64,000 bases of DNA, taken from positions 39,757 through 103,756 of the forward strand of contig QMRC01000006.1 in NCBI GenBank assembly GCA_003649205.1, given 5' to 3'. Below the pieces are notes generated by a model, which ran no database searches, had not been told where the DNA came from, and saw nothing but the letters and a program-made list of their open reading frames with translations. Both the position numbers and the translations under genes were made by a program. Origin of the DNA: Thermoprotei archaeon. GTDB taxonomy: Archaea; Thermoproteota; Thermoprotei; Thermoproteales; B15-G16. Shown here piece after piece: positions 1 to 64,000 of the stretch. How positions within the stretch are numbered: position 1 is the stretch's first letter; each line of letters begins with the position of its first letter.

Positions 1-86
1 CAGAAGAAACACCTGTAGTTGCACCTAGAGGTAATGGAGATCCTCATATGAGTTAGAGGTCTACCATATACATCGATGAGTACCAT
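1..86 (-). CDS. moaA: GTP 3',8-cyclase MoaA, 5' end (runs off window)
   Basis: Hand translation MVLIDVYGRPLTHMRISITSRCNYRCFFC matches the MoaA N-terminus (D.YGR, R.S.T..CN.RC..C); GGAGG RBS upstream; follows two moeA genes. Confidence 0.9.
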   Translation of the reverse strand, partial: MVLIDVYGRPLTHMRISITSRCNYRCFF

Positions 87-158
87 GGTGCTGTCCTCCT
101 TCAAGCACTCACAACATAGACCAAGCTACAATGTAAAAAATAAGTATTAACGCAATTG

Positions 159-2135
159 CTAGGCTTCAAAGATCACGGTACCAGTATCCCTATGCACCTT
201 GTAACCCGAGTACTCCCTTATTAATTCTTTAAATGCGGAACTACCCATGAACTCTACCACATTCCTAATGTATTTCTCGCTCATAGCTGATCTACTGATG
301 ACTAAGTCAAAAACCTCATCTGCTACGTACTTGAAGCCTAGACCATACTTCTCAGCTACGTACCTTATACCGAATCCAACATCTGCTCTACCCTGTGCTA
401 TCGCAATTGCAACAGCTTCATGAGTAGTGAACTCTACGTGGAATCCCTTAATCCTAGAAGCTAGTTCCTTAGGCTCCATACCTAGTTCCTCAGCTTCTTT
501 ACGTAGGATCTCCTCGATCAGTACTCTAGTACCGGAACCTCGATTCCTATTTACAAATCTCAAACCCAAATCCACTATATCTCTGAATGAGCTCACCTTA
601 CCCGCCAGATCCCTTCTAAATATGAAACCTTGCTCCCTAACGTAACCTCTAACGACAACGACATCACGTAGACCTAACCTACGTACGTACGGTACATTGA
701 ACTCCATAGTCTCCGGATCTAGGAGATGTGAACCAGCCACATCACAGCCACCATGGAGAAGTGCTCTAAGACCTCCTAAACTACCTACGTAAATCAGCTT
801 TACATTAGGACCTAGGACCTTTCTAAGGATCCTCTCAGCTAACGGACAGTGACTACCGATGTACAGTACGTCACTTATGCTAAGTTGCTGATTTATGAGA
901 ATTACGTCAACCAACGTACCGCGTTTAATGACTTCAGTACTCGGTTCAGTAAGGATAAAACCATCACAAGAGAGAAAGTGAGCTATCGAGCTACTCTTGA
1001 TCGGTATTGGGTACGCAAGTAATTCATTTCCACGTCTACTCACTACTACTGGCACTACACGTCTAAAACCAATTATTCCCCTCACTTCTGTTAGTAACCT
1101 AGCTCTCACAGTAGGTCCTTCTGAAGAGAATCTCGCACCAGCAAGCTTCATGAGAACTGGCTCAACAACTAGCCTATAGGCTATGTAGCATGATACTGGG
1201 AAACCTGGTAGACCAAAAACTACCTTATCACCTACCACAGCTACAATAGTTGGCTTACCAGGTCTAAGCTTAACACCGTGAGCTACTATGCCTGGTTCAT
1301 ACTGACTTAGTACTCTGTAGGTTATGTCATCTACCCCTGCTGAAGTACCAGCAATGATGAGAACTGCATCCACTTCATCAAGTACTTCGTCTAAAACTGC
1401 TTTGAGCTTACTAACCTCATCAGGGACAATACCTTTGAGTACGTAAGTGAAACACCTCCTGCTAGTGAGTAATGAAGCTAGTAGGTAAGTATCTACATCG
1501 TATATACACCAAGATTCCAGCTCTGTTCCTGGAGGTCGAATTTCCCTACCTGTTGCTATGATAGCAACACGAACGCGCTGAAATACCTTAACCTTCCTGA
1601 TACCTGTTGCAGCAAATAACGCTACATGTGCTGGAGTAATAACCGTACCTCTCTCAGCAAGTAGCTGCCCTCTGACAACGTCTGAAGCGGCAAAATCAAT
1701 GTTCTCACCAGGTGCCACTCTACGGCGAATGAATACAGTATCGTTACTCACTTCATCACAATACTCAACAGGTACTACAGCATCTGCTGGGTACGGTATA
1801 GGTGCACCAGTTGCTACTTCAACACATTCACCTCTACTGAAGGTAGGTGGTTGAGAAGCAACACCAATACGAGCGATAACCCTCAGAGGTACAGGTCTAT
1901 CCTCCTGCGCTCTCGCAACGTCAAGAGCACACACAGCATAACCATCAACTAAACTCCTATCGAAGGGAGGTACATCAGAAGGGGCGTAGACATCTTCAGC
2001 TAGGACCCTACCAATGGCATCCTCAATAGGTACCTCCTCAATACCCTTTGGAGATAACCTAACATACCTCTCCACTATATCGAGTACCTCTCTGTAATCA
2101 ACTAACCTGTGGAAGACCTTCCTCGACATGACCAT
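159..2135 (-). CDS. moeA: Molybdopterin molybdenumtransferase MoeA fused to a C-terminal periplasmic-binding (PBP) domain
   Basis: PPFDRSLVDGYA, VATGAPIP, PGKPT, GLPGFPVS motifs; C-terminal GSLGGL and NRNRGSGTR PBP motifs. Confidence 0.93.
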   Translation of the reverse strand: MVMSRKVFHRLVDYREVLDIVERYVRLSPKGIEEVPIEDAIGRVLAEDVYAPSDVPPFDRSLVDGYAVCALDVARAQEDRPVPLRVIARIGVASQPPTFSRGECVEVATGAPIPYPADAVVPVEYCDEVSNDTVFIRRRVAPGENIDFAASDVVRGQLLAERGTVITPAHVALFAATGIRKVKVFQRVRVAIIATGREIRPPGTELESWCIYDVDTYLLASLLTSRRCFTYVLKGIVPDEVSKLKAVLDEVLDEVDAVLIIAGTSAGVDDITYRVLSQYEPGIVAHGVKLRPGKPTIVAVVGDKVVFGLPGFPVSCYIAYRLVVEPVLMKLAGARFSSEGPTVRARLLTEVRGIIGFRRVVPVVVSRRGNELLAYPIPIKSSSIAHFLSCDGFILTEPSTEVIKRGTLVDVILINQQLSISDVLYIGSHCPLAERILRKVLGPNVKLIYVGSLGGLRALLHGGCDVAGSHLLDPETMEFNVPYVRRLGLRDVVVVRGYVREQGFIFRRDLAGKVSSFRDIVDLGLRFVNRNRGSGTRVLIEEILRKEAEELGMEPKELASRIKGFHVEFTTHEAVAIAIAQGRADVGFGIRYVAEKYGLGFKYVADEVFDLVISRSAMSEKYIRNVVEFMGSSAFKELIREYSGYKVHRDTGTVIFEA

Positions 2136-3360
2136 AGAGAGTCACCTCAACAACATCACCAACATCATAACCCTCAACATCTTCAGGAACAACGAGGTAC
2201 CCATTACCTAGGACCAAGCTACGTAGTGACCCAGAACCACCGACCATGATGGGCTCAATAAAGTACTCACTACTAATACGACGAACAATAACGCGAACAA
2301 AGCACCTATAACCAACAACACCAGCAACCTTCTTAACCAACTTACCACGAACAACAGCTCTAGGAGGAGCTCTAACACCTAACCACTTGATTAAGATACT
2401 CCTCAAAATAAGCTCTAGAACAGCTAACGCAGCAACAGGTAGACCACTCATAGCAATAACCAACCTACCATCAACAGAGCTGACACAGGTAGTCCTTCCA
2501 GGTCTAATAGCTAGTCCATGCACCATGTACTCAGGTTCAAGCAACTTAATAGCCTTAACGCTGTAGTCCTTCCTACCTAGAGCAGTACCACCCACAATCA
2601 GCACCACGGAGTAATCACGAGAAATAAACTCTTTGACCTTACTAACAATTATACTCGTGTCATCAGGTACTACACAGGTAGTAACCTCAGTAAACCAGTT
2701 CTCACGTAGCCAACCAACGATCAGCCACATGGTGTAAGGTATTGCTAGACTTCGAACAAACTCGTCACCAGTAATGACAACACCGCACTTAAGGTCGTAG
2801 ACCTCAATTGAGGAAAGACCTTGTGAGGAGAGAGCAGCTAGGTGCCAAGGCCTAATGACATCACCTACACTTACTATGGTATCCCCAGTACTAAGCTCCT
2901 CCCCAACCAGAGACACATTACCGTACTTCGGAACACTGCGGTACACAGCAACAGTACCATCAGCAACCTCAACATCCTCAAGCCTAACAACAGCATCTGC
3001 ACCACGAGGAAGGTAACCACCAGTCTCTATCAAGACACACTCACCTTCACGAAGCTCAAAATTAGGAAGTTCACATGCGTGAACTACCTCATTACTCCTT
3101 AACTTAAGGTAGATGGGATTCACCTCACTAGCATGAGCAACATCACTAGACCTAACAGCAACACCATCCATAGTAGCCTTTAGGTGGGGCGGTATAGGTT
3201 TGCTACAGGTAATCGTACAGCTAGACACCTTACCCAATGCATGTAGTAGATCTAGAGTACATGAAGGAGGTAAATGTAGATACTTCACAACTTCACTAAC
3301 CACCTCATCAACTCTAGCGAATCTACCTAGTACCTCCACACCAACCCCCCTACCTAACAA
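2098..3360 (-). CDS. moeA: Molybdopterin molybdenumtransferase MoeA paralog
   Basis: ATMDGVAVRS, IETGGYLPRGADAVV, ITGDE, RPGR, SGLPVA motifs. Confidence 0.9.
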   Translation of the reverse strand: MLGRGVGVEVLGRFARVDEVVSEVVKYLHLPPSCTLDLLHALGKVSSCTITCSKPIPPHLKATMDGVAVRSSDVAHASEVNPIYLKLRSNEVVHACELPNFELREGECVLIETGGYLPRGADAVVRLEDVEVADGTVAVYRSVPKYGNVSLVGEELSTGDTIVSVGDVIRPWHLAALSSQGLSSIEVYDLKCGVVITGDEFVRSLAIPYTMWLIVGWLRENWFTEVTTCVVPDDTSIIVSKVKEFISRDYSVVLIVGGTALGRKDYSVKAIKLLEPEYMVHGLAIRPGRTTCVSSVDGRLVIAMSGLPVAALAVLELILRSILIKWLGVRAPPRAVVRGKLVKKVAGVVGYRCFVRVIVRRISSEYFIEPIMVGGSGSLRSLVLGNGYLVVPEDVEGYDVGDVVEVTLYGHVEEGLPQVS

Positions 3361-3920
3361 TCCTCAATCCTCACACTACCTACAGGTCTCAACTCTAAAG
3401 CCTTTGGATTAGCTGGACATGAACGTACACAGTGACCACAGCCAACACAACGACTCTGATCAATTACAGGACCTGAAGAACCTTTGGAAAAAGCGTTGAG
3501 AGGACAAACCTCAACACAGACAAAGCATTCACCACCTCTAAAGGCAATACACCTCTCTGGAAACCACACAACACTACCCAACTTAACTCTCGAGCTAATC
3601 TGCTTGAGAGCACCAGTTGGGCATGCAGAAGTACAGGGATATGGAGGAGAACAAACACCAATCGATATACCACAGAAACCTCTAGCTACATCGAGTTTGG
3701 GTGTCCTCCATATTTTCAAACCATCTCGTAATGACGTGAAGGTCAGGACCCCAGTTCCATACACCTTACAGGCCTCAATGCAGTGGCCACAGCCAATACA
3801 TAACTTGAGAAATTTATCCTCTACAACAGCGCCTGGAGGTCTAATGACCGGTTTGCAGGGAAATAGCTTACCAATTGCTCGAACAATCCTGATGAGAACT
3901 CTCATAGCTATGGAAGACAT
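3354..3920 (-). CDS. 4Fe-4S multicluster protein (NapG/MauM-like)
   Basis: IRPPGA, CIGCGHC, C..ACPTGAL, CFVCVEVCP, CVGCGHC...CP motifs. Confidence 0.85.
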   Translation of the reverse strand: MSSIAMRVLIRIVRAIGKLFPCKPVIRPPGAVVEDKFLKLCIGCGHCIEACKVYGTGVLTFTSLRDGLKIWRTPKLDVARGFCGISIGVCSPPYPCTSACPTGALKQISSRVKLGSVVWFPERCIAFRGGECFVCVEVCPLNAFSKGSSGPVIDQSRCVGCGHCVRSCPANPKALELRPVGSVRIEDC

Positions 3921-4846
3921 AGGTCAATTACCTCGATCTCATCTACATTACATGTACCCACTCCTCTCTCAGCAGCATACTTAATGTGCTTAACCTCTAA
4001 TGCCTTCTCTAGCGGGTTGGCACATCCCTCTAATTCGAAGAGATACGTAGCAGCTATCAAATCTGCCGCAACAGGATCACCAGACACAAAGATAGTATTC
4101 GCTTTGACGAGATTACCGTGCTGTGGTCCGTGACGTATCATGACTTCAGTAGCATCAATGACGACTAGATCAGGTCTAATAGCTGTATTCAGATCTGCAA
4201 TGCAGCTACTGAGACCAGCTAAGTGGAAGAGAGATTTCTCACTATCCGGTATAGCCCCCATCATGTTCTTCAGCGATATTGTGACTGTTGCCTCGACATG
4301 TCTCTTGAGCTTTGGTACTGATATCAGTACGTCACAGTCGTAGACCTCCTTATACACTTTAACACTCCTCAACGCACCCCCTCTCGTAGACACCTTAATT
4401 GGGTGACCAGATCTCTTCAGGTCAATTAGCTCAACACCTAACTCCTTAGCTAGCTCATGGTAACCACATAGCTTGAAACAAAGTGAAGTATCTAGACCAC
4501 TTACAGCGCTCTCTGCAATGACTATATTAACATCGCTAACCTCGCTCTTTATCAACTCAATCAAAGCCCTAACAACTGCTGGATTAGTCACAGCATCCAA
4601 CTTAGCGAAACCAACATTTGGTTTAATGACAACTCTATCACCAGACCTAATTAACTTAGATAAACCACCAAGAACCTCAAAACAGGACCTCAAACCGCTT
4701 CTGATATCAGTACTACGGACCTTAGCAACTAGAACCCTTCCATCCCTAATGTAGGGATTTAACCTACCTACTCTCGGTGGAAGAACAGTAGACCCACTAA
4801 CCCTAACGTAATTCAGTACCTTTCTCAGAAAGTAACCACAACACAC
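3908..4846 (-). CDS. DUF362 family protein
   Basis: VVIKPNV, TNP, ISVPKLKRH, LKNMMG, DPVAAD motifs. Confidence 0.88.
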   Translation of the reverse strand: MCCGYFLRKVLNYVRVSGSTVLPPRVGRLNPYIRDGRVLVAKVRSTDIRSGLRSCFEVLGGLSKLIRSGDRVVIKPNVGFAKLDAVTNPAVVRALIELIKSEVSDVNIVIAESAVSGLDTSLCFKLCGYHELAKELGVELIDLKRSGHPIKVSTRGGALRSVKVYKEVYDCDVLISVPKLKRHVEATVTISLKNMMGAIPDSEKSLFHLAGLSSCIADLNTAIRPDLVVIDATEVMIRHGPQHGNLVKANTIFVSGDPVAADLIAATYLFELEGCANPLEKALEVKHIKYAAERGVGTCNVDEIEVIDLCLP

Positions 4847-4949
4847 AACAAAACACCACTCAAAAATGATACAGCACTAACAACTCAATAACTTATCGAC
4901 TTAGTAAATCAGTAATCAGAGCCCCATATCGAGAGTAAAACTCAACATA

Positions 4950-5540
4950 CTCATCGAGAGTACGGCAGAATGGCAGCAGTGGCTTCTCAACATAACAGCT
5001 ATTAAAGCTGTAGACGATACTTAAGGGCATCCAGATTTAGGACGCAATTCAGACTTAAGGCCGTGAATAAATCCATCAATGACCTTAACACATTCCGTAT
5101 ATGTAGTACATACGCCAAGGCCTTGTCACTACGTACCCAACCCTCCAATAGTCAGTACCGAAGAACAGAACCCTACCATCAACACCACGAAGCACAGTAA
5201 CAACAGGAATACCCAACGTAAATTCTTCTGTAATCTTGGATGAGGTTCAAGTACTAAGAAAACAGCACAACACCACCAATGTAGGTACCTTAAGCGATTT
5301 CAGAATAGACCTTGATTAACGGCACTTACACTACGTGAAGACCACGTAATGAGGTCTACACCAAGTTCTTTAGCAATTTTCATAGCACCTAACTCAATAA
5401 ACTTTAGATACACTCACGTGAAGTACTGATTTGACAAGTGGTGACAAGTCTCTACTCTCTGCTAATGTGCTTGAGAATTTTGAGGAGCACTATGAGTAGG
5501 ATCACTGATCATTAATGTAGTTGGTTTTAGTTTCCTCATG
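4950..5540 (-). pseudogene. Degenerate DUF362 paralog remnant (boundaries approximate)
   Basis: Minus-strand fragment IELGAMKIAKELGVDLI (~5350-5398) resembles GYHELAKELGVELI of the neighbouring gene; VKVIDGFIHG further on; interrupted by stops. Confidence 0.5.
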
Positions 5541-5666
5541 TACCCTCAATCCGCGAAGGTACGTACTATCGTGCCTATCCTTAGCGTTGCACCATTACCC
5601 AATATGAGCGATAACTTAATTTGTAGGATCTCTAGAGCACGTGTTTTCGTCTATTTAGGGTAGGTA

Positions 5667-7007
5667 GTGCACTTTATGAGATTTGGAGAGAAGCTAGGTG
5701 CGCTCTTAATGGTTGAAGCTGCATTTGCTGGAGCATACGTTAGCATTACTCGTGGTTTCTTCTACTTGATGATGGTTGAACGTGGTTATAGTGTTAGGGA
5801 TCTAGCTGTAGTTAGCCTAGTGGCTTCACTATCTATGGTGCTTGTGAGCTACCTACTGTACAGGAGACCTGAGCTACTTGAGAGAAGCGTCAAGGTTAAA
5901 CTCCTCACCATGCACATACTCGAGAGAATTTTCTGGTGCATTCTACCATTCATAGTGTTTAGATTTAGCTACATGTTTATCCTCCTAGCTTACTCACTAG
6001 CACAGGTCATTACTGTACCTGTGTGCGTGCTGCTGAATACTGTGTTACTCTCTCAGCTAAGTGAGGACGAGTTCAAGAGCGTTACTGGGTGGAGGAATTC
6101 CCTTGGCCTAATCTCGTCATTAAGTGCTCAGCTATTGGCGGTCCACGTGTTAGCATCTATGAGGAGTCCAGTACGGTACTACTACCTTTACACAATTGCT
6201 CTACTCCTTGGCTTCCTCTCATGGATTCCACTTACTATTGCTAGAGTTAGGGACTATGTGAGGAAGGTTAGTGGTTACTCTAGTGAGGAGGTTGAGGTTA
6301 TTGCTGGTACTACGTTCATATACTTGGTCCTTCTACTTGGATCAGCTAACATGCTCAGCATCCTCTGGGTACCATATCTGGTGAATGACCTAGGTGCACC
6401 GAGCTACCTAGTAGCTATCATGAACGCTGCTGGTACGATCTCTGGTTCCATATCGTCAGTTCTCTGGATTAGAGTTGTGTACAGGTACTATCTCTGTGGA
6501 CTAGTTATTGACTCAGCTGTACCAACCTTAGTCATGACATTACCACCAATATTCCATCCAGCTCTAGCTGGGCTCTCAGCTTTTGGCTTTACAGCAGGTA
6601 ACTTCATTGGCTACTTCATGTACTCGAAGATAGCGGAGAAAAGCGACCCCATAAAGAACTCCACTAGGTTAGCTGCTGCTAATGCACTGGGTCTCCTAAT
6701 ATCATTGATACCAGTTGCTATCTTGAATTTGAGCGCTAGGGATGGACTAATTCTCTGTAGTTGCTTGAAGGTACTAGCTCTCGTAATTGCTCTGCTGAGT
6801 ATTAAGGAAGTATCGCCACTTCCTGATCCACGTATCAGGACTTATAGTAAGGTAATCTTCGAGACAGGTATGTTCTCATACAGGTTAACGCTCGAATTCA
6901 CTACTCACTACGTACTATATACCTTGAAGATAGTAGCTGTTGTCCTTATAATGCTCTTCATGTACTTCATCTACAGGACAGTTACCATACTGATTAGTGG
7001 TGCGTAG
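5667..7007 (+). CDS. MFS-type multi-pass membrane transporter
   Basis: About 12 hydrophobic segments in 446 aa. Confidence 0.65.
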   Translation: MHFMRFGEKLGALLMVEAAFAGAYVSITRGFFYLMMVERGYSVRDLAVVSLVASLSMVLVSYLLYRRPELLERSVKVKLLTMHILERIFWCILPFIVFRFSYMFILLAYSLAQVITVPVCVLLNTVLLSQLSEDEFKSVTGWRNSLGLISSLSAQLLAVHVLASMRSPVRYYYLYTIALLLGFLSWIPLTIARVRDYVRKVSGYSSEEVEVIAGTTFIYLVLLLGSANMLSILWVPYLVNDLGAPSYLVAIMNAAGTISGSISSVLWIRVVYRYYLCGLVIDSAVPTLVMTLPPIFHPALAGLSAFGFTAGNFIGYFMYSKIAEKSDPIKNSTRLAAANALGLLISLIPVAILNLSARDGLILCSCLKVLALVIALLSIKEVSPLPDPRIRTYSKVIFETGMFSYRLTLEFTTHYVLYTLKIVAVVLIMLFMYFIYRTVTILISGA

Positions 7008-7668
7008 TATGGAGTTATTGAACATGAGCAATGGCGAGGTAGCATTTGAGAGAATAATTCAAGCATTTAAGTTGGCACTAAATGAATTGATAGCACTGGT
7101 ACCTGTAGTACTAGCATCTGTCCTCATAGTTGCACTCATGCTAGTAATTGCTAAGTACGTAGGTTCTCTTGTCAAGAGGATACTGAAGGTAGTTGGTCTA
7201 GATAGGATACTTGAGAGGTACGTAGGTACACCACCGATATCTGTCGAGAACTTCATCGTCGTATTCATACAGCTGGGCTTCGTAATACTTGGCGTAACAA
7301 TATCCGTGACAGTATTCGCACCTGAGTACCTAGCTACCTACAACATGTACCTATCCTATATACTGAGGTTGATGTCGGCTGTAGCACTCATAATAATAAC
7401 GCTCTTCTGGATAGAGGTACTAGTGAATAAGATTCGTGGTGAGAGCAAGGTAAAGGCATTTGCCTCACTAATAGCCTTCCTCCTAATACTCACCTTCATA
7501 ATCGACGTAACAGCACTATCTGAAAGCGTTAAGTCATCACTCGTATTCGGAATATCCCTTGGACTTGGATTGACAATAGGAGTATTCTCCATATGGTACT
7601 TCATGCATGAATACCTTGAGCACTACATCAGCAGAAAGCATGGAGAGAAAGAGGTCAGACAAGGCTGA
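6997..7668 (+). CDS. TM-helix-repeat membrane protein (MscS/CmpX-like); its 3' end and stop codon lie in the attL core
   Basis: LVPVVLASVLIV...GSLVKRILKVVGLDR pattern; about 5 TM segments. Confidence 0.65.
   Translation: MVRSMELLNMSNGEVAFERIIQAFKLALNELIALVPVVLASVLIVALMLVIAKYVGSLVKRILKVVGLDRILERYVGTPPISVENFIVVFIQLGFVILGVTISVTVFAPEYLATYNMYLSYILRLMSAVALIIITLFWIEVLVNKIRGESKVKAFASLIAFLLILTFIIDVTALSESVKSSLVFGISLGLGLTIGVFSIWYFMHEYLEHYISRKHGEKEVRQG
7652..7668 (+). repeat. attL core, 17-bp direct repeat AGGTCAGACAAGGCTGA
   Basis: Identical to 18439-18455; adjacent to the integrase; internal dyad TCAG-6nt-CTGA. Confidence 0.92.
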
Positions 7669-7678
7669 TTGAGTTCTC

Positions 7679-8842
7679 ATGGAAGAAATCACACCTGATA
7701 GCCCTATCTATCAGGTGAGAATAGGTCTCAATTCGATGGAGTTGCTGAAGCACTTTGAGAGTTGGTTAATTGCTCAGAACCTGTCCGTGGCTACGGTTAG
7801 GTCTCATGTTAGACAGGTTAGGTCTTTCCTCACGTGGTTTGGTAGGTCTATCGAGGATTTGAGTAGTTTCGATATTGCGTGTTACCTAGCTGAGTGCCGT
7901 AAGCGTGGTCTATCTGAGGCTAGTGTGAATCGCTATGCTTCTGCTCTCAAGAAATTCCTGAGGTTCCTAGCTAGTTACTTCAGAGCTAGGAGAAGGGTTG
8001 AGTTAGCTAATTACTTTGAGCAGGTGTACCGTGAGGTCAAGGTACCTAAGTACGACCTAGTTGAGGTCAGCATTAAGCGACACATGGAGCCTGATACAGC
8101 GAGGAAAGTCATAGACTTAATTCATGACCCCTACTGGAAGTGCTTTTTCGCTGTGCTGTATGAGACAGGTCTGAGGTTGAGGGAGCTTAGACAGGTCAAG
8201 GTAAGTGATGTTCACGAGAACAAGCACGGGTTCGAGATAGTTGTCAGAGATAGCAAGACACCTGAGGGAGTTAGGAAAGTGTACGTGGTTGAGTACTATC
8301 AGCTACTGAGGTACTACCTAGAGCATGTACGTCCGAGAGATAGCGAGTGGTTGTTCCCTGCTAGGAGAGACCCAAGGCAACCAATCTCCGAGAAAGCAAT
8401 CTACAGCTTTCTAAACCGCTTCAGAAAGCGGACAGGTATCGTGATTAGTCCACACCGCTTTAGACACGCTAGAGCTACTGAGCTTTACCGCAAGGGAGTA
8501 TCTGAGCAGTCGTTAATGAGGTTGTTTGGTTGGAGGACAAGGACAATGATTGATGTCTACAGTAAGCTTTCACAGCGAGATGTGGAGTCTGAGCTACTGA
8601 GCAAGGTCTACGGGCTATCCCCTGTAGAGAGTGAGAGGTCTCAGACTCGTAAGTGCCCGAGGTGTGGTGCTGAGGTAATACCCACAGCTAGGTACTGTCC
8701 ATACTGTGGTCTAGCCCTAGATATTGCGTCAGTATTAGGCAAAGAGGAACAGGTACGGAAATACGCAGAGCTCATTGAAGCACTGCTGAGGTACCTAGAG
8801 GAACACCCAGAGTACCTGTCGAAACTATTCTCAAGGACTTAA
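7679..8842 (+). CDS. Tyrosine integrase with C-terminal zinc ribbon (SNJ2/pNOB8-like architecture); start may be ATG 7736
   Basis: YETGLR (R), DSKT (K), HRFRH (HxxR), FGW, DVY (Y); C-terminal CPRCG...CPYCG. Confidence 0.93.
   Translation: MEEITPDSPIYQVRIGLNSMELLKHFESWLIAQNLSVATVRSHVRQVRSFLTWFGRSIEDLSSFDIACYLAECRKRGLSEASVNRYASALKKFLRFLASYFRARRRVELANYFEQVYREVKVPKYDLVEVSIKRHMEPDTARKVIDLIHDPYWKCFFAVLYETGLRLRELRQVKVSDVHENKHGFEIVVRDSKTPEGVRKVYVVEYYQLLRYYLEHVRPRDSEWLFPARRDPRQPISEKAIYSFLNRFRKRTGIVISPHRFRHARATELYRKGVSEQSLMRLFGWRTRTMIDVYSKLSQRDVESELLSKVYGLSPVESERSQTRKCPRCGAEVIPTARYCPYCGLALDIASVLGKEEQVRKYAELIEALLRYLEEHPEYLSKLFSRT
7692..7717. repeat. 10-bp inverted repeat CACCTGATAG/CTATCAGGTG beside attL
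   Basis: Perfect 10-bp arms with a 6-nt loop. Confidence 0.7.
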
Positions 8843-8995
8843 AAGCGGACATGAAACACAGGCAGAGAACACCAAGACCCGCCCTATAGTCCAGAGGAAA
8901 TGTTGCCTGAATTCAACAATAGTCTAATATGCGTATACGTGTGAGTGAACAGCGAGCGAGGTAATACACCACTTGAGGATGAATAGGGGCTCCTC

Positions 8996-9064
8996 GGGGG
9001 ATGATGAAGGGCTTAGCGGAGCGACCCCGCAAGGGGGTATGGCTGGACCAGGCTAGCTGACCCC
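8996..9064 (+). ncRNA. Provirus-encoded C/D-box-like sRNA candidate
   Basis: C box ATGATGA 9001-9007, D box CTGA 9057-9060, terminal GGGG/CCCC stem, internal CCCC-GCAA-GGGG hairpin; C'/D' boxes degenerate. Confidence 0.55.
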
Positions 9065-9078
9065 TACCCCCTCGCCCC

Positions 9079-9099
9079 GTGATAATGGGTTATTATCAC
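9079..9099. promoter_or_regulatory. Inverted repeat GTGATAAT-N5-ATTATCAC next to a TATA-like TATTTAAG
   Basis: Perfect 8-bp arms. Confidence 0.45.
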
Positions 9100-9186
9100 C
9101 AATATTTAAGTTTCTATGCAATTACAGTGAAATTACCATGGTTACTTTCTCGTGAGGGGGTTTAAGAACCCTTGATACGTCTTTGC

Positions 9187-9534
9187 TTAGCCTTTCTTTC
9201 TGATTAGTCCTCCTATTGCTCCTCCTATCATTGATAGGAATGCTGAGGCTAGCATCATGAATATTATTGCTAACCCTGCTAACCCACCTGCCCATGCTCC
9301 TAGGAATCCAGCTACTGAGAAGCCTAGTACTGTCAGCACTATTGCTGCTAGTATTCCTCCAATGATTCCACTGAGGAACCCTGCTGCTGCTCCTCTACCT
9401 GCTCCTCCTCCAGCTACTAGACCTGCTATGAAGCCTCCAAGTACTGGTGCGAAGATGTGTAGTATGGGTGAGAGTACGGCTGTAGCTAACATACCTGCAA
9501 AGACACCAGCTATGAAACTCAGTACACGACCCAT
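9187..9534 (-). CDS. Gly-rich small membrane protein (DUF5518-like)
   Basis: APVLGGFIAG...GAAAGFLSGIIGG...IGGAIGG pattern. Confidence 0.65.
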   Translation of the reverse strand: MGRVLSFIAGVFAGMLATAVLSPILHIFAPVLGGFIAGLVAGGGAGRGAAAGFLSGIIGGILAAIVLTVLGFSVAGFLGAWAGGLAGLAIIFMMLASAFLSMIGGAIGGLIRKKG

Positions 9535-9804
9535 GTAGGGAAAACCCCGAGGAAACCAGATACAGAGAGGACATAAAGCAGTTCAGAACATAGAGAGCAA
9601 TGAACCTAGCAACCTCAGAGGACAGAAAACAAGAACGCTCCTCCGGTCGGTGATGAATACTTGTACTTTTCTCTCGGTGACTTTCCTCAAGGCACTAAAT
9701 AAGAAATTGCTCTACTCTACAGTGGTATGGATTCTGAGGATTTTTGGATTGGTTTTCTCCTTGGTTACAGTACTGGTCTTATTCATGCGAAAAACTTAAC
9801 AACT

Positions 9805-10188
9805 TCAGAACTTGTCTTCAGGCTCATTTCCTGTTCCTTCATGCTCAGTGAGTTGTTGGGTACTAGACTTAATGAGTTCTTCAGCTCTTTGGAGAAGTTC
9901 AGCGACTTCACGACCCTTCTCAGTGAGCTCAATGTACCTAAGACCGTGCTTGGTATACGTCCTAACAAGACCGTACTGAAGACAGGTACTGAGGGCTCTG
10001 TAAGTACTGACAGGTGAGATACCGTATCTCTGAAGTTCTCTAATGTGCATAGCTCTACCTGTTTTGTGAAGAATTAGCAGCAATTTAATTCCCGGTCTAC
10101 CTAAGTCATCAGCTAGAGCTGACATTTTCCTCTGTCGTTTTCTGGTGATAAACCTAATAACGATATCTTCGAGCATTCGTAACCTCAT
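9805..10188 (-). CDS. Winged-helix DNA-binding protein (SSV1 F93-like); start may be 10125
   Basis: ISPVSTYRAL...GLV...RYIELTEKGREVAE wHTH signature. Confidence 0.75.
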   Translation of the reverse strand: MRLRMLEDIVIRFITRKRQRKMSALADDLGRPGIKLLLILHKTGRAMHIRELQRYGISPVSTYRALSTCLQYGLVRTYTKHGLRYIELTEKGREVAELLQRAEELIKSSTQQLTEHEGTGNEPEDKF

Positions 10189-10199
10189 TCTCAGTCTAT

Positions 10200-10286
10200 A
10201 CCCGATTTAGAGGTATCACGTAATAATATTACAACGCTATATCTCGAAACTGATAAATTGTTATAACGTTACAGAGTTGTAACAGG
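10200..10286. promoter_or_regulatory. Divergent promoter/operator region between the wHTH and RHH genes
   Basis: Dyads GTAATAATATTAC (10220-10232), GTTATAAC (10260-10267), GTTAC-N6-GTAAC (10268-10283). Confidence 0.55.
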
Positions 10287-10484
10287 GTGAGAGAGGTGCC
10301 TAAGAGTAAGGTGCCTATGGTCTTGGTTACCTTCCATATCCCGATACCACTCCTTAGAGAACTTGACAGGTTGGTGGAGGAGGGTAAGTTCCCGAGCAGG
10401 AGCGAGGCGATAAGGCACGCAATAATCCAACTCCTAGCTCGTGAGCGTCAAAGAACACAAATACACGAGGTGTTGGTAGCGTGA
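10287..10484 (+). CDS. Ribbon-helix-helix (CopG family) regulator
   Basis: VTFHIP..LLRELDRLVEEGKFPSRSEAIRHAI. Confidence 0.88.
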   Translation: MREVPKSKVPMVLVTFHIPIPLLRELDRLVEEGKFPSRSEAIRHAIIQLLARERQRTQIHEVLVA

Positions 10485-10729
10485 CCATTGTCAACTATGT
10501 CGAGGTAATTAGGAACATCATACTCAATGCTTTGAAGGAGCATGGCTACATTAGTGACCTAGAGCTTGTTAGGGCTGTCAAAGAGGCTACGGGACTCAGC
10601 TACGTAGACTTTGCTCCCATTCTTGAGCAGGTACTGAGTGAGCTAATGAGGTCTGGCGCAATTAGACGTGTAATGTCAGCAAGCAACCCGAGAAAGGTCG
10701 AGCATGGGTGGGAGCTGTGTACACAATAA
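10481..10729 (+). CDS. Small putative wHTH viral protein
   Basis: Overlapping stop/start (GTGA); LSELMRSGAIRR motif. Confidence 0.55.
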   Translation: MTIVNYVEVIRNIILNALKEHGYISDLELVRAVKEATGLSYVDFAPILEQVLSELMRSGAIRRVMSASNPRKVEHGWELCTQ

Positions 10730-11073
10730 AGCCGAATGGATTCTACCTCAGGTTGGTTTTGGATGCACTGAAGTACTGTGCTAGGACTGAAAGAGGCTCT
10801 ATTGTGTCTATTTACCCAAAGAAAGTCGCTAAGTTAAATGGGTACAGTGTTCGTGCATGTGGGAGGTATAGAGATGACAGTGAGGTAGAGAGGTCGCTAT
10901 CCCCTGCCGAGCTATCTATCATTAGGTACTGGCTGGATTACCTCTGGGTCAATGGGCTGTGTAGCCGTGAGAAGACTAGTCGTGACAGGTGGAACTACGT
11001 ATTCCCGAGGGAGAACTTGCCTAAGGCTATCAAGCTACTTGAGGAGGTGCTCAATGGTGAAGTACAAGATTGA
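10708..11073 (+). CDS. Hypothetical viral protein
   Basis: ORF within a tightly packed operon. Confidence 0.6.
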   Translation: MGAVYTIKPNGFYLRLVLDALKYCARTERGSIVSIYPKKVAKLNGYSVRACGRYRDDSEVERSLSPAELSIIRYWLDYLWVNGLCSREKTSRDRWNYVFPRENLPKAIKLLEEVLNGEVQD

Positions 11074-11194
11074 GGAGATAGTCAAGGAGTTGAAGGTTGC
11101 TCTCAGGGATAGAGAACTCAGAGAAGCATTGCTGAAGCACTTCTCCAACAACCCAAAGGCTCAAGCAATCATACTACTCCTGTCAGGTGAGTGA
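11054..11194 (+). CDS. Small hypothetical viral protein (MVKYKIEE...)
   Basis: GAGGAGGTG RBS before ATG 11054; stop overlaps the next start. Confidence 0.55.
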   Translation: MVKYKIEEIVKELKVALRDRELREALLKHFSNNPKAQAIILLLSGE

Positions 11195-11433
11195 GCATGA
11201 TTGAGCTGAGTTTCAAGACGAAGCGGGACTTCGATAACTGGGTTAAGGCGCTGTATGACTTCGGTTCGAATCACTGTGTTGAGCCTGTCGTCATCAAGCT
11301 AGATGGTAATGACCTCTACGACAGGTACATGGTCTGCATTGTGTACCATGCTTGGACTGAGGAAGGTGCTTACGCAGTGACCTGTCTAGCCCGCATAGTA
11401 GCGATAGTGTACAGGGAAGGTGAGCAGAAGTGA
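11191..11433 (+). CDS. Hypothetical viral protein
   Basis: GGTGA RBS; coupled starts and stops. Confidence 0.55.
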   Translation: MSMIELSFKTKRDFDNWVKALYDFGSNHCVEPVVIKLDGNDLYDRYMVCIVYHAWTEEGAYAVTCLARIVAIVYREGEQK

Positions 11434-11612
11434 GTCGCTACCACGGGCACAAGGTAACTATCACGATTATTGCGACAACAGGTTCTGGACTACCGACAGG
11501 TGAGCGAAAGAGCGATTTCATTAGATTCATGGTCGAGCAGGTACTGGAACGTGAGCTTTCTAAGAGGCTCCGTGATTTCCGTGTCCTCAAAGTCATGGTG
11601 AAGGTGATGTAG
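11430..11612 (+). CDS. Hypothetical viral protein
   Basis: GGTGA RBS; coupled start. Confidence 0.5.
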   Translation: MSRYHGHKVTITIIATTGSGLPTGERKSDFIRFMVEQVLERELSKRLRDFRVLKVMVKVM

Positions 11613-11691
11613 ATGGTTCCTGCTACTACTACCTATTCTATTTCTAGTAATTCGTTTAGACAAAATACGCGGGACATTAAACGCGGTTCAG

Positions 11692-11816
11692 ATTGGAACC
11701 AATGTTCCCTCTCAGAGGAATCATTGAAACCAATCATTGGAATCAATGTCAGTGGTATGATTGGAACCAATGATTGGAACCAATCATTCCACTCGCTTAG
11801 TCTCATTGGTTCCAAA
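11692..11816. repeat. Cluster of six ATTGGAACCAAT-type dyad repeats
   Basis: Copies at 11692, 11723 (1 mismatch), 11736 (1 mismatch), 11760, 11773 and inverted at 11805. Confidence 0.85.
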
Positions 11817-11827
11817 AACGGAGAGAG

Positions 11828-12151
11828 GTGTTGAGTATCCCCCGAATAACTATCTACATCCATGAGAGCGATTGGGAAAAGCTGACGAAAATAGCTGAGC
11901 AGAGAGGACAATCAATGTACAGCATAGTGAAGCAAGTAGTACTTGAGTTCCTGAAGCTAAGTAACCCAATTGTTGCTCATGGTAAGCTTTCTAGGGATTT
12001 AGCTACCTGTCGGAGCATTATCAAGCGATTTGGTTGGTGTGCTCTCTGCATACATGCTGAGGTTGTTGGTGATAGGTTAGTCTGCAGAAAGACAGGCAAA
12101 GTCATAGAAAAACCCATATGGCAATGCCCACACCCCATACCCAAGGTGTAA
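11828..12151 (+). CDS. RHH protein with C-terminal Cys/His zinc-binding motif
   Basis: RITIYI...WEKLTKIAEQRGQSMYSIVK; CALC.H...C...C. Confidence 0.7.
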   Translation: MLSIPRITIYIHESDWEKLTKIAEQRGQSMYSIVKQVVLEFLKLSNPIVAHGKLSRDLATCRSIIKRFGWCALCIHAEVVGDRLVCRKTGKVIEKPIWQCPHPIPKV

Positions 12152-12160
12152 ATCATGCTT

Positions 12161-12184
12161 TTTACACAGCTGCAGCTGTGTAAA
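12161..12184. repeat. Perfect 24-bp palindrome TTTACACAGCTGCAGCTGTGTAAA
   Basis: Read directly; further GTGTAAA-like half-sites at 12146, 12190 and 12207. Confidence 0.85.
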
Positions 12185-12227
12185 TGATTTTTACTCACTG
12201 ACAGGTGCGTAAATTTGGTGAGAATTC

Positions 12228-12596
12228 ATGTCCGAGATGGAGAAGTTAATTAGGAACCTGAACATACTGCGAAACTACTTCAGCAAGGTACCACCTGAAG
12301 TCATTGAGGCTCTCATGTACTTTGAGGATAGGTTCTTCACTGAGAAATACCATGTTGTTCGCTCTAAGACAGGTAGGGAGTATCGCTACAGGTACCTCTA
12401 CATCAGGTTGAATGACTACAGGACACTAGGTTACTTCAGGATAAATGATAGCAATGATGAATTGCTGCTACACGAAATTAGGCAGGTCAAGGCATTTTCA
12501 CAAGCACTACTACAGTACATAGCAATGCTCAGACACAGCAAACTAGCAAACCTCACCAAAATTTACTCAAGGACCTTGAGTAAAAACAACCAATAA
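12228..12596 (+). CDS. Hypothetical viral protein
   Basis: GGTGA RBS; basic/aromatic KTGREYRYRYLY segment. Confidence 0.6.
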   Translation: MSEMEKLIRNLNILRNYFSKVPPEVIEALMYFEDRFFTEKYHVVRSKTGREYRYRYLYIRLNDYRTLGYFRINDSNDELLLHEIRQVKAFSQALLQYIAMLRHSKLANLTKIYSRTLSKNNQ

Positions 12597-12657
12597 CACA
12601 TCAGCAATTGGGGAAATTGAATTGGGGTGATGCCCCCTGAACCTCAAGGTCTATTTC

Positions 12658-13644
12658 GTGAAGAAAACTAGGCAATACGAGGTCTATGAGGGCTCTAGGA
12701 GAATCCTCAGGACTAAGGTACATGCAAAAGCTCACGAGTACCTATCGAAACAAATCAATTCAAGTTTTGAGTTCTACTTTGTTTGTTGCAATAGGGAGCA
12801 CCTGTTAGCATGTTCACGTTTCTTTGAACTCACAGGTCGCAGGCTCAATGTGTTGATTAGTTACAACTTCATACGTGACAGGTACCTCACACAGGTGCTT
12901 CAGCAAGTTAGACCACACCTAAGCAAAGTCATGATTGATTCAGGTGCTTTCCATGTACTTATCCGCAAGGTACCCCTGGAAAAGTTCCAGAGCTACATAG
13001 GTGAGTACGTGAATTGGCTCAACAACCACACAGAGCTTTACGACTACTGTGTCGCACCTGACGTACCCTGTGATGAACGACCCGCAGAAAAAATCCAGAA
13101 ACTACCAAACAGGTACAAGATAGAGCTAACCATAGCTAACACAGTTCACTGGATAGATAGGTTGACAGACCCTCGCAAGGCTGTGGCTGTAGTTCAGGGT
13201 TATTTCGTGAATGAGTACCTGCTCTGTGCTGAGAAGCTGAAAGAACTCGGGCTCACAACAGCAAAGACAGGTGTCGGCTCTTTATGTGTCAGGAAATACA
13301 GTAGACAACAAGCACGTGAAGTACCACAGATACTAGCTAGCATAAGACAGGTCTTACCGTCATGGGTGAAACTTCACGCATTCGGTCTTCAGCTAGATTT
13401 CTTACCGACCTGTCTCAAGTACCTACACAGCTCAGACAGTGCCTCATGGCAATTAAGTTACTCAAAGTTCAATAGGATACGAATAGCGAACCTGTCGACA
13501 GGTCAAACAGTTGAGCTTGATTTAGTTAGTCATGGCGGAGCGAGGAAAAAGAACCTAGACCAAGTCACGATATACACATACAACCTCTTAGCCTACTGGA
13601 ATAGAGTTCAGCAACTAACGAGACAGGCAGCACAGACAAAATAA
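12658..13644 (+). CDS. TGT/DpdA-like guanine transglycosylase (putative 7-deazaguanine DNA insertion enzyme)
   Basis: Ordered TGT-fold motifs IDSGAF, APDVP, VVQG, GVGSL, LHAFG, SSDSASW. Confidence 0.75.
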   Translation: MKKTRQYEVYEGSRRILRTKVHAKAHEYLSKQINSSFEFYFVCCNREHLLACSRFFELTGRRLNVLISYNFIRDRYLTQVLQQVRPHLSKVMIDSGAFHVLIRKVPLEKFQSYIGEYVNWLNNHTELYDYCVAPDVPCDERPAEKIQKLPNRYKIELTIANTVHWIDRLTDPRKAVAVVQGYFVNEYLLCAEKLKELGLTTAKTGVGSLCVRKYSRQQAREVPQILASIRQVLPSWVKLHAFGLQLDFLPTCLKYLHSSDSASWQLSYSKFNRIRIANLSTGQTVELDLVSHGGARKKNLDQVTIYTYNLLAYWNRVQQLTRQAAQTK

Positions 13645-13663
13645 AGTAAGTGTTGAAAACTGC

Positions 13664-14428
13664 TCAAGTCCCCATGTTCTCTATCTCATGTCCTGTAGGG
13701 TATAGGTTCAGTTTCTTTATGTACTTGTACACTGTTTGACGTGAAACACCGAGTGCTCTAGCTATATCACTTATACTGTAACCTTTCTTCAACATATCCT
13801 CAATAGTCTTCTCCCTATTAGCAGTCTGGATAGCTACCTGTAAGTCCATGAACACCTTCTCAACAAAGAGCCTCCTCATTTCCTGATACTTCACATAGAT
13901 GTCGTGGTCTAGCTTAGGCACGAAGGTATCTACACCAATTTCCTTCACCACGAACTTACCCGTAGGAGTCCACGTAAACCTGTAGATGTGTGCCTCTCTC
14001 TCACCTTGCTTACTCTTCCTAATGTGTACATGTATCCAACACATCTCACGTAGTGCTCTTAAGAGCAGGCGATAGGTAGGTACCGTGAATATGACAGCAC
14101 CTGTCACAGTCCTAGCAACCTCAAGGAACTTTACAAATAGCTGACGGTCTTCTTTAAGAAAGTCATATTTGCTTATCCACACACCAGCATCATCATAGCA
14201 CAGACACTTAACACGCTTACGATACCTAAGACACTCCCTAATAATTGGGAAAGACTGCTTAACATCGAAGAATACGTAGTTGAGAGCAGTCTCCCTACAA
14301 TACAGCTCACTCAAGACCTTGATAGCGTAGGTAGTCTTACCAACCCCTTGCTGACCCTGAATAACAATAACCTCAAATCCATTGTTCCTGAAAGCACGCT
14401 CAATTATCTTAGTTAGGACAAACGGCAT
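13664..14428 (-). CDS. P-loop ATPase similar to fusellovirus B251, with C-terminal HTH
   Basis: GQQGVGKTTYAIKV, YDDAGVWISKY, ARTVTGAVIFTVP resemble SSV1 B251 as I recall it; SISDIARALGVSRQTVYKY HTH. Confidence 0.8.
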   Translation of the reverse strand: MPFVLTKIIERAFRNNGFEVIVIQGQQGVGKTTYAIKVLSELYCRETALNYVFFDVKQSFPIIRECLRYRKRVKCLCYDDAGVWISKYDFLKEDRQLFVKFLEVARTVTGAVIFTVPTYRLLLRALREMCWIHVHIRKSKQGEREAHIYRFTWTPTGKFVVKEIGVDTFVPKLDHDIYVKYQEMRRLFVEKVFMDLQVAIQTANREKTIEDMLKKGYSISDIARALGVSRQTVYKYIKKLNLYPTGHEIENMGT

Positions 14429-14431
14429 ACC

Positions 14432-14734
14432 TCACTCCTCCTCAATCTCCTCCTCACGACCAACAGGTATGAACCTCTTACGACCCATTACATGCGTTAT
14501 AGTCCTGAAGAACTTAGCAAACGATAGCAGAGCTGAGTAACCACGACCGCCCTCAGCTAACCTCAACTCAAGGTAAGGTATGATGAATGAGTCTCTCAAG
14601 TCCTGAAGGTTGTACCTGTCGCATATGAAGAGCAACGTAGCTATCTTACGAGCCTCACCATACTGCAACCTAGTTAAGCGAAGTATGTTCCCCGAGGTAA
14701 GAGCCTCAATTAGTTCCTCTGACATGAGCCTCAC
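14432..14734 (-). CDS. Hypothetical viral protein
   Basis: GAGGTGA RBS; operonic. Confidence 0.6.
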   Translation of the reverse strand: MRLMSEELIEALTSGNILRLTRLQYGEARKIATLLFICDRYNLQDLRDSFIIPYLELRLAEGGRGYSALLSFAKFFRTITHVMGRKRFIPVGREEEIEEE

Positions 14735-14735
14735 C

Positions 14736-15191
14736 TCACAGGTGAATGATACCGAACTTCACGAGCATGAACATGATGTACGCACCTATGATTAACCCAC
14801 AAATCAGAGCAATGATGACAGGAGTAGCCCTAACAGGTACCTTCTCCGTTAGCAGAGCCCTCAGTACCTGTCCCTTGATAATCTGCGATATAGTGTCACT
14901 ATCAATGTAGGGGTCTTGATATTGACCACAGAAGTACACTATCTTTCTGACAGGTGCCCACACCTTCACGTCTCTAAACACCCTAACCCTACCCCCAGCA
15001 AGCACCAGCTTCCTCTCCGGATTGAGCAATTTAGCAGGCGTAATCTCGACATGCTTATCGTTCACGATAATAGCTATGTGCTTTGACCTGAAGATACGTC
15101 CTTCAGGTCTCGCTAGGAACATCATGATGAATGTGACAGGTATAGCTACGCAGTATATTGCGACTAGGATAGGGCTCAACATAGGGCTCAC
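14736..15191 (-). CDS. Viral membrane protein (N- and C-terminal TM)
   Basis: Two hydrophobic termini; operonic. Confidence 0.65.
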   Translation of the reverse strand: MSPMLSPILVAIYCVAIPVTFIMMFLARPEGRIFRSKHIAIIVNDKHVEITPAKLLNPERKLVLAGGRVRVFRDVKVWAPVRKIVYFCGQYQDPYIDSDTISQIIKGQVLRALLTEKVPVRATPVIIALICGLIIGAYIMFMLVKFGIIHL

Positions 15192-15713
15192 CTACAGAGT
15201 CTTCTCAGCTTCAGCAATGAGCTTGTTCAGGACCTGCTCAACCCTCTCAATTCGCTTAGCTAACTCACTGAGCCTATCCTCACTATGATTTGAGCCTAGC
15301 TTACTCACGTCGATAGCGTCTAGGAATATCGAGAGCGGAACAGCAATAGCGTACTCAAACCTCTCAACCTTACCACTCTGCTCGACAGGTATCGTAACTT
15401 GCTGAGCCTCCCTCTCCCTCACCAAAATCAGAACACGGTCAGGATTCCTAACCGCAGAGACAGGTAGCTTAGACAGGTACGGTCTCCTACCTGTCTCACT
15501 TTCGGACGTGTACGGTCTACCTCTCTGAAAGTGAAGTACTAAGCACAGAGCACCGAGACTAGCTAGAGCAATGAAACCAACCCACTTCAGCGTAAAGACC
15601 GCTCCAGAGGATATCTTAGCAGTCAGTGGTGACAGGTATGGGTCATACCAAATCAAGTACATGACTGCACCTGTGAGCAGTGCTGTGCTCAGGTAAAGGA
15701 AACGAGTACTCAC
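15192..15713 (-). CDS. Viral membrane protein with C-terminal coiled coil
   Basis: Two N-terminal TM segments; GAGGTGG RBS. Confidence 0.65.
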   Translation of the reverse strand: MSTRFLYLSTALLTGAVMYLIWYDPYLSPLTAKISSGAVFTLKWVGFIALASLGALCLVLHFQRGRPYTSESETGRRPYLSKLPVSAVRNPDRVLILVREREAQQVTIPVEQSGKVERFEYAIAVPLSIFLDAIDVSKLGSNHSEDRLSELAKRIERVEQVLNKLIAEAEKTL

Positions 15714-15838
15714 TTACAACCCACCTCACTTATGTAAACTTTTTCACAAAAACCATAAGGTCAACTTGCGAGATATCCTGAATAATCACTGAACACGGAG
15801 CAAACCTGAGACAGGTCGAAAAGTAGGAGGTGAAGTAG

Positions 15839-16198
15839 GTGGACATAGACCTAGGGAACATCCTGAGAGCTGTCCTGTTTGTAGCCCTAATACCCACGCT
15901 ATTCGGAGCTATAGCTGGATTCGTTGACCCTTCACTACAACCAATGATACAGCCCCTACTCAGCCTAGTACCAATGCTCATAATCCTCAACCTAATCAAA
16001 GACCTGTTCTCAGAAGCTGGAGCAAAGGGATTCGTCAAGATATTCGATATCCTACTGCTCGTAATGATGTTACCTGTCCTAATCAACATGTTCGGAGCAG
16101 CCACAGGACAAAACGAAGCACTAGCACAAGTCTCAGGACTCCTACAGCAACTCCTACCAATCCTACTATTCATCAAGCTCATCGAAGAGATGGTTTAG
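15839..16198 (+). CDS. Putative major capsid protein with two tandem SSV1-VP1-like helical hairpins
   Basis: Strong RBS AGGAGGTGA; repeats VALIPTL...LLSLVPMLII and VMMLPVL...LLQQLLPILL. Confidence 0.62.
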   Translation: MDIDLGNILRAVLFVALIPTLFGAIAGFVDPSLQPMIQPLLSLVPMLIILNLIKDLFSEAGAKGFVKIFDILLLVMMLPVLINMFGAATGQNEALAQVSGLLQQLLPILLFIKLIEEMV

Positions 16199-16219
16199 TT
16201 CCTTCGAGGTGATTAAGCT

Positions 16220-17974
16220 ATGAAACCCAAGCCCCTTTTTGCAATCTTAACAGTACTCACTCTAGTGCTCATAGTGGCGGTTGTTAATGCTGGTGAGTAC
16301 ACGCTATACGATGTACTTCAGTACGCTCATGAGGTACATGTCTTCGGAAAGACATACAACACAGCAAGTTATGGCACCACAACTTACTCTGGGACATGGA
16401 ATCTAACTGATGTTGTGTCGGGGAGGAAAGTTACATTTGGCTACAGGCAATACCTACAAGACCCAGATAGCTCCGACACAATCGTTATTGTGTTTCAGAA
16501 GAATACAGCTATCGAGGTCGGTACTGGTAGCGGGAAGTGTGTCTACGGTAAACCTGTCGTAATTACGTATGATACTGAAACAGGAAGGAGGACTATGTAC
16601 TACATTGATGGCGGTGAACTGAAGAAAGTAGGTGAATTCACTGGTGGTACCTACGTCTACTGGAACGGTACAAAGTTATGTCAAGCACTACGTTTCAAGG
16701 ACTGGTTAGATTTCCACAAGTTCTTTAACAACACATGCATGTTAATACTCCCAGACATCACGACATACGACTACAGGATAATTGATGGGTCTTCCGAGCT
16801 ATTAAAGGATAAGTGTGGTGGAAATGGTTTCCACACCCTCATTATCTTCGGTGGTGAGTACCTAAACAAATCGATAATTGTTGAAGTTGCTGGAGCCTAC
16901 GGAATCAAGAACATAACGCTCACTACAGAACTCAACACAGTCTACACGATTGACCCAAAGCACTTGAAGTTAGCTGTGTTCACAGGTAACCTAACGGAGA
17001 CGCTATCGAGGGCGAGCCAGAGCACAGAGGAAAGTACACAGGAAAGTACAACTAACACGACAAACGAGACCTCAACACCAACCACAGCACCAGAGACGAA
17101 GGTGTACAAGGTCACGATACATGTCTACGATGTGGATACCAATGAGGAAATCACATCAGCAATGGTTAAGGCGGGTTGGTTCACGAAGACAGGTTCACCT
17201 GTTACCTTTGAGTTCAAGTGGAAGGAACCACAGTGGTTACCTATCTCAGCTAGTGCTACAGGTTACAAGTCCTTCAGCACAACTATCTGGGTCGATACCA
17301 ACATGACGCTGTGGGTAGGGCTAGTCAAGGAAACCTCGAACAGCACCGAGCAATACAGTAAATTACTGAGGCTCGGTGTCTCAATTGCGGGTGTTGGTTC
17401 AACTCCATATTGGGCTCAGGAAAACAAGACATTCACAGAGTGGGCTAATGAGGTTGAGCAGTTACTATCCTCATCACAGGCTCCTGAGGTTAAGTATGAG
17501 ACTACGTGGTATGGTTTGAAGATAGTCGCTGTGAAGGTACCTTCAGGTAGACCAGCATACGGAGTAGCGACTATTGTCGCTGTTAAGAAAGGATTTCTCG
17601 GTACCCTAACATGGGAAGAAGAACTCGGTACTGTGCAAATAGTGAATGGTACGGGTTATTTCCATGTTGACTACGAGACAATCAAGAACAAGCTACAACT
17701 CAAAGAGTGGGGAGGGGAGTACTTCTACGGTTTCAAGATTGTATGGAAGGTCGGTGACCTAGACCCAGAGGTCGAGGTTGTACCTGTCAAGAATACATGG
17801 ACGCCTGTCTACATTCAGGTGAATGAGCAGACAGGAACCTACTCAGCAACAACACTACCACAGACAGCATTAACGAATGTCGGAACATCACTAACACAGA
17901 TGCTCATAACCCTACTACCACTGTTCATCATATTCGCACTCATTGGAGCTATTACAGGTCGTAGAAGGCGATAG
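16220..17974 (+). CDS. Secreted, membrane-anchored virion spike/adsorption glycoprotein
   Basis: Signal peptide, many N-x-S/T sites, Thr/Glu-rich linker, C-terminal TM followed by RRRR. Confidence 0.7.
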   Translation: MKPKPLFAILTVLTLVLIVAVVNAGEYTLYDVLQYAHEVHVFGKTYNTASYGTTTYSGTWNLTDVVSGRKVTFGYRQYLQDPDSSDTIVIVFQKNTAIEVGTGSGKCVYGKPVVITYDTETGRRTMYYIDGGELKKVGEFTGGTYVYWNGTKLCQALRFKDWLDFHKFFNNTCMLILPDITTYDYRIIDGSSELLKDKCGGNGFHTLIIFGGEYLNKSIIVEVAGAYGIKNITLTTELNTVYTIDPKHLKLAVFTGNLTETLSRASQSTEESTQESTTNTTNETSTPTTAPETKVYKVTIHVYDVDTNEEITSAMVKAGWFTKTGSPVTFEFKWKEPQWLPISASATGYKSFSTTIWVDTNMTLWVGLVKETSNSTEQYSKLLRLGVSIAGVGSTPYWAQENKTFTEWANEVEQLLSSSQAPEVKYETTWYGLKIVAVKVPSGRPAYGVATIVAVKKGFLGTLTWEEELGTVQIVNGTGYFHVDYETIKNKLQLKEWGGEYFYGFKIVWKVGDLDPEVEVVPVKNTWTPVYIQVNEQTGTYSATTLPQTALTNVGTSLTQMLITLLPLFIIFALIGAITGRRRR

Positions 17975-17977
17975 AGC

Positions 17978-18280
17978 ATGACTAACCGCTACGTCTACCT
18001 TGGAAAGAAAGTGAAGGACATAGGCAAGAAAGGACTAGACCGACCAAGCGAGTACCTAGCAATAGCGAGAGCTATAGCACAAGACTACAAGGCTGGTAGG
18101 ATAAGTAAAAAGACTGCTCACGGACGCTTTTTACTACTTTACAGGCTCGTGGATAAGAATAGCAAGCTGAAGGTACCTAAGTCAGTTAAGGAACGTCTCA
18201 AACGCAAGATTAAGGAAATCTGGATGAAGACCATTGGAGGTGGGAAGGTGGCTCGAAAGAGGAAAAGAAAGAAAAGGTAG
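17978..18280 (+). CDS. Highly basic putative virion DNA-binding protein
   Basis: Very high K/R content; last gene of the structural operon. Confidence 0.6.
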   Translation: MTNRYVYLGKKVKDIGKKGLDRPSEYLAIARAIAQDYKAGRISKKTAHGRFLLLYRLVDKNSKLKVPKSVKERLKRKIKEIWMKTIGGGKVARKRKRKKR

Positions 18281-18438
18281 GCTCAAGTCACATCACCTGT
18301 ATGTCGCTCTAACTACCTAATTTCTTGAGCTTGCTCTAGTCCTCAAGAATTCTTTACACATGTCTCATGTCCTGCGACCTGTCACCTAGACCTGAACTAG
18401 CTCAAGACAGAAGGTGGGTGACTTCTCTCAACTTATTT

Positions 18439-18455
18439 AGGTCAGACAAGGCTGA
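18439..18455 (+). repeat. attR core, 17-bp direct repeat
   Basis: Identical to 7652-7668. Confidence 0.92.
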
Positions 18456-18490
18456 ATTCTTCACGGATCTGCCTCGCCTGGGCTCATCAT
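18442..18490 (-). ncRNA. C/D-box guide sRNA (predicted 16S rRNA helix-27 region); integration target of the provirus
   Basis: ATGATGA-gcccaggcgagg-CAGA-tcc-GTGAAGA-attcagccttgt-CTGA; guides complement conserved archaeal 16S CGCCUGGG and GCAAGGCUGAA. Confidence 0.88.
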
Positions 18491-18534
18491 AAAGCAGCCA
18501 ATTACCTACTCTCGAGACCCTCTAATAAAGATCA

Positions 18535-19293
18535 CTAATCAGCAATCACATACCTAACCTCACCAGTGAAGCACCACTCACTCTCATCACTACGTTTGAG
18601 ATCCACATCTACACACTTCTGCTGAAGATACAGTATTAGTTCTCGACTCGGGATTGCCTCACTAGGTAGTGAATCAAGAACACGTCTATACTGTACAGCT
18701 ATGATTCCATCGAAGTACTTACTTAGCTCCTCAACTGACTCAACAACCTTACTCTCTGGAATTAACTCAATACCGAAGAGGATGTAAGCAATGAAGCTAA
18801 CCTCATCACCATAAACTTCACGACATTTCTCCCTAAGAGCATTCAACCTCACAATCTCACTCTGAGGAATACCCTTACACAACACAGCATTTCTCAGGTA
18901 CTCATCCCAAACCTCAATACCAACCCTAATAACGAGCCTACTAGGTTTAAGCAGCTCAAGCACCTGTCTCACAGAGTCAAAACTTAGGTACTCAGGTCTA
19001 GACTCAATATCCACAATTCTACCACAGGTAAATCTAGAGAGCTTGAGCACGGTATCCAGAGGTAGCTCAAAGAATGAACCACCATTAAATACAGTAATTC
19101 TCTCAATACTAAACCTCAGGGTAGCATCTTCCAGAAGCGACAATATCTTGTCATTTGTCTGAATTACATCGGATAGTGAGTTACCTGCCTCAAGGAAGAA
19201 GGGACAGAAGACACATCTACCCCAACGACATCTAAATCCCTTGAGTATCACGATAGCTCTCTTCCTAGATCTCTCAATCACAACACCTAGCAC
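18535..19293 (-). CDS. Radical SAM protein, RaSEA (archaeosine lyase, TIGR01210)-like
   Basis: CRWGRCVFC, FNGGSFF, DIESRPEY, VGIE motifs. Confidence 0.72.
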   Translation of the reverse strand: MLGVVIERSRKRAIVILKGFRCRWGRCVFCPFFLEAGNSLSDVIQTNDKILSLLEDATLRFSIERITVFNGGSFFELPLDTVLKLSRFTCGRIVDIESRPEYLSFDSVRQVLELLKPSRLVIRVGIEVWDEYLRNAVLCKGIPQSEIVRLNALREKCREVYGDEVSFIAYILFGIELIPESKVVESVEELSKYFDGIIAVQYRRVLDSLPSEAIPSRELILYLQQKCVDVDLKRSDESEWCFTGEVRYVIAD

Positions 19294-19990
19294 TGAGAAT
19301 CTCCCTCAAACCACTAATTAACTTACTCAAACTAGTTGGAGTTATGAGTATGAGATCTGGATCATCGTAGTAACCACCTAGAGATACCTCATCAAGCTCA
19401 TGAGGAGGTACCTCATTAACTCTCGCAGCTAAGTTCTTAACCTCAATACCTAGCATGGAACAAGCACGCTCTAGAGCAGCATAGCTATCTGAATCCCACC
19501 TTAGATACGACACAAAGCACTCATAATAACTCCTAAATCTACTCAGGAACAATCTCAATCTCTCACAGGTAACCTCCCTATAGAGTACCTTCACTTCACT
19601 AGTTTCATACTTAGGATTCCAGTCATACGCACAATAGGGGTAGTACTCTTCAAGCTCTCTCGGTACGATACCGGCATTCGTTATAATGACTTGATGAATA
19701 TCCTCGTAGTACCTACCTAACGACTTCAAAGCCCTAATTATGAAGTAGTGTATGTAGGATTGAGAGTACGGCTTACCGTAAGCACATGGTAGGAAGAGAC
19801 AGACTCTATACCTCTTCCTTGGCTTCCACTCAGTTAGTAATCTCTTAAAACCCTCTTCAAAGAATGGGTGCTTAAGGTACCTAAGACCTACACCTCTGAG
19901 GAATTCCCTACCATCACCAGACCAGATAAGTTCGTGACCATCCCAAATAACGTACAAGCTAGATCCCTCAAGAAGTTCTCCACAAACCAA
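19274..19990 (-). CDS. Stand-alone DUF5591 (ArcS catalytic-domain-like) protein
   Basis: FLPCAYGKPYSQSYIH, GIVPRELE..YP...YD motifs. Confidence 0.78.
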   Translation of the reverse strand: MVCGELLEGSSLYVIWDGHELIWSGDGREFLRGVGLRYLKHPFFEEGFKRLLTEWKPRKRYRVCLFLPCAYGKPYSQSYIHYFIIRALKSLGRYYEDIHQVIITNAGIVPRELEEYYPYCAYDWNPKYETSEVKVLYREVTCERLRLFLSRFRSYYECFVSYLRWDSDSYAALERACSMLGIEVKNLAARVNEVPPHELDEVSLGGYYDDPDLILITPTSLSKLISGLREILSARCCD

Positions 19991-20043
19991 TACACTCTAA
20001 TAATTCTTAGCAATTCTTCCCCTAAAGAATAGGTCAAGACGAG

Positions 20044-20241
20044 GTGATGTATTTGTCAACTAAGAAACGTGAAGAGAGATGGGGTACGTGCCCGAAGTGT
20101 GGTGGAGGATTGAGAAGGAGAAATCACCCAGAGATATTCCAGTGTAGGAAGTGTGGTACGTACTTCTGTGGTAGGTGTTGGAAGGCAGAATTCATGTCCT
20201 ATGCAGAAGCTTTAGAGCACTTAAAGGACTGTACTGGTTAA
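20044..20241 (+). CDS. Small zinc-finger protein
   Basis: CPKC, CRKC, CGRC, H..C. Confidence 0.6.
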   Translation: MMYLSTKKREERWGTCPKCGGGLRRRNHPEIFQCRKCGTYFCGRCWKAEFMSYAEALEHLKDCTG

Positions 20242-20270
20242 GGTGATGTACTCTGAATAACTTATCCTAT

Positions 20271-22022
20271 GTGCTTGGCAGTGTATTTAGGGATTCTGGT
20301 GTCCAAGTACTTGCTGTTGAGGGTAGAGCACTACAGAGTAAGATCGTTAGTGCAATTATCCAAAGTTGTAGGGAGATGAACATCAATGTCATTGTGCTAC
20401 CTAGTGGTAGAGACGTGGTCCTATCATCAGTCGCTACTTCAAGTACTTTCCTGCGTACTCTAGCAGTGATATCTCATGAAGGTTTTGCAGAGTCTCTCGA
20501 TGTACTTGAGAAAGTGAGTAGAGTAGGTTGCAGAGGTGCTTTAGTGATAACAGTTGTCGATGAATTTAGACAAGATATCCGTGTACTGGCTTCAGCCCTA
20601 AAGCTTCCAGTACTAGAGCTATCAACAGCTAGCTACATCCCGTTGATCTACAGTAATTGCTTTGAGTGGAGTGAAGCAGCAGAGCTACCATACGTAGTTA
20701 GGTTGTTATGTCCCTTAGTGTGGTCTAAGGTTGAGTACCGTGGTGAAGGTATTGAGAGGTTACCTAGAACACCTGTCTTCAACAAGCACTGGCACAGAGT
20801 GTATAGGTGGGTACCTGAGCTACATGATAGGTACTCTGTGAATCTGCAGGAGGTTGATAGGTGTCGCGATGTTGCTAGAGCTTTTGCAGAGTTGGGTACT
20901 CTATGTAGGGAGTGGGGTAGTGGTGATACCTGTGTTATTAGTAGTGGCTTTGCTAGGTTCTGTATTGAGTTAGGTGGTGTCTGTTTCCTAGATGTACCTT
21001 ACGTGTATCCTTTTCCTCGGGAACTTCTTAGGAAGCAACTTCATGAGTATCGTAGAGCTATTGTTGTTGAGATTGGTGTTGCTTCCTACCTCAGTGATTT
21101 GGTTAAGTCTATTTTACCGAGTGGAGTTGATGTAGTGACTATTATTGGCAATGATATTGTTGATGCTGTGAATAAGTTGTCAGCTGTACTTAGGTGTACC
21201 GTGAAGGGTGTTGAGTTGATTAATGGTCTCGAGAGGTATAGTGAGGCAAGGAGTACAGTTAGTGAGGAGTGTTGTGGTTGCGGTTTAGTTGCTCTTGCTT
21301 ATGCTCTGTACCGAGTACTTAGGGATAGGGGTGATGTACCTGTTATCGTATTTGATAGGGGGTGCCTCGGTAGGCTGTTAATGAGATTTAGAGGGGATTT
21401 GAAGCCAAATTACTCAATACTTTCAACATCGTACTCGATTGATGATGTAGGGGATATAGGGGATATTTCTCTAGCACCTAGGTCAGCAATTACGACATCT
21501 ATTGGGTATGCAGTAGCTAGGTATCGTGATGGTCCTATCCTCTGTGTATCTGATGGTCTTAACTTCCTCACTCAAATCCATAGTATTAAGGTGTTGAGGA
21601 GGGTTGGTGATGTTAAGTTACTTATTGTGGTCACTAGAGGGTACAGTGGATCTGAGCTGTTTGAGGATCTTGACGCTGTGAAGTTGCTTGAGGTCCTTGG
21701 GTATTCTCGTGAGGAGGTTCTGGTTACTGATTCAGGTAGTGTTAATGAGCTAGTTGAGTTCTTGAGTAAGTTACTTAGTAGGCCTGAGGTTAGAGCTATG
21801 GTGTATCTAGTCAATTGTCGTAAGGGTAGAGAAGTTGTTTGTAGAGGAGTTGTCGAGTTTATTGCTGAGAACTGTGATGCTTGTGGTGAGTGCCTTAAGG
21901 TCCCTTGTCCTGCTATCGAAATTTCTGAAACAGGGACACCAGTAATTAAGCGTGAGCTCTGTATTGGTTGTGGTATATGTTGTGAGGTCTGTACTAGAGG
22001 TGCTTTGAAACTTGCGCAGTAG
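20271..22022 (+). CDS. Divergent indolepyruvate:ferredoxin oxidoreductase alpha-like protein
   Basis: C.GC, DRGC, C-terminal CDACGEC..VPCPAI and CIGCGIC..VC; ThDP motif degenerate. Confidence 0.6.
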   Translation: MLGSVFRDSGVQVLAVEGRALQSKIVSAIIQSCREMNINVIVLPSGRDVVLSSVATSSTFLRTLAVISHEGFAESLDVLEKVSRVGCRGALVITVVDEFRQDIRVLASALKLPVLELSTASYIPLIYSNCFEWSEAAELPYVVRLLCPLVWSKVEYRGEGIERLPRTPVFNKHWHRVYRWVPELHDRYSVNLQEVDRCRDVARAFAELGTLCREWGSGDTCVISSGFARFCIELGGVCFLDVPYVYPFPRELLRKQLHEYRRAIVVEIGVASYLSDLVKSILPSGVDVVTIIGNDIVDAVNKLSAVLRCTVKGVELINGLERYSEARSTVSEECCGCGLVALAYALYRVLRDRGDVPVIVFDRGCLGRLLMRFRGDLKPNYSILSTSYSIDDVGDIGDISLAPRSAITTSIGYAVARYRDGPILCVSDGLNFLTQIHSIKVLRRVGDVKLLIVVTRGYSGSELFEDLDAVKLLEVLGYSREEVLVTDSGSVNELVEFLSKLLSRPEVRAMVYLVNCRKGREVVCRGVVEFIAENCDACGECLKVPCPAIEISETGTPVIKRELCIGCGICCEVCTRGALKLAQ

Positions 22023-22821
22023 GTACCTGTATGGCTATCCTGTGATTGCTGTTCTTGGCTACAAGAATTCCGGTAAGACAACCCTGATATCTCTACTAGT
22101 TAATTCACTACAGAGACGTGGGGTTAAGGTTGGTGTCATAAAGCACATTGCTGATAAGTACTTCACTATTGATACACCCGGTACTGATACATGGAAGTTT
22201 AGGGGATGCGGTAGCAGTGTTGTTGGGTATGTTGCAGATAGTGGTGAGGCTGGTCTCTATGGTGATCTTGGTGATCTAGGTATGTTACTTAGGTTCTTCC
22301 TTGAGCTAGGTTGTGAGGTTGTTTTTCTTGAGGGGTTCAGTAGGTGGGTTAGGGATAGGGGTGATGTTGCTAAGATAGTGTGTGTAAGAGGTTATTCTGA
22401 GGTTTCAGAGCTTACTGAAGGTGTTGTGAATGTAATTGCGGTGTGTAGTCCATACGTTTCTGGTGATGGTATTGTTAAGCTACCTGAACAATTTAATGAG
22501 GTTTTAACGAGAGTTCTAAAGTACGTAGAGCTTCAACGTAAGGTACGTGAGGTACTAACTCAGCTACCAGGTCTGGACTGTGGGAAATGCGGTTTACGAT
22601 GTTGCGGTGAGTTTGCTCTTGCTGTGGTTAGGGGTTTAAGGAAGTTAGAGGAGTGTAGAGCTAGAGGCGGAAGTTTATCTAGGGTCACTGTTAGGGGTCG
22701 TGAAGTTGCTCTTAATAGGTTTGTATCTAAGCTACTTCACGATATTGTGCTTGCTATCTTGAAGAATTTGAAAGGTGTTGAGGTAACAGGTGCTGAACAC
22801 ATTGAGGTGATTGTAGAGTGA
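22012..22821 (+). CDS. mobB: Molybdopterin-guanine dinucleotide biosynthesis protein B with Fe-S domain
   Basis: GYKNSGKTT, IKH, DTPGTDT, LEGF, LPGLDCGKCG. Confidence 0.9.
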   Translation: MRSRYLYGYPVIAVLGYKNSGKTTLISLLVNSLQRRGVKVGVIKHIADKYFTIDTPGTDTWKFRGCGSSVVGYVADSGEAGLYGDLGDLGMLLRFFLELGCEVVFLEGFSRWVRDRGDVAKIVCVRGYSEVSELTEGVVNVIAVCSPYVSGDGIVKLPEQFNEVLTRVLKYVELQRKVREVLTQLPGLDCGKCGLRCCGEFALAVVRGLRKLEECRARGGSLSRVTVRGREVALNRFVSKLLHDIVLAILKNLKGVEVTGAEHIEVIVE

Positions 22822-22826
22822 TGTAG

Positions 22827-23594
22827 TTAGAACAGTGGAGCTAGTACGTAGCATGCCGCAGAGACCACTAGTGGAAGTGTTAAGTTATCTTCTGGACTGT
22901 ATGCTTCTGTCACTACGGCTATTGAAGCTACGATTACCGATACTGTTGGTTCCAGACCAAGTGCTACTAATATCACAGCGAATACGAATGCTGTTATGAA
23001 CATCGCTGGTAAGCTAGTCTTCGAGTGGGGTATGGTGTACCCATTTAGCACCCTTGTGAGTATTGGTGAGAGAGCATCCACTATAGCTAGGGATAGAATT
23101 CCGTACATGACATATTCATTAAACAGTATATAGGAGATGAGAACTGAAAGAGAGCCAAAGGTCGCTCCAATATAACCTGTTTTCTTCTCGTAATCACGCT
23201 CTATACTCGAAATAATTGATGTAACTGTGGTCTCGAACTTAACTATGTGCATCTCCACGTCACGAATTAACTTACTCAATTCCTTAATCGGTACTGGAGT
23301 TCTCTGAAGACTCACTTGAAGACCTTCAAAGATCTTTCTACGTGCTTCCACAATTCTCCTTCTCAATTCCTCTGTGAGTAAGGGTGCTCTTACCTGGAAA
23401 CTATTTACGAAAGCACATGAGAAGCAAACTAATGAATAGATGAGGGTTGTTACCTCATGTGGTGAGGACCCATACTGCGCAAGTACTCCAGCATACAGCT
23501 TCGGAGCTATGAGTGCTACAAGTAGTAGGAGACACAATGTTGTGTGAATGCTCTTTCTAATAATTAGCGTCTTAAGCGAGTCCGACATGACCAC
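22827..23594 (-). CDS. Dolichol/phytol kinase-like membrane protein
   Basis: RKSIH, R.YE, SKT, EDNLTLP motifs. Confidence 0.75.
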   Translation of the reverse strand: MVMSDSLKTLIIRKSIHTTLCLLLLVALIAPKLYAGVLAQYGSSPHEVTTLIYSLVCFSCAFVNSFQVRAPLLTEELRRRIVEARRKIFEGLQVSLQRTPVPIKELSKLIRDVEMHIVKFETTVTSIISSIERDYEKKTGYIGATFGSLSVLISYILFNEYVMYGILSLAIVDALSPILTRVLNGYTIPHSKTSLPAMFITAFVFAVILVALGLEPTVSVIVASIAVVTEAYSPEDNLTLPLVVSAACYVLAPLF

Positions 23595-23663
23595 TAGTCA
23601 GTATCACTACAGCAAGGTACTATTAAATGTGACCTACCTTAGACCTAGCTTTGCTGAACTGAA

Positions 23664-23715
23664 TCAGACAATAGCCCCCAGCTCCTCATCGCTCAGTGGT
23701 AGGTCTCTTCATCAC
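23664..23715 (-). ncRNA. C/D-box guide sRNA overlapping the 3' end of the upstream CDS
   Basis: GTGATGA-agagacctacca-CTGA-gcg-ATGAGGA-gctgggggctattgt-CTGA. Confidence 0.82.
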
Positions 23716-24886
23716 CTACTAGAACTAACTTCCTGAGGTACTTAATGTACATATCGCGGAGTTGCATAATAACCTCCCTAACCCGTGTAGCACTAGATCT
23801 AGCTCTCTGAACTAGTGATTCATCACTCGAGAGCACAAGTAGAAGGCTCAACAACTCACCAATATTACTCGCTACCAGTAGAGCACCATTACCCAGGAGC
23901 TTGAGGTATGGATCGGGTACTGCTCTAGCTAAAGCAACTACAGGAAGACCTAGATAGAGAGACTTAACGATCTTAGACCTAGAACCAAATAAACCCTTAA
24001 CCTGAGGAATGACGACAATACTACCCCCAACAACATCCTCTAAACTAGGAACCTCACCAACTAATTCACAGAACTTAACAAACTTAGAAACCAACCTAGT
24101 AACCCTACCAACAACTCTACATCTCAACGCAACACCAACACGCTTCAAAGCACCTACAACACGATCCAACACAAAAACAGCCTCAACATTAGGCTCAAAA
24201 TCACTACCAAAGAAAACAAAAGTAGGTTCAGCAAATCTAGGACCCTCCACAGCTCGTCTAGGTAATTTAAGTAGAAGGGGACCAAAGAAAACCCTCACAC
24301 CAAAGCTGCATAGGAAAATTGTCTCGATTAGAGAGAAGGAAAGTACTAGAAGGCATTTCCTTAAGCAATTCACCTCAATGCAACCAAGAATCCTCACTAA
24401 GTGATCAACGACTACACTAGGACCACTACTAAGCTCAAGATATCTTAAGTACGTTAACTCACCACATATACCAATGACCTTCTGACCAAGAACCCTACAT
24501 ATGAGTAGTAGAACTGGGTAGTCCGTGTAGTGGATCATGACGTACTTAGGCTTAACCTCTCTAAATACATTCATGAGAGAGACATAAAGCGAGAGATCGA
24601 TTAGTAGAAGGAAGTTCAGGATTATGAAACCAAGCAGTCTTACAAGACCATAGCTACCACGCTCTAACGAACGAATAGTACTCCTAACACCTGACCTGTA
24701 GTACTGCATCAACACCATGGTGGAGAGAGAAGGTAAGTCCTTAAAACTAGTAATCGATATGTACCTCACAGTACATATAGGACGAAGTTCATCAATCAGT
24801 GATGCTAGTAACTCGCAACCACCACTCCTAGGTTCAAGTACCTCCTCAATACTATGAACAGACAGCACAACAATACTCAGCGCCAC
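23693..24886 (-). CDS. Glycosyltransferase (GT4-like)
   Basis: FFGSDFEPN, GSRSKI...LGLPVV motifs. Confidence 0.65.
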   Translation of the reverse strand: MALSIVVLSVHSIEEVLEPRSGGCELLASLIDELRPICTVRYISITSFKDLPSLSTMVLMQYYRSGVRSTIRSLERGSYGLVRLLGFIILNFLLLIDLSLYVSLMNVFREVKPKYVMIHYTDYPVLLLICRVLGQKVIGICGELTYLRYLELSSGPSVVVDHLVRILGCIEVNCLRKCLLVLSFSLIETIFLCSFGVRVFFGPLLLKLPRRAVEGPRFAEPTFVFFGSDFEPNVEAVFVLDRVVGALKRVGVALRCRVVGRVTRLVSKFVKFCELVGEVPSLEDVVGGSIVVIPQVKGLFGSRSKIVKSLYLGLPVVALARAVPDPYLKLLGNGALLVASNIGELLSLLLVLSSDESLVQRARSSATRVREVIMQLRDMYIKYLRKLVLVGDEETYH

Positions 24887-27800
24887 AATCTAGACCTCAC
24901 TAAATACATTAACTGAGAACCTAGACGTGTACAGGTGATAACCCAGAGAACTAAGGTCAATACCGAAGTCACTACAGCACAGGTACACACAACGTGATTA
25001 ACTACGGGAGTAAAAGCGATATGAGTACAATCACTAGTTACTCGTACTAAGGAGGTAGTAGTGAAGCAAACACCAGTAAACCTAGCACACTCTCTACAAC
25101 CCACTACACACCAGATATCACGTGGGTAGTACTTAACCTTCCACTCAACTACGTAAGTACCTCTATCGAGATTTAGACTTAAATCACGAAAGTTCACCCC
25201 AACAACACTACTCCGTAGGTACTTCACCAATTCACGAAGAGACGTAAACTTAGTGCTAAAAAGCACGAGAACATAGTCAACACACATACCACATTCAGCT
25301 CCACCCCTAACGGAAAAAATGACATTACTACCACAATGCTCACCGAGAAACACTAGATGAGGAAAATTAGGTAGCGATATGGAGTACGTACCCCGTACAG
25401 ACTTTACACAGAGAGCACAACCCTCATCCCCCCAAGCTAGAGCATAGACCCAGTACGGAATACTCAAGTTAGGTACCTCAAGATGGAGGGTATCACCATC
25501 ACGAAGCTTCAGAGCAAGACCACGAACTCTACTACACTTCACGAAATCACCACTCCTCAACCACAACTCAGGTTCCCATACGTATAGTAGAGAGAGGTAA
25601 CCACGTTCAATCAAACCCCTTAAAAGGTCGTTAATTCGTTCTACTTCATCAGATTTAACAAACAATAACACATCTATAACATTAAGACCACAGACATTAA
25701 CTACCTCAACCTCGTGAAGACCATTAGAAAGGTAGAGAATACCTACAGGAATAAACCTCAGAGACACGACACTGGATCTAGTACTAACGGAGAACACCCT
25801 ACCATCGATAACTACCTCGATCTCACCCCCACGATCGTGCTTTAGAGCACGAATTAACAACAAATACACACCAGACTTCTCAACTCTAAACACCACCTTG
25901 AGATTGCAACCACTCTTCTCACAAGCAACAACACTCGAAAAAGCATATCCCAGCCTCGCTAACCAGAGGTAAATCTCAGGTGAGAGTGCTGCCCATGAAA
26001 CTGTGTAGTTCTTCCTTGGTTCACAGTACCTACTTAAGTCAATCACTATAGCGTCTTGAGTAAGGTAGGGAAGAATATCGTAGATAGTACTGGAGCTAAG
26101 TACCAGAATCACATGATCTAGCTCACCACCGAGTAGAGTAGTGAGATTCTGCTGAAAGAAATCCCCCAGGAGGTGAGCAGTAGGTACCTCAGCAACATCT
26201 ACTCCAAGATCTTGAAGCAAATCCAGAGTGAAGAGGTCACCAACAATGACAAGACAAGTTCTTGAAGCAGCTACCTTAGGTGATGGAGGAACCGCTGTAA
26301 CGAAAGGTAACTTCCTAACACCCCAATAGTGCTTAATCGCCTTAAAGAACTTTAGCGGATTGGCCATGAACTCACCACTAACATCATCAACAACAATGTA
26401 CTTCACACCTAAGCACCTAGGTACTGTACTCCAATTAAGTACCTTGAAATTAGCTAGATTAAGCTCATAGAAGTAGTATGTGTGAGCTACCAAGTCCTGC
26501 AGACAACCAGGTAAGTACACAACACCTCTCCTATACCATACCCCAATGAGAGGTAGTGGAGAGAGCTCTTGAGCAATATCCTTGACAAATGTCTTAGTAG
26601 GTAGGTAACGAGGGTAAACACTTGCTGAATCTGGAAACCACATCACCCTATCGAGAACTAGACCAGATAACCTACTAACTACATCATGAGTCATCGTAGG
26701 TGGTTTAGCTAATTTGAAGAACTCTATAGAAGCTAGTGAGTGGAGCAGGAAGTGTGGAGTAGATCCCACAGCAACGATAGAAATAAACATCATAACCACT
26801 GCAATGAGTACCTTAATACTCAAGCTGTGTACCGTCCTAAATCTCAATCGTGTAGAGAGCACCATACGCAGAGCATCAATAGAGGTAGCAATGAGTAACG
26901 TAAGACCAACAGCACTAAGGTACAGAAACTTCGTACTCTCCCTAAATAGTGAAAGCGCTGGAACTACACGGTAAAGAGCTATGTACTGCTCAGTAGCTAG
27001 ATACGGTAAGAAAGCCAGAACAATACCAATCACGTAAAGTACGAAACCAACCTGAACAATCCTACATCTAATCCTACTGAGTGCTATTGTGAGAATACAC
27101 GCTAACCACAGCACTAGAACATACTCGAAGTACGGTACTAAAGCACCAGCACTTGAAACAGATACGAAGGGGGCATATAGGAGAGCTGTAGAGAGGGAAG
27201 TAACCTCAGCTTCACCCCACCTCGTTACCAATTCCTCAATCGGTACCAAGCCGTACCCTGGTATGGTAGTGATGGTGTAGTAGAGAGATAGTAACCAAGG
27301 TAGGAGTGGGAGTGCACATGCTATAGCTGTGTAAGGTACATACCTAATTACCTTCCTCAAGTTCTTCCTCTTAACTAATACGTAGAGGACTACGAGAAGA
27401 GGAGTGAGGACTACTAGGTGGAGCTGAGTCATCGATACTAGAGCTAGTGCTAGACCTAGGTAAATCGCGTAGTCCCTACGTGGTTTCTCAGTAAGTAAAT
27501 CAGCTAGCAATACAGTGAGCGGAGTTAGTGAGTAACCTATACAGAAGAGTACCTGACCTATAGCTAGTCTATTCAGTAGGAATGGTGATGTCGCGTAGAA
27601 TACTGCAGCTATAGCTGAAGTTGCTTTGCTGAATCCTAGGTGTCTGAGGAGCATATAGGTAAGTACGTAGGATAGCAGTATGGATGTGCTATACCATACC
27701 TTAACGTAGTTTGTAGGGCCAAATATCATCGATATGAGGTAGGTGATTACATAGTACAGACTCAACCTAATGTTTTCTGGGTCGAGAGTACCCATGTTCC

Positions 27801-28014
27801 AGGTCAAGTCACATAGCTTCAATACCTTCTCCTTAACTAATCTCATATTGAAGAACTCAAAGGTATCCACAGACACCACTATACCATCTCCTAGAAAGAG
27901 CTGAGAGGATGCCCAGATACAGATGGCTAAACCCATAACTGAGGGAAGTTCTTTGCGAAGCGATGATCGTAATGTGTATAGACTCCTCCTCACTGTCTTC
28001 TCCTCGGTGTCCAC
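24877..28014 (-). CDS. Large GT-C-type membrane glycosyltransferase-like protein with extracellular beta-rich domains
   Basis: About 12 N-terminal TMs with FYATSP and FRESTKF motifs, GVKYIVV, C-terminal TM. Confidence 0.6.
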   Translation of the reverse strand: MDTEEKTVRRSLYTLRSSLRKELPSVMGLAICIWASSQLFLGDGIVVSVDTFEFFNMRLVKEKVLKLCDLTWNMGTLDPENIRLSLYYVITYLISMIFGPTNYVKVWYSTSILLSYVLTYMLLRHLGFSKATSAIAAVFYATSPFLLNRLAIGQVLFCIGYSLTPLTVLLADLLTEKPRRDYAIYLGLALALVSMTQLHLVVLTPLLVVLYVLVKRKNLRKVIRYVPYTAIACALPLLPWLLSLYYTITTIPGYGLVPIEELVTRWGEAEVTSLSTALLYAPFVSVSSAGALVPYFEYVLVLWLACILTIALSRIRCRIVQVGFVLYVIGIVLAFLPYLATEQYIALYRVVPALSLFRESTKFLYLSAVGLTLLIATSIDALRMVLSTRLRFRTVHSLSIKVLIAVVMMFISIVAVGSTPHFLLHSLASIEFFKLAKPPTMTHDVVSRLSGLVLDRVMWFPDSASVYPRYLPTKTFVKDIAQELSPLPLIGVWYRRGVVYLPGCLQDLVAHTYYFYELNLANFKVLNWSTVPRCLGVKYIVVDDVSGEFMANPLKFFKAIKHYWGVRKLPFVTAVPPSPKVAASRTCLVIVGDLFTLDLLQDLGVDVAEVPTAHLLGDFFQQNLTTLLGGELDHVILVLSSSTIYDILPYLTQDAIVIDLSRYCEPRKNYTVSWAALSPEIYLWLARLGYAFSSVVACEKSGCNLKVVFRVEKSGVYLLLIRALKHDRGGEIEVVIDGRVFSVSTRSSVVSLRFIPVGILYLSNGLHEVEVVNVCGLNVIDVLLFVKSDEVERINDLLRGLIERGYLSLLYVWEPELWLRSGDFVKCSRVRGLALKLRDGDTLHLEVPNLSIPYWVYALAWGDEGCALCVKSVRGTYSISLPNFPHLVFLGEHCGSNVIFSVRGGAECGMCVDYVLVLFSTKFTSLRELVKYLRSSVVGVNFRDLSLNLDRGTYVVEWKVKYYPRDIWCVVGCRECARFTGVCFTTTSLVRVTSDCTHIAFTPVVNHVVCTCAVVTSVLTLVLWVITCTRLGSQLMYLVRSRLWR

Positions 28015-29127
28015 ATGGGCGTTAACCTACTTGAGTTACTACGTAGATACGATAAGACAGGTATTTATAATGTATACTTGAGGTGGCATGAGCTGCTTAG
28101 CGATACGTACAGAGTGGTCAGAGAGAGCTTTAGTGTGCCTAGGGAGATTAATGTCCATGGTAAGGTCATTAGGTATGGAGATATCAATAAGGTTGTTATC
28201 TGTGGCATGGGTGGTTCAGGTATTGTCGGTGATCTAGTGTACGACATGTACCAGGACGTAGCTGAGGTACCTATCGTCGTGATTAAGGACTATCACCTAC
28301 CTAGGTTCTGTGATGAGAGAACTCTGGTCATAGCTATTAGCTACTCAGGTAATACCGAGGAGACAATTAGTGCCTTTGTTGAGGGTATTGAGAGAGGTTG
28401 TCAAGTTGTCTCGGTGTCGTCTGGTGGTGTATTAGAGGAGTTTGCGAAGAAGTTAGGTACTCCACATGTTGCTGTACCTAGGGGAACTCAGCCTAGAGCC
28501 GCTCTCCCATGTTTAGTTGCTGCTACCTTAGCTATCCTAGAGAAATTTAATGTGATTGGTGATACCGGGGGTGATGTTAAGGAGTGTAGTGCTGTCCTTA
28601 GGGATGTGATTGAGGAGAATAGACCTGAGGTAGGTGGTAGAGCACTTGAGCTAGCAAACGCTATTGGAGATAAGGTACCGTTCATCTGTGGTCACACATT
28701 CTACAGGGGTGTAGCTATTAGGCTGAAGAATGAGTTCAATGAGAATAGTAAGGTGGTTGCAGTAGCATCTACATTACCTGAATTTGATCACAACGATATT
28801 GTTGGTTGGGAGCTTAAGCCAAGTAATGTAGTACCAGTATTCATTAGGGATAGGGATGAGGATGAGGTTACTAGAGCTAGAGTTACCTGTACGGAGGATG
28901 TATTGAGGTCGCTGGGTCTACGTATTGAGGAGATTTGGGCTAGAGGGAGATCTAGATTAGCTAAAGTACTATCCCTGTGCCTACTCGGTGGATTAGCTAG
29001 TGTGTACTTAGCTGTACTCCGTGGTCTTGACCCAGGTGAGGTAGTAACTATATCTTTACTCAAGAGGTACATGAGTGAGAAGCTACGTGTTGTCGAGAGT
29101 TTGAGGAAGAGATTGTGCATCGAGTAA
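28015..29127 (+). CDS. Bifunctional phosphoglucose/phosphomannose isomerase
   Basis: GMGGSG, SYSGNTEET, QPRAA, ENSK, PE..HN motifs. Confidence 0.93.
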   Translation: MGVNLLELLRRYDKTGIYNVYLRWHELLSDTYRVVRESFSVPREINVHGKVIRYGDINKVVICGMGGSGIVGDLVYDMYQDVAEVPIVVIKDYHLPRFCDERTLVIAISYSGNTEETISAFVEGIERGCQVVSVSSGGVLEEFAKKLGTPHVAVPRGTQPRAALPCLVAATLAILEKFNVIGDTGGDVKECSAVLRDVIEENRPEVGGRALELANAIGDKVPFICGHTFYRGVAIRLKNEFNENSKVVAVASTLPEFDHNDIVGWELKPSNVVPVFIRDRDEDEVTRARVTCTEDVLRSLGLRIEEIWARGRSRLAKVLSLCLLGGLASVYLAVLRGLDPGEVVTISLLKRYMSEKLRVVESLRKRLCIE

Positions 29128-29957
29128 ATGTGAGTTACTTTGGTATATGTGGTGCTCATGGATTCGATACCTGCGTCCATGTAGTTTACATGATGTGCTC
29201 CATACTCCAAGCTCACGGTATCGGTAATGATGCTGTCGGCATAGCATCTATCAGGAGGGGGGAAGTAAAGATTGTTAAGTGTTTAACGCCGAGAGGATTA
29301 CTCATTGACCTACCTCTAACTCCTAAGTTAGTGGAGGAATTAAGTGGTCGAACTGTGCTCGCATCCACTGGTTCATATACAGTAGCTGAGGAGAGTAGCT
29401 ATAGGTATATTCAACCATTTGTTGACTGTAGAGAGGAGTTACTTCTACTACATGATGGGTATGTCGAGAACTATGTGAAGTATTACCACGAGTTGAAGAA
29501 ACGTGGACACAGATTCGTAACAGAGGTAAATGGTAACGTCATTAGTAGTGAGGTTGTGGTACATATGCTTGAGGAGTGTCTTGAAGATGCGGTTAACCTA
29601 CTTGATGCATTGCTTATGGTATGCTCAAAGCTGAGCAATGACCTAAGAGGTGTCGTAGTTGCTGTACACAGAGATATTGAAGATATCTGTGCTGTTGCCG
29701 TGTGCAGAGACGTGAGTAGAGTACGTAAAGTAGCTGTAGCAGTTGATGAGAATAGTTGGGCATTCGCATCCTTCAGAGATCGTGTTCTAGGTCAAGAGAT
29801 AGCACTAGGAATGAAGGCATTAGCACCAGTGCTCTCCCTCATGAACAAACCAACAACTGAAATACTTAGGTACGGTGAAGCCGCATTACTTACGCCTGGA
29901 AAGTTAGTGAAGAGGTGTATTAATCAGGATAGGAAAAGGGTACTTATTGAATGGTAG
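29115..29957 (+). CDS. Class II glutamine amidotransferase-like protein, divergent (probable start GTG 29130)
   Basis: G.DAVGIA, QPF, HDGYVENY, SEVVVH motifs. Confidence 0.6.
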   Translation: MHRVNVSYFGICGAHGFDTCVHVVYMMCSILQAHGIGNDAVGIASIRRGEVKIVKCLTPRGLLIDLPLTPKLVEELSGRTVLASTGSYTVAEESSYRYIQPFVDCREELLLLHDGYVENYVKYYHELKKRGHRFVTEVNGNVISSEVVVHMLEECLEDAVNLLDALLMVCSKLSNDLRGVVVAVHRDIEDICAVAVCRDVSRVRKVAVAVDENSWAFASFRDRVLGQEIALGMKALAPVLSLMNKPTTEILRYGEAALLTPGKLVKRCINQDRKRVLIEW

Positions 29958-30044
29958 GTGAAGTGGTAAGGATTTAGGGAATTAAGCAAAAAAGATTTAA
30001 GCAAGTGCTAGCACAGAGGTACACAGCAAGAGAGGGAGGGCACT

Positions 30045-30260
30045 ATGAGCCTAGAAGAGGAGAAGATTAAGATACTAAAGGCCATTGAGGAGCTAGGTGG
30101 AATCGCAAAGTGCAAGGACATCGCTGAGAGAATCGGAATGAGCGTACAGAAGGTAGCAGCACACATTAGAGCACTAAAGAACAAAGGCTACGTGGAGCAG
30201 ATCAAGAAGGGCGAGTATAGACTGACAGAAGCAGGTAAGAAAGTACTAGCAGGTGAGTAA
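30045..30260 (+). CDS. Small winged-helix DNA-binding protein
   Basis: KDIAERIGMS...LKNKGYV...YRLTEAG; TATA TTTAAG and RBS GGAGG upstream. Confidence 0.85.
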   Translation: MSLEEEKIKILKAIEELGGIAKCKDIAERIGMSVQKVAAHIRALKNKGYVEQIKKGEYRLTEAGKKVLAGE

Positions 30261-30617
30261 AAGCAAATATAGTACTCAATCCCTGGTATTAAGAAATTAT
30301 CCACTTCTCTTTTTCTCACTTAATACCCTGCTCCTTAAATCCTCTAATCAACTCATCAATTACTTAGAAGTACCTGAGTACCTACCTAGCTCAGCACGGA
30401 AACCCACAACTGCATACTTCTCCTAGCCTCAATTGATGCATCATGTACGTACCATGAGGCAAAGCACATACATGCCCCTTCTACTGAAGCTTTTATTAAC
30501 CTGAGAGACATGTCTTTCGAGCAAGTAGAAAGTAGGAAAGAACTAAATCTACGTAGTAGTGATTAAGAAGGGTAGAGACATAACACTCCTCTACTCTACT
30601 TCTGTTGTATTCGTTCA

Positions 30618-30667
30618 ATGATGAGTACCCTGGGGTCTGTACTGGTGATGAGCCGAGATTGTACTGA
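30618..30667 (+). ncRNA. C/D-box guide sRNA
   Basis: ATGATGA-gtaccctggggt-CTGT-actg-GTGATGA-gccgagattgta-CTGA. Confidence 0.85.
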
Positions 30668-30679
30668 GAGTGAGCATGT

Positions 30680-31966
30680 ATGGGGCTCATTGATGATGTA
30701 CTGAAATTCACCTCTAGAGTACTGTACTACGTCGATAGGTACTCACTATCACTCGATAAGGCGTATCAATACGCTAAACACAGCTTGGGATTGAGTAGTG
30801 TAGAGAGAGCACCAAAGTTCTTCTATGAGATTTCTCGTGATGTTGTGTCTAAGTTTATTCAGCTTGATCTCTTATGTAGGCGCTATAACATTGCCCCAAC
30901 GTATAAGAACATTGTTAGGCTATGGTTACTGCTCTATGGTGAAGACGTCATTAGGTTGAATGCCGTAAGACATTACGTTAAGAGGTTGAGGAAGAGGTTT
31001 AGGGATCTTGATCTTAGCTCAGTAATCGAAGAGGTAAAGGGTGTGGAGAGACTTGCTATTGAGTATTCCTTTCCTCTTCAGTTCGTTAAGAGGTTAAGTT
31101 CGGTACTACCATTAGAGGAAGTAGAGAGGTTACTGAAGTCACTTAATTCAAATATTTTGTGGTTGCGTGTGAATACGCTCAAGTTTGATGTCGATAGAGC
31201 TATCAAGGTTCTTGAGGAAGAAGGTGTTCTCGTTGAGGTTGATCATGACTTTGAGTTCATGCTTCGTGTTGTGAAGTATGATAAGCCTCTGCATAAGCTC
31301 TCAGTTGTAAGAGAGGGTAAGGTAATTATTCAGGATAAGGCTTCTGCTTTTGCCGTTAGAGCGTTAGACCCAAAACCAGGGGATGTAATACTTGACCTCT
31401 GTGCAGCGCCTGGTGTTAAGACGTCGCTCATTATGCAGCTTACTGAGAATAGGGCTAAGGTGATCGCATTTGATAAGTCAAGGAAGAGATTGAGATCGAT
31501 GATTCGCCTATTGAAGCTATATGGCGTTGATGTGAGTAGAGTGGATATTGTTTTGACAGATTCTAGGGTTATTAGGTGGGTAGCTAATGTAGATAGTATC
31601 CTAGTCGATGCTCCCTGTACTTCTAGTGGAGTTGTGTGTAGGGATCCAGCAGTAAAGGTTCACTTACGTAGACTAACTAAGGTTGAGCACTACTCTCAAA
31701 TCCAGTTAGAGTTACTTAGGAATGCTCTCAGGTGGATTCCTGTGGGTACTCCAGTAATCTTCACTACCTGCTCGTTATTACCTGATGAAGGCGAGGAGGT
31801 TGTGAAGAGAGTTATTAGTGGTGAAGTGCTTGCCGAAGTAGCTCCTCTAGATCTACCTGTTGCAACTGGTTACCCTGGATATCTATTTAGTAGTAGTGTG
31901 AGGAGGACCTTTCCACATATACATCACTGTGGTGGTTTCTTCTACTGCAAGTTAGTGAGGATCTAG
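30680..31966 (+). CDS. RsmB/NOL1/NOP2 family RNA m5C methyltransferase
   Basis: LRVN, QDKAS, DLCAAPGVKT, DAPCTSSG, TCS motifs. Confidence 0.92.
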   Translation: MGLIDDVLKFTSRVLYYVDRYSLSLDKAYQYAKHSLGLSSVERAPKFFYEISRDVVSKFIQLDLLCRRYNIAPTYKNIVRLWLLLYGEDVIRLNAVRHYVKRLRKRFRDLDLSSVIEEVKGVERLAIEYSFPLQFVKRLSSVLPLEEVERLLKSLNSNILWLRVNTLKFDVDRAIKVLEEEGVLVEVDHDFEFMLRVVKYDKPLHKLSVVREGKVIIQDKASAFAVRALDPKPGDVILDLCAAPGVKTSLIMQLTENRAKVIAFDKSRKRLRSMIRLLKLYGVDVSRVDIVLTDSRVIRWVANVDSILVDAPCTSSGVVCRDPAVKVHLRRLTKVEHYSQIQLELLRNALRWIPVGTPVIFTTCSLLPDEGEEVVKRVISGEVLAEVAPLDLPVATGYPGYLFSSSVRRTFPHIHHCGGFFYCKLVRI

Positions 31967-32016
31967 TCAGTGTGGTGTAGCTCAATCATCTGGTCATTGC
32001 CCGGACTACTCATCAT
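31967..32016 (-). ncRNA. C/D-box guide sRNA (D guide antisense to a tRNA 5'/D-stem-like GUGGUGUAGC)
   Basis: ATGATGA-gtagtccgggca-ATGA-ccag-ATGATTGA-gctacaccaca-CTGA. Confidence 0.8.
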
Positions 32017-32053
32017 CGTGACAGAGCTAGTGTTTAATACCTCTAGTTGAGTT

Positions 32054-34102
32054 TTAGGTGTTGCGGAGTTTTCTCATGATGAAATGGCCGTGAACTCGCA
32101 GATTTGGTGACGAGTGACCCCCTACTGATCTCACAGTTTTTCTTGTAGTGAGAGCTACAGTAACTACCACTATAAATGCTATAATCAAGGTCACAAGTAT
32201 AGCTAGTGCTAGCTTATTGATCATTGCTCTACTCGTTGAAGGCACTTCCTTTTGTTTTCCACCTGGTGTTTTAGGTACATTAGCTGGCTTAGGTACTTCC
32301 GGTATAGGTGCCTTAGGTAATGTGATGTTGAGCGTGCTTAAGCGCAATAGAAGTGCTAGCGAGTACGAGTATATGCTGGCTTGTCTATAGAGTACGAGTT
32401 TAAGTGTTGAGTCTCTGGTCTCATTAGCTAACTCGATGTACGATATTGATACTATTGGTACTATTCCTCTCTTAAGACACTTCTCAGTATTGTAGAGTGC
32501 CATCTTCTTAGCGTACTCGATCAAGTACTCCATAACCTCTTCTCTCTGTGCTGACAGTATGTTCATTGCTGCACTCGAGCAAGTTATTGACCTAATGCTC
32601 AGCGCTATAGTCATGAGAAAGTCACCTGAATGGAGGTAATACTCCGCCTTCTTCAGACACCACTCAGCTTCAGCTATGAACCTCTCAAGTGCTTCCGCTA
32701 AACCAACCTCTCTCACTATCTCACTCGTGTACGAGTATATTGATCTAGCTTGGTCAAAGAGGATGTACGCTAGGTTGTCTATGGGTAGGTGTTTAGTCGC
32801 TACTCCACTAGATACCTTACCGAGTAACCTCATCCACAACATGGCAGTTTCAAGCCTAGCCTGTAGGTATGCTAGATCGCTAACTATGTCACGTATTACT
32901 CCGTACATACCTTCCTTAGCTTCCTGGAGCAATCCTTTAATCCTCTCAATTAGGGTTTCAGCAACAGAGAGACGCTCAGCAACGGCAATCAACACCGATA
33001 CATCACTAACAGAACTAACCTCTTGATGTGAACGTAGATCACTAATACAGTTCCTAAACTCATTGCTTAATTCCCTAAACTTTTCCTCAAGAACCTCAAT
33101 AGCTTTGTCTGGACTTAGGTCACGTACCTCGCTCAGTAGCTTGAGTTCGAGCGCATCAATGTATGTACGAAATGCCATAGATGCAGCAACGTAGTAGAGA
33201 CCCCTATCAAGGTAGCTCTCTGTCTTACGCACCTCATCCTCTACCCTCTTAACTTCACTACCATACACCTCTCTAAGCTTCTTCTCCTCTAAAATTGAGC
33301 TAACCCTACTAAGCAGGTACTCAGCAACATCTCTAAAATGCATAGCCACTGTGGGAGGTAGCTTTAGCTTACGAGGGTACGTTAACTCCATCTCAATGCC
33401 TGTGAAGTACTGCAACGCCTCCTCAACACTACCAACCTCAATAACCTTAAGACCCCACTTCTTCCGTGCATACTCAACAACGTCAACAACCTTAGGCTTC
33501 CTCACAATCCTAGTTATCGGACCTATTACCTGCTTAATAGTCTCATAGGTAACGACATACCTCTGGCCAAGAGGAATTAGAAATACCTTACCACCTGCAC
33601 GTGCAACAGCTTCGGCTTTCTCCAAGATACCACCTACGGGACCTATGCTACCATCTGGATTCACCATACCCGTCATGTAGACTGTTGTGTTCAGTGTCAA
33701 GTTCTTCAACAGAGCGTACATAGCAACCGCCATCAATGCGCTTGCTGAGGGACCACCAACAATTACTGTTGGCGCTCTGACATTGATTAGGAAATCATAC
33801 TTCACATATGGCACATCAGCTAGTTCAGATGCCACTATAGCTGCGACCTTAGCTGCTGCCTGCATATCTAGCTCAGTCAACGGAGTTGTGGATATGTAGA
33901 CAGTTCCATTGCCGGGCTTGAGCACAGCTATCTCAATTGTCGTAATGGTACCAACCAACTTACCCTCCTCAGTTCTCGAAACAGCAACAGCTCTTACGGA
34001 AACTTTCTTAACCTCAGCACTGTAGCACAACGCAGATGAGGTGAAGGTAGGGCTCAGTAACAGGATTATCAACACAAACAAGGTCAATTTACTGTACTTC
34101 AT
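32054..34102 (-). CDS. Secreted, membrane-anchored S16 (Lon-like) serine protease
   Basis: GGPSAS, TGMVNPDGSIGPVGGILEK; signal peptide and C-terminal TM. Confidence 0.9.
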   Translation of the reverse strand: MKYSKLTLFVLIILLLSPTFTSSALCYSAEVKKVSVRAVAVSRTEEGKLVGTITTIEIAVLKPGNGTVYISTTPLTELDMQAAAKVAAIVASELADVPYVKYDFLINVRAPTVIVGGPSASALMAVAMYALLKNLTLNTTVYMTGMVNPDGSIGPVGGILEKAEAVARAGGKVFLIPLGQRYVVTYETIKQVIGPITRIVRKPKVVDVVEYARKKWGLKVIEVGSVEEALQYFTGIEMELTYPRKLKLPPTVAMHFRDVAEYLLSRVSSILEEKKLREVYGSEVKRVEDEVRKTESYLDRGLYYVAASMAFRTYIDALELKLLSEVRDLSPDKAIEVLEEKFRELSNEFRNCISDLRSHQEVSSVSDVSVLIAVAERLSVAETLIERIKGLLQEAKEGMYGVIRDIVSDLAYLQARLETAMLWMRLLGKVSSGVATKHLPIDNLAYILFDQARSIYSYTSEIVREVGLAEALERFIAEAEWCLKKAEYYLHSGDFLMTIALSIRSITCSSAAMNILSAQREEVMEYLIEYAKKMALYNTEKCLKRGIVPIVSISYIELANETRDSTLKLVLYRQASIYSYSLALLLRLSTLNITLPKAPIPEVPKPANVPKTPGGKQKEVPSTSRAMINKLALAILVTLIIAFIVVVTVALTTRKTVRSVGGHSSPNLRVHGHFIMRKLRNT

Positions 34103-34979
34103 AAACTACAACACCTCCCGCAACAACCCTAAATACAAGGATCTCAGGTAACTTGAGACAATACCTGTCCCTAATCTCAGAAACCATGTCGAGAACCTCA
34201 TTTAATTTCTTACCGTGAACCAAGATCATCAGTGATCTAGGTGTTGGTAGCGGATACACAAAATTGCAACTCCTCAACTCAGCTACAATTGCTGAAGCAG
34301 GGGGTGTTAGTCTCGGTACCTCAACTACATACCTACGGGCAACTTCACCTAGAGTAGATAGGCATGGCTTGAGCACGAGTTTCTTGAAGTAAGATAGTAC
34401 TTTACCATCTTCAGGTACCGGTAGCTCTAAGCAATTTGGAATGTAGATTACGTACATGCCATCTGGTACTGGAAATACATCGAAGAGGGCAAATGAGGGA
34501 GCACCAGGTACATGAACAATCGTAGGTGATAGCGTTAGTAAGCAATTTACAAAACCGTATCCCACCTCATACCTTAGCTCAAGCTCGTGAATGAACTGAA
34601 GAAGGGATATGTAGCTAAGTCCTAGATACTGACATAGCGTGTATCCGATACCAACGAGTAGAGACGTTATGGCACTCAAGTCATTACACAGCTTTAGGAA
34701 CTCACCATGAAGTACCTTGACCTTGAGACCAATACCTCTACCCCCTAGAACCATGTACGTGAATTCGTTGAGTACCCTCTCAAGTACTTGACCGTACTCG
34801 TGATCTAGCTCCAGTACAATTCCCGATCTAGTACTCTTCACACACTCGATAACTAACTCAAGTCCAGGTTCGAGGGGTATGTAAAGACCACGAAAACCAG
34901 CTCTCAGTGGATTGCGAGCGTGTACACGAGTTAGTAGAGTAGCAGCTACGAGTGGTACAGTACACACCACCCTATGCAC
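34089..34979 (-). CDS. Divergent GHMP kinase-like (pantoate kinase-like) protein
   Basis: P.RAGFRG, HELE...GYG.V, PGAP motifs; Gly-rich loop degenerate. Confidence 0.45.
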   Translation of the reverse strand: MHRVVCTVPLVAATLLTRVHARNPLRAGFRGLYIPLEPGLELVIECVKSTRSGIVLELDHEYGQVLERVLNEFTYMVLGGRGIGLKVKVLHGEFLKLCNDLSAITSLLVGIGYTLCQYLGLSYISLLQFIHELELRYEVGYGFVNCLLTLSPTIVHVPGAPSFALFDVFPVPDGMYVIYIPNCLELPVPEDGKVLSYFKKLVLKPCLSTLGEVARRYVVEVPRLTPPASAIVAELRSCNFVYPLPTPRSLMILVHGKKLNEVLDMVSEIRDRYCLKLPEILVFRVVAGGVVVYEVQ

Positions 34980-34994
34980 GAGTACCTAAACCCC

Positions 34995-35423
34995 TCACCT
35001 ACCTAGATACCATCTCCTAACCTTCTTAAGTTTGAGCTTTGTCGATGAGAAGCATAGTTTACGAAAACAGCAGTAACTACACTTAACCCCTTTCTCACTA
35101 CATATCTGACTGAGTTCAGAGGCTAGGACTATTGCCTCTCTAAGTAATCTCGCTCTGGCGCTACGAATCTCAGCTATCCTCCTATAGAGAGCTTTACGAG
35201 CTTCCTTCTGAAGTACTTGTGGAATTGAGGTGATAGCTAGCTCAAATTGCTCGATTTCTTTTCTCTCTCTTTCCTGTAACTCGTCAACTAATCTAAGTAC
35301 CCTAGCTAACTCAGCACGTAGTAGGTACTCACGTGAGTATGCTAGGTTCTGATCAGGTTCCTTACTCATGTACTTGGAGATTAGTTCTCTAGCTAGGTCA
35401 CTCATCGAAATACTAATTCTCAA
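34995..35423 (-). CDS. Hypothetical helical protein with Cys cluster
   Basis: ORF 142 aa. Confidence 0.55.
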   Translation of the reverse strand: MRISISMSDLARELISKYMSKEPDQNLAYSREYLLRAELARVLRLVDELQERERKEIEQFELAITSIPQVLQKEARKALYRRIAEIRSARARLLREAIVLASELSQICSEKGVKCSYCCFRKLCFSSTKLKLKKVRRWYLGR

Positions 35424-35461
35424 ATACTTAATAGGGGTGACATACAGTTTCTAATTCTCAG

Positions 35462-35509
35462 ATGAAGAGAGGGTCACGGACTGAGAGGTGACGAACTAGG
35501 CTCCGCTGA
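35462..35509 (+). ncRNA. C/D-box guide sRNA overlapping the convergent DUF429 stop
   Basis: ATGAAGA-gagggtcacgga-CTGA-gag-GTGACGA-actaggctccg-CTGA. Confidence 0.78.
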
Positions 35510-36071
35510 GTATCCTCCTAACAACTCTCTTCGGTAAAACGACCCTACCTTCATCATTACCTACCGGAGCTGCTAAACCTAGATCGTAGAGGATAGCTGT
35601 TAAGACAGCTAGAGTAGCATCGTACTCATGCCTTGACTTAGGTAGTTCACGTATAGAGATACCTAGTTTCCTGAAGTACGTAACCAACCTCCCAATACCA
35701 TTGATCAGTAGTATCTTCTCAGTCGATCTCGGGTGGACTTCAATAACTCTTGAATCAGGAGCTATAGCTAGAATTCTCGAAACTAACTTCATAGCTCTCT
35801 CAGTTAACTTCTTCATACCGGGGAAGAGAGGAGGTAGTACAGGATACCCCAATCTATGCATTAACCTATCTACAAATCGCGTGTACCCTGATGTAGGTAG
35901 TGTGAGAGGTGCATCAATAGCCACTATCTTTGGTCTATACCTGGAAACTACTTCAAGTACTTCGCAATCCCTTTTCACAATATAGGTACTGAGCTGAGAA
36001 CTGTATACTATGGCTATACCTGTGGGATTCTTCTCTACACCTGCTAAGTCAATCCCTATGTAGGTACTCAC
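35496..36071 (-). CDS. DUF429 family RNase H-like nuclease
   Basis: GIDLAG, AIDAPL, IEVHP, HEYDA motifs. Confidence 0.88.
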   Translation of the reverse strand: MSTYIGIDLAGVEKNPTGIAIVYSSQLSTYIVKRDCEVLEVVSRYRPKIVAIDAPLTLPTSGYTRFVDRLMHRLGYPVLPPLFPGMKKLTERAMKLVSRILAIAPDSRVIEVHPRSTEKILLINGIGRLVTYFRKLGISIRELPKSRHEYDATLAVLTAILYDLGLAAPVGNDEGRVVLPKRVVRRILSGA

Positions 36072-36601
36072 CAGTAGCTCACTGCATTACCTAATTTAAT
36101 TACCTTCTCACTCATCTTACCGCTTGGTGATACCTTAGCGATAACTATCATAGCCATTCCCTGTCTACTACCTTCACGACTAATTACTCTCGACATTGCA
36201 CGGTGAAGTAGGTGTATTGCAGCTGATACAGGGTTAAGCTTCTTACCATGTCTTGTTGGCTGTCTCTTGCTTATGTATCTACTCACGTACTTACTATCAG
36301 TCACAGCTGAAAAGAGACATACATCACATCTCAAGACAATACCCGATACGTTATCGTACACATACTCCTCAAATATGAGGTCAGAACCACATCTAGGACA
36401 TTTCTTACCGGTTTTGAGGCTTAGCACCTTACTTAACCCAAATACTTCAGGTGGAGTTGTGTACCCACTGACTAGCCTAGCTAGGTAATCACATACCTTG
36501 TCAACTACTATATGCTCATCGTAGCGCTCATCATAGTCCATTAGGAAAACCCCAAGCACACACCACGTATTAGATATTAAAGGTTTCCTCTCTACAACCA
36601 T
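36068..36601 (-). CDS. Hypothetical zinc-ribbon protein
   Basis: CPRCG...CDVC. Confidence 0.55.
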   Translation of the reverse strand: MVVERKPLISNTWCVLGVFLMDYDERYDEHIVVDKVCDYLARLVSGYTTPPEVFGLSKVLSLKTGKKCPRCGSDLIFEEYVYDNVSGIVLRCDVCLFSAVTDSKYVSRYISKRQPTRHGKKLNPVSAAIHLLHRAMSRVISREGSRQGMAMIVIAKVSPSGKMSEKVIKLGNAVSYW

Positions 36602-36643
36602 CTATCGGGAATACTTAAGTTCGTAGCACCTAGGTACTTAGTC

Positions 36644-36850
36644 TTGGTGTCATGTATGAAGTTTGAACACGTAGTATCATTAGCAATTGTAGTGGTATCG
36701 ATCGTAGTAACTGCTCTTGTCATAACGTGGTTCTACACATGGATTACGCCAAATGTGGCAAATCTCACGATGCTCACGTACTCACTACTACTGATCATTA
36801 TAATCTACATATGCTACATGTGGGTTAAAGAGGTTAAAGAAAGGGGGTAG
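36644..36850 (+). CDS. Small two-TM membrane protein
   Basis: Two hydrophobic helices. Confidence 0.5.
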   Translation: MVSCMKFEHVVSLAIVVVSIVVTALVITWFYTWITPNVANLTMLTYSLLLIIIIYICYMWVKEVKERG

Positions 36851-36857
36851 TGTCGTT

Positions 36858-37466
36858 TTACATCGGTTGAATTAGTACTTCGTGAGTACTATTGCTCTCT
36901 CCAACTTCCTGCGTTAAATCTGCTCCAGTACTTGACTCGGGTTTCTCTATGTACTTCTCAAACTCTAGCTCGCTTAATACTGAACGAACTTCATCATTTG
37001 GAGAGAATACCCTAATCCTAACGATGTCTCCTTCCCTGAGGATCTGAAGGATTAGGTTATCCATTTCTATGTAGTCCTCACTCAAGCTCATGAGCTTAGG
37101 CACATCACCTAACTTCTCGAATAACTTGTTCAGTAAATCTGCATACAGCTTACTCACATTAATTCTCCACGATGGCTCTAACTTCAGCACCTCCTCACTA
37201 CACAGCAATACAGTTGTTACAAAGGGACCTAACTCCTTACCTATCTCATCTAGGTAGCTCTTCACTACCTCACATACAACTCTATTATCCTCAACCTTAA
37301 TCCACTGATCATTTGTAAAGGTGAAGAGCACCTTCGATGGATTGACCTCAGTAAACCTATCACCACCCTTCAGTAAGACCTTGAAGGCTGTTGTAGCTAG
37401 TTCCAGTGCTTGTGACTTGTTCTCTGCTCTAAGCTCTATCCTACATATCTCTCTCAAGTTATTCAC
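36858..37466 (-). CDS. Hypothetical protein
   Basis: ORF 202 aa. Confidence 0.55.
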   Translation of the reverse strand: MNNLREICRIELRAENKSQALELATTAFKVLLKGGDRFTEVNPSKVLFTFTNDQWIKVEDNRVVCEVVKSYLDEIGKELGPFVTTVLLCSEEVLKLEPSWRINVSKLYADLLNKLFEKLGDVPKLMSLSEDYIEMDNLILQILREGDIVRIRVFSPNDEVRSVLSELEFEKYIEKPESSTGADLTQEVGESNSTHEVLIQPM

Positions 37467-37499
37467 CTGATTACAATGTAGTTTAACCCTATTAACGTT

Positions 37500-38288
37500 T
37501 TACTTAGCACCTAGAGACCTCTTTATGAAGTGTAGTACCGATTCCCTTAGTGAGTCAAGGAACTCCAGTGGAACTACTGCTCTAGTTCTTGCGAGTACAT
37601 AGTAGTAATTGTTATTATGTTTTAGCTTTAGTAAGAGTATGTTTCCCCCAGCTACCTCCACCTTTACTCTATTTTCATCACCTGATTCAGCTAGGTAAGC
37701 CGTTACCGTCTCCGTTAAGCTATTTGCTAGTGCAGCGTCTATCTCTGGCTGTGATGTGTTAAAGTGAGCTAGTGGTAGTCCCTCTGCTGATGCTATGACA
37801 ATGGATTCAAGACCATAGTGGGTAGCTATTTCGTTAAGCGATTCTGCTTCTATAGGTGGTGGTACCTCAGCTACTAACTGTGGTTTCTCGGTAGGTGGTA
37901 TCTCGGTGATCCCCGGCTTGATCTCTACCTCCTTCACTTCAGGTACTCGCTGGCGTGTGAGAACTTCCTCAATCTGCTTCTGGATATTAGCTAGTGAACT
38001 CTTCACCTCCTCAAGCCCTTTGAGTAAAGGCTCCATGGAGGGTGTGGATATTCCTGTAAGTGCTTCACGCATACTCTTAACGTCATTCCTCACCTCATTC
38101 AGTGCTGTAAGTACCTCTCGTACTCCATGTTCAAGTCTAAGTAATGAGTACTCAACACGTCTACTAACGTAGACTCTTCTAGTTTCTGTCCTCCTAGATA
38201 TGAAGTATGCGAGCAATGCCACCAAGACTATTACTAGGCACAATAGCGTAAGACCTGTAATCTGAAGTGAGTCTATTGATACAGCCAT
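37500..38288 (-). CDS. Membrane-anchored coiled-coil protein with C-terminal roadblock/LC7-like domain
   Basis: N-terminal TM, heptad repeats, IVIASAEGLPLA...DAALA. Confidence 0.6.
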   Translation of the reverse strand: MAVSIDSLQITGLTLLCLVIVLVALLAYFISRRTETRRVYVSRRVEYSLLRLEHGVREVLTALNEVRNDVKSMREALTGISTPSMEPLLKGLEEVKSSLANIQKQIEEVLTRQRVPEVKEVEIKPGITEIPPTEKPQLVAEVPPPIEAESLNEIATHYGLESIVIASAEGLPLAHFNTSQPEIDAALANSLTETVTAYLAESGDENRVKVEVAGGNILLLKLKHNNNYYYVLARTRAVVPLEFLDSLRESVLHFIKRSLGAK

Positions 38289-38352
38289 AGGTACACCTAA
38301 CTGAGGTTACTTAAGTAACTGTATTTTTGTTTTATCCACCAAATAGCATCAA

Positions 38353-38685
38353 CTATATCTGTGGTAAACCGTGAATTCTCCTGTACTTGATGTACCTGAT
38401 GTACCTACGATCACTGCTCAATCTCTTAATACGTTCATCAATTACAGCCTTCAAGAAATCAGAGATTACCTCTTTTGCCCTACATGACTCACATACTGTA
38501 ATGAACTCAAGTTTATCCTCCTTTTCACTCACTGAAACTCCACCACTAAGCTCAAGAGCTTTCTTAAAAGATTCGAAGATGTCTGAAGGTACTTGAACAA
38601 ATTTCTCCCTACCACATACACTACACTTAACAACAACTTCCTGCACCCTCTTCCTAGTCAGGAACTTCATCAACTTCCTAAACAT
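38353..38685 (-). CDS. Hypothetical zinc-binding protein
   Basis: CSVCG...CESC. Confidence 0.55.
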   Translation of the reverse strand: MFRKLMKFLTRKRVQEVVVKCSVCGREKFVQVPSDIFESFKKALELSGGVSVSEKEDKLEFITVCESCRAKEVISDFLKAVIDERIKRLSSDRRYIRYIKYRRIHGLPQI

Positions 38686-38866
38686 GGGTATCAGTACTAG
38701 GATCCGCGAAAAGTATATGAGGATTCCGCCCTAAAACTAGGGGTCAGTCTAAGTGAGAAACATACGTATATGTACAATGGTGAAATGAGAAAAGCTTATA
38801 TGTTCTCTGTTAAATCTTACAAGCAATCAAGCTTAGTAATGATGTTAATTATTCAAGGGTGATCAC

Positions 38867-40009
38867 ATGAGTAGAGAAAGGAAATATCTACTACTAAAAT
38901 CAGTTGTAACATATAAGGATAGATTAAAGGAATTTGATAGCTTCGATATCGAGATCATTAAGATGATGATTGAGCTAGGACCTAGGAACGTAAGCAACGT
39001 AGCTAGAGTAATGAGAGAACCACAGCAAACCCTTAGCTACCGTGTAAACAAGTGGGATAGTAGGCAGTTAGTACTCTTCAAAGCTGTCATAGATGAGAAT
39101 AAATTGGGATTAGTCAACTTGATAACCTTCATAAAACCCAAAGATTCTGGAGAATTCAAGTACCTAATCAAGAGAGCACTACTAGCTAGAGAAATAGGTA
39201 AGTGTGAAGGTGCTGTAAACGGCTACTTCATTAGATTCTCCGTACCTATGAACAAGGTAGAGGAATTAAGGAGTAGGATGAAGTACGTGGCTGGAGAAGA
39301 TAGTGAATTCATTGAGACAACAACAATAGATTACGCAAACTTAAACCTAGACTTCTACTCACATGCAATATCTGAACTTAGGAGAGCAGAAATCTCGAAG
39401 GTACCTCTCTTCGACTGGAGTGCTTGGCTGAAAGACATCGATAACTTTCCTGAAGCAAATCTAGTAGATATGGAATCAACAACGAGAGCGGAGTACGATG
39501 AATTTGACCTTTTCATACTATCTCAACTCTCTGAGGATGCTAGGAAGAAATTCGTCGACATAGCTAGAGAATTAGCTAGTGAAATAGGTGATGAGAATTA
39601 CAAGAAGTACATAGTGCTAATATCACGTAGGTACCACCAGAGAATACTGCTACAGGGCCTAGTCAAGAAGTACATTGCTGTACTGATGCCTAATACGCCA
39701 GACATGATATACCTAGTATCAGACATAGTATTCCCAAACGGTACAATACTTAGAAAATTTGTTAGCGCGCTCTCAGCTGTACCATACCTAACAGCTTACT
39801 TTAAGGTAATCGGTGAACCGAGGCTAATACTTAGGTCGTACCTACCGATATATGAGATAAAGAATGTACTTAACTTCTTCAAGGAAGCAGAGGAGATTGG
39901 TCTATACCATAGCTATAGATTTAGCATGATAAACCCCGAAAACTACATCGAGAATAATGCACTGTACAGAGCTTACAGAGGTGGCACGTGGAATCTATTC
40001 AAGGACTAA
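38867..40009 (+). CDS. Tandem Lrp/AsnC-like transcriptional regulator
   Basis: Two HTH modules (D.EIIK...GPRNVSNVAR; DEFDLFIL..L..DARK.F.DIAREL). Confidence 0.7.
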   Translation: MSRERKYLLLKSVVTYKDRLKEFDSFDIEIIKMMIELGPRNVSNVARVMREPQQTLSYRVNKWDSRQLVLFKAVIDENKLGLVNLITFIKPKDSGEFKYLIKRALLAREIGKCEGAVNGYFIRFSVPMNKVEELRSRMKYVAGEDSEFIETTTIDYANLNLDFYSHAISELRRAEISKVPLFDWSAWLKDIDNFPEANLVDMESTTRAEYDEFDLFILSQLSEDARKKFVDIARELASEIGDENYKKYIVLISRRYHQRILLQGLVKKYIAVLMPNTPDMIYLVSDIVFPNGTILRKFVSALSAVPYLTAYFKVIGEPRLILRSYLPIYEIKNVLNFFKEAEEIGLYHSYRFSMINPENYIENNALYRAYRGGTWNLFKD

Positions 40010-40193
40010 CGTAGGTGCGTAATTACTGTGCTATACCTAGTGTAGATACCGAAGTAATTCCGGTTTAGAATCAACGTCTAAACTAAGTACCTAGGGTACT
40101 CACGTAGTAGTGGTGATTGGGTATGAATGAGGAGCTGATATTTTACAGGAAGTACATTGAGGATAATCCATGGGTGCCAGTAATAATGAAAAA

Positions 40194-41111
40194 TTACAAC
40201 AATACAGCACATGTGATGTAGATCAATGTAGCTAGGAGTACAGGTATTGGTAGTGCTGGTGCGTATCCTCTTTTCCTTCTCGCCAGTACACGTATCGTGA
40301 CTATGAATCCAGCAATGAGAGGAGGTACCATGAGTAGTGAGTACGTGAGACCGAGGTTGAGATACATTGATGACACTATCATTGAGTATACGACTATGTC
40401 TCCAACGCCGAGACCTACATTTCCTAACTTCAGTATGAAGCCATGTAGAACTGTATGTAGTGGAGGTAGGTAATGCGGTTTCACACCTTGATCCACACCT
40501 TTCCTTAATTCATCAACTAGTTTACCTATAAAACCTCTATACACAGCAAATAAGTCGTAAAGTGCGAGAGCTACAGCAACTACTATGACTGTTGATTGGG
40601 GAAGTATTACGGCTAGGTACGTACCTGCTTCAGTACCATAAGTTGCTATTGCAAGAGCATTAACAAGCTCATTCCTACAGATGAATGTCATGTATATGTG
40701 TGCTACAGATGCAGCTATTGGTAGTGCTATTATTAGCACATCACTTACTTCGTGGGGAAGTAGAAGTAGTATACTCAGCAGTGGTGTTTTCTCTAGTAGA
40801 TACATCAGTAGTAGTGATGTGAATAATGACGTGAGCACCAGTATGAGGAAGCTTATTAGTGCTACCTTCACTGCTCTTAGTACATTGATCTTAGCTCTCC
40901 TTATTAGGGTAAAGAGGATGAATCCTGTTATTGAGACTATAGCTAGTGTGAGAAATACGTTGTAGAGGATTGCTGAAGGTGTTTCAGCCCTGATATATGG
41001 TTCTGACGATAGTTCACTCTCAAGATTGTACATGTGTGCTAGGTGACTGAGGAATAGTGCTGTTAGGAGTGAGTAGAGTACTATGAAGACTATTCGCAAG
41101 TTCTTCACCAC
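40194..41111 (-). CDS. Presenilin/signal-peptide-peptidase family aspartyl intramembrane protease
   Basis: YD, GLGVGD and PALP motifs; multiple TMs. Confidence 0.9.
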   Translation of the reverse strand: MVKNLRIVFIVLYSLLTALFLSHLAHMYNLESELSSEPYIRAETPSAILYNVFLTLAIVSITGFILFTLIRRAKINVLRAVKVALISFLILVLTSLFTSLLLMYLLEKTPLLSILLLLPHEVSDVLIIALPIAASVAHIYMTFICRNELVNALAIATYGTEAGTYLAVILPQSTVIVVAVALALYDLFAVYRGFIGKLVDELRKGVDQGVKPHYLPPLHTVLHGFILKLGNVGLGVGDIVVYSMIVSSMYLNLGLTYSLLMVPPLIAGFIVTIRVLARRKRGYAPALPIPVLLATLIYITCAVLL

Positions 41112-41152
41112 AGCACGTAGAATTTTTAGGGTACCTGTATTTAAGGGTAGAG

Positions 41153-41824
41153 ATGGTATCTAGGTGGTGTGCGATGGGTAGTGAATTATCGCTAGAGGAT
41201 GTTGCTCGTAGAAAGTTATGTAGAATTATGGAGATGATGTACTACACTGGCTTGATTACGGTATACTCCGGTAATGCCTCTATTAGGTTGAATGAGAGAG
41301 AGATACTGATCACTCCTAGTCATGTACCGAAGATAGAGTTGAGTCCAGGGGATATTGTGAAGATAGATTTAAGAGGTAATGTCATTGAGGGTAACTACTC
41401 ACCATCCATCGAGTATAGAATGCACTTAGAGATCTATAAGAGGACTAACTACACAGCTGTTGTACATGCGCATAACCCACTTACAGTAGCTCTCGTCGAG
41501 TTGATGAATAGAGTTGAACCTCTATCGATAGAGACTGAGCTAGTGCTGGGTAAGGAGATCCCCGTACTACCTCAGTATGAACCAGGTAGTATAGAACTTG
41601 CTAAGGCTGTTGCAGATGTAGTAGAGAAGGGTCACACAATTGTTGTATTGAGGAGACACGGTGCTGTAGCTGTTGGTGATGACCTGTACGAGGCTTATCA
41701 TAGACTAGAATTACTCGAGGAATTAGCTTTACAGAAGTTTTATATTGAAACTCTCACACACTTATCCGAAGTACGTAACCTATTGAGGGAACTACATGGA
41801 AAGAAGGCTCTACATAGCGACTGA
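41153..41824 (+). CDS. Class II aldolase/adducin family protein
   Basis: [23 protein letters not shown] motifs. Confidence 0.9.
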
Positions 41825-42986
41825 CGATATCATTCGTGCAGGTAAAGTCACTGACGTCTACTTCGTACGTACTAAGCAGATCTTGGAGAGGAAGGGCCTT
41901 AGTAATGTTAAGGTTAAAGCAGAATTTTCAACATACTCACTACCTAAGAACTATAGGTGGGCTGTCTTTACAGGTCTTGAAGAGGTACTGAAACTACTTG
42001 AGGGACTACCTATCAATGTATGGGCTATGCCTGAAGGAACGATATACAGAGAGATGGAACCTGTAATGGTTATTGAAGGATCCTACGCCGAGTTCTGTGT
42101 ATACGAAACTGCGGTACTCGGCATCCTAAGACACTCAACGAGTATAGCCACTAAGGCAGCTAGGTGTAAGAAGCTAGCTGGAGATAAGCTAGTTGTGTTC
42201 TTCGGTCTAAGGGCACTCCATCCAGCTATTGCACCAATGGCCGATAGAGCAGCATACATAGGTGGATGTGACGGAGTTAGTGGTGTCTACAGCTCTGAAG
42301 TACTTGGACTAAAACCAATTGGTACCATGCCACATGCACTGATTGTAGTATTTGGCGATCAGGTAAAGGCTTGGAAGGCATTTGATGAAGTTATGCCACC
42401 TGACGTACCTAGGATATGTCTATGCGATACATTCTACGATGAGAGGATAGAATCCCTCATGGCTGCTGAAGCACTTAAGGACAGATTGTACGGTGTTAGA
42501 CTTGATACACCAAGCTCTAGAAGAGGTAATTTCCTTAAGATCGTGAGGGAGGTTAGGTGGGCTCTAGACCTAGCTGGTTACAGACACGTGAAAATTATTG
42601 TCAGTGGTGGTATTGATGAGGAAGAGATTAAGCAGTTGAGAGATTACGTTGATGGTTTTGGCATCGGTACTGCTATAGCATGTCCACCACCTGTAGACAT
42701 GAGTATGGACGTAGTTGAGGTATACGATGAGGTTTCTGGCAAGTGGGTACCAAGGTCTAAGAGAGGTAAGTTACCTGGTATGAAGCAAGTGTATAGGTGT
42801 AAGGAGTGTTTCAGTGATTTCGTTGTTCCTTGGGGTAGGGAAGTTAGTAGGTGTTCGAAGTGTGGTGGTGAGGTAGTTCCTCTACTGAAGAAGTTTATGG
42901 AGGAGGGTCAAATAGTTGAGAGATTGCCAACGGTGAGTGAGATACGTAGTTATGTTCTTGAGCAATTGAAGAAGGTTGAGTTGTAG
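41796..42986 (+). CDS. pncB: Nicotinate phosphoribosyltransferase
   Basis: TDVYF, FGLR, GTMPH, VRLDTP, VSGG, GIGT motifs. Confidence 0.92.
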
Positions 42987-42987
42987 C

Positions 42988-43044
42988 TCAGTACTGCCGG
43001 CGCTACGTCACCTCCTCGGTTCTAAAACACCCACCCTTCATCAT
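42988..43044 (-). ncRNA. C/D-box guide sRNA (D guide complementary to 16S ACUGCCGGCG)
   Basis: ATGATGA...GTGACGT-agcgccggcagta-CTGA. Confidence 0.75.
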
Positions 43045-43102
43045 CACATCACTAGGTTAAAACCTCAGAAGAGACCTTATATCGTTAACTCGGTGAGTAG
43101 TA

Positions 43103-45382
43103 GTGATGAGTATACGTGATGAATTTATTGAGGAACTGAGTAAGGACCCAAATAGGAAGATCGTATACATTTACACAGAACACCCCTCAATACCTGAGTA
43201 TGGGTGTGAGCTAGAGGCTCTCGACCTACCGAGGGAAATTGTTGAGGGACTAAAGAGAAGAGGAATTACGAGACTTTACAAGTTTCAGGAAGAAGCATAC
43301 AGGAAAATTCTTGAAGGAAAGAGCGTTGTCATTACAGCTGCTACAGGTGCAGGTAAGACTGAAGCCTTTCTCCTACCAATACTCTCTTACATCTGGAAAC
43401 AAGGGATCTATGATAGAGTTGCTTCACTGGTCATGTACCCAACAAAGGCACTCGCTAGAGATCAAATGAAGAGAATTTGGGAGATAACTAGCGGGCTCCT
43501 CAATTTTAGAGCTCTGATCTATGATGGTGATGTACCTAGTGAAGAGAGGAGGAAGATACTCCAGTACCCACCACCAATTCTCGTAACGAATCCAGATATG
43601 GTACATCTATCACTACAGTACTCACATGCATTTCAGGAAGCAGTATCAACAGCTAGGTTCATCGTACTAGATGACATGCACATGTATAGTGGAGTATTTG
43701 GAACACACGTACACTATGTCTTGCGTAGATTGAAGAGGGTACTACGTGAGCATCCTGTCTTCATCGGGACCTCAGCGACCATAGGTAATCCGAAGGAGTT
43801 TGGTAGAGTACTCTTCGGTATCGATGATGTTGAGGTGATATCAGTTAAGGGAGGGAGAAGAGGAACTCTACACCACGTACTAATTAAGCCGATTGGTAGG
43901 CCTAAGTTAGTTGAGGCTATCGATCTTGTTCGTAAGTGTATTGAAAGGGAGAAGAAGTGCATAGTCTTTGCTGATAGTCATAGAGTCGTTGAGGTATTGA
44001 AGAGATTAGGTGAGAAAATTGGCATTGAGATAGCTGTTCACAGAGCAGGTCTTAAACCCGAGGAGAGGAAGAGAGTTGAGGAAGCATTTAGGAGAGGCGA
44101 TATCTTAGCAGTAGCAGCTACACCAACTCTGGAAATAGGCATTGATGTTGGTGATGTAGATGCTGTCATCATGGTATCGATACCACCAACCTACACACGC
44201 TACATACAGAGAAGCGGTAGATGTGGTAGAAGGGGGCAAGTGGGGTACTCATTCATAATACTTGGTGAGGATCCAATATCTACGTACTACGAGAGGAATC
44301 CTCAGGATTTCTTCCTGAGAGAGTACGATCCACTGATGATAGAACCATCAAATGAGTTCATAGCTAGAACACACGTACTAGCAATGGCAATGGATAGAGT
44401 ACTCAACGTAAGGGAGTTGACTCCAATTGAGAGGAAGATTGCTGAGAAGTTGAAAGCAGAGGGATTACTCAGGGGAACGCTATATCTGAGGATAACGAGG
44501 AAGGGAATTGAGGAGTTGAGGAAGAGGAGATCTCTTAGAGGAACTGGAGAGAACATCGTAATAAAGGACGCGAGGGGAAAGGTCATAGGATCTAGAGAAC
44601 TACCAATAGCACTTAGGGAGTTACATCCAGAAGCAATATACTTCCATGGAGGAAGAACATACGTAGTAGAGAAACTCGATCTAGCAAAGAGAGAAGCATA
44701 CGTAAGTGAGGTACAGCTTGAGAGAGACCTCATGACAGTAGCACTCTACACCTCAGAACCAAGCATAGAGCAAATACACTACGAAGGTAAGCTACCAGTA
44801 CTAGAGATACCGTATAGGTACTGTGATCTAGAGATCAAAGAGATAGTCTTCGGGTACATAGTCAAGAACTACACAACAGGAGAAATAGTCAAAGAAGCAT
44901 ACCTACCAGAGGACATAGCCTACACATTCAAGACAAAGGGAATCGTACTGTACTTCCCACAATGGTACTTCACAGACGATGAACGAGATAACTTCTTTGA
45001 AAACGCAAAGGCATTCCACGCAATAGAGCACGCAATGATAACAGCAGCAGAGACCATAGTAGGAGCATCACCAACAGACCTAGGTGGTATCTCCTTCCCA
45101 ACAGGACACATAGTCATCTACGACTCACACCCCGGAGGATCAGGACTAACAAAACTACTAACAGAACCAAAGAGACTACTCGAAACAATAAAGAGAGCAC
45201 TCAAACTAATGAGAGAATGCAGCTGCTACGACGGATGCCCACGATGCATCTACAGTCCATACTGTGGAAACAACAACAAACTCCTCTCAAAGAGAAGAGC
45301 AATAGAAGTACTAACAAACCTACTAGCAGGATGGAGACCACCAGTAATAAAGGAGGAATTCGCAGGAAAACCAATACCGTAA
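43103..45382 (+). CDS. SF2 helicase with DUF1998 (Hrq1/MrfA/SftH-like)
   Basis: TGAGKT, PTKAL, DDMH, SAT, QRSGRCGR, C.C..GCP.C motifs. Confidence 0.92.
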   Translation: MMSIRDEFIEELSKDPNRKIVYIYTEHPSIPEYGCELEALDLPREIVEGLKRRGITRLYKFQEEAYRKILEGKSVVITAATGAGKTEAFLLPILSYIWKQGIYDRVASLVMYPTKALARDQMKRIWEITSGLLNFRALIYDGDVPSEERRKILQYPPPILVTNPDMVHLSLQYSHAFQEAVSTARFIVLDDMHMYSGVFGTHVHYVLRRLKRVLREHPVFIGTSATIGNPKEFGRVLFGIDDVEVISVKGGRRGTLHHVLIKPIGRPKLVEAIDLVRKCIEREKKCIVFADSHRVVEVLKRLGEKIGIEIAVHRAGLKPEERKRVEEAFRRGDILAVAATPTLEIGIDVGDVDAVIMVSIPPTYTRYIQRSGRCGRRGQVGYSFIILGEDPISTYYERNPQDFFLREYDPLMIEPSNEFIARTHVLAMAMDRVLNVRELTPIERKIAEKLKAEGLLRGTLYLRITRKGIEELRKRRSLRGTGENIVIKDARGKVIGSRELPIALRELHPEAIYFHGGRTYVVEKLDLAKREAYVSEVQLERDLMTVALYTSEPSIEQIHYEGKLPVLEIPYRYCDLEIKEIVFGYIVKNYTTGEIVKEAYLPEDIAYTFKTKGIVLYFPQWYFTDDERDNFFENAKAFHAIEHAMITAAETIVGASPTDLGGISFPTGHIVIYDSHPGGSGLTKLLTEPKRLLETIKRALKLMRECSCYDGCPRCIYSPYCGNNNKLLSKRRAIEVLTNLLAGWRPPVIKEEFAGKPIP

Positions 45383-45395
45383 GTACTTAAAGTAC

Positions 45396-45806
45396 TTAGA
45401 ATCGAGTACGTATTCCCAACTTCTGATAGAGAACCACATCGCAACCAATAGGTTCAAGAAGCACTACACCATACTTTGCACGAAAGTACCTCTGATACCT
45501 TAGCACCACCTCGGGCATCATTTTATGGGGTTTCCTGAAGTGAATCACACATATGATCTTATTGAGAGTAGTAGATATCTCCACGCAGTTAAGTGCTCTG
45601 TTGAGTTTACGAAGAGTGCCCTCGATACTATTAATTACATCAGATGGTTTAGGTCTACCACGAACTTCTTCAACTACAACAATTGTGCCATCACTAAGTA
45701 CTAAGAGGTAATCAGCTCTCTTCTCATTATGCTCAAATACTGAACCAACAAGATCATCGAGGTCAATCTTACGTAGAATTCTTCTCCTTTGCTGTGAGTT
45801 GTTCAT
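45396..45806 (-). CDS. Small partner of the ATPase, possible PD-(D/E)xK-like fold
   Basis: ADYLL...VVEEVRG; overlaps the ATPase stop. Confidence 0.5.
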   Translation of the reverse strand: MNNSQQRRRILRKIDLDDLVGSVFEHNEKRADYLLVLSDGTIVVVEEVRGRPKPSDVINSIEGTLRKLNRALNCVEISTTLNKIICVIHFRKPHKMMPEVVLRYQRYFRAKYGVVLLEPIGCDVVLYQKLGIRTRF

Positions 45807-47175
45807 AGATTAGTGCCCTCTCCTCAGCAAGTTCCTCAGCGACTTCAGTAAGTGCTGACTCATCAATACCCTCTTCAGTTACCTCTAACTCCTTCAGCTT
45901 TGCAGTGCACTCTTCAGCAGTTACTAGGTACAACTTAACGTATTCAGGTCTCAACTTCTCACCTGGATCATGACCTAGTTTAGCGACATCTTCATCAGGT
46001 AGCTTATGCATAGCTATGAGGTTACTCAGTGTATACACCACATATGGACTATGAGTCGACATGAGTATGCTGAATTTAAGACCTCTATTGATTGCATAGA
46101 CCATTAGCCGAACTAAGTGCTTCTGTGCACGCGGATGAAGGTGTGCTTCAGGTTCCTCAAGGTAGAGAGCTGGTAATTCACGATCCAGTAGAGCTAGGAG
46201 TACAGGAACTACTTCACGTATACCTGAAGGTGCTCTTTCAAGAGGTAACTCAATACCTGTCCAGGTTCTAATGTAGATTCTCGGTACACCAATCTCGGTA
46301 CGTAGAACAGGCTCAGCACCAAGCTCCTTGAACAAATCTCTAACAATAGGATTCTCTAACTCAACAGCACCACTAGCGTATTTTATTGAGAGAGAAGATA
46401 GAGTATCCATGAAGTGCAGATCTGTGTACATGAGTTCACGAACATGAGGACCAAGTAACCAAGTTCTATAGGGCAGTATTCTCAATAAACCTGCACGACC
46501 ATCCACAAGTAGAGACACCGAGAGACCAGGTACAAAACCTAGCAACCTCACTAGAATACTAGCGTAGACAGACTCATGAACTTTAGCAACGATATCACTG
46601 TGGTCGCGTACATAGGTCTTGTAGGTAGATCCATTGACTTTAAGGACTAGAGTAGGACCACCGTGAATACTCACCTCTAACATTCTTTCGAGCAGAGAAT
46701 AAACATCAAGTCTTCTCCATTCAGCATAGACAGAACCATCCTCAATAGTGATATCGAGAGTAGCGAACTCACTAGTTACCTCAATTACAGCTTTATGTGA
46801 ACCTCTCTTAACGAGTAAGTGGAGATCAGAACCAAAACAAGCTCTAAGTCCTTGTGCTAGGGCACGAGCATATGCATGAGGAAAGGCTTCAATTAATATC
46901 TTCGCAATACCATATACCTCATCGACAGGACTCACGTACCTTAAAACCTTCTCATAAGCACGTCTCGATAGATCGTAGATACCTAATTCCCTAGCACGAG
47001 AGATCCATAGCCAAGGATCTGGTGCAGTAACTTCAAGAGTCCACAGAAGATATAGCAGAAAAGACTTACCAACACTATTTCTACCAACAAATACAGTCAG
47101 AGGAAATACTTCAAATTCCACAAATTCAAAAGGACCAAAGTTCCTTACTCTAAACTCCGTACCAGGAACCGGCAC
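45769..47175 (-). CDS. ABC-type ATPase (AAA_15/AAA_21, AbiEii/OLD-like)
   Basis: NFGP, GRNSVGKS, APSG, LEEPEAHLHP, STHS motifs. Confidence 0.88.
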   Translation of the reverse strand: MPVPGTEFRVRNFGPFEFVEFEVFPLTVFVGRNSVGKSFLLYLLWTLEVTAPDPWLWISRARELGIYDLSRRAYEKVLRYVSPVDEVYGIAKILIEAFPHAYARALAQGLRACFGSDLHLLVKRGSHKAVIEVTSEFATLDITIEDGSVYAEWRRLDVYSLLERMLEVSIHGGPTLVLKVNGSTYKTYVRDHSDIVAKVHESVYASILVRLLGFVPGLSVSLLVDGRAGLLRILPYRTWLLGPHVRELMYTDLHFMDTLSSLSIKYASGAVELENPIVRDLFKELGAEPVLRTEIGVPRIYIRTWTGIELPLERAPSGIREVVPVLLALLDRELPALYLEEPEAHLHPRAQKHLVRLMVYAINRGLKFSILMSTHSPYVVYTLSNLIAMHKLPDEDVAKLGHDPGEKLRPEYVKLYLVTAEECTAKLKELEVTEEGIDESALTEVAEELAEERALIYEQLTAKEKNST

Positions 47176-47267
47176 AAGATCACCAATTACTACAGTACGG
47201 CTGAGGATATAAGGAGTGCTACGTAATGGTAAATAAACTCAGTCGTAATGAAATAAAACCAGTAATC

Positions 47268-47453
47268 TCAGCTAACTTCCTTACTTAGCTTTCTCCACTC
47301 CCTTATAGCTAATAACATGAGGTACTTAATAGCCTCTGTTCTCGAACTAAATCCCTGCGTTCTGTAGAGCTTATCAAATTCCTCCACTAGTGACTTAGGT
47401 AGTTCCAGTGTTATCTTCACAACTTCATATCCTCTACGCTGTTTAGGAGACAT
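47268..47453 (-). CDS. Ribbon-helix-helix (CopG) regulator
   Basis: KITLELP..LVEEFD...GFSSRTEAI; ATG at 47453. Confidence 0.82.
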   Translation of the reverse strand: MSPKQRRGYEVVKITLELPKSLVEEFDKLYRTQGFSSRTEAIKYLMLLAIREWRKLSKEVS

Positions 47454-47903
47454 AGTTATCAAACCGGTAATGTTCTCGGTTAAATTTATGTTTTTCGTAT
47501 TTTGAAATTTGGATTGCGGTACACAGCACAATACCTTTAATTGTTGTACGGGTATCACTCCACAACTTAGTCCGTAAATTAGATGATGACTAATAGCATA
47601 ATAGTCCTCACTTCTCTCAGCAACTAATTCAAAAAGTACTCATGTCTCCTTAACTGATAACACATCAACAGACAACACAACACATCTTGAGATATCTTAT
47701 TGAGGTACCCCACATCGAATGAGAGATACCAAAATAAGCTAGCTCAATAAATCTACACATCACCTCTATACTTATGTCTCGTAACTTCACGTACCTTAAA
47801 TTTCAGTACATTCACAGTATACTGAATGTGTATTGTCTATGCACTATCATCATGATGTTAGAAATAGTTATTACATTTACTCAAACTCTCTCTACTAGAT
47901 GAT

Positions 47904-47928
47904 CCTCGGTAGCTTTAAGCTACCGAGG
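47904..47928. promoter_or_regulatory. 12-bp perfect inverted repeat centred on a TATA-like TTTAA
   Basis: CCTCGGTAGCTT-T-AAGCTACCGAGG. Confidence 0.65.
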
Positions 47929-47943
47929 TGAGCACCGACCAAT

Positions 47944-48188
47944 GTCGGGATGAGGAGCACCCCTCGACCAAAGAAGGGATGAAAGGGGAAAATACCCAAT
48001 AAAGGGGTGGGGGACAAGGGACTTCATAGTATTTTTCAGCGTGTTAGTACACAGCTATTGACTAGTGCTTCAGAGTGAATAGCATGTCAATGATACAAGT
48101 GCCCCTATGAGTCCTGCCCACCCCCACCATTCCCGACCTTTAGTCCAAGATAATGCAGAATGAAGGAAGGTGAAGGGGGTGGGCAGGA
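47944..48188 (+). other. GC-rich structured leader/ncRNA candidate upstream of the LAGLIDADG ORF
   Basis: Complementary segments 47944-47950/48131-48137, 48004-48029/48105-48124 (imperfect), 48112-48125/48175-48188 (14 bp perfect). Confidence 0.5.
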
Positions 48189-49213
48189 TGAGGGGTGTTG
48201 TGTTTAGGGTTAGGAGGGTTACGGAGCACTTTGTTCGGGATCTAGATCGTATCTTGCTTAGGAGGAGATCTGCTGTAGTGGTTTCTAGGGGTTGGAAGTG
48301 TCTTCAGTATAGACTGGGGTTTTTCCTTGGTGATGGAGATAGGGCGAGGAGTACGAGGTACACGGTGTGCTATGGTGTTTCGAGACTTGATAGTAAGTTG
48401 GCTGTTCTTCGGAGTTATCCGTGGGTTTACATAGTTGCTGAAATGAAGTCTTGTTGGTCGGTGACCTATTGTTGTCGCTGTAAGTTTGTTGATGATGTTG
48501 GTCGTGAGTATGAGGTGGAGGAGGTTACTTTGTACAGGAAGTTAAAGAGGAAATTGCTGAAGAGTGGTGAGTTAGGTGATGGTGAGTTACGTGCTTTGAA
48601 GTCTCTAGTGTATACAGCTGAGGATTTTGCAGCTTTTCTAGCTGGTATTGTAGATAGTGATGGCTGTATTGATGATTACGGTATTCAGATCTGCATTAAA
48701 CGTGATACAGTTGAAGGAAGAATTGTAAAGGCTGTTTTCGATCTACATGGAATTCCCTACACCATTATTAGTCGTTATCACTACTTTCACCTTTCAAAGT
48801 CGAGAAAGTTGTTAGATGATGTCCTTCCATATGCTTTGAAGTTCGTTGAATCACCAGAGAAAAAAGCGAAAATTCAGCTCTTAGTTGATGCTTCTAAAGT
48901 AACTAGTCCTAGGAAGGCATTTACTATCAGAGATTTACTTCAATCCATTAGGCTTGTATACTACCCTAAACAGCATATGTGCTATCTAGTATTCCATGCT
49001 AAGATCAATTCGCCAAAGTTCTGTCTACTAACTACATTACTACGTCAATACGGTATTGAGTTCATTGTTAATGCAGAGCGAAAAATCCTCATTCCCTTCA
49101 AGCAGGAACCAGAAAACTTAACAAAACTACTTAAGCTCTATAAGAGATACAACTTAATGATACCAGAACCCCTAAAAGAAGCTCTCAAAATAGTACAGGA
49201 AAGAAAACTATAA
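48170..49213 (+). CDS. Free-standing double-motif LAGLIDADG homing endonuclease (probable start 48188)
   Basis: LGFFLGDG and FLAGIVDSDGCI motifs. Confidence 0.82.
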   Translation: MKGVGRMRGVVFRVRRVTEHFVRDLDRILLRRRSAVVVSRGWKCLQYRLGFFLGDGDRARSTRYTVCYGVSRLDSKLAVLRSYPWVYIVAEMKSCWSVTYCCRCKFVDDVGREYEVEEVTLYRKLKRKLLKSGELGDGELRALKSLVYTAEDFAAFLAGIVDSDGCIDDYGIQICIKRDTVEGRIVKAVFDLHGIPYTIISRYHYFHLSKSRKLLDDVLPYALKFVESPEKKAKIQLLVDASKVTSPRKAFTIRDLLQSIRLVYYPKQHMCYLVFHAKINSPKFCLLTTLLRQYGIEFIVNAERKILIPFKQEPENLTKLLKLYKRYNLMIPEPLKEALKIVQERKL

Positions 49214-49361
49214 CCCCCACCCCTCTCTCTTTTACCCCATCACCAACAAAGAGAACTCTTAATTTTTAAACGTCAAGGTATTGGGAAAAAAATACTCAAA
49301 AAAAAAAAAGGAAAGAAAGATTTAAATACTTTTGACGTTCGTTTTTAATCTCTGGTGCTAT

Positions 49362-49649
49362 ATGCGTGAGCTTTTCGGTAGAAGTTATGTTGTTGTCAAG
49401 GTAATTAGAGCTTTGAGTGATGGTAGGAAGCATAGTGTTACTGAGTTGATAACTCTTTCACATGCTTCTTCGTCTACTGTCTTGAGGATTATTGATGTTC
49501 TTCGTAGGAAGGGGTTTCTTGTTGAGGAGAGAGAAAAGTCCTTTCCCTTTACTAGATATGTTAAGTTGACTGAGCGAGGTAAGTTGCTAGCTGAGCTGTT
49601 GATTAAGGCTGATGATCTTTGGAGAAGTGGTGATGTTTTTACACGATAG
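49362..49649 (+). CDS. Winged-helix DNA-binding protein (F93-like)
   Basis: SSSTVLRIIDVL...FP.TRYVKLTERGK; TTTAAATA TATA upstream. Confidence 0.78.
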   Translation: MRELFGRSYVVVKVIRALSDGRKHSVTELITLSHASSSTVLRIIDVLRRKGFLVEEREKSFPFTRYVKLTERGKLLAELLIKADDLWRSGDVFTR

Positions 49650-49830
49650 CTAACCTAGTGAGAATCTCAGATTTCAGACATACTAATCTGCTTAGTACGT
49701 TCTCAATTATCTTTCTATCTTCTTCACACTTCATCCTCGATTCCAGTACCTCCAGTAGTGCCTCCATTAGCATGATCTTCGTGAGGAGGTTTAGTAGTTT
49801 CTCAACATCTTCTGTATTCTCCATAGCCAT
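49639..49830 (-). CDS. Small hypothetical protein
   Basis: GGTGA RBS; amphipathic helices. Confidence 0.4.
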   Translation of the reverse strand: MAMENTEDVEKLLNLLTKIMLMEALLEVLESRMKCEEDRKIIENVLSRLVCLKSEILTRLAIV

Positions 49831-49877
49831 GTTCTCACCAACGGTATGATATTGTCTCTACTATTCCTGAGTTTGTG

Positions 49878-51695
49878 CTATGTAATTACTGTTGAGAGTA
49901 CTAGTAATGATGCTAGAGTGAAGGTTGTTGGTACTAGTTTAGTCACTGTTATTTTCCAACCTATCTCAACTAGCTTAGTTAGCTTGATGTACGTGTCTCT
50001 ACCGAGGACTCTAGCTTCTAGAGCTACTCTATGTACTCTCACTTTCGCTCTCCTACACGACTCCTTGCATTTCCTCACTAACTCAATTACTGTACTTGCT
50101 ATGGTGTTCCACTCTGTTAGGAGTCCTACTGGTGCATATGCTCTATTACTTACCTTGACCCCACTTATCTCGTGACTATCAGTCGTCACTACTAAGACCT
50201 TGGTTACACCTAGCTCTCTTCGTACGCTCTCCTGTATGTACTCTCTTAGTCCTGGTACCATGTTATTACCGTCAATTACGACGATAGCAAGGTCATAGTT
50301 TGGATTTCGTAGATATAGTACTGATACCCCACCTTCGCAGAGGTCGAGTGATACCCCTCTAATTGCTTCTTTAGGTAGGGTTAGTGCAGATACTTCACAT
50401 TTCACTACTCCTGACCTAGTTAGTTCAGTTACTACATGTGATATGCATCTCGATAAGGTATGTATTTCCTGTTCTGTCCATGGTGGGTGTATAGGTGTTA
50501 GCTTATTTTGATTATCTACTATTATGACGTGAGTTGCATTTGCTAGTTTCTTCGCTGTGTTTGCTATGTCTAGTGGTATGTCATCAGTTGATGCACTTAT
50601 CCTCTCAATGAAGATGAGGGGTACTTTGTGTAGTATTAATCCTTCGATTTTGAAGTCATCTTCTTCTCTTGTGATGATCTTACTGCTAATCACTAACTCA
50701 GTGTCGGGGGCACTACATGTAGTTAGGTGTGTAGCTAGTTTGCTCACTACTTGGTCTACGTCTTCTCTCGATACTAGGTCAAGTTCGTGACTTCCTTCTG
50801 AGTGTAGTACTATGGGTACGTAACCTAGATCACGTAGTTTCCTGTAGAGGGTTGGTACCAGGTATGCACCACCAACACCTCTGAAAGGTCCTGGGTGGTA
50901 TGGTAGTGGTACTACAGCTATCTTGCTAGAGTTCTCTGGTAGTACCTCAATTACTGTTGCTTCTCTACGTTCTGTAGTTGATATTGTTGTGAGTACTCTC
51001 TCTAGGTCGGATCCATCATTTTCGAAGAACCACTTTAGGAATGCTGATATGAGGTCGAATGTCGGTATCTTAGTCATCTCCATGCACTTAATAGTTAGTT
51101 CTCTATACAGTAGGTATGTGAGTACTGGTGATGTTACGTAGATTGTAGTGATTAGTATTATTTGGGAGCTTGTGGTTAGTGTTAGTGCTGATGTGATAAG
51201 GATAGGTAGGTACACGAGGTAGCTGTAGAGGAATGCCATTGTTAGTGAGTTGCTTTGGTGAAATGCTACGGAAATTACGCTGTGGGGGTATATCGTCGCT
51301 ATTAAGATTATGTGCCCACATACCTTAGTCGACACAATATTTGCTAGTATGCTTAGTGGTAGTGATGATAGTGTTAGTACTGTTGTTAAGCCTAGTGCTC
51401 TACGGAGGTTCATGTATGTTATGTCGAGGATCTTAGCGAGTAACCAGGTTAGTACTAGCATTGTGAGTACACAGTAGAGGTACGTAAAGCTACTTCTAAT
51501 TACCTTACTGACCTCCTTGACTATACTCCAGGTTGCTACCGTGTAGATGAGTAGTGTAGATGCTAGAATCACTACGAGTTTTGGCGTTGAAGGTAGTATG
51601 TGTAGTTTGAGAAATATGCTCTCTAGACCCTTAGTTAGATCAGCAGCGGCTAGCTTCTTCATCGATCTCTGCTCGTAGCATGGACCCTTCATCAC
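49878..51695 (-). CDS. DUF2070 family membrane protein
   Basis: N-terminal TMs; HPGPF..VGG, SHELD, DGNN, TTDSH motifs. Confidence 0.85.
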   Translation of the reverse strand: MMKGPCYEQRSMKKLAAADLTKGLESIFLKLHILPSTPKLVVILASTLLIYTVATWSIVKEVSKVIRSSFTYLYCVLTMLVLTWLLAKILDITYMNLRRALGLTTVLTLSSLPLSILANIVSTKVCGHIILIATIYPHSVISVAFHQSNSLTMAFLYSYLVYLPILITSALTLTTSSQIILITTIYVTSPVLTYLLYRELTIKCMEMTKIPTFDLISAFLKWFFENDGSDLERVLTTISTTERREATVIEVLPENSSKIAVVPLPYHPGPFRGVGGAYLVPTLYRKLRDLGYVPIVLHSEGSHELDLVSREDVDQVVSKLATHLTTCSAPDTELVISSKIITREEDDFKIEGLILHKVPLIFIERISASTDDIPLDIANTAKKLANATHVIIVDNQNKLTPIHPPWTEQEIHTLSRCISHVVTELTRSGVVKCEVSALTLPKEAIRGVSLDLCEGGVSVLYLRNPNYDLAIVVIDGNNMVPGLREYIQESVRRELGVTKVLVVTTDSHEISGVKVSNRAYAPVGLLTEWNTIASTVIELVRKCKESCRRAKVRVHRVALEARVLGRDTYIKLTKLVEIGWKITVTKLVPTTFTLASLLVLSTVIT

Positions 51696-51929
51696 GTGTA
51701 GAGACCTACCTATTTTGATCTATACGAGTTTTCCACTACGAGACTATAAGGATTACTTACCGGAACTACTACACTGTGACACTAGCATGGTAATAACTTG
51801 GTGCTCACTAGTGTCTAAGTATGCATATTCCAGATGGATTTCAGATGGATTTCTCGATCCAGTGATAGCCGATATGTGCTATGTAATATCAACTGCCTAT
51901 ACTGTCATTACCTTGGTACAGTACTGTAG

Positions 51930-52190
51930 AGATTGAGTAGCAGTGAGGGGAAGAGACTTGCACTTGCTTCTGTACTGATCTATGAACCAACTCTAAGTCC
52001 AAAGTGCATTGTCATCGTTGAGTCGTGGTACGTGACCTAGAGCGCAGACATCACTGCACACGACATTGCTCTGGCCTATGAGTTAGCAAACTACGTGTAC
52101 CTAATGTATGATGATTGTATTGTTGCCGAGGGCGAACTAAGCGAGGTGCTATGTAGTGAGAATGAGGTGTCTATCTGTGAATTAGGGAAG
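51930..52190 (+). pseudogene. Remnant of an ABC/ECF transporter ATPase (boundaries approximate)
   Basis: Fragments LSSSEGKRLALASVLIYEP and HDIALAYELANYVYLM...IVAEG; interrupted, no N-terminus. Confidence 0.7.
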
Positions 52191-52264
52191 AACACATGGT
52201 TGAGATCTTGGAGAGATTGAGTTTCATCAAGTGTGGTAGTGAGATGTTGGTGTACTGAAGGTAC

Positions 52265-52756
52265 TTACAGGAACTTCTTAGTTATCTTGAACGCTAGGTA
52301 AGCTAGTAGGAGGAATATGGTTAACCACAGGATCCTAGCTAAGAAGGAGACAGGTCTAGGTACTAGAAAACCAGCAACACCAATGGCAGCTAGAATAATT
52401 GGAGGTAGCACTACAAGGATTGGAAGTACCTTGAACTTGAACTTGTGCAGAAGAGGGTACTTAGAAATCTCAATATCTCTGAACTCAGGTATTTCTCTCC
52501 TAAGTAGTTCCTTCAGTGCTTCACGATATTTATCGGATATCCTGTAGAGCTTCCTGTGGTCACATGTACGGTACTCAACTAAGCCAAGCGAACAGAGGTA
52601 GGTAAGATGCCGAAAAATGGTCGTTCTATGTTTACCAGTTGCCTCAGCAAGATCATCTAGTGAAGCCTCATCAACTTCACATAGCTTCCTGAGAATAGCT
52701 AACTTCGTACTATCCTTAATCTTCTCCAGTAGCTTCTCAAGCTCCTCACTACTCAC
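52265..52756 (-). CDS. ArsR-like HTH regulator with two C-terminal TMs
   Basis: ILRKL...SLDDLAEATGKHRTTIFRHL. Confidence 0.78.
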   Translation of the reverse strand: MSSEELEKLLEKIKDSTKLAILRKLCEVDEASLDDLAEATGKHRTTIFRHLTYLCSLGLVEYRTCDHRKLYRISDKYREALKELLRREIPEFRDIEISKYPLLHKFKFKVLPILVVLPPIILAAIGVAGFLVPRPVSFLARILWLTIFLLLAYLAFKITKKFL

Positions 52757-53325
52757 TAAGGTCTCACCTCGATCTTACCCCTAAACCTCTTACCCAGCTC
52801 AATTGCTAGCTCAGCAGCTTCCTTGGGATCAGGGGTGAATACCAATCTACTGAGTCTCCTGTGATCTATATACCCATTGGGAAACATAGTCTTTAACCTA
52901 TCAGCTACAAAACCTGTACCCTCAAGTACGACAATAGGTTTACCCAATCCATAAGCCATGCATATCTCCGTTAAAGTACCTGCACCACCTGCGAGAGCTA
53001 TAATTGAGTCACAGCTCCTAACAAGTACAGCACTGCGTGCGCTAAACGATAAACCAGTCCATATCCTCACCGTTGATACAGAGTCGTACCATGGGTGATT
53101 AGGAGGTAGATTCTCAACCTCAATAGGTAGTATGGACACCACGAAACCACCGTACTTCACATACTGCTCAACGAAGTACCTAAGCAATCCACCACAAGCA
53201 CCACCTGTTAAGACAATAACATCAGGGTGCTTAGCTAACTCCATAGCTAGCGCCCTAACCTTACTGAGAATTTGCTCATCTCTACACTCATCATAGGTAG
53301 TGACTACACCTATCTGCAACTTCAT
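52756..53325 (-). CDS. LOG/TIGR00725 family Rossmann-fold protein
   Basis: LTGG, GGAGTLTEI, GKPIVVL..TG motifs. Confidence 0.88.
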   Translation of the reverse strand: MKLQIGVVTTYDECRDEQILSKVRALAMELAKHPDVIVLTGGACGGLLRYFVEQYVKYGGFVVSILPIEVENLPPNHPWYDSVSTVRIWTGLSFSARSAVLVRSCDSIIALAGGAGTLTEICMAYGLGKPIVVLEGTGFVADRLKTMFPNGYIDHRRLSRLVFTPDPKEAAELAIELGKRFRGKIEVRP

Positions 53326-53387
53326 CTCACAACCAGATGACAGTAACCTTAATTAGATTTGCTCTCAGCCATAAACGAGGGTACGTA

Positions 53388-53597
53388 ATGGCCAAGCTCA
53401 AATGCCAACACTGTGGCTACGAATTCGAGATCACTGAAGATGATATCGATGTAGATGCCTCTGTTGAGGAATTATCAGGAGAAGTAGCTACGATAAGTCT
53501 AACAGTTAGAGTACCTTGCCCCAAGTGTGGTAGAAGGGTACTGTACTATGTTGACACAATAGAAGTACCGATCAAACCAGGTAAAGTGGTTAGATAA
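53388..53597 (+). CDS. Small zinc-ribbon protein
   Basis: CQHCG...CPKCG. Confidence 0.65.
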   Translation: MAKLKCQHCGYEFEITEDDIDVDASVEELSGEVATISLTVRVPCPKCGRRVLYYVDTIEVPIKPGKVVR

Positions 53598-53723
53598 GTC
53601 ACCAAGCAAATCCCGCTAAGTAAGGAGAAAGCTTGATTGTTTAAAGGTGTGCAGTTAGTTGATTCAAAATGGAGTTGAGGGAGGAGAAAAAGTGGGTTGA
53701 GTTATTACCCGTATCATTCTTTA

Positions 53724-54182
53724 TCATTCTTTCCTTTCTTCCTTCTTCTCACTATTTCCATTCATAGCTACGTTCTCTAATAGAGCTACTCTAAATGCTT
53801 CAATTGCTGATATTCCTCTCCCTCTACCTCTCGTATGGGATATTGCTGTTAGAATTAGTTCTCTAGCTCTATCAGGTGCTGACTTAGCTAGGTACCAAAT
53901 CATCATGGAGGCATCTACATAGTACCTAAGTACTCTCGAGACCTTCCTCTTAGATACCCACCTATCTACTTCAGCCTTTATTATACCAGCCTTAACTAGC
54001 TTCTTACAGAAGTGAGCAGCCCTCAGTATGTTTCTCTGCGTTTTCTCCAGATCTGTATAGTTTAGGAGGGATTTTGCCCTAAAAGATACCTTTGCTCCTC
54101 TAGCATCTCGTATTATACCAATCAATGCTTGGGCTAGTTCTTGCTCTATCTTATACCTCCCCAACCTATCATCCTCCACCAA
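53724..54182 (-). CDS. Hypothetical protein
   Basis: ORF coupled to mtnA. Confidence 0.55.
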   Translation of the reverse strand: MVEDDRLGRYKIEQELAQALIGIIRDARGAKVSFRAKSLLNYTDLEKTQRNILRAAHFCKKLVKAGIIKAEVDRWVSKRKVSRVLRYYVDASMMIWYLAKSAPDRARELILTAISHTRGRGRGISAIEAFRVALLENVAMNGNSEKKEERKE

Positions 54183-55242
54183 GAACTAACCCTATGTTTT
54201 TAGAAAAGGGAGGACGGATCACACCATACTCAGTAATTATAGCAGAAACATACTTGGGCGGAGTTATGTCGAATGCAGGATTCATCACACCAACCTCATC
54301 TAGAGTTACCTTCATCCCCATTACGTACTTAACTTCGTACTCACTGCGCTCCTCAATAACCACATCGTTGACTTTACTCTTCAAGTCAAATGATGACCTA
54401 GGAGCAGCTACGTAGAATGGTACGCCATGTTCGTGAGCTAACACAGCTATTGTGTACGTACCGATCTTGTTGATTACGTGACCGTCCCTGAGAACCCTAT
54501 CAGCACCAACTATCACACAATCTACGAGGCCTCTATACATTACGTACCCAACCATGTTGTCCGTTATCAATGTTGTCGGGATACCCTCCTTAACTAACTC
54601 GTACACTGTCAACCTAGCTCCCTGAAGTACAGGTCTAGTCTCAGTAGCTATTACCTTAATGTCCTTACCCTGTCTATACGCTAACTTGATAACACCTAGT
54701 GCAGTACCAAGTCCTGTACCAGTAGCTAAGCCACCAGCATTACAGTGCGTCAACACCGTATCACCATCATGTAGTAGCTTAGCACCGAACTTGCTCATCT
54801 CCAGCTCAGCTCTAAACTCCTCCTCGTGAATTGCCTTAGCCTCCTCCTCTAGATCAGTAACTACTTCACGTAAGTCAGATGTTTCAGAAATGCTGTTCTG
54901 CAACCTAGCTAACATCCTATCGAGAGCCCAGAAGAGGTTTACTGCCGTAGGTCTCGTACTTCTCAACCTATCACATACCTTCTTCACTTCAGCGACTAAG
55001 TCATCCACCTTAGAGCACTTATTAAGAGCGTTCTTAGCACCTAGAACAACCGCGTAAGCAGCGGCAATACCTATAGCTGGTGCCCCACGTACCTGCATTG
55101 CCTCAATGGCTTTCGCTACAGTCTCGTGATCACGGGCAATGATGTACTCCTCGGTGTGCGGTAGCTTTGTCTGGTCAAGTATCAGTAACTCTGAGCCATG
55201 CCAGATCAGTGGCTTGATCCTTGGCTCGTAGCTTATTTCCAT
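54169..55242 (-). CDS. mtnA: S-methyl-5-thioribose-1-phosphate isomerase
   Basis: VRGAPAIG, RPTAVNL, THCNAG, ETRP.LQG.RLT, NKIGTY, NPAFD motifs. Confidence 0.92.
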   Translation of the reverse strand: MEISYEPRIKPLIWHGSELLILDQTKLPHTEEYIIARDHETVAKAIEAMQVRGAPAIGIAAAYAVVLGAKNALNKCSKVDDLVAEVKKVCDRLRSTRPTAVNLFWALDRMLARLQNSISETSDLREVVTDLEEEAKAIHEEEFRAELEMSKFGAKLLHDGDTVLTHCNAGGLATGTGLGTALGVIKLAYRQGKDIKVIATETRPVLQGARLTVYELVKEGIPTTLITDNMVGYVMYRGLVDCVIVGADRVLRDGHVINKIGTYTIAVLAHEHGVPFYVAAPRSSFDLKSKVNDVVIEERSEYEVKYVMGMKVTLDEVGVMNPAFDITPPKYVSAIITEYGVIRPPFSKNIGLVLGGG

Positions 55243-55363
55243 GGTATCGACCTACATCGTTGTGACGTAGGTATCTCACCTTATTGTGAATGATAATACG
55301 AGAAAAGCATATTAATTTTTCCGCCGTTACACCGCCACAGCACTAGTTCTGAGGCGCAAAGTT

Positions 55364-57547
55364 ATGGTTAAGGAGGTCATGCTTAGAGTTGCTGAGGCTC
55401 GAACACGTGATGTTGGTAGGTGTATAGTTAGGATTGATCGTAAGGCAATGGAGGAGCTAGGTGTTGAGGCTGGAGACTTTGTCGAGATTGTTGGTAAGAA
55501 AATGGCTTATGCGCAGGTCTGGCCTGCTTATCCTGAAGATGAGGGTAAGAACATCATTAGGATGGATGGGCTTCTTAGGCAGAATGCCGGTGTTAGTATA
55601 GGTGATGTTGTTAAGGTTAGAAAAGCTGAGTTAAAGCCAGCTACACGCGTCGTACTTGCACCAACAGAAGCTATTAGGCTTGATCCTGCATTTGCTGAGT
55701 ACATTAAGAGGCATTACCTAATGAGCAAACCAGTTGCTAGAGGTAACGCAATTGAGGTCCCACTCTACGGTGGTGCTGGTTTAAGGTTCATAGTCACTAA
55801 CGTAACTCCAGGACCAGCAGCGTACGTAGCACCTGAAACCACGATAGTTATCTCGGAGAAACCTGTTGCTCCTGAAGCAATAGGTATACCAAGGGTAACG
55901 TATGAAGATATTGGTGATCTTGAGGAAGCTAAGCAGAGAATAAGGGAGATAGTTGAGCTACCTCTAAAGCATCCTGAACTATTTAAGCACCTAGGTATTG
56001 AGCCACCTAAGGGAGTGCTTCTCTATGGTCCACCGGGTTGTGGTAAGACTCTTCTTGCTAAGGCTGTTGCTAATGAGGCTGGTGCATACTTCATAGCAAT
56101 CAACGGACCAGAAATCATGAGCAAATACTATGGCGAATCAGAAGCTAGGTTAAGAGAGATCTTTGAGGAGGCTAAGAGAAACGCACCAGCGATAATCTTC
56201 ATTGATGAGATAGACGCTATTGCACCAAAGAGGGAAGAGGTTACAGGTGAGGTGGAGAAGAGAGTCGTATCACAATTACTAACGCTGATGGATGGTCTAC
56301 AGGAGAGAGGACAGGTAATTGTCATTGCTGCTACGAATAGACCTGATGCTCTTGATCCTGCATTGAGGCGACCAGGTAGATTTGATAGGGAGATCTACAT
56401 TGGTATGCCAGATAGGAGAGCTAGGAAGGAGATACTGATGGTACATACGAGAAACATGCCACTAGCTGAAGATGTCAACCTAGATGAGATAGCTGAGATC
56501 ACTCACGGCTTTACAGGTGCTGATCTAGCAGCGCTCTGTAGAGAAGCAGCAATGTGTGCTCTGAGGAGAGCTATGGCGCAGGGCTGGATTGATCCAGATA
56601 AACCTATTCCACCTGAGGTTTTAGAGAAGATTAAGGTTACGAGAGCAGATTTCATGGAGGCACTCAAGTACGTACACCCATCAGTTCTACGTGAGGTCTT
56701 GATTGAGGTACCTGAGGTGCGCTGGGACGACATAGGTGGGTTGGAGAATGTGAAGCAAGAGCTTAGAGAGATGGTTGAGTGGCCTCTTAAGTACCCGAAG
56801 ATGTTTGAAGAACTCGGTATTGAACCACCTAAGGGAATTCTACTCTTTGGCCCACCGGGAACAGGTAAGACATTGCTAGCTAAGGCTGTTGCTACGGAGT
56901 CAGGAGCAAACTTCATTGCTGTTAGAGGACCTGAGATACTGAGTAAGTGGGTTGGTGAATCAGAGAAAGCTATTCGTGAGATATTCAAGAAGGCTAAGAT
57001 GGCCGCACCATGCGTTATATTCTTCGATGAGATCGATGCAATAGCACCAATGAGAGGTTACAGACATGATAGTGGTGTAACTGATAGAATCGTGAATCAG
57101 TTACTAGCTGAGATGGATGGTATTGAGAGGTTAAGGAACGTAGTCGTGATCGCTGCTACGAATAGACCAGACATACTGGACCCAGCACTTCTTAGACCCG
57201 GTAGATTCGATAGATTAATCTACGTACCACCACCGGATGAGAAGGCGAGACTAGAGATATTCAAGGTACATACGAGGAAGATGCCACTAGCGGATGACGT
57301 TAATCTTGAGGAGCTAGCTAGGAGGACAAAGTACTACACAGGTGCAGACATAGCTGCTGTCTGTAGAGAAGCTGCTATGATGGCTCTCAGAGAGAGTATT
57401 AGGGAGGGTCTAACGAAGCCTAAGAAGGTATCTATGAGGCACTTCGAAGAGGCTCTAAAGAGGGTACCACCAAGCCTATCACCTGAGGATATTAGGATGT
57501 ATGAGGAGATTGCTCGTAAGCTCAAGAGGTTAACAGCTAGAGGATGA
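55364..57547 (+). CDS. cdc48: CDC48/VCP family AAA ATPase
   Basis: Two AAA modules ([16 protein letters not shown]), DEID, RPGRFDR; N-domain. Confidence 0.97.
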
Positions 57548-57744
57548 ATAGGTGAGATTAGCCTAGATTTACATACCTTTTTCTTCATTCAACATTTTGT
57601 CGGAGATTAGTGATGTCATGTTGGAAACTTTGTGAGTACTGCACTCAGGTCTAGTACTTCTTAGTGGGGATCCCACTAGTTAACTTGATGATACGGTATT
57701 GTTGATGAACGAATTAGAAATAAGTTAGGTAACTGAATTCACAA

Positions 57745-58263
57745 GTGAGGGAATTTCGTATGAGTGAAGAGATTCCTCTCAAACCAGTGACAAGACAGGA
57801 CATACATAAGCTAGAGATAGCATTACTAATAGCAACTCTCTTTAGACCAGAAGTGCTTGACCTCATTAGGGATCCCAGTGAGAGAGTTACATGGCTTGAC
57901 TCACTAGCTGTTGCAGCAGCTGCATTAGCTAGGCACAAAGCAGGTATGTCAACTACTGAAATAGCTGATGAGCTAGGTAGATCAGAAGGCACAATTAGGA
58001 ATCACTTAGCTGGTAAGACTAAGGCTGGTAAACTGGTACTGGAGACTTACGAGAAGTTTGTTAGGGAAGGCGTCAAGATACCACTACCTGAAGAGATTGT
58101 TGGTGCTACAGCACCTGGTGAAGTAACTAGATTGAAGGAGGAGAATGAACGTCTTAAGAAAGAGAATGAAGAGTTGAAGAGAAAGGTTGAAGAGTTAACT
58201 AAGGAGAACGAGGAGCTGAGGAAGGTTATTCAGCAGATAAAGAGTCTCGTCGGAAAAGCTTAA
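57745..58263 (+). CDS. HTH transcriptional regulator with C-terminal coiled coil (COG1318-like)
   Basis: TWLDSLAVAA.ALAR..AGMS..EIA.ELGRSE.TIR.HL. Confidence 0.85.
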   Translation: MREFRMSEEIPLKPVTRQDIHKLEIALLIATLFRPEVLDLIRDPSERVTWLDSLAVAAAALARHKAGMSTTEIADELGRSEGTIRNHLAGKTKAGKLVLETYEKFVREGVKIPLPEEIVGATAPGEVTRLKEENERLKKENEELKRKVEELTKENEELRKVIQQIKSLVGKA

Positions 58264-60053
58264 GGTAGTTCTCTTCTTGGCTTTCCACATTCATCTAATT
58301 CAAATTCCCTGTAGTATGTTTTCAAGAGTACCTGATACTCATCCCTCCTAAGCACTCTACCTCTAAATGGTTCTTTACTAACCTCTTCTTCAAATACTCT
58401 AGGTGGTGGGTAGTCGAATTCAGGACTCCATTCAGGTACCTCTCTCAAGAAGTATCTTCTCAACATTACCTCTACTCTAATTCCTGTAGCAAGTAGATCA
58501 TTACTTGGGATCTCTAGTCCCGTTACGTACTTCAGTACTTCACTATACTCATCTAGACCTAGCTTGAGTAGAGCAGGTACTAGCGGACATGATGATAGGC
58601 ATTTAAGCACATTTACTGTAGTTCTAGCACTGACTACATCACTTACCGTTATTTCATGAAATCTTTTCTGTAGTAGTAGGTAGAGTGCCTCTCTGTAGTC
58701 AGGGTACGTGGATGATGTCGATAGTAGGAGTGCTATCTCTGGTACTATCCTCATCTCCAGTGCAGGTAATTCCATACCCTTCACCGTCATGGCTATGGAC
58801 TTAGCGTAATCACCGAGTTTCTGAGCTGCATAATCAACTCCATGTGCTAGATACTCACCAATGTCTCTTCTCTCACAGATGAGTTCAAGTAGCTTAGCTA
58901 CTGCATCTGCTCTACCGAACTTAATAGCTATACCTCCTGTATGTACTCTCCTTATGATACCATACTCATAGCACATCATCGTGAAGCCGGCAACATTACC
59001 TAGAGTCATGATGTCGATACCGTAATCACTACAGAGCTTAGCTATGTACAGTACATCACCTAGCCTATCAATACCGCAGTTGAAGCCAAGTGCTAGTACA
59101 TGTGCTAGATCTAGGTACGACCAAGTACCTACGTACTTATCCTCCCTAACGGTGCACAAGCTAAAGCACGAGAGTGGACACAGTGGACAAGCTACTGAGT
59201 ACACCTTGTAGAACTTCTCAATGTGTTCTGGAGAGAGCTCTCCTAGGTCATCTACATAGACATCACGGAAGTACTCACTAGGTATTAGTGAGTGCTTCCA
59301 CAGTAGCTCCAGTAACTTCACTGAACCCGCTCTAATCCACTCACTAAGCTCTGGAGTAGCTTTCACATACTCGAGATACCTTGAAATTACCTTCTCAAGA
59401 GCGCTTACATTAGCGATAGGTAGTTCCTTCACGCCATCAATGACTATGGCCTTCAAGTTCTTTGAACCCATAACAGCTCCTATGTCAGGTCCCTGCACTG
59501 GTCCTAACTTCGTGACGACTGTAGCTCCATGAACTAGCTTTGTACCTGCTACACCAATGGTAATAGCGGCTTCTGTACCAAAGTCATGGATTAACTTCAG
59601 TAAGGCTGATCGCGCACCTAGATTCCAGAGATCGGTTGCATCCTCAAAAAATACACCATCCTCCCTGATGTAGAGAGTACATGGCTTCTCACATCTACCA
59701 CGTACTACCACAATGTCGTAACCACACTGCTTCAAAGCTGTACCTATGGGTGATGGTACATCAGCATCTACGTACGTATCAGTAGAAAAGGACTTTACTG
59801 CTATAACAGCGGTTCTAGTACCAAAGATTGGTATACCGGAGAGAGGGCTCGTCGCTATGACTATCAAGCTATTTGGTGCGAGAGCACTTACCTTAGGCTC
59901 TTGAAGTGAATAGAGGTAGTGGAGTGCCAGTCCTCTACCACCTAGGAAACTAGCTACTAGTCCCCGATCTAGTTCAAAGACCCTCCACTTCATCTCACTT
60001 AGATCAATAAAAAGACCACGACTCCACCAACCACCTCTCAACATGAGGTACAC
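58260..60053 (-). CDS. aor: Aldehyde:ferredoxin oxidoreductase family (W-containing)
   Basis: LGGRGL, GAVMGSKNLKAI, C..CP..C, GID, VKGMELP motifs. Confidence 0.85.
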   Translation of the reverse strand: MYLMLRGGWWSRGLFIDLSEMKWRVFELDRGLVASFLGGRGLALHYLYSLQEPKVSALAPNSLIVIATSPLSGIPIFGTRTAVIAVKSFSTDTYVDADVPSPIGTALKQCGYDIVVVRGRCEKPCTLYIREDGVFFEDATDLWNLGARSALLKLIHDFGTEAAITIGVAGTKLVHGATVVTKLGPVQGPDIGAVMGSKNLKAIVIDGVKELPIANVSALEKVISRYLEYVKATPELSEWIRAGSVKLLELLWKHSLIPSEYFRDVYVDDLGELSPEHIEKFYKVYSVACPLCPLSCFSLCTVREDKYVGTWSYLDLAHVLALGFNCGIDRLGDVLYIAKLCSDYGIDIMTLGNVAGFTMMCYEYGIIRRVHTGGIAIKFGRADAVAKLLELICERRDIGEYLAHGVDYAAQKLGDYAKSIAMTVKGMELPALEMRIVPEIALLLSTSSTYPDYREALYLLLQKRFHEITVSDVVSARTTVNVLKCLSSCPLVPALLKLGLDEYSEVLKYVTGLEIPSNDLLATGIRVEVMLRRYFLREVPEWSPEFDYPPPRVFEEEVSKEPFRGRVLRRDEYQVLLKTYYREFELDECGKPRRELP

Positions 60054-60458
60054 CTACGGTACGTACTCAATAGCGTGTACAGGACACCACTTAACACACT
60101 CAGGATCACCACCACAGAGATCACAGATAAGTGGGTAACCAGTAGTAGGATCTATGGAGATAGCACCGTAAGGACACGCTACAACACAGCTATAGCACCT
60201 ATCACACCGTGAAGTATCTACCTCAACAACATCACCGACGACACGCAATGCACCTCTAGAACATGCATTAACACAGTACTTAACTCTACAGAACCTACAG
60301 ATCCTTGCATTCACCTTAATGAAATCACCATTAGTAATCTGCTCAATTCGGATCCTAGACCTTTCAGTAGCAAATTCACCAAAGTGCTTGTATGTACAAG
60401 CCACTTGACAAAGTAGACAACCTATACACCTCGATTCAGCAATCGTTAAGTGAGGCAT
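60054..60458 (-). CDS. 4Fe-4S ferredoxin subunit associated with AOR
   Basis: Four Cys clusters; CDLCGGDPECVKWCP. Confidence 0.9.
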   Translation of the reverse strand: MPHLTIAESRCIGCLLCQVACTYKHFGEFATERSRIRIEQITNGDFIKVNARICRFCRVKYCVNACSRGALRVVGDVVEVDTSRCDRCYSCVVACPYGAISIDPTTGYPLICDLCGGDPECVKWCPVHAIEYVP

Positions 60459-60497
60459 AGTGACCTAAATCCCTATAGCTATAGGTACAATATGAAC

Positions 60498-62513
60498 TTA
60501 ACTGAGAGCACTCTCGAGAGATTCCACTATCACAACATCATCCAGGGTATGACGATTACGAGCTCTTTTACCACTTCTCAACCTCCGTACCCTAGACCAA
60601 GTCTTCACTTTCCAGTAGATAATACCAACAGCAACAGTAAGGAGTAGGAACATGCCAACAGCAATGACTAAACTCCTAAACGTCATGACAGGAATAACTA
60701 CCTGAAGCTCGGTACTGTGGCTGGGAACATTAACGAACTTAACGAACTTACCTGATATAACTCTCAACCTTACGCTCTCCACCTTAGGTATACTCAAAAA
60801 TACAGAACCTTCATCGCTAGTAGATACCCTCTCAATAACTTCACCATCCAGCAATACCTCAACTACAGCATCCTCAACAGGAGAACCAAAGAGGTCACGT
60901 AAGTAGATAACGATATTCTCCACAGGAACTACAAGCACAACATCTGTACTCGTTGTTAAGTTTGTAATGCAGTACTTCGTTAATACATGTCCTCTCCAAG
61001 TAAGTGATGCTACGTAGCTGTGATTAACCGGTAAGGGAATGACTGTACTTGAGGATAGAAGCTCCTTAACAGGCACCTTATAGACATAGCCTAAGTCCTT
61101 ACCCTCGATCATCAATTCCAATTCCCTACTCAAGCACAATCTACCAAGAACACCCACATTACGTAATCTCACCCTAAGCTGAACAACATCAAGCTTCACC
61201 TTTATGGATGTACTCGAAGTACCTATAGAGATTCTATCTCTATAAACTGTGTAGTTACCTAGCTTAATCACGAGTATGTAGCAGCCTGGTAGTACGTTGC
61301 TGAACATCACTAAACCACTACTAGCATTACTCGATAGCACTATGGATGGATCCATAGCATTCACTAGATAAACCGTAGCATCTCTCAGTGGATTCCCCTC
61401 GATATCCTCCAAATAGACCTCAAATGTCGTTGGTTTTAACTCCAAGACTAGGCGATCACCAGGTACACTGAGATTCACGTACTTAAGAACTTCAACACCA
61501 CCAACGAATAACGTTACATTAAACTCGTGTAGAGTAAATCCTCTATGAACAATCACTACGTCATTGAGAATGCTAATCCTTGTGCTAGGTTCAAACCCTA
61601 CATCTACGTACCTACCTGTAGTTTGCAGCTCAAGTACTAGGTCATCTATATTGAACCTAACAAAGGGTTTGCTGAGCCAGTACGAGTTAGGTAGAGGACC
61701 AGGAATAGTGGATCTACATGGCCTCATCCACGGTGGGCAAATACATAGGTATCTACTCTCCGTAAATACCTTAGCTACTGTGCTGTTTACGGGTACGTAC
61801 TTGAGTTCGATTAGCTTGTAGGACTTAATGGATAAGTACAGCACTATGGGGTTCTTGATGATTACATCTGAGAAAGCCCACAGTTTGTAGTATCTGAAGG
61901 CTACGTGTAGACCATTTACGTAGCTTCTCAATTCCTTAACCTTGGTAATGGCTATGTACTCACCACATATCTTCAGAGGGTCCTCTCTTGGAAGTACTAG
62001 CTCTATTACTGAGAAACCATATTTAGGTACTTTTACCTCAATTGGCCCCTTGATTTGTGATTTATTCACGATCTCAACTAGAAGCGGTATGGAGAATATT
62101 GGTAATGGTCTATACTTATCCACTCTGATGAAGATCGATGACCAAGGGATAATGACATCCTTAGTTATCCTCAACTTCACGAACTTCGGGGTATAGGCGA
62201 TACAGGAATTTGTACGAAGTAAGTTCACTGTGGTACCTACGAACCTTATTCCATAGCTACATTGCGGATCCAGATATATGCTCACTACAGCACTGCTATT
62301 CATAGCAGAGGTGTTTAGAGGTACCTTAACTACCTTGCCTGGATCAACTAGTAGTGTAAGATTGTAGTGAACCCCAGTATCGTACTCAATAACTACAAGT
62401 ATACCAACTAAGTGAAGCTCTGCTGTAAGAACTGTTATGGGTCCCACCAGTAGTGTTGCAAGTAGTAGTGTTAGCAGTAGTGATCTCAGTGGGTCGATAG
62501 CGTTGCTGTACAT
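60498..62513 (-). CDS. Surface protein with carboxypeptidase-regulatory-like beta domains and C-terminal TM
   Basis: Signal peptide; D..GNPL.DA.V repeats. Confidence 0.6.
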   Translation of the reverse strand: MYSNAIDPLRSLLLTLLLATLLVGPITVLTAELHLVGILVVIEYDTGVHYNLTLLVDPGKVVKVPLNTSAMNSSAVVSIYLDPQCSYGIRFVGTTVNLLRTNSCIAYTPKFVKLRITKDVIIPWSSIFIRVDKYRPLPIFSIPLLVEIVNKSQIKGPIEVKVPKYGFSVIELVLPREDPLKICGEYIAITKVKELRSYVNGLHVAFRYYKLWAFSDVIIKNPIVLYLSIKSYKLIELKYVPVNSTVAKVFTESRYLCICPPWMRPCRSTIPGPLPNSYWLSKPFVRFNIDDLVLELQTTGRYVDVGFEPSTRISILNDVVIVHRGFTLHEFNVTLFVGGVEVLKYVNLSVPGDRLVLELKPTTFEVYLEDIEGNPLRDATVYLVNAMDPSIVLSSNASSGLVMFSNVLPGCYILVIKLGNYTVYRDRISIGTSSTSIKVKLDVVQLRVRLRNVGVLGRLCLSRELELMIEGKDLGYVYKVPVKELLSSSTVIPLPVNHSYVASLTWRGHVLTKYCITNLTTSTDVVLVVPVENIVIYLRDLFGSPVEDAVVEVLLDGEVIERVSTSDEGSVFLSIPKVESVRLRVISGKFVKFVNVPSHSTELQVVIPVMTFRSLVIAVGMFLLLTVAVGIIYWKVKTWSRVRRLRSGKRARNRHTLDDVVIVESLESALS

Positions 62514-62599
62514 ACCTCACCAATGATGTGTTTTATTAGCGGATTAACATAGGTGAATCACTTAAGATAAAAGCATATATACACACGTACTAGTACTAC

Positions 62600-63472
62600 G
62601 TGAAGATTCTAAGAGAGGAGAGTTTAATGCTCGAGCTTGGTTATACAGTTCACGTACACTTTGGCACTAACTGGAATGAGATATTTGATTTAGCGAATGA
62701 AGTAGGTGCTTCACTCATTGAGATAGCTATGGATCACTTTGAGATACTGCAGCAACCAAATCTTCGCTACTTAGCGCACAGGATAAGGGATCTAGCTACG
62801 AAGTATGGATTAGAAGTTGGTGTCCAAAGTCCATGCATAGACGTTAATCCAGCATCATTGAATCCACATATTAGGGCAGCTTCAGAGAAGGTACTTCTGC
62901 AATCCCTCAAGTTTGCTGCAGATTCAGGGTCTAGATACTTCGTGCTTCATCTAGGTCACTATAACTCAAAGTACTACGGTAAGAGGTACTACACAAAGGC
63001 GATGTTAAATGCTATAAGTGTTGTGAGAAAAGTTGTTCGTGTTGCTGCTAGTTACGGAGTTGCTGTAACTATAATCAATGAACCTAAGACACAGGGTGAT
63101 AATGAGTACTTGTGTGTAGCTGTGAACGACGTGAAGAGAATAGCAACAGAATTACCAAATACCTACATAGCCCTGGACTTAGGTCATGCAAATACTGTTG
63201 AACCACCTTACGAGTACGTTAGCAAGCTACTGGATCTAATCGATAGGGTATACCTAGTGAAGGTTCACGATAATGATGGTACCAGCGATCAACATTTACC
63301 AATTGGTAGAGGGAAGATAGATCTAAGCAAGGTGCTCAGTTTGCTCACTGAGAAAGGTTTTACAGGACCTCTAGTTGTTGATAACTATACAATTCGTGAT
63401 ACCAAGGCATCACTGCTTAAGTTGAGTACAATAGTATCTCCCTATCTGAGGAAGCTGTCAACAATGCATTGA
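62600..63472 (+). CDS. Sugar phosphate isomerase/epimerase (AP endonuclease 2 TIM-barrel family)
   Basis: NPAS, VLHLG, LDLGHA, HDNDG..DQHLPIG.G.ID motifs. Confidence 0.88.
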   Translation: MKILREESLMLELGYTVHVHFGTNWNEIFDLANEVGASLIEIAMDHFEILQQPNLRYLAHRIRDLATKYGLEVGVQSPCIDVNPASLNPHIRAASEKVLLQSLKFAADSGSRYFVLHLGHYNSKYYGKRYYTKAMLNAISVVRKVVRVAASYGVAVTIINEPKTQGDNEYLCVAVNDVKRIATELPNTYIALDLGHANTVEPPYEYVSKLLDLIDRVYLVKVHDNDGTSDQHLPIGRGKIDLSKVLSLLTEKGFTGPLVVDNYTIRDTKASLLKLSTIVSPYLRKLSTMH

Positions 63473-63475
63473 TTA

Positions 63476-63892
63476 GTGAATTACCTTACCTCACTCCTGC
63501 ATTCCTTACCTTTATTAAAAGGAAGTAGTAACTTACTGATAGGTGAGTACATGATCTCTGTACTACTACCACTAACCCTAATCGTAGTTGTCATAGCGTT
63601 TATAACAGGTCTCTATGCTTGCTTTACCACTCCAGCTGACATAATGGTTCTCTGGAGGGAGAACACAATCTTCTTCATAGTAACCTTCTCTTCACTCTTC
63701 ATCTCACTCATACTATCCGTCATAGGTTTCAGAGCCGCTAGATTTATGAGGGAGTACATAGTGTACGGTAATGAGATAGAGACGGTTAAGTACTTAGTCT
63801 ACGAAATCCTATTTCTCCTAGCATTAGTCCTCTCGCTCATAACTCTAATGCTGCATATACTACATGTACTAAACCTAATTGGGCCTATGTAG
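63476..63892 (+). CDS. Three-TM membrane protein
   Basis: Hydrophobic helices; likely start ATG ~63551. Confidence 0.55.
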   Translation: MNYLTSLLHSLPLLKGSSNLLIGEYMISVLLPLTLIVVVIAFITGLYACFTTPADIMVLWRENTIFFIVTFSSLFISLILSVIGFRAARFMREYIVYGNEIETVKYLVYEILFLLALVLSLITLMLHILHVLNLIGPM

Positions 63893-63903
63893 TTTAGGGT
63901 AGT

Positions 63904-64000
63904 TTAGGTTTGGGTCTCTAGTAGTGCTCTTAATCTTGCTATCTCACGTTCCTTCTCTTCAAGTGCTCTCTTGAGTTCTTCATTCTCGTGCTCTAGTCTA
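63904..64000 (-). CDS. 3' end of a coiled-coil protein (partial)
   Basis: RLEHENEELKRALEEKEREIARLRALLETQT-stop. Confidence 0.55.
   Translation of the reverse strand, partial: RLEHENEELKRALEEKEREIARLRALLETQT

Follow-up and report, generated by a model that had tools for sequence, protein, structure and literature searches.

The Fuselloviridae (SSV1, SSV2, SSV6, ASV1, SMF1) are temperate viruses of Sulfolobales whose SSV-type integrase gene is split upon integration. Classical archaeal integrases, as treated in the relevant sections of two studies, differ in that att lies outside the gene, which stays intact after integration (PMC5861418, PMC8371274); the SNJ2 integrase clade is given in passages of the second as restricted to Halobacteria (PMC8371274). 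In the Thalassapleoviridae (AvPV1, ThalV2, GacPV1), with genomes of 13-18 kb, the gene for a small four-segment membrane protein is followed by that for a protein of ~500 aa that bears a signal peptide and is anchored at its C-terminus, a membrane-protein module presented as the hallmark of the group in passages of Baquero et al. 2024 (PMC10919331). Two further spindle-shaped viruses, PAV1 (Pyrococcus abyssi virus 1) and APSV1 (Aeropyrum pernix spindle-shaped virus 1), enter the comparison through a small basic protein, ORF89 in PAV1 and gp31 in APSV1.

The element analysed here lies in a 64-kb window, the whole stretch of DNA under study, from the chromosome of an archaeon of the Thermoproteales that is uncultured and lives in a hot environment. 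Because it mixes genes of the spindle-virus type with an integrase of another virus family, it is probably a dormant virus whose lineage is undescribed. The reading we favour, with fair though far from complete confidence, is that it represents a new fusellovirus-related temperate virus lineage, integrated and apparently intact.

The element occupies a defined site

6997-7668: host gene for a 223-aa MscS-like membrane protein (Pfam MS_channel_1st_1, 7.5e-05; NF033912, 1.3e-05)
7652-7668, no strand: attL, 17-nt core, overlapping the last 17 nt of the host MscS-like gene, stop codon included
18439-18455, no strand: attR, 17-nt core (repeat match, empty-site comparison and joint in run X2)
18441-18493, minus strand: candidate host C/D-box sRNA (Rfam sR5, 20.7 bits against a gathering score of 40; E 0.31)

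The att core is an exact 17-nt repeat, AGGTCAGACAAGGCTGA, present in two copies in the window, 7652-7668 and 18439-18455; the expected count is 0.01, and it appeared at most once in each of 100 shuffled sequences. A genome of the same genus (G001) carries the empty site, one copy of the core with the two flanks joined across it, and in a metagenome from a separate study (run X2) one contig joins 7651 to 18439, skipping 10,787 bases, with 17 letters common at the joint. The 10.8-kb unit is thus a mobile element inserted site-specifically at a 17-bp core, beside its own intact classical tyrosine integrase. The intact att pair and the complete appearance claimed for it in a preliminary description are borne out, its boundaries being set by these empty sites; so is the lack of a near-identical described virus, megablast against 50,697 phage records giving no match. 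Virions, transcripts and excised circles were all unobserved. In the contigs of run X1, which as contigs cannot reveal rare forms, neither the circular junction proposed as a check (attP) nor an attB joint is present.

By our own gene list 87% of the element is coding and all of its 19-20 ORFs are intact; its GC content does not stand out from that of the flanks. Elsewhere in the same assembly its 20-mers recur only in an integrase remnant on one contig (C2) and as a single 20-mer on another (C12). The latter, considered as a possible CRISPR spacer, lies in ordinary sequence free of repeats, and the spacer check suggested earlier gave no match in this assembly, from which arrays may be missing. 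The X2 metagenome also contains variants of the element with other gene content, one of them without 11715-14462. Such variation, together with a length below that of the fusellovirus records compared (10.8 kb against 14.8 to 24.2 kb) and the fact that neither excision nor particles were seen, would suit a non-viral integrative element—plasmid-like, vesicle-borne, domesticated or a defective remnant—whose membrane proteins are not virion proteins. Against this stand the intact ORFs, the high coding fraction and the lack, in domain searches of the element's proteins, of conjugation or plasmid replication genes; with the evidence from the late operons given below, we consider it unlikely.

No tRNA gene is found within the window. 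The att core is instead the point at which the MscS-like gene and the candidate C/D-box sRNA gene converge, and the 3' ends of both are regenerated by the element's own copy of the core. The candidate sRNA reads C box AUGAUGA, 12-nt guide, CAGA, GUGAAGA, 12-nt guide, D box CUGA, with the D box and D guide inside the core, and its boxes, guides and 12-nt spacing are kept in G001. A search for guide targets found none; the host MAG holds no LSU rRNA. Of the order's 62 genomes, 35 contain the complement of the D' guide and 26 that of the D guide; two foreign loci with the D'-guide complement, inspected as possible targets or homologues, proved to be neither rRNA nor sRNA homologues. If the sRNA is real, the overlap of the att core with it would make for an uncommon kind of integration site, to be set beside tRNA genes.

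Integrase and early region

7679-8842, plus strand: XerA-like tyrosine integrase of the classical, non-suicidal kind, ending in a CPRCG...YCPYCG zinc ribbon at the C-terminus (domain and viral-relative matches)
8843-9186, no strand: non-coding stretch of 344 nt, locally G+C-rich
9187-9534, minus strand: Gly-rich membrane protein, 115 aa (DUF5518, 3.7e-10)
9805-10188, minus strand: winged-helix transcription regulator, 127 aa (phrog_12817, 1.5e-06; weak Pfam wHTH matches)
10287-10484, plus strand: CopG-type ribbon-helix-helix (RHH) regulator, 65 aa (RHH_1, 4.1e-09)
10481-11834, plus strand: small ORFs of 82, 121, 80, 80, 60 and 73 aa, without family match
11828-12151, plus strand: second RHH protein, 107 aa, with a Cys-rich C-terminal half (RHH_1, 7.5e-04, just under the cut-off)
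12228-12596, plus strand: 122-aa ORF (only a weak TscT match, 0.0032)

The integrase is a single open frame of 387 aa that starts 11 nt from attL, with Phage_integrase (3.4e-24), SAM-like N-terminal (1.8e-13) and zinc-ribbon (1e-07) domains and a match to NF040815 (7e-33) under that model's cut-off. It is not of the SSV type: the gene is intact, as the preliminary description had it, att lies upstream and outside it, and the SAM-like and catalytic domains are XerA-like, features that together define classical (XerA/pNOB8-type) archaeal integrases. Of the catalytic residues, said earlier to be complete, R166, H259, R262, W285 and Y294 are invariant in an alignment with two viral integrases, and K193 is a candidate for the catalytic lysine. 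The proposed likeness of the zinc ribbon to SNJ2-type enzymes found no support: the word zinc does not occur in the passages on the SNJ2 integrase (PMC5861418) and on archaeal recombinases (PMC8371274), and the only full-length viral relatives, two of 208 records at coverage of at least 80%, are those of ThalV2 and GacPV1, pleomorphic viruses of Archaeoglobi, which both share the ribbon. These matches favour a second alternative, that the element is a pleolipovirus-like (Thalassapleoviridae-like) provirus of a pleomorphic vesicle, in which the large anchored protein of the late region (spike584) would be the fusogen, the small hydrophobic one (mcp119) an internal membrane protein and the ATPase the conserved NTPase.

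The stretch downstream of the integrase gene (8843-9186) matches no RNA family and folds no better than shuffled sequence (z-score 0.21). The regulator cluster of the preliminary description is present, with RHH genes at 10287-10484 and 11828-12151 and the winged-helix gene on the minus strand, divergent from the early genes. Its statement that no replication initiator is recognisable also agrees with our domain searches, save for the 'DnaA-like' label of the B251 family. On the reading as a temperate virus, the RHH and winged-helix proteins would control the switch and the integrase would excise a circular genome, the late genes forming two divergent operons.

The minus-strand operon

13664-14428, minus strand: B251-type ('DnaA-like') P-loop ATPase, 254 aa; an additional HTH_7 domain at the C-terminus (residues 205-239)
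14432-14734, minus strand: p100, soluble protein, in the fusellovirus position directly upstream of B251 (SMF1_0007 / ASV1_C155 / SSV6_B149)
14736-15191, minus strand: p151, TM helices at the N- and C-terminus, in the position of fusellovirus B277 / ASV1_C263
15192-15713, minus strand: p173, membrane protein with an N-terminal hydrophobic region, without relatives in family and profile searches
15714-15838, no strand: divergent intergenic region of 125 nt between the late operons, with one GACAGGT

The minus-strand operon at 13664-15713, a P-loop ATPase with two membrane proteins, was correctly recognised, and the B251-type identity of the ATPase is genuine: the match to phrog_5484 has an E-value of 5e-41, identity is 34.9% with the protein of SMF1 (2e-31) and 30-35% with proteins of SSV, ASV and SMF viruses, and 72 phage records, mostly fuselloviruses, are matched. 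That matches to such ATPases in the phage collection are almost confined to viruses argues against a non-viral element. No close relatives turned up in genome-contig or viral-contig collections, a search of 5.8 billion proteins returned the query alone, and among 62 genomes of the order only the element's own is matched.

The same protein serves the pleolipovirus-like alternative in part. It matches the NTPases ThalV2 gp07 and GacPV1 gp07 at 26-28% identity (5e-9 and 2e-12), in ThalV2 across the C-terminal HTH (query residues 5-247), and so qualifies as the conserved NTPase of the thalassapleovirus/pleolipovirus morphogenetic module; it is, however, much nearer to fuselloviruses (2e-31 against 2e-12). 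Its neighbours lean the same way. Against a profile of the gene upstream of B251, p100 gives a weak hhalign score of 27.0 (34% probability, 82 columns), compared with 9.9 for its reversed sequence and at most 16.1 for seven other proteins of the element; p151 scores 28.9 against the B277-type profile (25% probability, 101 columns), only modestly above controls (reversed, 19.0). These two, B129/C155-like and B277-like, are the only remaining fusellovirus core genes for which profiles give matches, weak ones in the expected positions, and neither protein matches thalassapleovirus gp05 or gp06. The operon of p173, p151, p100 and ATPase/HTH may be the counterpart of the conserved block of fuselloviruses with B251 at its end, with a role in genome handling or in assembly at the membrane.

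The divergent operon

15839-16198, plus strand: mcp119, four-helix hydrophobic protein of two tandem two-helix units, candidate major virion protein
16220-17974, plus strand: spike584, with a signal-peptide-like N-terminus, one C-terminal TM helix and an RRRR tail
17978-18280, plus strand: basic100, of the PAV1 ORF89 / APSV1 gp31 family, extended by a Lys/Arg tail (100 aa, 34 Lys+Arg)

The three genes of the divergent operon, for a four-helix hydrophobic protein, a 584-aa anchored protein and a 100-aa basic protein, are present as first described, where they were taken for structural genes. The capsid protein proposed then was of VP1 type. What we find is not a simple VP1 but a tandem two-helix duplication whose two halves align as homologues (99.3% probability), with weak profile-level similarity to VP1, of a kind that convergence of short hydrophobic helices can produce: the first half scores 21.8-32.2 against five VP1-type sequences (25.7-32.2 for four of the five) and 9-13, no match, against four fusellovirus VP3 sequences, and none of 220 multi-TM ORFs of the host background reaches 25 against VP1 (maximum 23.5). 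The VP1 of SSV19 (7xdi) ranks second of 177,635 PDB sequences for mcp119, at a non-significant E of 3.6. An AF2 model shows four helices (pLDDT 81) that find no Foldseek match in PDB or BFVD at E <= 0.001 and none in the Atlas search. These comparisons demonstrated no capsid fold, a point in favour of the non-viral reading. No match was found to PAV1 ORF121 or the small proteins of APSV1. Relatives are few and distant, ten among 1.84 billion representatives, and the gene is detected at E <= 0.01 in nine of 401 genomes of the phylum, all but its own marginal (E >= 0.001). A 95-aa two-helix protein on another contig (C29), considered as a VP1/VP3 relative, was rejected with a score of 15.8 against the fusellovirus VP1/VP3 profile.

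The 584-aa protein carries 12 N-x-S/T sequons and a Ser/Thr-rich linker at about residues 262-292, and is a candidate receptor-binding or envelope glycoprotein; the term spike applied to it earlier stands for its signal-plus-anchor architecture. It matches no family or PDB sequence, a large protein search returned the query alone, and in the Atlas search the best feature score was 0.77 with TM at most 0.29; the single-sequence AF2 model (pLDDT 35) is unusable. Its one detectable relative is a weak match (E 0.003) on locus L023, an element with a clear match for the mcp gene only and an ATPase unlike the one described here.

Taken as an architecture, mcp119 followed by spike584 reproduces the thalassapleovirus hallmark module (PMC10919331, in the passages cited above), which favours the pleolipovirus-like alternative. 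At the sequence level the module does not match: the profile of the mcp119 family against two VP3-like proteins gives hhalign probabilities of 0.2% and 0.1%, in a low-power comparison with single-sequence templates, and spike584 has no similarity to VP4-like proteins. With the affinities of the ATPase, p100 and p151 and the absence of a Rep gene, and with the ties of basic100 to spindle-shaped viruses, this leads us to regard a pleolipovirus-like provirus as distinctly unlikely.

The basic protein, a candidate DNA-binding protein, is 57% identical to PAV1 ORF89 (2e-9) and 51% to APSV1 gp31 (1e-4); it has no detectable homology to the VP2 of SSV1. Its family also has members on a plasmid of Thermococcus nautili and in a range of settings outside fuselloviruses, a point for the non-viral reading. 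In the temperate-virus reading this operon would encode the virion: a hydrophobic capsid protein of two tandem VP1-like hairpins, a membrane-anchored protein for adsorption that is probably glycosylated, and a small DNA-binding protein.

A DpdA-like gene and an enriched heptamer

12658-13644, plus strand: TGT-fold DpdA-like transglycosylase, 328 aa (PF23859, 27.0 bits, equal to the cut-off; phrog_1279, 4.1e-11)

This gene is missing from the gene listing of the preliminary description. Its product is 30.5% identical to a TGT of archaeal Caudoviricetes (5e-15), scores 31 bits against NF041059 (model cut-off 200) and has no PDB sequence match at E <= 0.1. We regard it as a candidate for introducing 7-deazaguanines into DNA; it might use preQ0 of the host, which makes archaeosine, so that viral DNA would be modified against restriction. 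The heptamer GACAGGT is present in 38 copies, 20 times the density of the genome. A literature search found no paper linking a fusellovirus with DpdA. A DpdA-like gene and a 20-fold enriched heptamer within a 10.8-kb archaeal provirus make a compact system for asking if 7-deazaguanine modification extends to the DNA of small archaeal viruses.

Comparison with known systems

The two-operon layout recurs in several lineages, a further argument against a non-viral element. Among 12 fetched Thermoproteota loci with B251-like ATPases, three (L044, from an Acidilobaceae MAG, L046 and L047) hold basic100 homologues at E <= 0.01. They share with the element an operon of membrane proteins, a protein of ~128 aa and the ATPase, and a divergent operon of VP1-like, anchored and basic100-like proteins; in L044 and L046 hydrophobic VP1-like proteins of one or three tandem units and an anchored protein of 822-862 aa are followed directly by the basic100 homologue, and the layout of L047 is less clear. 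Operon genes of these loci have matches among the core genes of fuselloviruses, with E-values of 2e-5 and 2e-4. The loci differ from the element in that BLAST matches are limited to the ATPase and basic100, the VP1-like proteins carry Thr-rich loops, no DpdA match is found, and GACAGGT, at 1-2 copies per 20 kb, shows no enrichment. An independent circular metagenomic element of 8.0 kb also has an mcp homologue with a large anchored protein after it.

The 10,787-bp unit probably belongs within the broad fusellovirus-related spindle-shaped assemblage and outside every described family. The B251-type ATPase, the weak VP1 likeness and the links to PAV1 and APSV1 partly support the original view of it as a spindle-shaped-like provirus; its layout of a small membrane protein and an anchored glycoprotein fits pleolipovirus-like viruses as well, and the spindle shape of a virion is putative. 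A literature search found no description of a spindle-shaped provirus of Thermoproteales. If the element is a virus, the fusellovirus-related assemblage extends to a new host order, integration modules are exchanged freely between spindle-shaped and pleomorphic archaeal viruses, and VP1-like proteins of one, two and three units offer a natural series for the building of a lipid-like capsid lattice. A bolder version, to us a long shot, is that the element founds a new family of Thermoproteales viruses bridging Fuselloviridae, PAV1/APSV1 and Thalassapleoviridae, with a covalently duplicated VP1 hairpin as capsid protein and a self-encoded DpdA that marks its DNA using host preQ0, the 38 GACAGGT copies being sites for modification or for packaging by the ATPase-HTH protein; were this true, the relatives of one or three units would show a way for the capsid proteins of spindle-shaped viruses to lengthen through tandem repeats.

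With PAV1 and APSV1 the element shares the basic100 homologue, and basic100 is placed like PAV1 ORF89, which directly follows a block of large lectin-like and membrane proteins; no other gene in common with PAV1 is found by BLAST. With the Thalassapleoviridae it shares the integrase family, the CPRCG...YC..C zinc ribbon, an att adjoining int, a related NTPase, the placing of a large anchored protein after a small membrane protein of several helices, and a similar size class; it differs in having no detectable VP3- or VP4-like similarity and no rolling-circle Rep, in an ATPase nearer to that of fuselloviruses and in the phylum of its host. With the Fuselloviridae it has in common the B251-type ATPase with two weakly similar upstream genes in the same positions, weakly VP1-like two-helix units in a small hydrophobic protein, RHH/CopG regulators, the temperate lifestyle and a small circular dsDNA genome. 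By BLAST against SSV1 and SMF1 the ATPase alone matches (one of 20 proteins), with no homologues of the VP4/C792 end-filament, zinc-finger, A82, C84 or VP2 proteins. It is set apart from that family by the fused tandem duplication of its capsid-like protein, the extra C-terminal HTH of its ATPase, its DpdA-like gene, a classical integrase that stays intact and uses a non-tRNA target, and a host in Thermoproteales rather than Sulfolobales.

Boundaries and integration site

The element at 7652-18455 (unit length 10,787 bp) is real and, on an evolutionary scale, mobile; it looks intact, is undescribed and had no DNA match among 50,697 phage records. GC content does not distinguish it from its surroundings. 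Its ends carry the att core AGGTCAGACAAGGCTGA, of which the whole 64-kb window has exactly two copies; among 100 shuffles that preserved dinucleotide counts, not one contained two matches.

7652-7668, attL: the final 17 nt, including the stop codon, of a host gene for a 223-aa membrane protein
18439-18455, attR: the second copy of the core

Two independent empty sites confirm these boundaries to the base: a genome of the same genus (G001) has the two flanks (left, 92% identity; right, 90%) meeting at one core copy, and a 1,152-nt contig of sequencing run X2, from a hydrothermal-vent metagenome of another study, runs from 7651 straight on to 18439, leaving out 10,787 bases, and its two sides share 17 letters. 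The membrane protein at attL has weak MscS-like matches, the integrase gene starts 11 nt beyond attL, and there are no tRNA genes in the 64-kb window. The host assembly amounts to 2.07 Mb in 31 contigs and is 93.8% complete; the nearest named genome is that of an uncultured Thermoproteales archaeon, with 87% identity in a flanking oxidoreductase.

At attR an Rfam scan returned a sub-threshold C/D-box match (sR5, 18441-18493, minus strand; 20.7 bits where the gathering score is 40, E 0.31). In minus-strand order it comprises AUGAUGA, 12 nt, CAGA, 3 nt, GUGAAGA, 12 nt and CUGA, and the boxes and guides are kept at the G001 empty site. The canonical box order and the 12-nt guides make this candidate host C/D-box sRNA a lead. 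No target was found for the guides. The host genome (a MAG) has no LSU rRNA, and in other genomes of the order neither of the two foreign loci checked had the guide complements in rRNA. The att core contains the candidate's D box and D guide, so an sRNA gene may be the element's target, much as tRNA genes are for others.

Integrase and early region

The 387-aa integrase consists of a SAM-like N-domain, a catalytic domain and a C-terminal zinc ribbon, and among NCBIfam models it fits archaeal XerA best (7e-33, under the cut-off). Because the att site is outside the gene and the gene is intact, the arrangement is classical and not SSV-type suicidal, as these terms are defined in the available text of PMC5861418 and PMC8371274. 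The preliminary description had likened the zinc ribbon to SNJ2-type enzymes; this is not borne out, the word "zinc" being absent, by term search, from the available text of both papers. At E <= 1e-5 the integrase matched 208 records of the phage collection, and in only two does the match extend over 80% or more of the protein: ThalV2 and GacPV1, Archaeoglobi pleomorphic viruses of the Thalassapleoviridae (26% identity, about 1e-22). Invariant in the three-way alignment are R166, H259, R262, W285, Y294 and the motif KCPRCG...PT..YC..C.L.LD. The element's integrase is drawn from the pool which these viruses use. That the element as a whole is a pleolipovirus-like virus we nonetheless consider quite unlikely; the family of its candidate major virion protein has no match to thalassapleovirus VP3-like proteins.

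The decayed remains of an integrase gene related to it sit among host genes on another contig of the same assembly (C2, 53505-54785; about 9500-10800 of locus L013). Patches of 80-89% nucleotide identity survive there, the longest ORF being 87 aa, which implies that a related element had visited this genome before.

The early region encodes a divergent wHTH protein and two RHH proteins, then a 328-aa TGT-fold protein; its seven small ORFs gained no family assignment. Against the Pfam DpdA model the TGT-fold protein scores 27.0 bits, exactly the cut-off, and against the NCBIfam DpdA equivalog 31 bits, far below the cut-off of 200; phage TGT families match it at 4e-11, and it shares 30.5% identity with the TGT of an archaeal tailed virus (5e-15). 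Since the element has no preQ0-synthesis genes, we infer that the DpdA-like enzyme would use host preQ0. The host probably makes preQ0-derived bases, a point of relevance to the DpdA-like gene: directly outside attR (18535-19990, minus strand) is a RaSEA-like radical SAM gene (TIGR01210, 2.7e-11, under the cut-off), overlapped by a 238-aa gene that is likewise outside attR.

Candidate virion proteins

The putative structural operon comprises three genes:

15839-16198, plus strand: mcp119, candidate major virion protein
16220-17974, plus strand: spike584, candidate spike
17978-18280, plus strand: basic100, basic protein

mcp119 has no Pfam or PHROG match and no significant Foldseek match; its ten relatives among 1.84 billion representatives (27-39% identity) come from a Thermofilum sp. 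MAG, in one case, and from short metagenomic contigs in the rest. An AlphaFold2 model made from the relatives' alignment has four helices (pLDDT 81). The two halves of the protein are homologous to each other (hhalign 99.3%, E 3e-20, score 95); a reversed control still gave 95%, with a score of 42, composition inflating the 99.3%. Half 1 was compared with VP1-type sequences, scoring 26.7 with SSV1, 29.7 with SSV2, 25.7 with ASV1, 21.8 with SSV6 and 32.2 with SMF1_22, over 20-57 aligned columns, the four top matches spanning both helices (46-57 columns); it scored 19.8 with SMF1_23 and 9-13 with four long-loop VP3 sequences. As background, 220 host ORFs taken at random from the 262 eligible, each with two or more hydrophobic segments, gave a mean of 10.9 (SD 2.4) and a maximum of 23.5, none reaching 25. 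In a profile search of 177,635 PDB sequences with mcp119, SSV19 VP1 (7xdi) came second, though its E of 3.6 is not significant. The mcp119 family gave no match to PAV1 ORF121 or to the small proteins of APSV1.

The N-terminus of spike584 is signal-like, and its C-terminus has one helix with RRRR after it; the protein also contains 12 sequons and a Ser/Thr-rich linker. Protein, Atlas and PDB-sequence searches yielded no informative relatives. basic100, with 34 Lys+Arg, matches PAV1 ORF89 (57% over 60 aa, 2e-9), APSV1 gp31 (51% over 45 aa, 1e-4) and also a Thermococcus nautili plasmid; in PAV1, the ORF89 gene comes after a block of large lectin-like and membrane proteins. The basic100 family, confirmed at 10 loci among 260 candidate stretches, is widespread in hyperthermophile MAGs, its hosts being Methanocaldococcus, Thermococcus, Aenigmatarchaeota, Desulfurococcaceae, Acidilobaceae, Thermoproteales and one Asgard MAG, and its gene contexts are varied.

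Relatives with the same layout

That the element is non-viral or defective we judge unlikely; the same layout is found in other genomes. Among 12 Thermoproteota loci around B251-like ATPases, three contain a basic100 homologue: L046 (42% identity, 1.5e-13), L044 (39%) and, more weakly, L047. In L044 and L046 the homologue comes directly after a protein of 862 and 822 aa, respectively, that carries a signal peptide and is anchored at its C-terminus; small hydrophobic proteins precede this large protein. An operon encoding membrane proteins, a protein of 128 aa and the ATPase is divergent from the anchored-protein genes. A 205-aa hydrophobic protein of L044 (6502-7119, minus strand) has three tandem units of helix, Thr-rich loop and "IPLFVL" helix, an 81-aa one of L046 (13105-13350) has a single such unit, and mcp119 profiles score 29.1 and 25.3 against them. 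Together with mcp119, these syntenic proviruses make a copy-number series of the VP1-like unit: one in L046, two in mcp119, three in L044. L046 also gives direct matches to fusellovirus core genes (L046_128 to SMF1_0007, 2e-5; L046_224 to ASV1_C263, 2e-4).

The ends of L023, an 8130-base contig from an independent metagenome, overlap by 127 nt, implying a putatively complete circular element of about 8.0 kb. Its mcp homologue lies directly before a 654-aa anchored protein with weak similarity to spike584 (23% over 165 aa, E 0.003). L023 also has genes for a small integrase (phrog_9208 at 2e-38), for an RHH protein and for an AAA ATPase of no assigned class. Among virus-like genomes of its kind it may be one of the smallest.

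X2 contains diverged pieces of the element (93-99% identity), at a depth of 0-15 against 44-71 for the host flanks; relatives of the element therefore circulate in another vent community. In one X2 variant, 20 other letters stand in place of one segment, a replacement that points to modular variation within the element family:

11715-14462, segment replaced in the X2 variant: second RHH gene, p122, DpdA-like gene and ATPase

A heptamer concentrated in the element

The element holds 38 of the 46 copies of GACAGGT or its complement in the whole window, spread over all reading frames and both orientations relative to genes. Their density, 3.5 per kb, is about 20 times the genome average of 0.18 per kb; every other 10.8-kb window of the assembly is far below the element, and none of ten related or reference loci has more than 2 copies (range 0-2). 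In 500 first-order Markov simulations of the element the mean was 2.1 copies and the maximum 8. We offer two ideas: candidate binding sites for an element protein, or candidate modification targets.

ATPase operon and affinities of the element

Divergent from the putative structural genes is an operon that includes:

13664-14428, minus strand: ATPase, 254 aa
14432-14734, minus strand: p100
14736-15191, minus strand: p151

A PHROG search places the ATPase with fusellovirus B251 (5e-41); its best viral match is in SMF1 (34.9% identity, 2e-31), and it was the sole match when 20 element proteins were compared by BLAST with SSV1 and SMF1. The 72 matching phage records are mostly fuselloviruses, with bicaudaviruses, Aeropyrum viruses and Archaeoglobi pleomorphic viruses also present; the C-terminal HTH_7 domain is outside the fusellovirus-aligned part and is covered in ThalV2 and two G226 contigs. 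Matches to the family were obtained in 25 of 401 sampled Thermoproteota genomes at E <= 1e-5 and in 12 at E <= 1e-17, a sporadic spread, as expected of proviruses.

A second B251-type ATPase, of 351 aa (phrog_5484 at 3e-25), is encoded elsewhere in the assembly on contig C29 (2,991 bp; locus L010, 1-2991), with a 129-aa membrane protein (phrog_36287 at 1e-12) and a 95-aa protein that has a Ser/Thr loop as well as two hydrophobic helices; C29 is probably a fragment of another virus, with a fusellovirus-like genome.

Three fuselloviruses and three proviruses supplied a profile of the gene next upstream of B251; against it p100 scored 27.0 over 82 columns (reversed control 9.9; seven other element proteins at most 16.1), a fair match. 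p151 scored 28.9 over 101 columns with a B277-type profile (reversed control 19.0, one other reversed control 19.8), a match that we grade as weak.

The ties to fusellovirus-related spindle-shaped viruses thus comprise one strong link and several that are weak but mutually consistent, and we favour, with some reserve, the reading of the element as a new fusellovirus-related temperate virus. Its ATPase operon agrees with the block of the Fuselloviridae in both order and direction.

Follow-up and report, generated by a model that had tools for sequence, protein, structure and literature searches.

Positions 8986–9079 on the plus strand of the window, by which we mean the whole 64,000-nt stretch of DNA analyzed, which comes from an uncultured archaeon of a hot environment, probably hold the gene of a box C/D sRNA that belongs to a family of tRNA-directed dual guides, travels as cargo in a 10.8-kb fusellovirus-like element, and directs the methylation of tRNA-Ser(GCU) through the host ribonucleoprotein (RNP). 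That the locus is a genuine C/D-type sRNA gene we regard as very likely. The boxes and the stem, the place inside the element, the complementarities to host tRNA, the architecture shared with relatives whose guides vary, and the genes for the host proteins are all observed directly. In archaea, box C/D guides count as chromosomal housekeeping genes. The present RNA resembles the dual tRNA guides and MITE-like sRNAs described from Pyrobaculum (Lui 2018) but is the cargo of a fusellovirus-like provirus.

The core RNA (8996–9065, plus strand) has a G+C content of 66%, compared with 43% for the host genome. The parts of the gene are given below, where C2 denotes a paralogue on another contig of the same genome.

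8986–9079, plus strand: box C/D sRNA gene with flanks, core 8996–9065
8986..9000, plus strand: G-rich 5′ flank that ends in GGGGG (8996–9000), one strand of the closing stem; identical in the C2 paralogue
9001..9007, plus strand: box C, ATGATGA, perfect; invariant in the nine-sequence alignment A1
9008..9020, plus strand: D′ guide AGGGCTTAGCGGA, 13 nt, antisense to C32–C41 of tRNA-Ser(GCU)
9021..9024, plus strand: D′-like box GCGA, degenerate, directly 5′ of the hairpin; CUxA-like tetramers stand here in relatives
9025..9036, plus strand: internal hairpin CCCC-GCAA-GGGG, which replaces the usual short D′–C′ spacer
9037..9043, plus strand: C′-like box GUAUGGC (DNA GTATGGC), degenerate; family consensus GAUGG
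9044..9056, plus strand: D guide TGGACCAGGCTAG, 13 nt, antisense to nucleotides 12–24 of tRNA-Ser(GCU)
9057..9060, plus strand: box D, CTGA, perfect; invariant in alignment A1
9061..9079, plus strand: 3′ strand of the closing stem (CCCCT, 9061–9065) and C-rich tail, CCCCTACCCCCTCGCCCC; kept in the C2 copy

The closing stem consists of 5 bp, GGGGG (8996–9000) with CCCCT (9061–9065), and the span from box C to box D is 60 nt. The terminal helix joining the two boxes, which a C/D sRNA requires, is present, the kink-turn itself being only predicted, and its three inner pairs (23–25/109–111 of alignment A3) are G–C in 16/16 sequences. What the earlier note had described, a C/D-box-like RNA with perfect C and D boxes, a 60-nt span and a G/C stem, is indeed read on the plus strand and exceeds the chance controls, and its internal boxes, GUAUGGC and GCGA, are degenerate as stated there. 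GCGA agrees with CUGA at 2/4 positions and GUAUGG with UGAUGA at 3/6, with the 12-nt hairpin between them; the family consensus reads CUxA ... GAUGG, degenerate as in many archaeal sRNAs. Under the chosen box placement each guide spacer is 13 nt long, where 12 nt is canonical and relatives have 12–15 nt. Because of the degenerate C′ and D′ boxes and the 13-nt spacers, the D′ half may be inactive or its site may be shifted. G-rich 5′ flanks are also seen in several family members. The homology of the tail between the window and the C2 copy runs to 9081 and then stops, and ..CCCCCTC-like tails occur in L051, L078, L140, and L045.

A search of the 2.07-Mb genome for perfect C and D boxes 46–65 nt apart and closed by a stem of 4 bp or more yielded 10 candidates, as against 1 in the reversed genome and 0–2 in five mononucleotide shuffles, and the window locus and the C2 paralogue are the two G+C-richest (0.66) among the 10. 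With a permissive threshold, Rfam gave six matches in 8600–9400, five of which were to C/D-box families, the top one being sR21, matched at full length over 8997–9065 (plus strand) with 19.5 bits. At the gathering thresholds Rfam gave 0 matches, and since the score for sR21 lies far below its gathering score of 45, the RNA falls in no curated Rfam family. The minimum-free-energy fold is as stable as those of shuffled sequences (z = −0.12), with either strand behaving like its shuffles; an undistinguished folding energy is expected of guide RNAs and is therefore uninformative.

The RNA gene sits in a 10.8-kb integrated element that occupies 7669–18438 between att repeats, 150 nt downstream of the tyrosine integrase gene of the element, whose principal features are as follows.

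7652..7668: attL core, one copy of the 17-nt direct repeat AGGTCAGACAAGGCTGA; host gene 6997–7668 ends with it, stop codon included
7679..8842, plus strand: tyrosine integrase, 387 aa, with a C-terminal zinc ribbon (Pfam Phage_integrase, 3.4e-24; Phage_int_SAM_1, 1.8e-13; phrog_1, 7.9e-39)
12658–13644: DpdA-like transglycosylase of the element
13664..14428, minus strand: fusellovirus-type DnaA-like ATPase (phrog_5484, 5e-41)
18439..18455: attR core, where the 17-nt repeat recurs exactly

The sister genome G001 provides the empty site, in which window positions 1–7668 are contiguous with 18439 onward with a 17-nt overlap. The DnaA-like ATPase matches 70 virus records in tblastn at 24–35% identity, and 57 of these are named Sulfolobus spindle-shaped or related viruses. 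The location in a provirus, claimed earlier, is thereby borne out as an integrated virus-like element by the att repeats, the empty site and this ATPase. Two proteins of the element, a hydrophobic one of 115 aa and one of 584 aa, were considered as possible evidence of a capsid and had no match in virus records, so it is the DnaA-like ATPase, together with the integrase and the way the genes are laid out, that justifies the word “provirus.” In one of four metagenome runs (X2), a contig covers 8999–9065 with 4 differing letters, this copy being joined to the DUF5518 gene across a replaced spacer, and the same run also contains a C2-type copy.

Both guides address tRNA-Ser(GCU) of the host, in colinear antiparallel order. 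The D guide forms 13/13 Watson–Crick pairs with nucleotides 12–24 (D-loop), and its N+5 position is C16, paired by G9052. The energy of this duplex, −26.0 kcal/mol, was equaled on any tRNA by 0/1000 shuffled guides, and the second-best target is the D-loop of tRNA-Gly(UCC) at −23.7. The D′ guide forms 10 contiguous pairs, nine Watson–Crick and one G–U, with C32–C41 (anticodon loop); N+5, counted as the fifth nucleotide upstream of GCGA, is G9016, which pairs with C35, and the methylation site is uncertain by ±1 because the D′ box is degenerate. With −19.2 kcal/mol for this duplex, tRNA-Ser(GCU) is the best target among 44 tRNAs, and 56/5000 shuffles were equally good on the same tRNA and 89/1000 on any tRNA; taken alone, the D′ pairing is only modestly unusual. 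Both the D and the D′ guide show the complementarity looked for in a guide, namely, at least 9–10 bp with a Watson–Crick pair at N+5. The earlier note had read the D guide as complementary to a tRNA D-arm with the +5 position at C16 and the first guide as able to pair with a tRNA-Ser(GCU)-like anticodon arm, and had proposed matching the guides to the host tRNA set; both pairings, each of at least 10 bp, were recovered on one and the same tRNA of the host itself. On the sense strand of 16S and 23S rRNA, taken from three genomes within the order of the host, the guides formed at most 8 Watson–Crick pairs of 13. The rRNA genes of the host are absent from the assembly, so an rRNA target may exist as well. 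To our knowledge, neither Nm16 nor Nm35 has been demonstrated in an archaeal tRNA. The proteins that a C/D guide would use are encoded by the host: Nop5 (PF01798, 245 bits) and fibrillarin (PF01269, 346 bits), whose genes are adjacent on C1, and L7Ae (PF01248, 113 bits).

From this material we infer that the gene is transcribed and that its RNA enters an RNP and directs methylation, with a possible gain for the element, and we envisage the course of events as follows. In the folded transcript, the G/C stem would hold boxes C and D together in a kink-turn to which host L7Ae binds, and host Nop5 and fibrillarin would then join the L7Ae-bound RNA. Placed on nucleotides 12–24 of tRNA-Ser(GCU), the 13-nt D guide would lead to 2′-O-methylation of C16, and it could also pair with the near-identical D-loops of several other tRNAs. 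The D′ guide, placed on C32–C41, might bring about the methylation of an anticodon nucleotide, which would be C35 by the N+5 rule, give or take one position.

The C2 paralogue lies beside a decayed integrase gene in a 1.3-kb remnant and retains the flank, closing stem, box C, hairpin, box D, and tail. The D guides of the two copies are identical at only 3/13 positions in an ungapped comparison, whereas the D′ guide of C2 still makes 11/12 pairs on the tRNA-Ser(GCU) anticodon loop, in the register used by the window copy; among shuffled guides, 439/1000 and 293/1000 were as good as the two C2 guides, neither of which is significant alone. Upstream of the C2 copy there is no obvious A/T-rich promoter-like stretch. 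The window and C2 share the integrase plus sRNA as one unit, and each of the two copies found in the host genome (94% complete) has an integrase gene, intact or decayed, as its neighbor. The covariance model R1 separated nine sequences, at 69–92 bits, from the other 13 matches, at no more than 36 bits, in 100 sources, and members were detected in 9/120 genomes of the class of the host at E ≤ 1e-3, its own genome counted. The R1 architecture is thus found in metagenomes and in genomes of the class, mostly in chromosomal surroundings. In the C2 paralogue and 14 further sequences the boxes are kept while the guides vary, and the hairpin stem differs by paired changes from member to member (CCCC/GGGG, GGGC/GCCC, GCCC/GGGC, CCGCC/GGCGG, and CCACCC/GGGTGG), 3/4 of its pairs changing on both sides in alignment A3.

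By their sequence, the guides across the family would be antisense to the anticodon loops and D-arms of tRNAs, and in genome G083, which has four weaker members, 3/8 guides match tRNAs of that genome in the D-arm or anticodon loop with at least 11 Watson–Crick pairs of 13. The register of the D′ guide on the anticodon loop (nucleotides 31–43) is retained in the window, C2, and L051 and, judged by reading complements, in further members. The register of the D guide on the D-arm differs among relatives, with N+5 at U13, A14, G15, or C16, and points to no one methylation site kept throughout; the special link to G15, the archaeosine site, that had been drawn from the window is not upheld, there being no conserved focus by G15. 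A recombinase gene adjoins the RNA in all three members of the closest subfamily for which flanks are at hand (the window, C2, and L051), with the orientation of the sRNA relative to the integrase reversed in L051, and an integrase is nearby at 1/13 other family loci. Most of the relatives found are surrounded by ordinary genes of the chromosome, and the guide on the element is hence one of host type, not a viral invention; the idea of a virus-encoded guide holds in that the gene is carried by the element, but fails in that this type of RNA is not specific to viruses. A second metagenomic group (L024, L059, L086, L091, L095, and L118) was set aside as orthologous copies of an ordinary sRNA locus in another organism.

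A DNA search of 60 relatives returned nothing beyond the two copies of the genome itself, and blastn of the RNA against phage and plasmid collections gave 0 matches. Relatives of the integrase were found at two loci in genome contigs (30–31% identity), with no C/D element downstream, and none were found in viral contigs. A strict hairpin pattern gave 0 matches in viral contigs and 10 bacterial chance matches in genome contigs. With a looser pattern, viral contigs gave 50 loci, none above 29.1 bits with R1, and genome contigs gave at least 120 loci, mostly bacterial, with none above 27.2 bits among the matches listed. In six related reference viruses, comprising four fuselloviruses and two pleolipovirus-like viruses, the box scan gave 0 C/D candidates and R1 scored no more than 12.9 bits, and in the four of the six that were searched with Rfam no C/D family was matched at E ≤ 1. 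Our literature search found no C/D sRNA borne by an archaeal virus or plasmid; a small RNA gene may have been reported for conjugative plasmids of Sulfolobus (Greve et al. 2004).

It is possible, if unlikely, that the RNA is a selfish MITE-like, sRNA-like module that rides on integrase-bearing elements and whose guides are evolutionary leftovers of no use to virus or host. Near-consensus C and D boxes, degenerate C′ and D′ boxes, inverted-repeat flanks, and orphan or non-conserved tRNA targets are traits that it shares with the MITE-like sRNAs of Pyrobaculum calidifontis; in the C2 copy the conserved block 8986–9079 gives way to unconserved sequence at either end, and the D-guide registers of the family are inconsistent. 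The copies in the genome, however, are only two and occupy the same place relative to the integrase instead of being scattered, and the unit common to both comprises the integrase as well as the sRNA. One guide that matches a host tRNA at 13/13 positions, and another aimed at that very tRNA, are also unlike decayed guides, and the anticodon-loop register kept by the D′ guides speaks against such decay too. The placement of both guides on one tRNA in colinear antiparallel order, and the degeneracy of the internal boxes that serve efficient catalysis, would likewise suit an antisense or chaperone RNA that, naked or in a C/D RNP, sequesters or refolds tRNA-Ser(GCU) at the D-arm and anticodon arm without methylating it and so tunes the decoding of AGY codons. 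This seems quite improbable to us, as the AGY share shows no bias, being 0.48 both in genes of the element and in flanking host genes, and the perfect terminal C and D boxes, with the D guide exactly abutting box D, suit catalysis; we know of no sequestering C/D sRNA.

Archaeal elements commonly integrate into tRNA genes, and the locus does adjoin an integrase gene; moreover, its reverse complement contains the D-loop 13-mer of tRNA-Ser(GCU) and then, 3′ of it, most of the anticodon loop, in the order of the tRNA. A decayed minus-strand tRNA, a tRNA-derived att site, or a replication origin by the integrase, with fortuitous C/D boxes, was nevertheless rejected as highly improbable, and the earlier caveats about an origin and a tRNA remnant lapse with it. 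ARAGORN found 0 tRNAs in the window, and Rfam gave no tRNA match at E ≤ 10 in 8600–9400, whereas a tRNA-like stretch in the SSV7 integrase gene (2574–3584), used as a positive control, was detected by the same tool at 29.8 bits. The true att cores map to 7652–7668 and 18439–18455, and the guides do not resemble the att regions to any significant degree. The tRNA-like segments stand 37 nt apart instead of 23, with an unrelated hairpin between them, and each ends exactly at a box, identity to the tRNA being confined to 13 nt and about 10 nt within these box boundaries; motifs of the AGCGAGCGAG type are not retained in the C2 copy. The presence of a two-guide RNA beside a recombinase gene in 3/3 closest-subfamily members with flanks brings to mind a bridge-RNA-like or TIGR-like guide that would serve in DNA transactions by directing the integrase, or some other protein, to tRNA genes. 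Such a role is barely conceivable, since the element is integrated at the 3′ end of a protein gene and not at tRNA-Ser(GCU), the guides match the att regions at chance level (214 to 1912 of 2000 shuffles), Pfam found no Nop-domain or other guide-binding protein encoded in the element, and both the inverted orientation in L051 and the scarcity of integrases at the other family loci argue against it.

A more elaborate version of the methylation-guide reading, in which the provirus uses the guide as a weapon or tool, is distinctly unlikely as a whole. The host fibrillarin complex would then be made to change methylation at the anticodon (position 35 ± 1) and at C16 of tRNA-Ser(GCU); C16 adjoins the archaeosine site G15, and other tRNAs with the same D-loop would also be affected. 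One possible purpose would be to render tRNAs resistant to anticodon-cleaving defence nucleases. Another might be to hinder the insertion of preQ0 at G15 while the DpdA-like transglycosylase of the element uses the same precursor for its DNA. The guide would outlive the decay of the provirus, as in the 1.3-kb C2 remnant, and viruses would supply new methylation guides as well as the MITE-like sRNA families of Thermoproteota.

If the RNA is indeed a tRNA-directed methylation guide carried by the element, a gene of 70 nt would suffice for an archaeal virus to reprogram the RNA modification of its host, as an archaeal counterpart of Epstein–Barr virus v-snoRNA1, and the element would give a concrete means by which sRNA genes come and go rapidly and spread in MITE-like fashion, as described for Pyrobaculum. 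One guide RNA with one tRNA and two predicted sites would also make a simple probe of whether the ribose of an anticodon nucleotide becomes methylated, and to what effect. Even if the RNA were silent cargo, it would still be a clean example of a guide RNA gene in horizontal transit.

Intron-encoded and stand-alone archaeal guides are known to methylate the tRNA anticodon loop, as in the case of the pre-tRNA-Trp intron with Cm34 and Um39. The present RNA resembles these C/D guides in addressing the anticodon loop of one specific tRNA, but those are host genes aimed at positions 34 and 39, while this RNA has a register that points to 35 (±1), has an additional D-loop guide, and lies in a mobile element. 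A virus-encoded box C/D RNA that uses the host fibrillarin machinery is v-snoRNA1 of Epstein–Barr virus (Hutzinger et al. 2009, PMC2718842), which is reported to guide 2′-O-methylation of host RNAs (Cell Rep 2026, PMC13597479). It differs in belonging to a eukaryotic herpesvirus and in targeting rRNA sites and has no evolutionary relation to the present RNA, whose archaeal function is predicted.

The closest known systems are found in Pyrobaculum, for which the supplement of Lui et al. (2018, NAR 46:5678, PMC6009581) lists guides predicted for tRNA C15, C16, G16, A35, C36, and C39. Among them, sR126 is a dual guide for C36 and G16 of tRNA-Ala, sR125 and sR121 address C15, and sR122 addresses A35 (PMC6009581). 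Compared by description, not by sequence, these guides resemble the present RNA in coming from hyperthermophiles of Thermoproteota, in having predicted targets at D-loop positions 15/16 and anticodon positions 35/36, and in including a rare dual guide for both arms of one tRNA. They differ in their chromosomal location and in their compact form of about 50 nt with a short D′–C′ spacer; the present RNA sits inside an integrated virus-like element and is marked by its internal hairpin, by spacers of 13 nt, and by long flanks rich in G and C. In sR126, moreover, the D guide addresses the anticodon and the D′ guide the D-loop, which is the reverse of the arrangement found here.

P. calidifontis has 15 MITE-like sRNA copies, sR131, sR133, sR137, sR139, and sR141 being named, with near-consensus C/D boxes, degenerate C′/D′ boxes, and flanking inverted repeats; their tRNA targets are orphan or non-conserved, C16 of tRNA-Leu being listed in the supplement (PMC6009581). 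The likeness extends over the boxes, the imperfect inverted repeats, the unstable genome regions, and D guides directed at C16 or C15 of tRNA, and the MITE-like trait of a G-rich 5′ and a C-rich 3′ flank is conserved in the window, C2, L051, L078, and L140. Many copies dispersed away from genes, the other mark of such elements, are not found here. The P. calidifontis family is made up of 15 dispersed copies without a reported carrier virus or integrase, whereas the present pair consists of two integrase-linked copies that share the integrase plus sRNA as a unit.

The sRNA gene, at 8986-9079 of the window (+), reads from the sequence as follows:

8996-9000, +, 5' stem strand, GGGGG
9001-9007, +, box C, ATGATGA
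9008-9020, +, first spacer of 13 nt (D' guide), AGGGCTTAGCGGA
9021-9024, +, GCGA, taken as box D'
9025-9036, +, hairpin, CCCC-GCAA-GGGG
9037-9043, +, GTATGGC
9044-9056, +, second spacer of 13 nt (D guide), TGGACCAGGCTAG
9057-9060, +, box D, CTGA
9061-9065, +, CCCCT, then a C-rich tail up to 9079

The perfect C and D boxes described in the earlier note are present at 9001-9007 and 9057-9060, as is the G/C stem, GGGGG/CCCCT, that encloses them. The G+C content of the stretch is ~65%, against 43% for the genome. When the whole 2.07-Mb assembly was scanned for perfect C and D boxes lying 46-65 nt apart and closed by a stem of at least 4 bp, 10 candidates were found; the reversed genome yielded 1, and five shuffles yielded 0-2 each. 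The window locus and its one paralogue are the top two of the 10 by G+C, and several of the remaining eight resemble textbook 50-55-nt sRNAs. No Rfam family matched at the locus at gathering thresholds. At a permissive threshold, C/D-box families provided 5 of the 6 matches around it, the best being a full-length + strand alignment to sR21 with 19.5 bits (45 required); no tRNA model of Rfam matched there at that threshold, and ARAGORN called zero tRNAs over the window. The likeness of the motifs AGCGAGCGAGG and AGCGGAGCGAC (window 8950-8961 and 9015-9025), to which the earlier note had drawn attention, is real, but it is probably due to chance, because the second copy of the sRNA, on contig C2 of the host genome, keeps neither motif.

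The host's own tRNAs were collected from 50 ARAGORN calls in the genome, of which 3 with implausible introns (>150 nt) were dropped, leaving 47 sequences, 44 of them distinct. The D guide forms 13 Watson-Crick pairs in 13 positions with nucleotides 12-24 (CUAGCCUGGUCCA) of tRNA-Ser(GCU), encoded on contig C1; the duplex reaches -26.0 kcal/mol, which 0 of 1000 shuffled guides equalled on any tRNA. G9052, the fifth nucleotide upstream of box D, pairs with C16, the N+5 nucleotide that the earlier note had named. The D-loop of tRNA-Gly(UCC) is also paired (13 pairs including one G-U, -23.7), and seven more tRNA calls pair at 11/12, making nine calls at 11/12 or better. The D' guide, compared with all tRNAs, also pairs best with tRNA-Ser(GCU), here at the anticodon loop, from C32 to C41, with 9 Watson-Crick pairs and one G-U (-19.2 kcal/mol). 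Shuffled D' guides did as well on some tRNA in 89 of 1000 cases, so that this pairing, taken alone, is only modestly unusual; on tRNA-Ser(GCU) itself, only 56 of 5000 did so. Comparison of the guides with the host tRNA set, a check proposed in advance, thus gave 13/13 for the D guide and 10 pairs for the D' guide on a single tRNA. If GCGA is box D', its N+5 nucleotide is C35, in the middle of the anticodon; a box shifted by one nucleotide would select G34 or U36. The sense strands of rRNAs from three genomes of the order, used since the host rRNA is missing from the assembly, contained no comparable target.

A genome-wide search for perfect tRNA antisense of at least 11 nt directly before CTGA, with the antisense strands of the tRNA genes set aside, left two loci judged C/D-like, namely, the window sRNA and a compact chromosomal sRNA for tRNA-Leu(GAG); three other matches had, by reading, no box C context. 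The tRNA-Leu(GAG) sRNA (host contig C2:272653-272705, +) is a compact canonical host C/D sRNA with a D guide that matches this tRNA in perfect antisense over at least 11 nt, starting at nucleotide 25.

Genes for the host proteins Nop5 and fibrillarin, which are neighbours on contig C1, and for L7Ae were found. The sRNA would act as an ordinary kink-turn RNP guide, and the RNP would direct fibrillarin to C16 of tRNA-Ser(GCU) and possibly also to a site within the anticodon of that tRNA. Action as an ordinary methylation guide for tRNA-Ser(GCU) is the best-supported mechanism; its weak points are the degenerate internal boxes, the 13-nt spacers, and a D-arm register that differs across the family.

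The homology between the window and contig C2 covers only 7665-9081, that is, the integrase and the sRNA, and stops 21 nt past box D. The C2 remnant is 1.3 kb long (about 53486-54781 of the contig, L002:1212-2507); its integrase is split over three or more ORF fragments, and its sRNA copy looks intact. The orthologous site in the sister genome, G001, is without the entire remnant, and no recognisable second att copy was found at the sRNA-side end. The C2 sRNA retains the 5' flank with box C (22/22 positions) as well as hairpin, box D, and tail, while the D guides agree at just 3 of 13 positions in an ungapped comparison. The C2 D' guide is altered at several positions, yet it keeps the register of the window guide with respect to the box and forms 11/12 pairs with C31-G42 of tRNA-Ser(GCU). 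For the C2 D guide, the anticodon loop of tRNA-Gly(UCC) is the best match, with 10 contiguous pairs, which is not significant over all tRNAs (293 of 1000 shuffles as good; 87 of 5000 on tRNA-Gly(UCC)). Boxes that are conserved while the guides are replaced are the signature of C/D sRNA evolution.

The surroundings of the sRNA gene in the window contain the following features:

7652-7668 and 18439-18455, 17-mer AGGTCAGACAAGGCTGA, two copies, att repeats of the element
7679-8842, same strand as the sRNA, tyrosine integrase (ORF, profile searches)
12658-13644, +, DpdA-like transglycosylase, TGT-fold (Pfam DpdA, 27 bits, exactly at cut-off; phrog_1279)
13664-14428, ATPase with helix-turn-helix domain, fusellovirus DnaA-like family (phrog_5484, 5e-41)
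within the element, two ribbon-helix-helix proteins

In G001, the only other genome of the genus (71% complete), window 1-7668 is joined to 18439 onward with a 17-nt overlap. Because of the 17-nt repeats and this contiguous empty site, the stretch of 10.8 kb from one repeat to the other is an integrated element. The sRNA gene is part of it, lying 150 nt downstream of the integrase gene and in the same orientation. The repeat copy at 7652-7668 is the 3' end, including the stop codon, of a host membrane-protein gene, and the target site is therefore such a gene end rather than a tRNA gene. Since the integrase gene is intact, the integrase is not of the SSV type, which splits its own gene. The tRNA-like stretch within the integrase gene of SSV7 (L360, 3352-3410; Rfam tRNA model, 29.8 bits), which we take to be the known SSV-type attP, served as a positive control that the Rfam route can detect tRNA-derived att sites.

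The element ATPase matched 70 virus records by tblastn, the majority being Sulfolobus spindle-shaped viruses, and the gene layout resembles that of fusellovirus SMF1. The element is thus likely, rather than proven, to be a fusellovirus-like provirus, because the ATPase and layout fit but no capsid protein was recognisable among its proteins. In run X2, another metagenome, contigs connect the sRNA with its downstream neighbour in the window, the DUF5518 gene; the sRNA is therefore a stable part of the element lineage. A C2-type copy is also present in that run. The sRNA was found neither in IMG/VR, by pattern search and covariance model, nor in six related reference viruses. The transglycosylase gene matched phrog_1279, 'queuine tRNA-ribosyltransferase', at 4e-11, and one 10.8-kb element thus carries both a DpdA-like gene and a guide RNA covering the tRNA archaeosine position G15, which is possibly a coincidence. 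Just outside attR, in the region 18535-19990 (-), a gene has a DUF5591 domain of archaeosine-synthase type (19274-19990) and overlaps a 252-aa ORF without Pfam match; it is host DNA, because G001 has it too.

A pattern scan of metagenome contigs gave 118 loci, mostly chance matches, seven of which have the sRNA architecture in common (L045, L051, L053, L072, L078, L084, L085). With the covariance model R1, built on these seven and the two genomic copies, the nine sequences reach 69-92 bits, whereas the remaining 13 matches among 100 sources stay at or below 36 bits. Of 120 genomes in the host's class, 9, the host's own included, had a match to it at E<=1e-3, the stronger matches being in G096 (71 bits), G083 (61 bits and three weaker), and G108 (55 bits). 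The family plan runs from a G-rich flank through box C, a ~13-nt guide, a CUxA-like tetramer, a hairpin, (G/U)AUGG, a 13-15-nt guide, and box D to a C-rich tail often ending in CCCCCUC; five weaker matches (L142, L144, L147, L150, L151) are compact and without the hairpin. The hairpin stems vary by paired substitutions, with changes on both sides in 3 of 4 pairs of the model-fitted alignment; the covariation score of 0.160 (0.086 in shuffles) was matched by 1 of 500 shuffles, in an alignment that leans to the model's structure. The complements of the first guides are anticodon loops that continue into the 3' anticodon stem, as read for the metagenomic members from sequence alone:

Types of first guide, by complement reading
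Ser GCU: window, C2, L051, L053
Gly GCC: L045, L072, L078, L140, L141, L143
Ala UGC: L149
Asp GUC: L145, L154

Position 35 faces the ninth nucleotide after box C in each of these. Family members were checked against their own tRNAs in G083 only (32 distinct tRNAs from 43 matches), where the D' guide of L149 pairs 11/13 Watson-Crick with nucleotides 31-43 of tRNA-Ala(UGC), and the D guides of L154 and L153 form 12 pairs, 11 of them Watson-Crick, with the D-arms of tRNA-Asp and tRNA-Gly(UCC), respectively. The remaining five guides are weaker (9-11 pairs), and tRNA-Gly(GCC) is missing from the recovered set. The N+5 nucleotide of the D guide shifts between members, to U13, A14, G15, or C16. Metagenome contigs from several samples (L024, L059, L086, L091, L095, L118) have near-identical flanks around one C/D sRNA whose guides differ from sample to sample; they seem to be orthologues of a single sRNA locus with fast guide turnover in a lower-G+C organism.

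The nearest relatives of the window sRNA are L051 and L053, with 78% identity and a first guide also of the tRNA-Ser(GCU) type; their D guide has 12 nt in common with that of the window, with a 2-nt shift in spacing from box D. An integrase lies beside the sRNA in the window, on C2, and at L051, where the two genes are convergent rather than in tandem as in the window, but an integrase fragment was found at only this 1 of 13 other family loci. Otherwise, a Pfam search of 34 ORFs at these 13 loci revealed ordinary genes, for two PIN-domain proteins, an aminotransferase, an ABC transporter, GDPD, creatininase, and an iron repressor. The sRNAs closest to that of the window therefore form an integrase-linked subfamily (all three with usable flanks), and the wider family is mostly chromosomal. 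The PIN-domain (VapC-like) genes lie within ~0.5 kb of the sRNA at 2 of the 13 loci (L149:1771-2208, L145:2093-2554), a proximity that may be due to chance because such genes are common in Thermoproteota.

Searches of the literature turned up no C/D sRNA on an archaeal virus or plasmid, although supplements and papers beyond those searched may contain a precedent; the nearest viral case is EBV v-snoRNA1. A study of Pyrobaculum describes guides predicted for tRNA C15, C16, G16, A35, C36, and C39, a rare dual guide, sR126, that addresses both C36 and G16 in one tRNA, and MITE-like sRNA copies whose inner boxes are degenerate and which have inverted repeats at their flanks and D guides for tRNA C16 (Lui et al. 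2018, PMC6009581). With this precedent, the targets of the window sRNA are less unexpected than they seem. The window sRNA unites the traits of the Pyrobaculum guides and adds a carrier element, and it is therefore not a new class.

What the first reader, a model, noticed from the sequence alone, without database searches (positions are those of the whole stretch)
12658..13644. Viral TGT/DpdA-like base-exchange enzyme with no preQ0 synthesis genes
Seen: the ordered motifs DSGAF, PDVP, VQG, GVG, HAFG and DSASW match the TGT barrel, including both catalytic Asp positions; no PUA or Zn-site tRNA-binding extension is evident. Established: DpdA paralogs of TGT insert 7-deazaguanines (preQ0/G+) into phage and halovirus DNA as anti-restriction marks, and archaea make preQ0 for archaeosine. 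Inference: a small crenarchaeal-type virus hypermodifies its genome using host preQ0, which would extend deazaguanine DNA modification to a new virus group.
Basis: partly seen in the sequence, partly recalled or inferred. Interest (0 to 1): 0.82.

Follow-up and report, generated by a model that had tools for sequence, protein, structure and literature searches.

The report
DpdA transglycosylase on small archaeal provirus
A 10.8-kb virus-like element integrated in a hot-spring-type archaeon carries a DpdA-type guanine-swapping enzyme that probably marks the element's DNA with a 7-deazaguanine base, although neither the element nor its host can make that base from scratch.

Summary
ORF 12658-13644 (328 aa) is a TGT-fold enzyme (VIA Z 21.2). 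It reaches the Pfam DpdA cut-off exactly (27 bits) and keeps all three active-site aspartates of Salmonella DpdA (D94, D135, D260). It has no Zn site and no PUA domain.

It lies on a 10,787-bp insertion flanked by a perfect 17-nt repeat. Empty sites occur in a sister genome and in an independent metagenome. The element shares an integrase and a DnaA-like ATPase with fuselloviruses and Archaeoglobales pleolipoviruses.

The element has no preQ0 genes, but the host also lacks QueC, QueD, QueE and FolE/FolE2. The host does keep arcTGT, an ArcS/radical-SAM pair and two YhhQ-type transporters, so any 7-deazaguanine must be salvaged.

DpdA genes were already known in crenarchaeal rudiviruses and STSV viruses, and dCDG has been measured in STSV-2 DNA (PMC6884629, PMC10516641).

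Verdict: a new, divergent member of a known kind, in a new and very small virus type. The chemistry is untested.

An earlier scan note on this genome flagged the heptamer GACAGGT. I confirmed it is enriched about 18-fold in the element.

The parts
12658..13644 (+). DpdA-family guanine transglycosylase gene (328 aa). D94 is the general acid/base, D135 recognises the base and D260 is the nucleophile. No Zn site and no PUA domain.
7652..7668 (+). attL: left copy of the perfect 17-nt direct repeat. It overlaps the stop codon of host ORF 6997-7668.
   Evidence: (2 matches, 0 expected)
18439..18455 (+). attR: right copy of the 17-nt repeat.
   Evidence: Empty site in G001 and in an X2 contig.
7679..8842 (+). 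Tyrosine integrase with a C-terminal zinc ribbon, intact and next to attL.
   Evidence: Pfam Phage_integrase 3.4e-24; phrog_1 7.9e-39. Best viral matches are two Archaeoglobales pleolipoviruses at 95% coverage.
9187..9534 (-). DUF5518 membrane protein (5 hydrophobic segments).
   Evidence: (6.9e-10)
9805..10188 (-). Winged-helix-type transcription regulator.
   Evidence: phrog_12817 1.5e-6
10287..10484 (+). CopG/RHH repressor, first gene of the + strand block that ends with DpdA.
   Evidence: Pfam RHH_1 4.1e-9; phrog_4738
11690..11815 (.). Intergenic cluster of ATTGGAACCAAT-type repeats in both orientations. Candidate origin or operator.
   Evidence: Function not tested.
11828..12151 (+). RHH-like small protein with C-terminal Cys pairs.
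   Evidence: Pfam RHH_1 7.5e-4, just below its cut-off; phrog_582 Arc-like 0.005
13664..14428 (-). DnaA-like AAA+ ATPase with C-terminal HTH, the gene shared with fuselloviruses and pleolipoviruses.
   Evidence: phrog_5484 7.5e-41. tblastn gave 72 virus records, 57 of them Sulfolobus SSVs; best is SMF1 at 35% identity, 87% coverage, 2e-31.
14736..15713 (-). Two membrane-protein ORFs (151 and 173 aa) with no family match.
15839..16198 (+). 119-aa protein with four hydrophobic segments. Candidate VP3-like virion membrane protein, by position only.
   Evidence: No Pfam or PHROG match.
16220..17974 (+). 584-aa Ser/Thr-rich protein with an N-terminal signal-like segment and a C-terminal anchor. Candidate spike, by architecture only.
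   Evidence: No relatives found.

Best explanation
ORF 12658-13644 encodes a stand-alone DpdA-type DNA-guanine transglycosylase carried by a 10.8-kb temperate, enveloped-type archaeal virus (or virus-derived element). By analogy with characterised DpdA and TGT enzymes, D260 attacks C1' of a target deoxyguanosine and D94 protonates the leaving guanine. A free 7-deazaguanine base then resolves the covalent enzyme-DNA intermediate; preQ0 is most likely, CDG is possible. This leaves a 7-deazaguanine in the element's DNA after replication, which would blunt host nucleases. The element makes no precursor and the host lineage has lost de novo preQ0 synthesis. The base must therefore come from the pool the host imports for its own archaeosine pathway (YhhQ-type transporters, arcTGT, ArcS-like and radical-SAM pair). 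Shown: the fold, the family, conservation of the catalytic residues, the mobility of the element, and the gene content of element and host. Inferred: DNA rather than RNA as substrate, the identity of the base, its salvage origin, and the anti-restriction role.
For: Fold: Foldseek hits are all TGT/DpdA, and VIA gives Z 21.2 over 279 residues. The AF2 model has pLDDT 82.8 and pTM 0.86. Family: PF23859 at its cut-off. 49 of 50 aligned relatives match PF23859, while 13 of 50 also match TGT. In the Atlas, 21 of 30 feature hits are DpdA clusters at 0.95, and the best structural hit (TM 0.73) is an archaeal DpdA cluster. The profile hits DpdA 7ui4 (9.9e-8) slightly ahead of arcTGT 1iq8 (3.7e-7). The catalytic D94, D135 and D260 are invariant in 50 sequences and align to residues whose mutation abolished DpdA activity (D95A, D256A; PMC10164549). 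tRNA-binding modules are absent (and the sequence). Viral DpdAs work alone: expressing phage 9g dpdA alone put dPreQ0 into plasmid DNA (PMC6884629). Mobility: 17-nt att repeat and empty sites in G001 and in an X2 contig (depth about 36, against 0-14 for element fragments). Precursor logic: the host keeps arcTGT (268.7 bits), an ArcS C1 protein with the exact PC-x3-KPY-x2-S-x2-H motif and an adjoining CxxxxCxxC protein, and two Vut_1/YhhQ genes (176 and 141 bits). It lacks QueC, QueD, QueE and FolE. Zallot 2017 proposes archaeal preQ0 salvage through YhhQ homologues (PMC5372724).
Against: There are no chemical data. The Pfam score is exactly at threshold, and the NCBIfam DpdA equivalog scores 31 bits against a cut-off of 200. 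The nearest experimentally validated DpdAs are remote: CAjan at hhalign 96.9% probability and 20% identity, and STSV2_15 at 97.7% and 14%. Precedent against: phage Orion has DpdA only, its host has no pathway, and no modified base was detected. STSV-2 carries only 0.04% dCDG of unknown origin (PMC6884629, PMC10516641). Position 180 is Gln, as in tRNA TGTs, and not the His181 of bacterial DpdA. Absence of host pathway genes rests on assemblies 93.8% and 71% complete. FolE and FolE2 were tested only in G000. Most relatives with an intact QueC also have a Vut_1 gene (27 of 31 genomes), so the transporter is not specific evidence for salvage.
Confidence: 0.55

Rival explanations
1. The enzyme is catalytically competent but in this host has no 7-deazaguanine to insert. 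The element's DNA is then unmodified or modified only in traces, and the gene is kept for another reason, such as use in other hosts that make preQ0, or guanine-for-guanine exchange without consequence.
For: The host lacks all four preQ0 steps. Orion (DpdA only, host without the pathway) had no detectable modification, and STSV-2 had 0.04% dCDG (PMC6884629; PMC10516641). The closest deposited relatives include DpdA-only temperate mycobacteriophages.
Against: The host retains arcTGT, ArcS-like and radical-SAM genes that are useless without preQ0, and it has two YhhQ-type transporters. This argues that a precursor pool exists. The gene takes 9% of a 10.8-kb genome and keeps every catalytic residue.
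Confidence: 0.2
2. The enzyme acts on RNA (host tRNA or another structured RNA) rather than DNA, for example to restore or redirect deazaguanine modification of tRNA during infection.
For: Q180 is the TGT-type residue. VIA ranks tRNA TGTs first at Z 20-21; DpdA 7ui4 is not among the 50 rows shown there and is Foldseek rank 25. 13 of 50 relatives also match Pfam TGT.
Against: It has no PUA, C1 or C2 domains and no Zn subdomain, which tRNA TGTs use to hold tRNA (sequence). No PF01702 hit at E<=10. The relatives are overwhelmingly PF23859 (49 of 50). All tested members of the viral DpdA cloud act on DNA (PMC10516641). The host already has its own arcTGT.
Confidence: 0.1
3. The element is an integrated plasmid or a defective remnant and not a virus, and DpdA serves the element or host in the integrated state, for example by marking chromosomal DNA.
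For: No capsid or spike protein could be identified by sequence or fold. X1 contigs show equal depth for element and flanks and no circular junction. Distant TGT-like genes in related genomes sit in cellular defence-like islands.
Against: The ATPase and integrase are best matched by virus genomes. A multi-TM ORF followed by a signal-plus-anchor glycoprotein mirrors the pleolipovirus VP3-VP4 order. No restriction or helicase genes accompany DpdA in the element. The element is polymorphic in populations.
Confidence: 0.12

Closest known systems
Viral DpdA of DpdA-only temperate viruses (Mycobacterium phage MacnCheese gp42 and relatives; Caudoviricetes sp. vir519 of Methanofastidiosa, phrog_1279)
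   Same: Best matches among 50,697 deposited virus records: vir519 at 30.5% identity, E 5e-15, and mycobacteriophages at 25%. Same broad clade in the tree (53-row group). About 260-330 aa, stand-alone, no preQ0 genes nearby, next to an integrase in MacnCheese.
   Different: The window protein belongs to a separate, well-supported 7-row clade (SH-aLRT 96, quick tree). That clade has only 10 close clusters among 5.8 billion proteins. The protein has an extra N-terminal beta-hairpin/helix segment. The carrier is a 10.8-kb non-tailed element.
Bacterial DpdA of the Dpd restriction-modification system (Salmonella Montevideo, PDB 7ui4)
   Same: Same fold and same three aspartates, Phe gate and Gly loop. 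Best PDB sequence hit of the family profile (9.9e-8).
   Different: bDpdA was assayed with DpdB and ATP (PMC10164549); no DpdB-like gene is in the element. bDpdA has His181 where this protein has Gln180, and a 128-residue Ins8 insertion that is absent here. The NCBIfam equivalog scores 31 bits against 200.
DpdA of crenarchaeal viruses STSV1/2/4 and rudiviruses (SIRV1-11, SBRV1, SRV)
   Same: Stand-alone DpdA in viruses of Thermoproteota without preQ0 synthesis genes. The STSV-2 host also lacks the pathway, yet dCDG is present in the virus DNA (PMC10516641).
   Different: Only remotely related: BLASTP E 0.027 and hhalign 14% identity. STSV2_15 falls outside the 53-row DpdA group, weakly joined to the host arcTGT. 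STSV and rudiviruses pair DpdA with a viral ArcS C1 gene, whereas here the only ArcS C1 gene is a host gene outside attR. None of the 38 records matching STSV2_15 is an SSV-type fusellovirus or a pleolipovirus.
Phage CAjan DpdA (DpdA1; genetically shown to be essential for dPreQ0 in DNA)
   Same: DSGAF, HAFG and DSSSW-type motifs align (hhalign 96.9%, E 1.7e-10).
   Different: 20% identity. CAjan's gene sits in a full folE-queD-queC-queE plus transporter cluster, while the window element has none.
Archaeosine tRNA-guanine transglycosylase (arcTGT, PDB 1iq8)
   Same: Same catalytic barrel (profile E 3.7e-7). preQ0 is its natural substrate.
   Different: No C1, C2 or PUA domains and no PF01702 hit. 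The host has its own 542-aa arcTGT on another contig.

Membership tests
TGT superfamily (TIM-barrel base-exchange transglycosylases) | TGT-type (beta/alpha)8 barrel fold | tested here: met
   All 50 listed Foldseek hits are TGT or DpdA, E about 1e-7. VIA Z 21.2, rmsd 3.7 A, 279 residues aligned to 7nq4_A.
TGT superfamily (TIM-barrel base-exchange transglycosylases) | Three active-site aspartates: general acid/base, base recognition, nucleophile | tested here: met
   D94, D135 and D260 are invariant in 50 sequences. They align to D95, D130 and D256 of 7ui4. Roles from PMC10164549.
DpdA (Pfam PF23859) | Score at or above the Pfam gathering cut-off | tested here: met
   27.0 bits against a cut-off of 27, so borderline. 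49 of 50 aligned relatives match, best 8.5e-35. A whole-genome search also calls it over the cut-off.
DpdA (Pfam PF23859) | Lacks the tRNA-binding modules of tRNA TGTs (Zn subdomain; C1/C2/PUA) | tested here: met
   No PUA, TGT_C2 or DUF5591 hit at E<=10. No Cys after D260 (sequence).
DpdA (Pfam PF23859) | Exchanges guanine in DNA for preQ0 or another 7-deazaguanine | not testable with these tools
   Needs LC-MS of DNA or an in vitro exchange assay.
Bacterial DpdA of the Dpd system (NCBIfam NF041059 equivalog) | Equivalog score of 200 bits or more, and a DpdB partner | tested here: not met
   31.2 bits. Pfam and PHROG scans of the element's ORFs show no ParB-like/DpdB-type gene.
arcTGT / bacterial TGT (Pfam PF01702) | PF01702 match over cut-off with C-terminal tRNA-binding domains | tested here: not met
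   No PF01702 hit at E<=10. The host's own arcTGT scores 268.7 bits.
DpdA4 (DUF6610, PF20314; halovirus type, as described in PMC10516641) | Match to PF20314 | tested here: not met
   No such hit at E<=10.
STSV/rudivirus-type DpdA | Recognisable sequence similarity and a shared clade | tested here: not met
   BLASTP E 0.027. Neither tblastn search cross-hits the other group. Separate placement in the quick tree.
Fuselloviridae | DnaA-like ATPase core gene | tested here: met
   phrog_5484 7.5e-41. 57 of 72 matching records are Sulfolobus SSVs.
Fuselloviridae | SSV-type integrase that is split by integration; VP1/VP3 capsid proteins (features recalled) | tested here: inconclusive
   The integrase is intact beside attL, unlike the recalled SSV type. 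No capsid family hit.
Pleolipoviridae (Archaeoglobales members GacPV1, ThalV2) | VP3-like membrane protein, VP4-like fusion protein, conserved NTPase | tested here: inconclusive
   NTPase 26-28% identity at 89-96% coverage and integrase 26% at 95% coverage. The VP3/VP4 candidates match only in order and topology. No Rep gene was found.

The most novel reading that the evidence does not exclude
The DpdA is sequence-specific for the heptamer GACAGGT, which the element carries 38 times (one per 284 bp, both strands, all frames) against about 2 expected. The virus would then write a dense, genome-encoded array of 7-deazaguanine marks using a base scavenged through its preQ0-auxotrophic host. That would be a self-marking system in one of the smallest dsDNA viruses known to modify its DNA. 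Other DpdA-bearing loci show their own over-represented CAGG-core heptamers, for example TCAGGAT at 10 copies in 3 kb in L016.
Probability: 0.1. Interest if true: 0.8.

Novelty: new member of a known kind. Interest (0 to 1): 0.45.

Why it matters
If the element's DNA is modified, this would be the first 7-deazaguanine DNA modification in a fusello-/pleolipovirus-like virus and in a virus of Thermoproteales. At 10.8 kb it would also be by far the smallest genome known to invest in it; the gene is 9% of the element. The host context sharpens a question the field has left open. [quoted passage not shown] Here the host lineage has lost preQ0 synthesis but keeps the enzymes that consume preQ0, plus YhhQ-type transporters. 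That makes environmental salvage a concrete, testable source for both host tRNA and viral DNA.

Tried and rejected
1. A PDB sequence search with the single protein found only a chance thioredoxin-reductase hit (E 0.96). The profile was needed.

2. I looked for shared gene context. tblastn of all element ORFs against 12 related loci and 3 genome regions found only DpdA shared, apart from one weak ATPase hit in L010. DpdA therefore moves between unrelated elements. L011 (46-kb IMG/VR contig) carries a phage-tail-domain protein, methyltransferases and glycosyltransferases.

3. I tried to show that the 584-aa protein is a viral spike. It has no match in 50,697 virus records, no relatives among 5.8 billion proteins, and Atlas scores of 0.77 with TM<0.3. 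I ran no further search on a single sequence.

4. I tested whether the exact heptamer GACAGGT is enriched in other DpdA loci, and it is not. The looser CAGG-core trend is confounded by different hosts and has exceptions (L020 at 0.83, L019 at 1.11; control L014 at 1.66). I keep it only as a lead.

5. For expression, no RNA holder was listed.

6. For an excised or circular form, none was seen in X1 contigs, but contigs cannot exclude it. The X2 joint 11714->14463 (side 45, 20 foreign letters) is too weak to call a DpdA-less variant.

7. ARAGORN found no tRNA in the window. The element integrates at the 3' end of a protein gene and not at a tRNA.

8. The careful tree search did not finish in 300 s, so only the quick tree is reported.

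9. QueD and QueE searches are patchy even in relatives (19 and 21 of 29), so their absence counts for less than that of QueC.

10. Supplementary tables of Hutinet 2019 and Cui 2023, which list all DpdA-encoding viruses, were closed. They could name a virus type that I call new.
Full report
**The gene**

The ORF listing gives one ORF at 12658-13644 (+), 328 aa, with a GTG start.

Pfam returns a single family, DpdA (PF23859), at 27.0 bits, exactly the gathering cut-off. The NCBIfam DpdA equivalog gives 31 bits against a cut-off of 200. PHROGs gives phrog_1279 'queuine tRNA-ribosyltransferase' at 4.1e-11. No TGT (PF01702), PUA, TGT_C2 or DUF6610 hit appears even at E<=10.

**Relatives**

The word-indexed search of 5.8 billion proteins finds 10 clusters besides the query. 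They are 42-47% identical, all metagenomic, and all pre-annotated PF23859.

The exhaustive HMMER search of 1.84 billion representatives finds 266 proteins at E<=1e-3, 59 at 1e-10 and 7 at 1e-30, mostly 250-300 aa.

I aligned the query with 49 relatives that I picked (alignment A3). The invariant columns are D94, D135, Q180, G181, H240, G243 and D260. 49 of the 50 members match PF23859 and 13 of 50 also match PF01702.

**Fold and active site**

AlphaFold2 on the 11-sequence alignment gives pLDDT 82.8 and pTM 0.86. The weak loops are at 99-103, 265-267 and 292-296.

All listed Foldseek hits in the PDB are TGT or DpdA. VIA-align gives Z 21.2, rmsd 3.7 A and 279 aligned residues to human TGT, with the other listed TGT entries between Z 20.0 and 21.1.

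The A3 profile hits two PDB sequences only: the DNA preQ0 insertase DpdA 7ui4 (9.9e-8) and arcTGT 1iq8 (3.7e-7). Allowing for the 20-residue tag offset of the 7ui4 chain, D94, F98, D135, Q180, G181 and D260 align with D95, F99, D130, H181, G182 and D256.

PMC10164549 (passages read) assigns D95 as general acid/base, D256 as nucleophile, and D130 and H181 as the readers of the base edge. It reports that D95A and D256A abolish guanine exchange.

The Atlas look-alike search agrees. 21 of 30 feature hits are DpdA clusters at 0.95, and the best structural hit (TM 0.73) is an archaeal DpdA cluster.

The last 68 residues contain no Cys, so a TGT-type zinc site is absent.

**The carrier**

The window is part of contig C6 of a 2.07-Mb, 31-contig assembly that is 93.8% complete.

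A tyrosine integrase with a zinc ribbon lies at 7679-8842. A perfect 17-nt direct repeat sits at 7652-7668 and 18439-18455, with two matches in the window and none in 100 shuffles.

In G001, the only other genome of the genus, window 5603-7668 (92% identity) and 18439-20100 (90%) are contiguous and overlap by exactly 17 bp.

Independently, a contig of run X2 (another study) joins 7651 to 18439, skipping 10,787 bp, with 17 letters fitting both sides. Its depth is about 36. X2 fragments of the element itself lie at depth 0-14, against 36-71 for the flanks.

The element is therefore a 10,787-bp site-specific insertion at the 3' end of a host gene, and it is polymorphic in nature.

**What kind of element**

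The 254-aa ATPase (13664-14428) matches phrog_5484 'DnaA-like replication initiation protein' at 7.5e-41. It matches 72 virus records, 57 of them Sulfolobus spindle-shaped viruses. The best is SMF1 at 35% identity and 87% coverage.

Both the ATPase and the integrase also match two Archaeoglobales pleolipoviruses, GacPV1 and ThalV2, at 89-96% coverage.

Those viruses have the gene order integrase, VP3-like, VP4-like fusion protein, then NTPase. The element has a 119-aa four-segment membrane ORF directly followed by a 584-aa protein with a signal-like N-terminus and a C-terminal anchor. Neither is detectably similar to VP3 or VP4 or to anything else.

I therefore call it a fusello-/pleolipovirus-like provirus of unresolved morphotype. 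A plasmid-like element is not excluded.

**Precursor supply**

No preQ0 gene lies in the element.

The host lacks them too:
- QueC models hit only the 60-residue PP-loop part of two unrelated ORFs, at 25-34 bits against a cut-off of 150.
- PTPS/QueD, FolE2 and FolE give no match.
- A QueE model gives no match at 1e-8.

G001 behaves the same for QueC, QueD and QueE. Among the 29 genomes searched from the two sister families, 29 have a full-length QueC-like match (17 of 31 genomes over the cut-off), 19 have QueD and 21 have QueE-like.

Yet the host keeps genes that consume or import preQ0:
- A 542-aa arcTGT (268.7 bits) and a 351-aa TGT-like gene.
- A stand-alone ArcS C1 protein at 19274-19990 (-). 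Its sequence carries the PC-x3-KPY-x2-S-x2-H motif quoted in PMC10516641.
- An overlapping CxxxxCxxC protein at 18535-19293 (-), RaSEA-like by recall.
- Two Vut_1/YhhQ genes at 176 and 141 bits; G001 has one at 135 bits.

The ArcS-like and radical-SAM genes are host genes, because they are conserved in G001 beyond the empty site.

Zallot 2017 (passage) had already suggested a preQ0 salvage pathway in archaea with COG1738 homologues.

The caveats are the incomplete assemblies and the fact that 27 of 31 relatives have a Vut_1 gene regardless of pathway.

**Comparison with the literature**

Hutinet 2019 (PMC6884629; abstract and passages) reports the following:
- 182 viruses with DpdA and/or G+ pathway genes, 16 of them archaeal (12 Ligamenvirales, 2 Bicaudaviridae).
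- A largest group of 76 phages with DpdA only.
- Orion (DpdA only, host without the pathway) is unmodified.
- Expression of 9g dpdA alone inserts dPreQ0 into plasmids.

Cui 2023 (PMC10516641; passages) defines DpdA3 and DpdA4. It finds dCDG at 0.04% of G in STSV-2, which encodes only DpdA and a C1-only ArcS, and whose host has no pathway.

My searches of 50,697 virus records show two disjoint sets. The window protein hits 9 records: one Methanofastidiosa tailed virus, seven mycobacteriophage records and one uncultured phage. STSV2_15 hits 38 records: STSV1/2/4, rudiviruses, two cyanophages and one Thermocrinis virus. No SSV-type fusellovirus or pleolipovirus appears in either set.

The window family is remote from STSV2_15 (BLASTP E 0.027, hhalign 97.7% at 14% identity) and from CAjan DpdA (96.9% at 20% identity).

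The quick ML tree has 58 rows: all 50 of A3, 6 references and 2 host TGTs. The careful search did not finish. The query sits in a 7-row clade (SH-aLRT 96) inside a 53-row group (87). That group contains vir519 and MacnCheese gp42 and excludes CAjan, STSV2_15, the G004 TGT-like protein and the host arcTGT.

Two full-text searches found no paper linking fuselloviruses with DpdA or deazaguanine. The one preprint holding all terms places the TGT genes in tailed haloviruses.

**Distribution**

In 120 genomes of the host's class, the family profile hits 6, all in the same order:
- G000 itself.
- A 182-aa C-terminal fragment in G022 (PF23859 at 31.9 bits).
- A contig-end fragment in G094.
- Three distant TGT-like genes in G004, G114 and G089.

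In G004 and G114 these lie in a syntenic island. Annotated in G004, the island holds a PLD-like nuclease, a BrxC/D-like ATPase and a second TGT+DUF6884 protein. That is a cellular system, not this provirus.

**The heptamer**

Prompted by an earlier scan note, I counted GACAGGT/ACCTGTC. There are 38 copies in the element against 8 in the other 53.2 kb of the window. An order-1 Markov model expects 2.1 (Poisson p 8e-34), while three host segments of equal length reach at best 3e-10.

The copies lie in all frames: 18 sense, 17 antisense and 3 intergenic.

The same heptamer is not enriched in other DpdA loci. Several of those have their own CAGG-core heptamers, and CAGG observed/expected is 1.3-3.5 in most DpdA loci against 0.5-1.0 in loci of the window's own genome. 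There are exceptions among the DpdA loci, and a control from another genome (L014) reaches 1.66.

This is a lead to a possible DpdA target or to a viral DNA-binding-protein site, and no more than that.

**Verdict**

The most likely mechanism is post-replicative exchange of guanine for a salvaged 7-deazaguanine in the element's DNA (confidence 0.55). The rivals are:
- An enzyme idle for want of substrate (0.2).
- An RNA target (0.1).
- A non-viral carrier (0.12, not exclusive of the others).

It is a new, divergent member of the known DpdA kind, in a new small virus type and a new host order.

Noticed in passing
window 7652-18455: The heptamer GACAGGT/ACCTGTC occurs 38 times in the element against 8 in the remaining 53 kb (expected 2.1, p about 1e-33). 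It lies in all frames and on both strands. Other DpdA-bearing loci show different CAGG-core heptamers, for example L016 with TCAGGAT x10 in 3 kb.
   Followed up: partly
window 18535-19990 (- strand): Host gene pair just outside attR: a stand-alone ArcS C1-domain protein with the exact PC-x3-KPY-x2-S-x2-H motif, overlapping a CxxxxCxxC radical-SAM-like protein. The pair is conserved in G001, so it is not part of the provirus.
   Followed up: partly
whole genome G000 (and G001): The host genus appears to be a preQ0 auxotroph. No QueC, QueD, QueE-like, FolE or FolE2 was found, yet arcTGT, a second TGT-like gene (C11), ArcS-like and radical-SAM genes and two YhhQ/Vut_1 transporters (C2:66830-67312 and C2:73371-73847) are present. 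Sister families have QueC in 29 of 29 genomes.
   Followed up: partly
window 11690-11815: An intergenic cluster of at least six ATTGGAACCAAT-type units in both orientations, upstream of the RHH/122-aa/DpdA genes. Candidate replication origin or operator.
   Followed up: no
L033 (G004:C1:178000-197500) and L035 (G114:C16:1-12000): A syntenic cellular island found in both genomes. Annotated in G004, it holds a PLD-like nuclease, a 614-aa TGT-like+DUF6884 protein, a BrxC/D-like ATPase and a 304-aa TGT-like protein. It looks like a defence-type system built around two TGT-fold proteins in Thermoproteales genomes.
   Followed up: partly
L034 (G022:C6) 9402-9950: A 182-aa ORF that is only the C-terminal half of a close DpdA relative (40% identity; PF23859 at 31.9 bits). 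It is probably a decayed remnant of a similar element.
   Followed up: no
window 6997-7668: The integration target is the 3' end, including the stop codon, of a host protein gene with a mechanosensitive-channel TM-helix match. It is not a tRNA gene, and no tRNA is present in the 64-kb window.
   Followed up: partly
run X2 laid on window 11714-14463: One low-depth X2 contig joins 11714 to 14463 with 20 foreign letters between. It might be a variant of the element lacking the DpdA-ATPase segment, but the evidence is too weak (side 45) to call.
   Followed up: no
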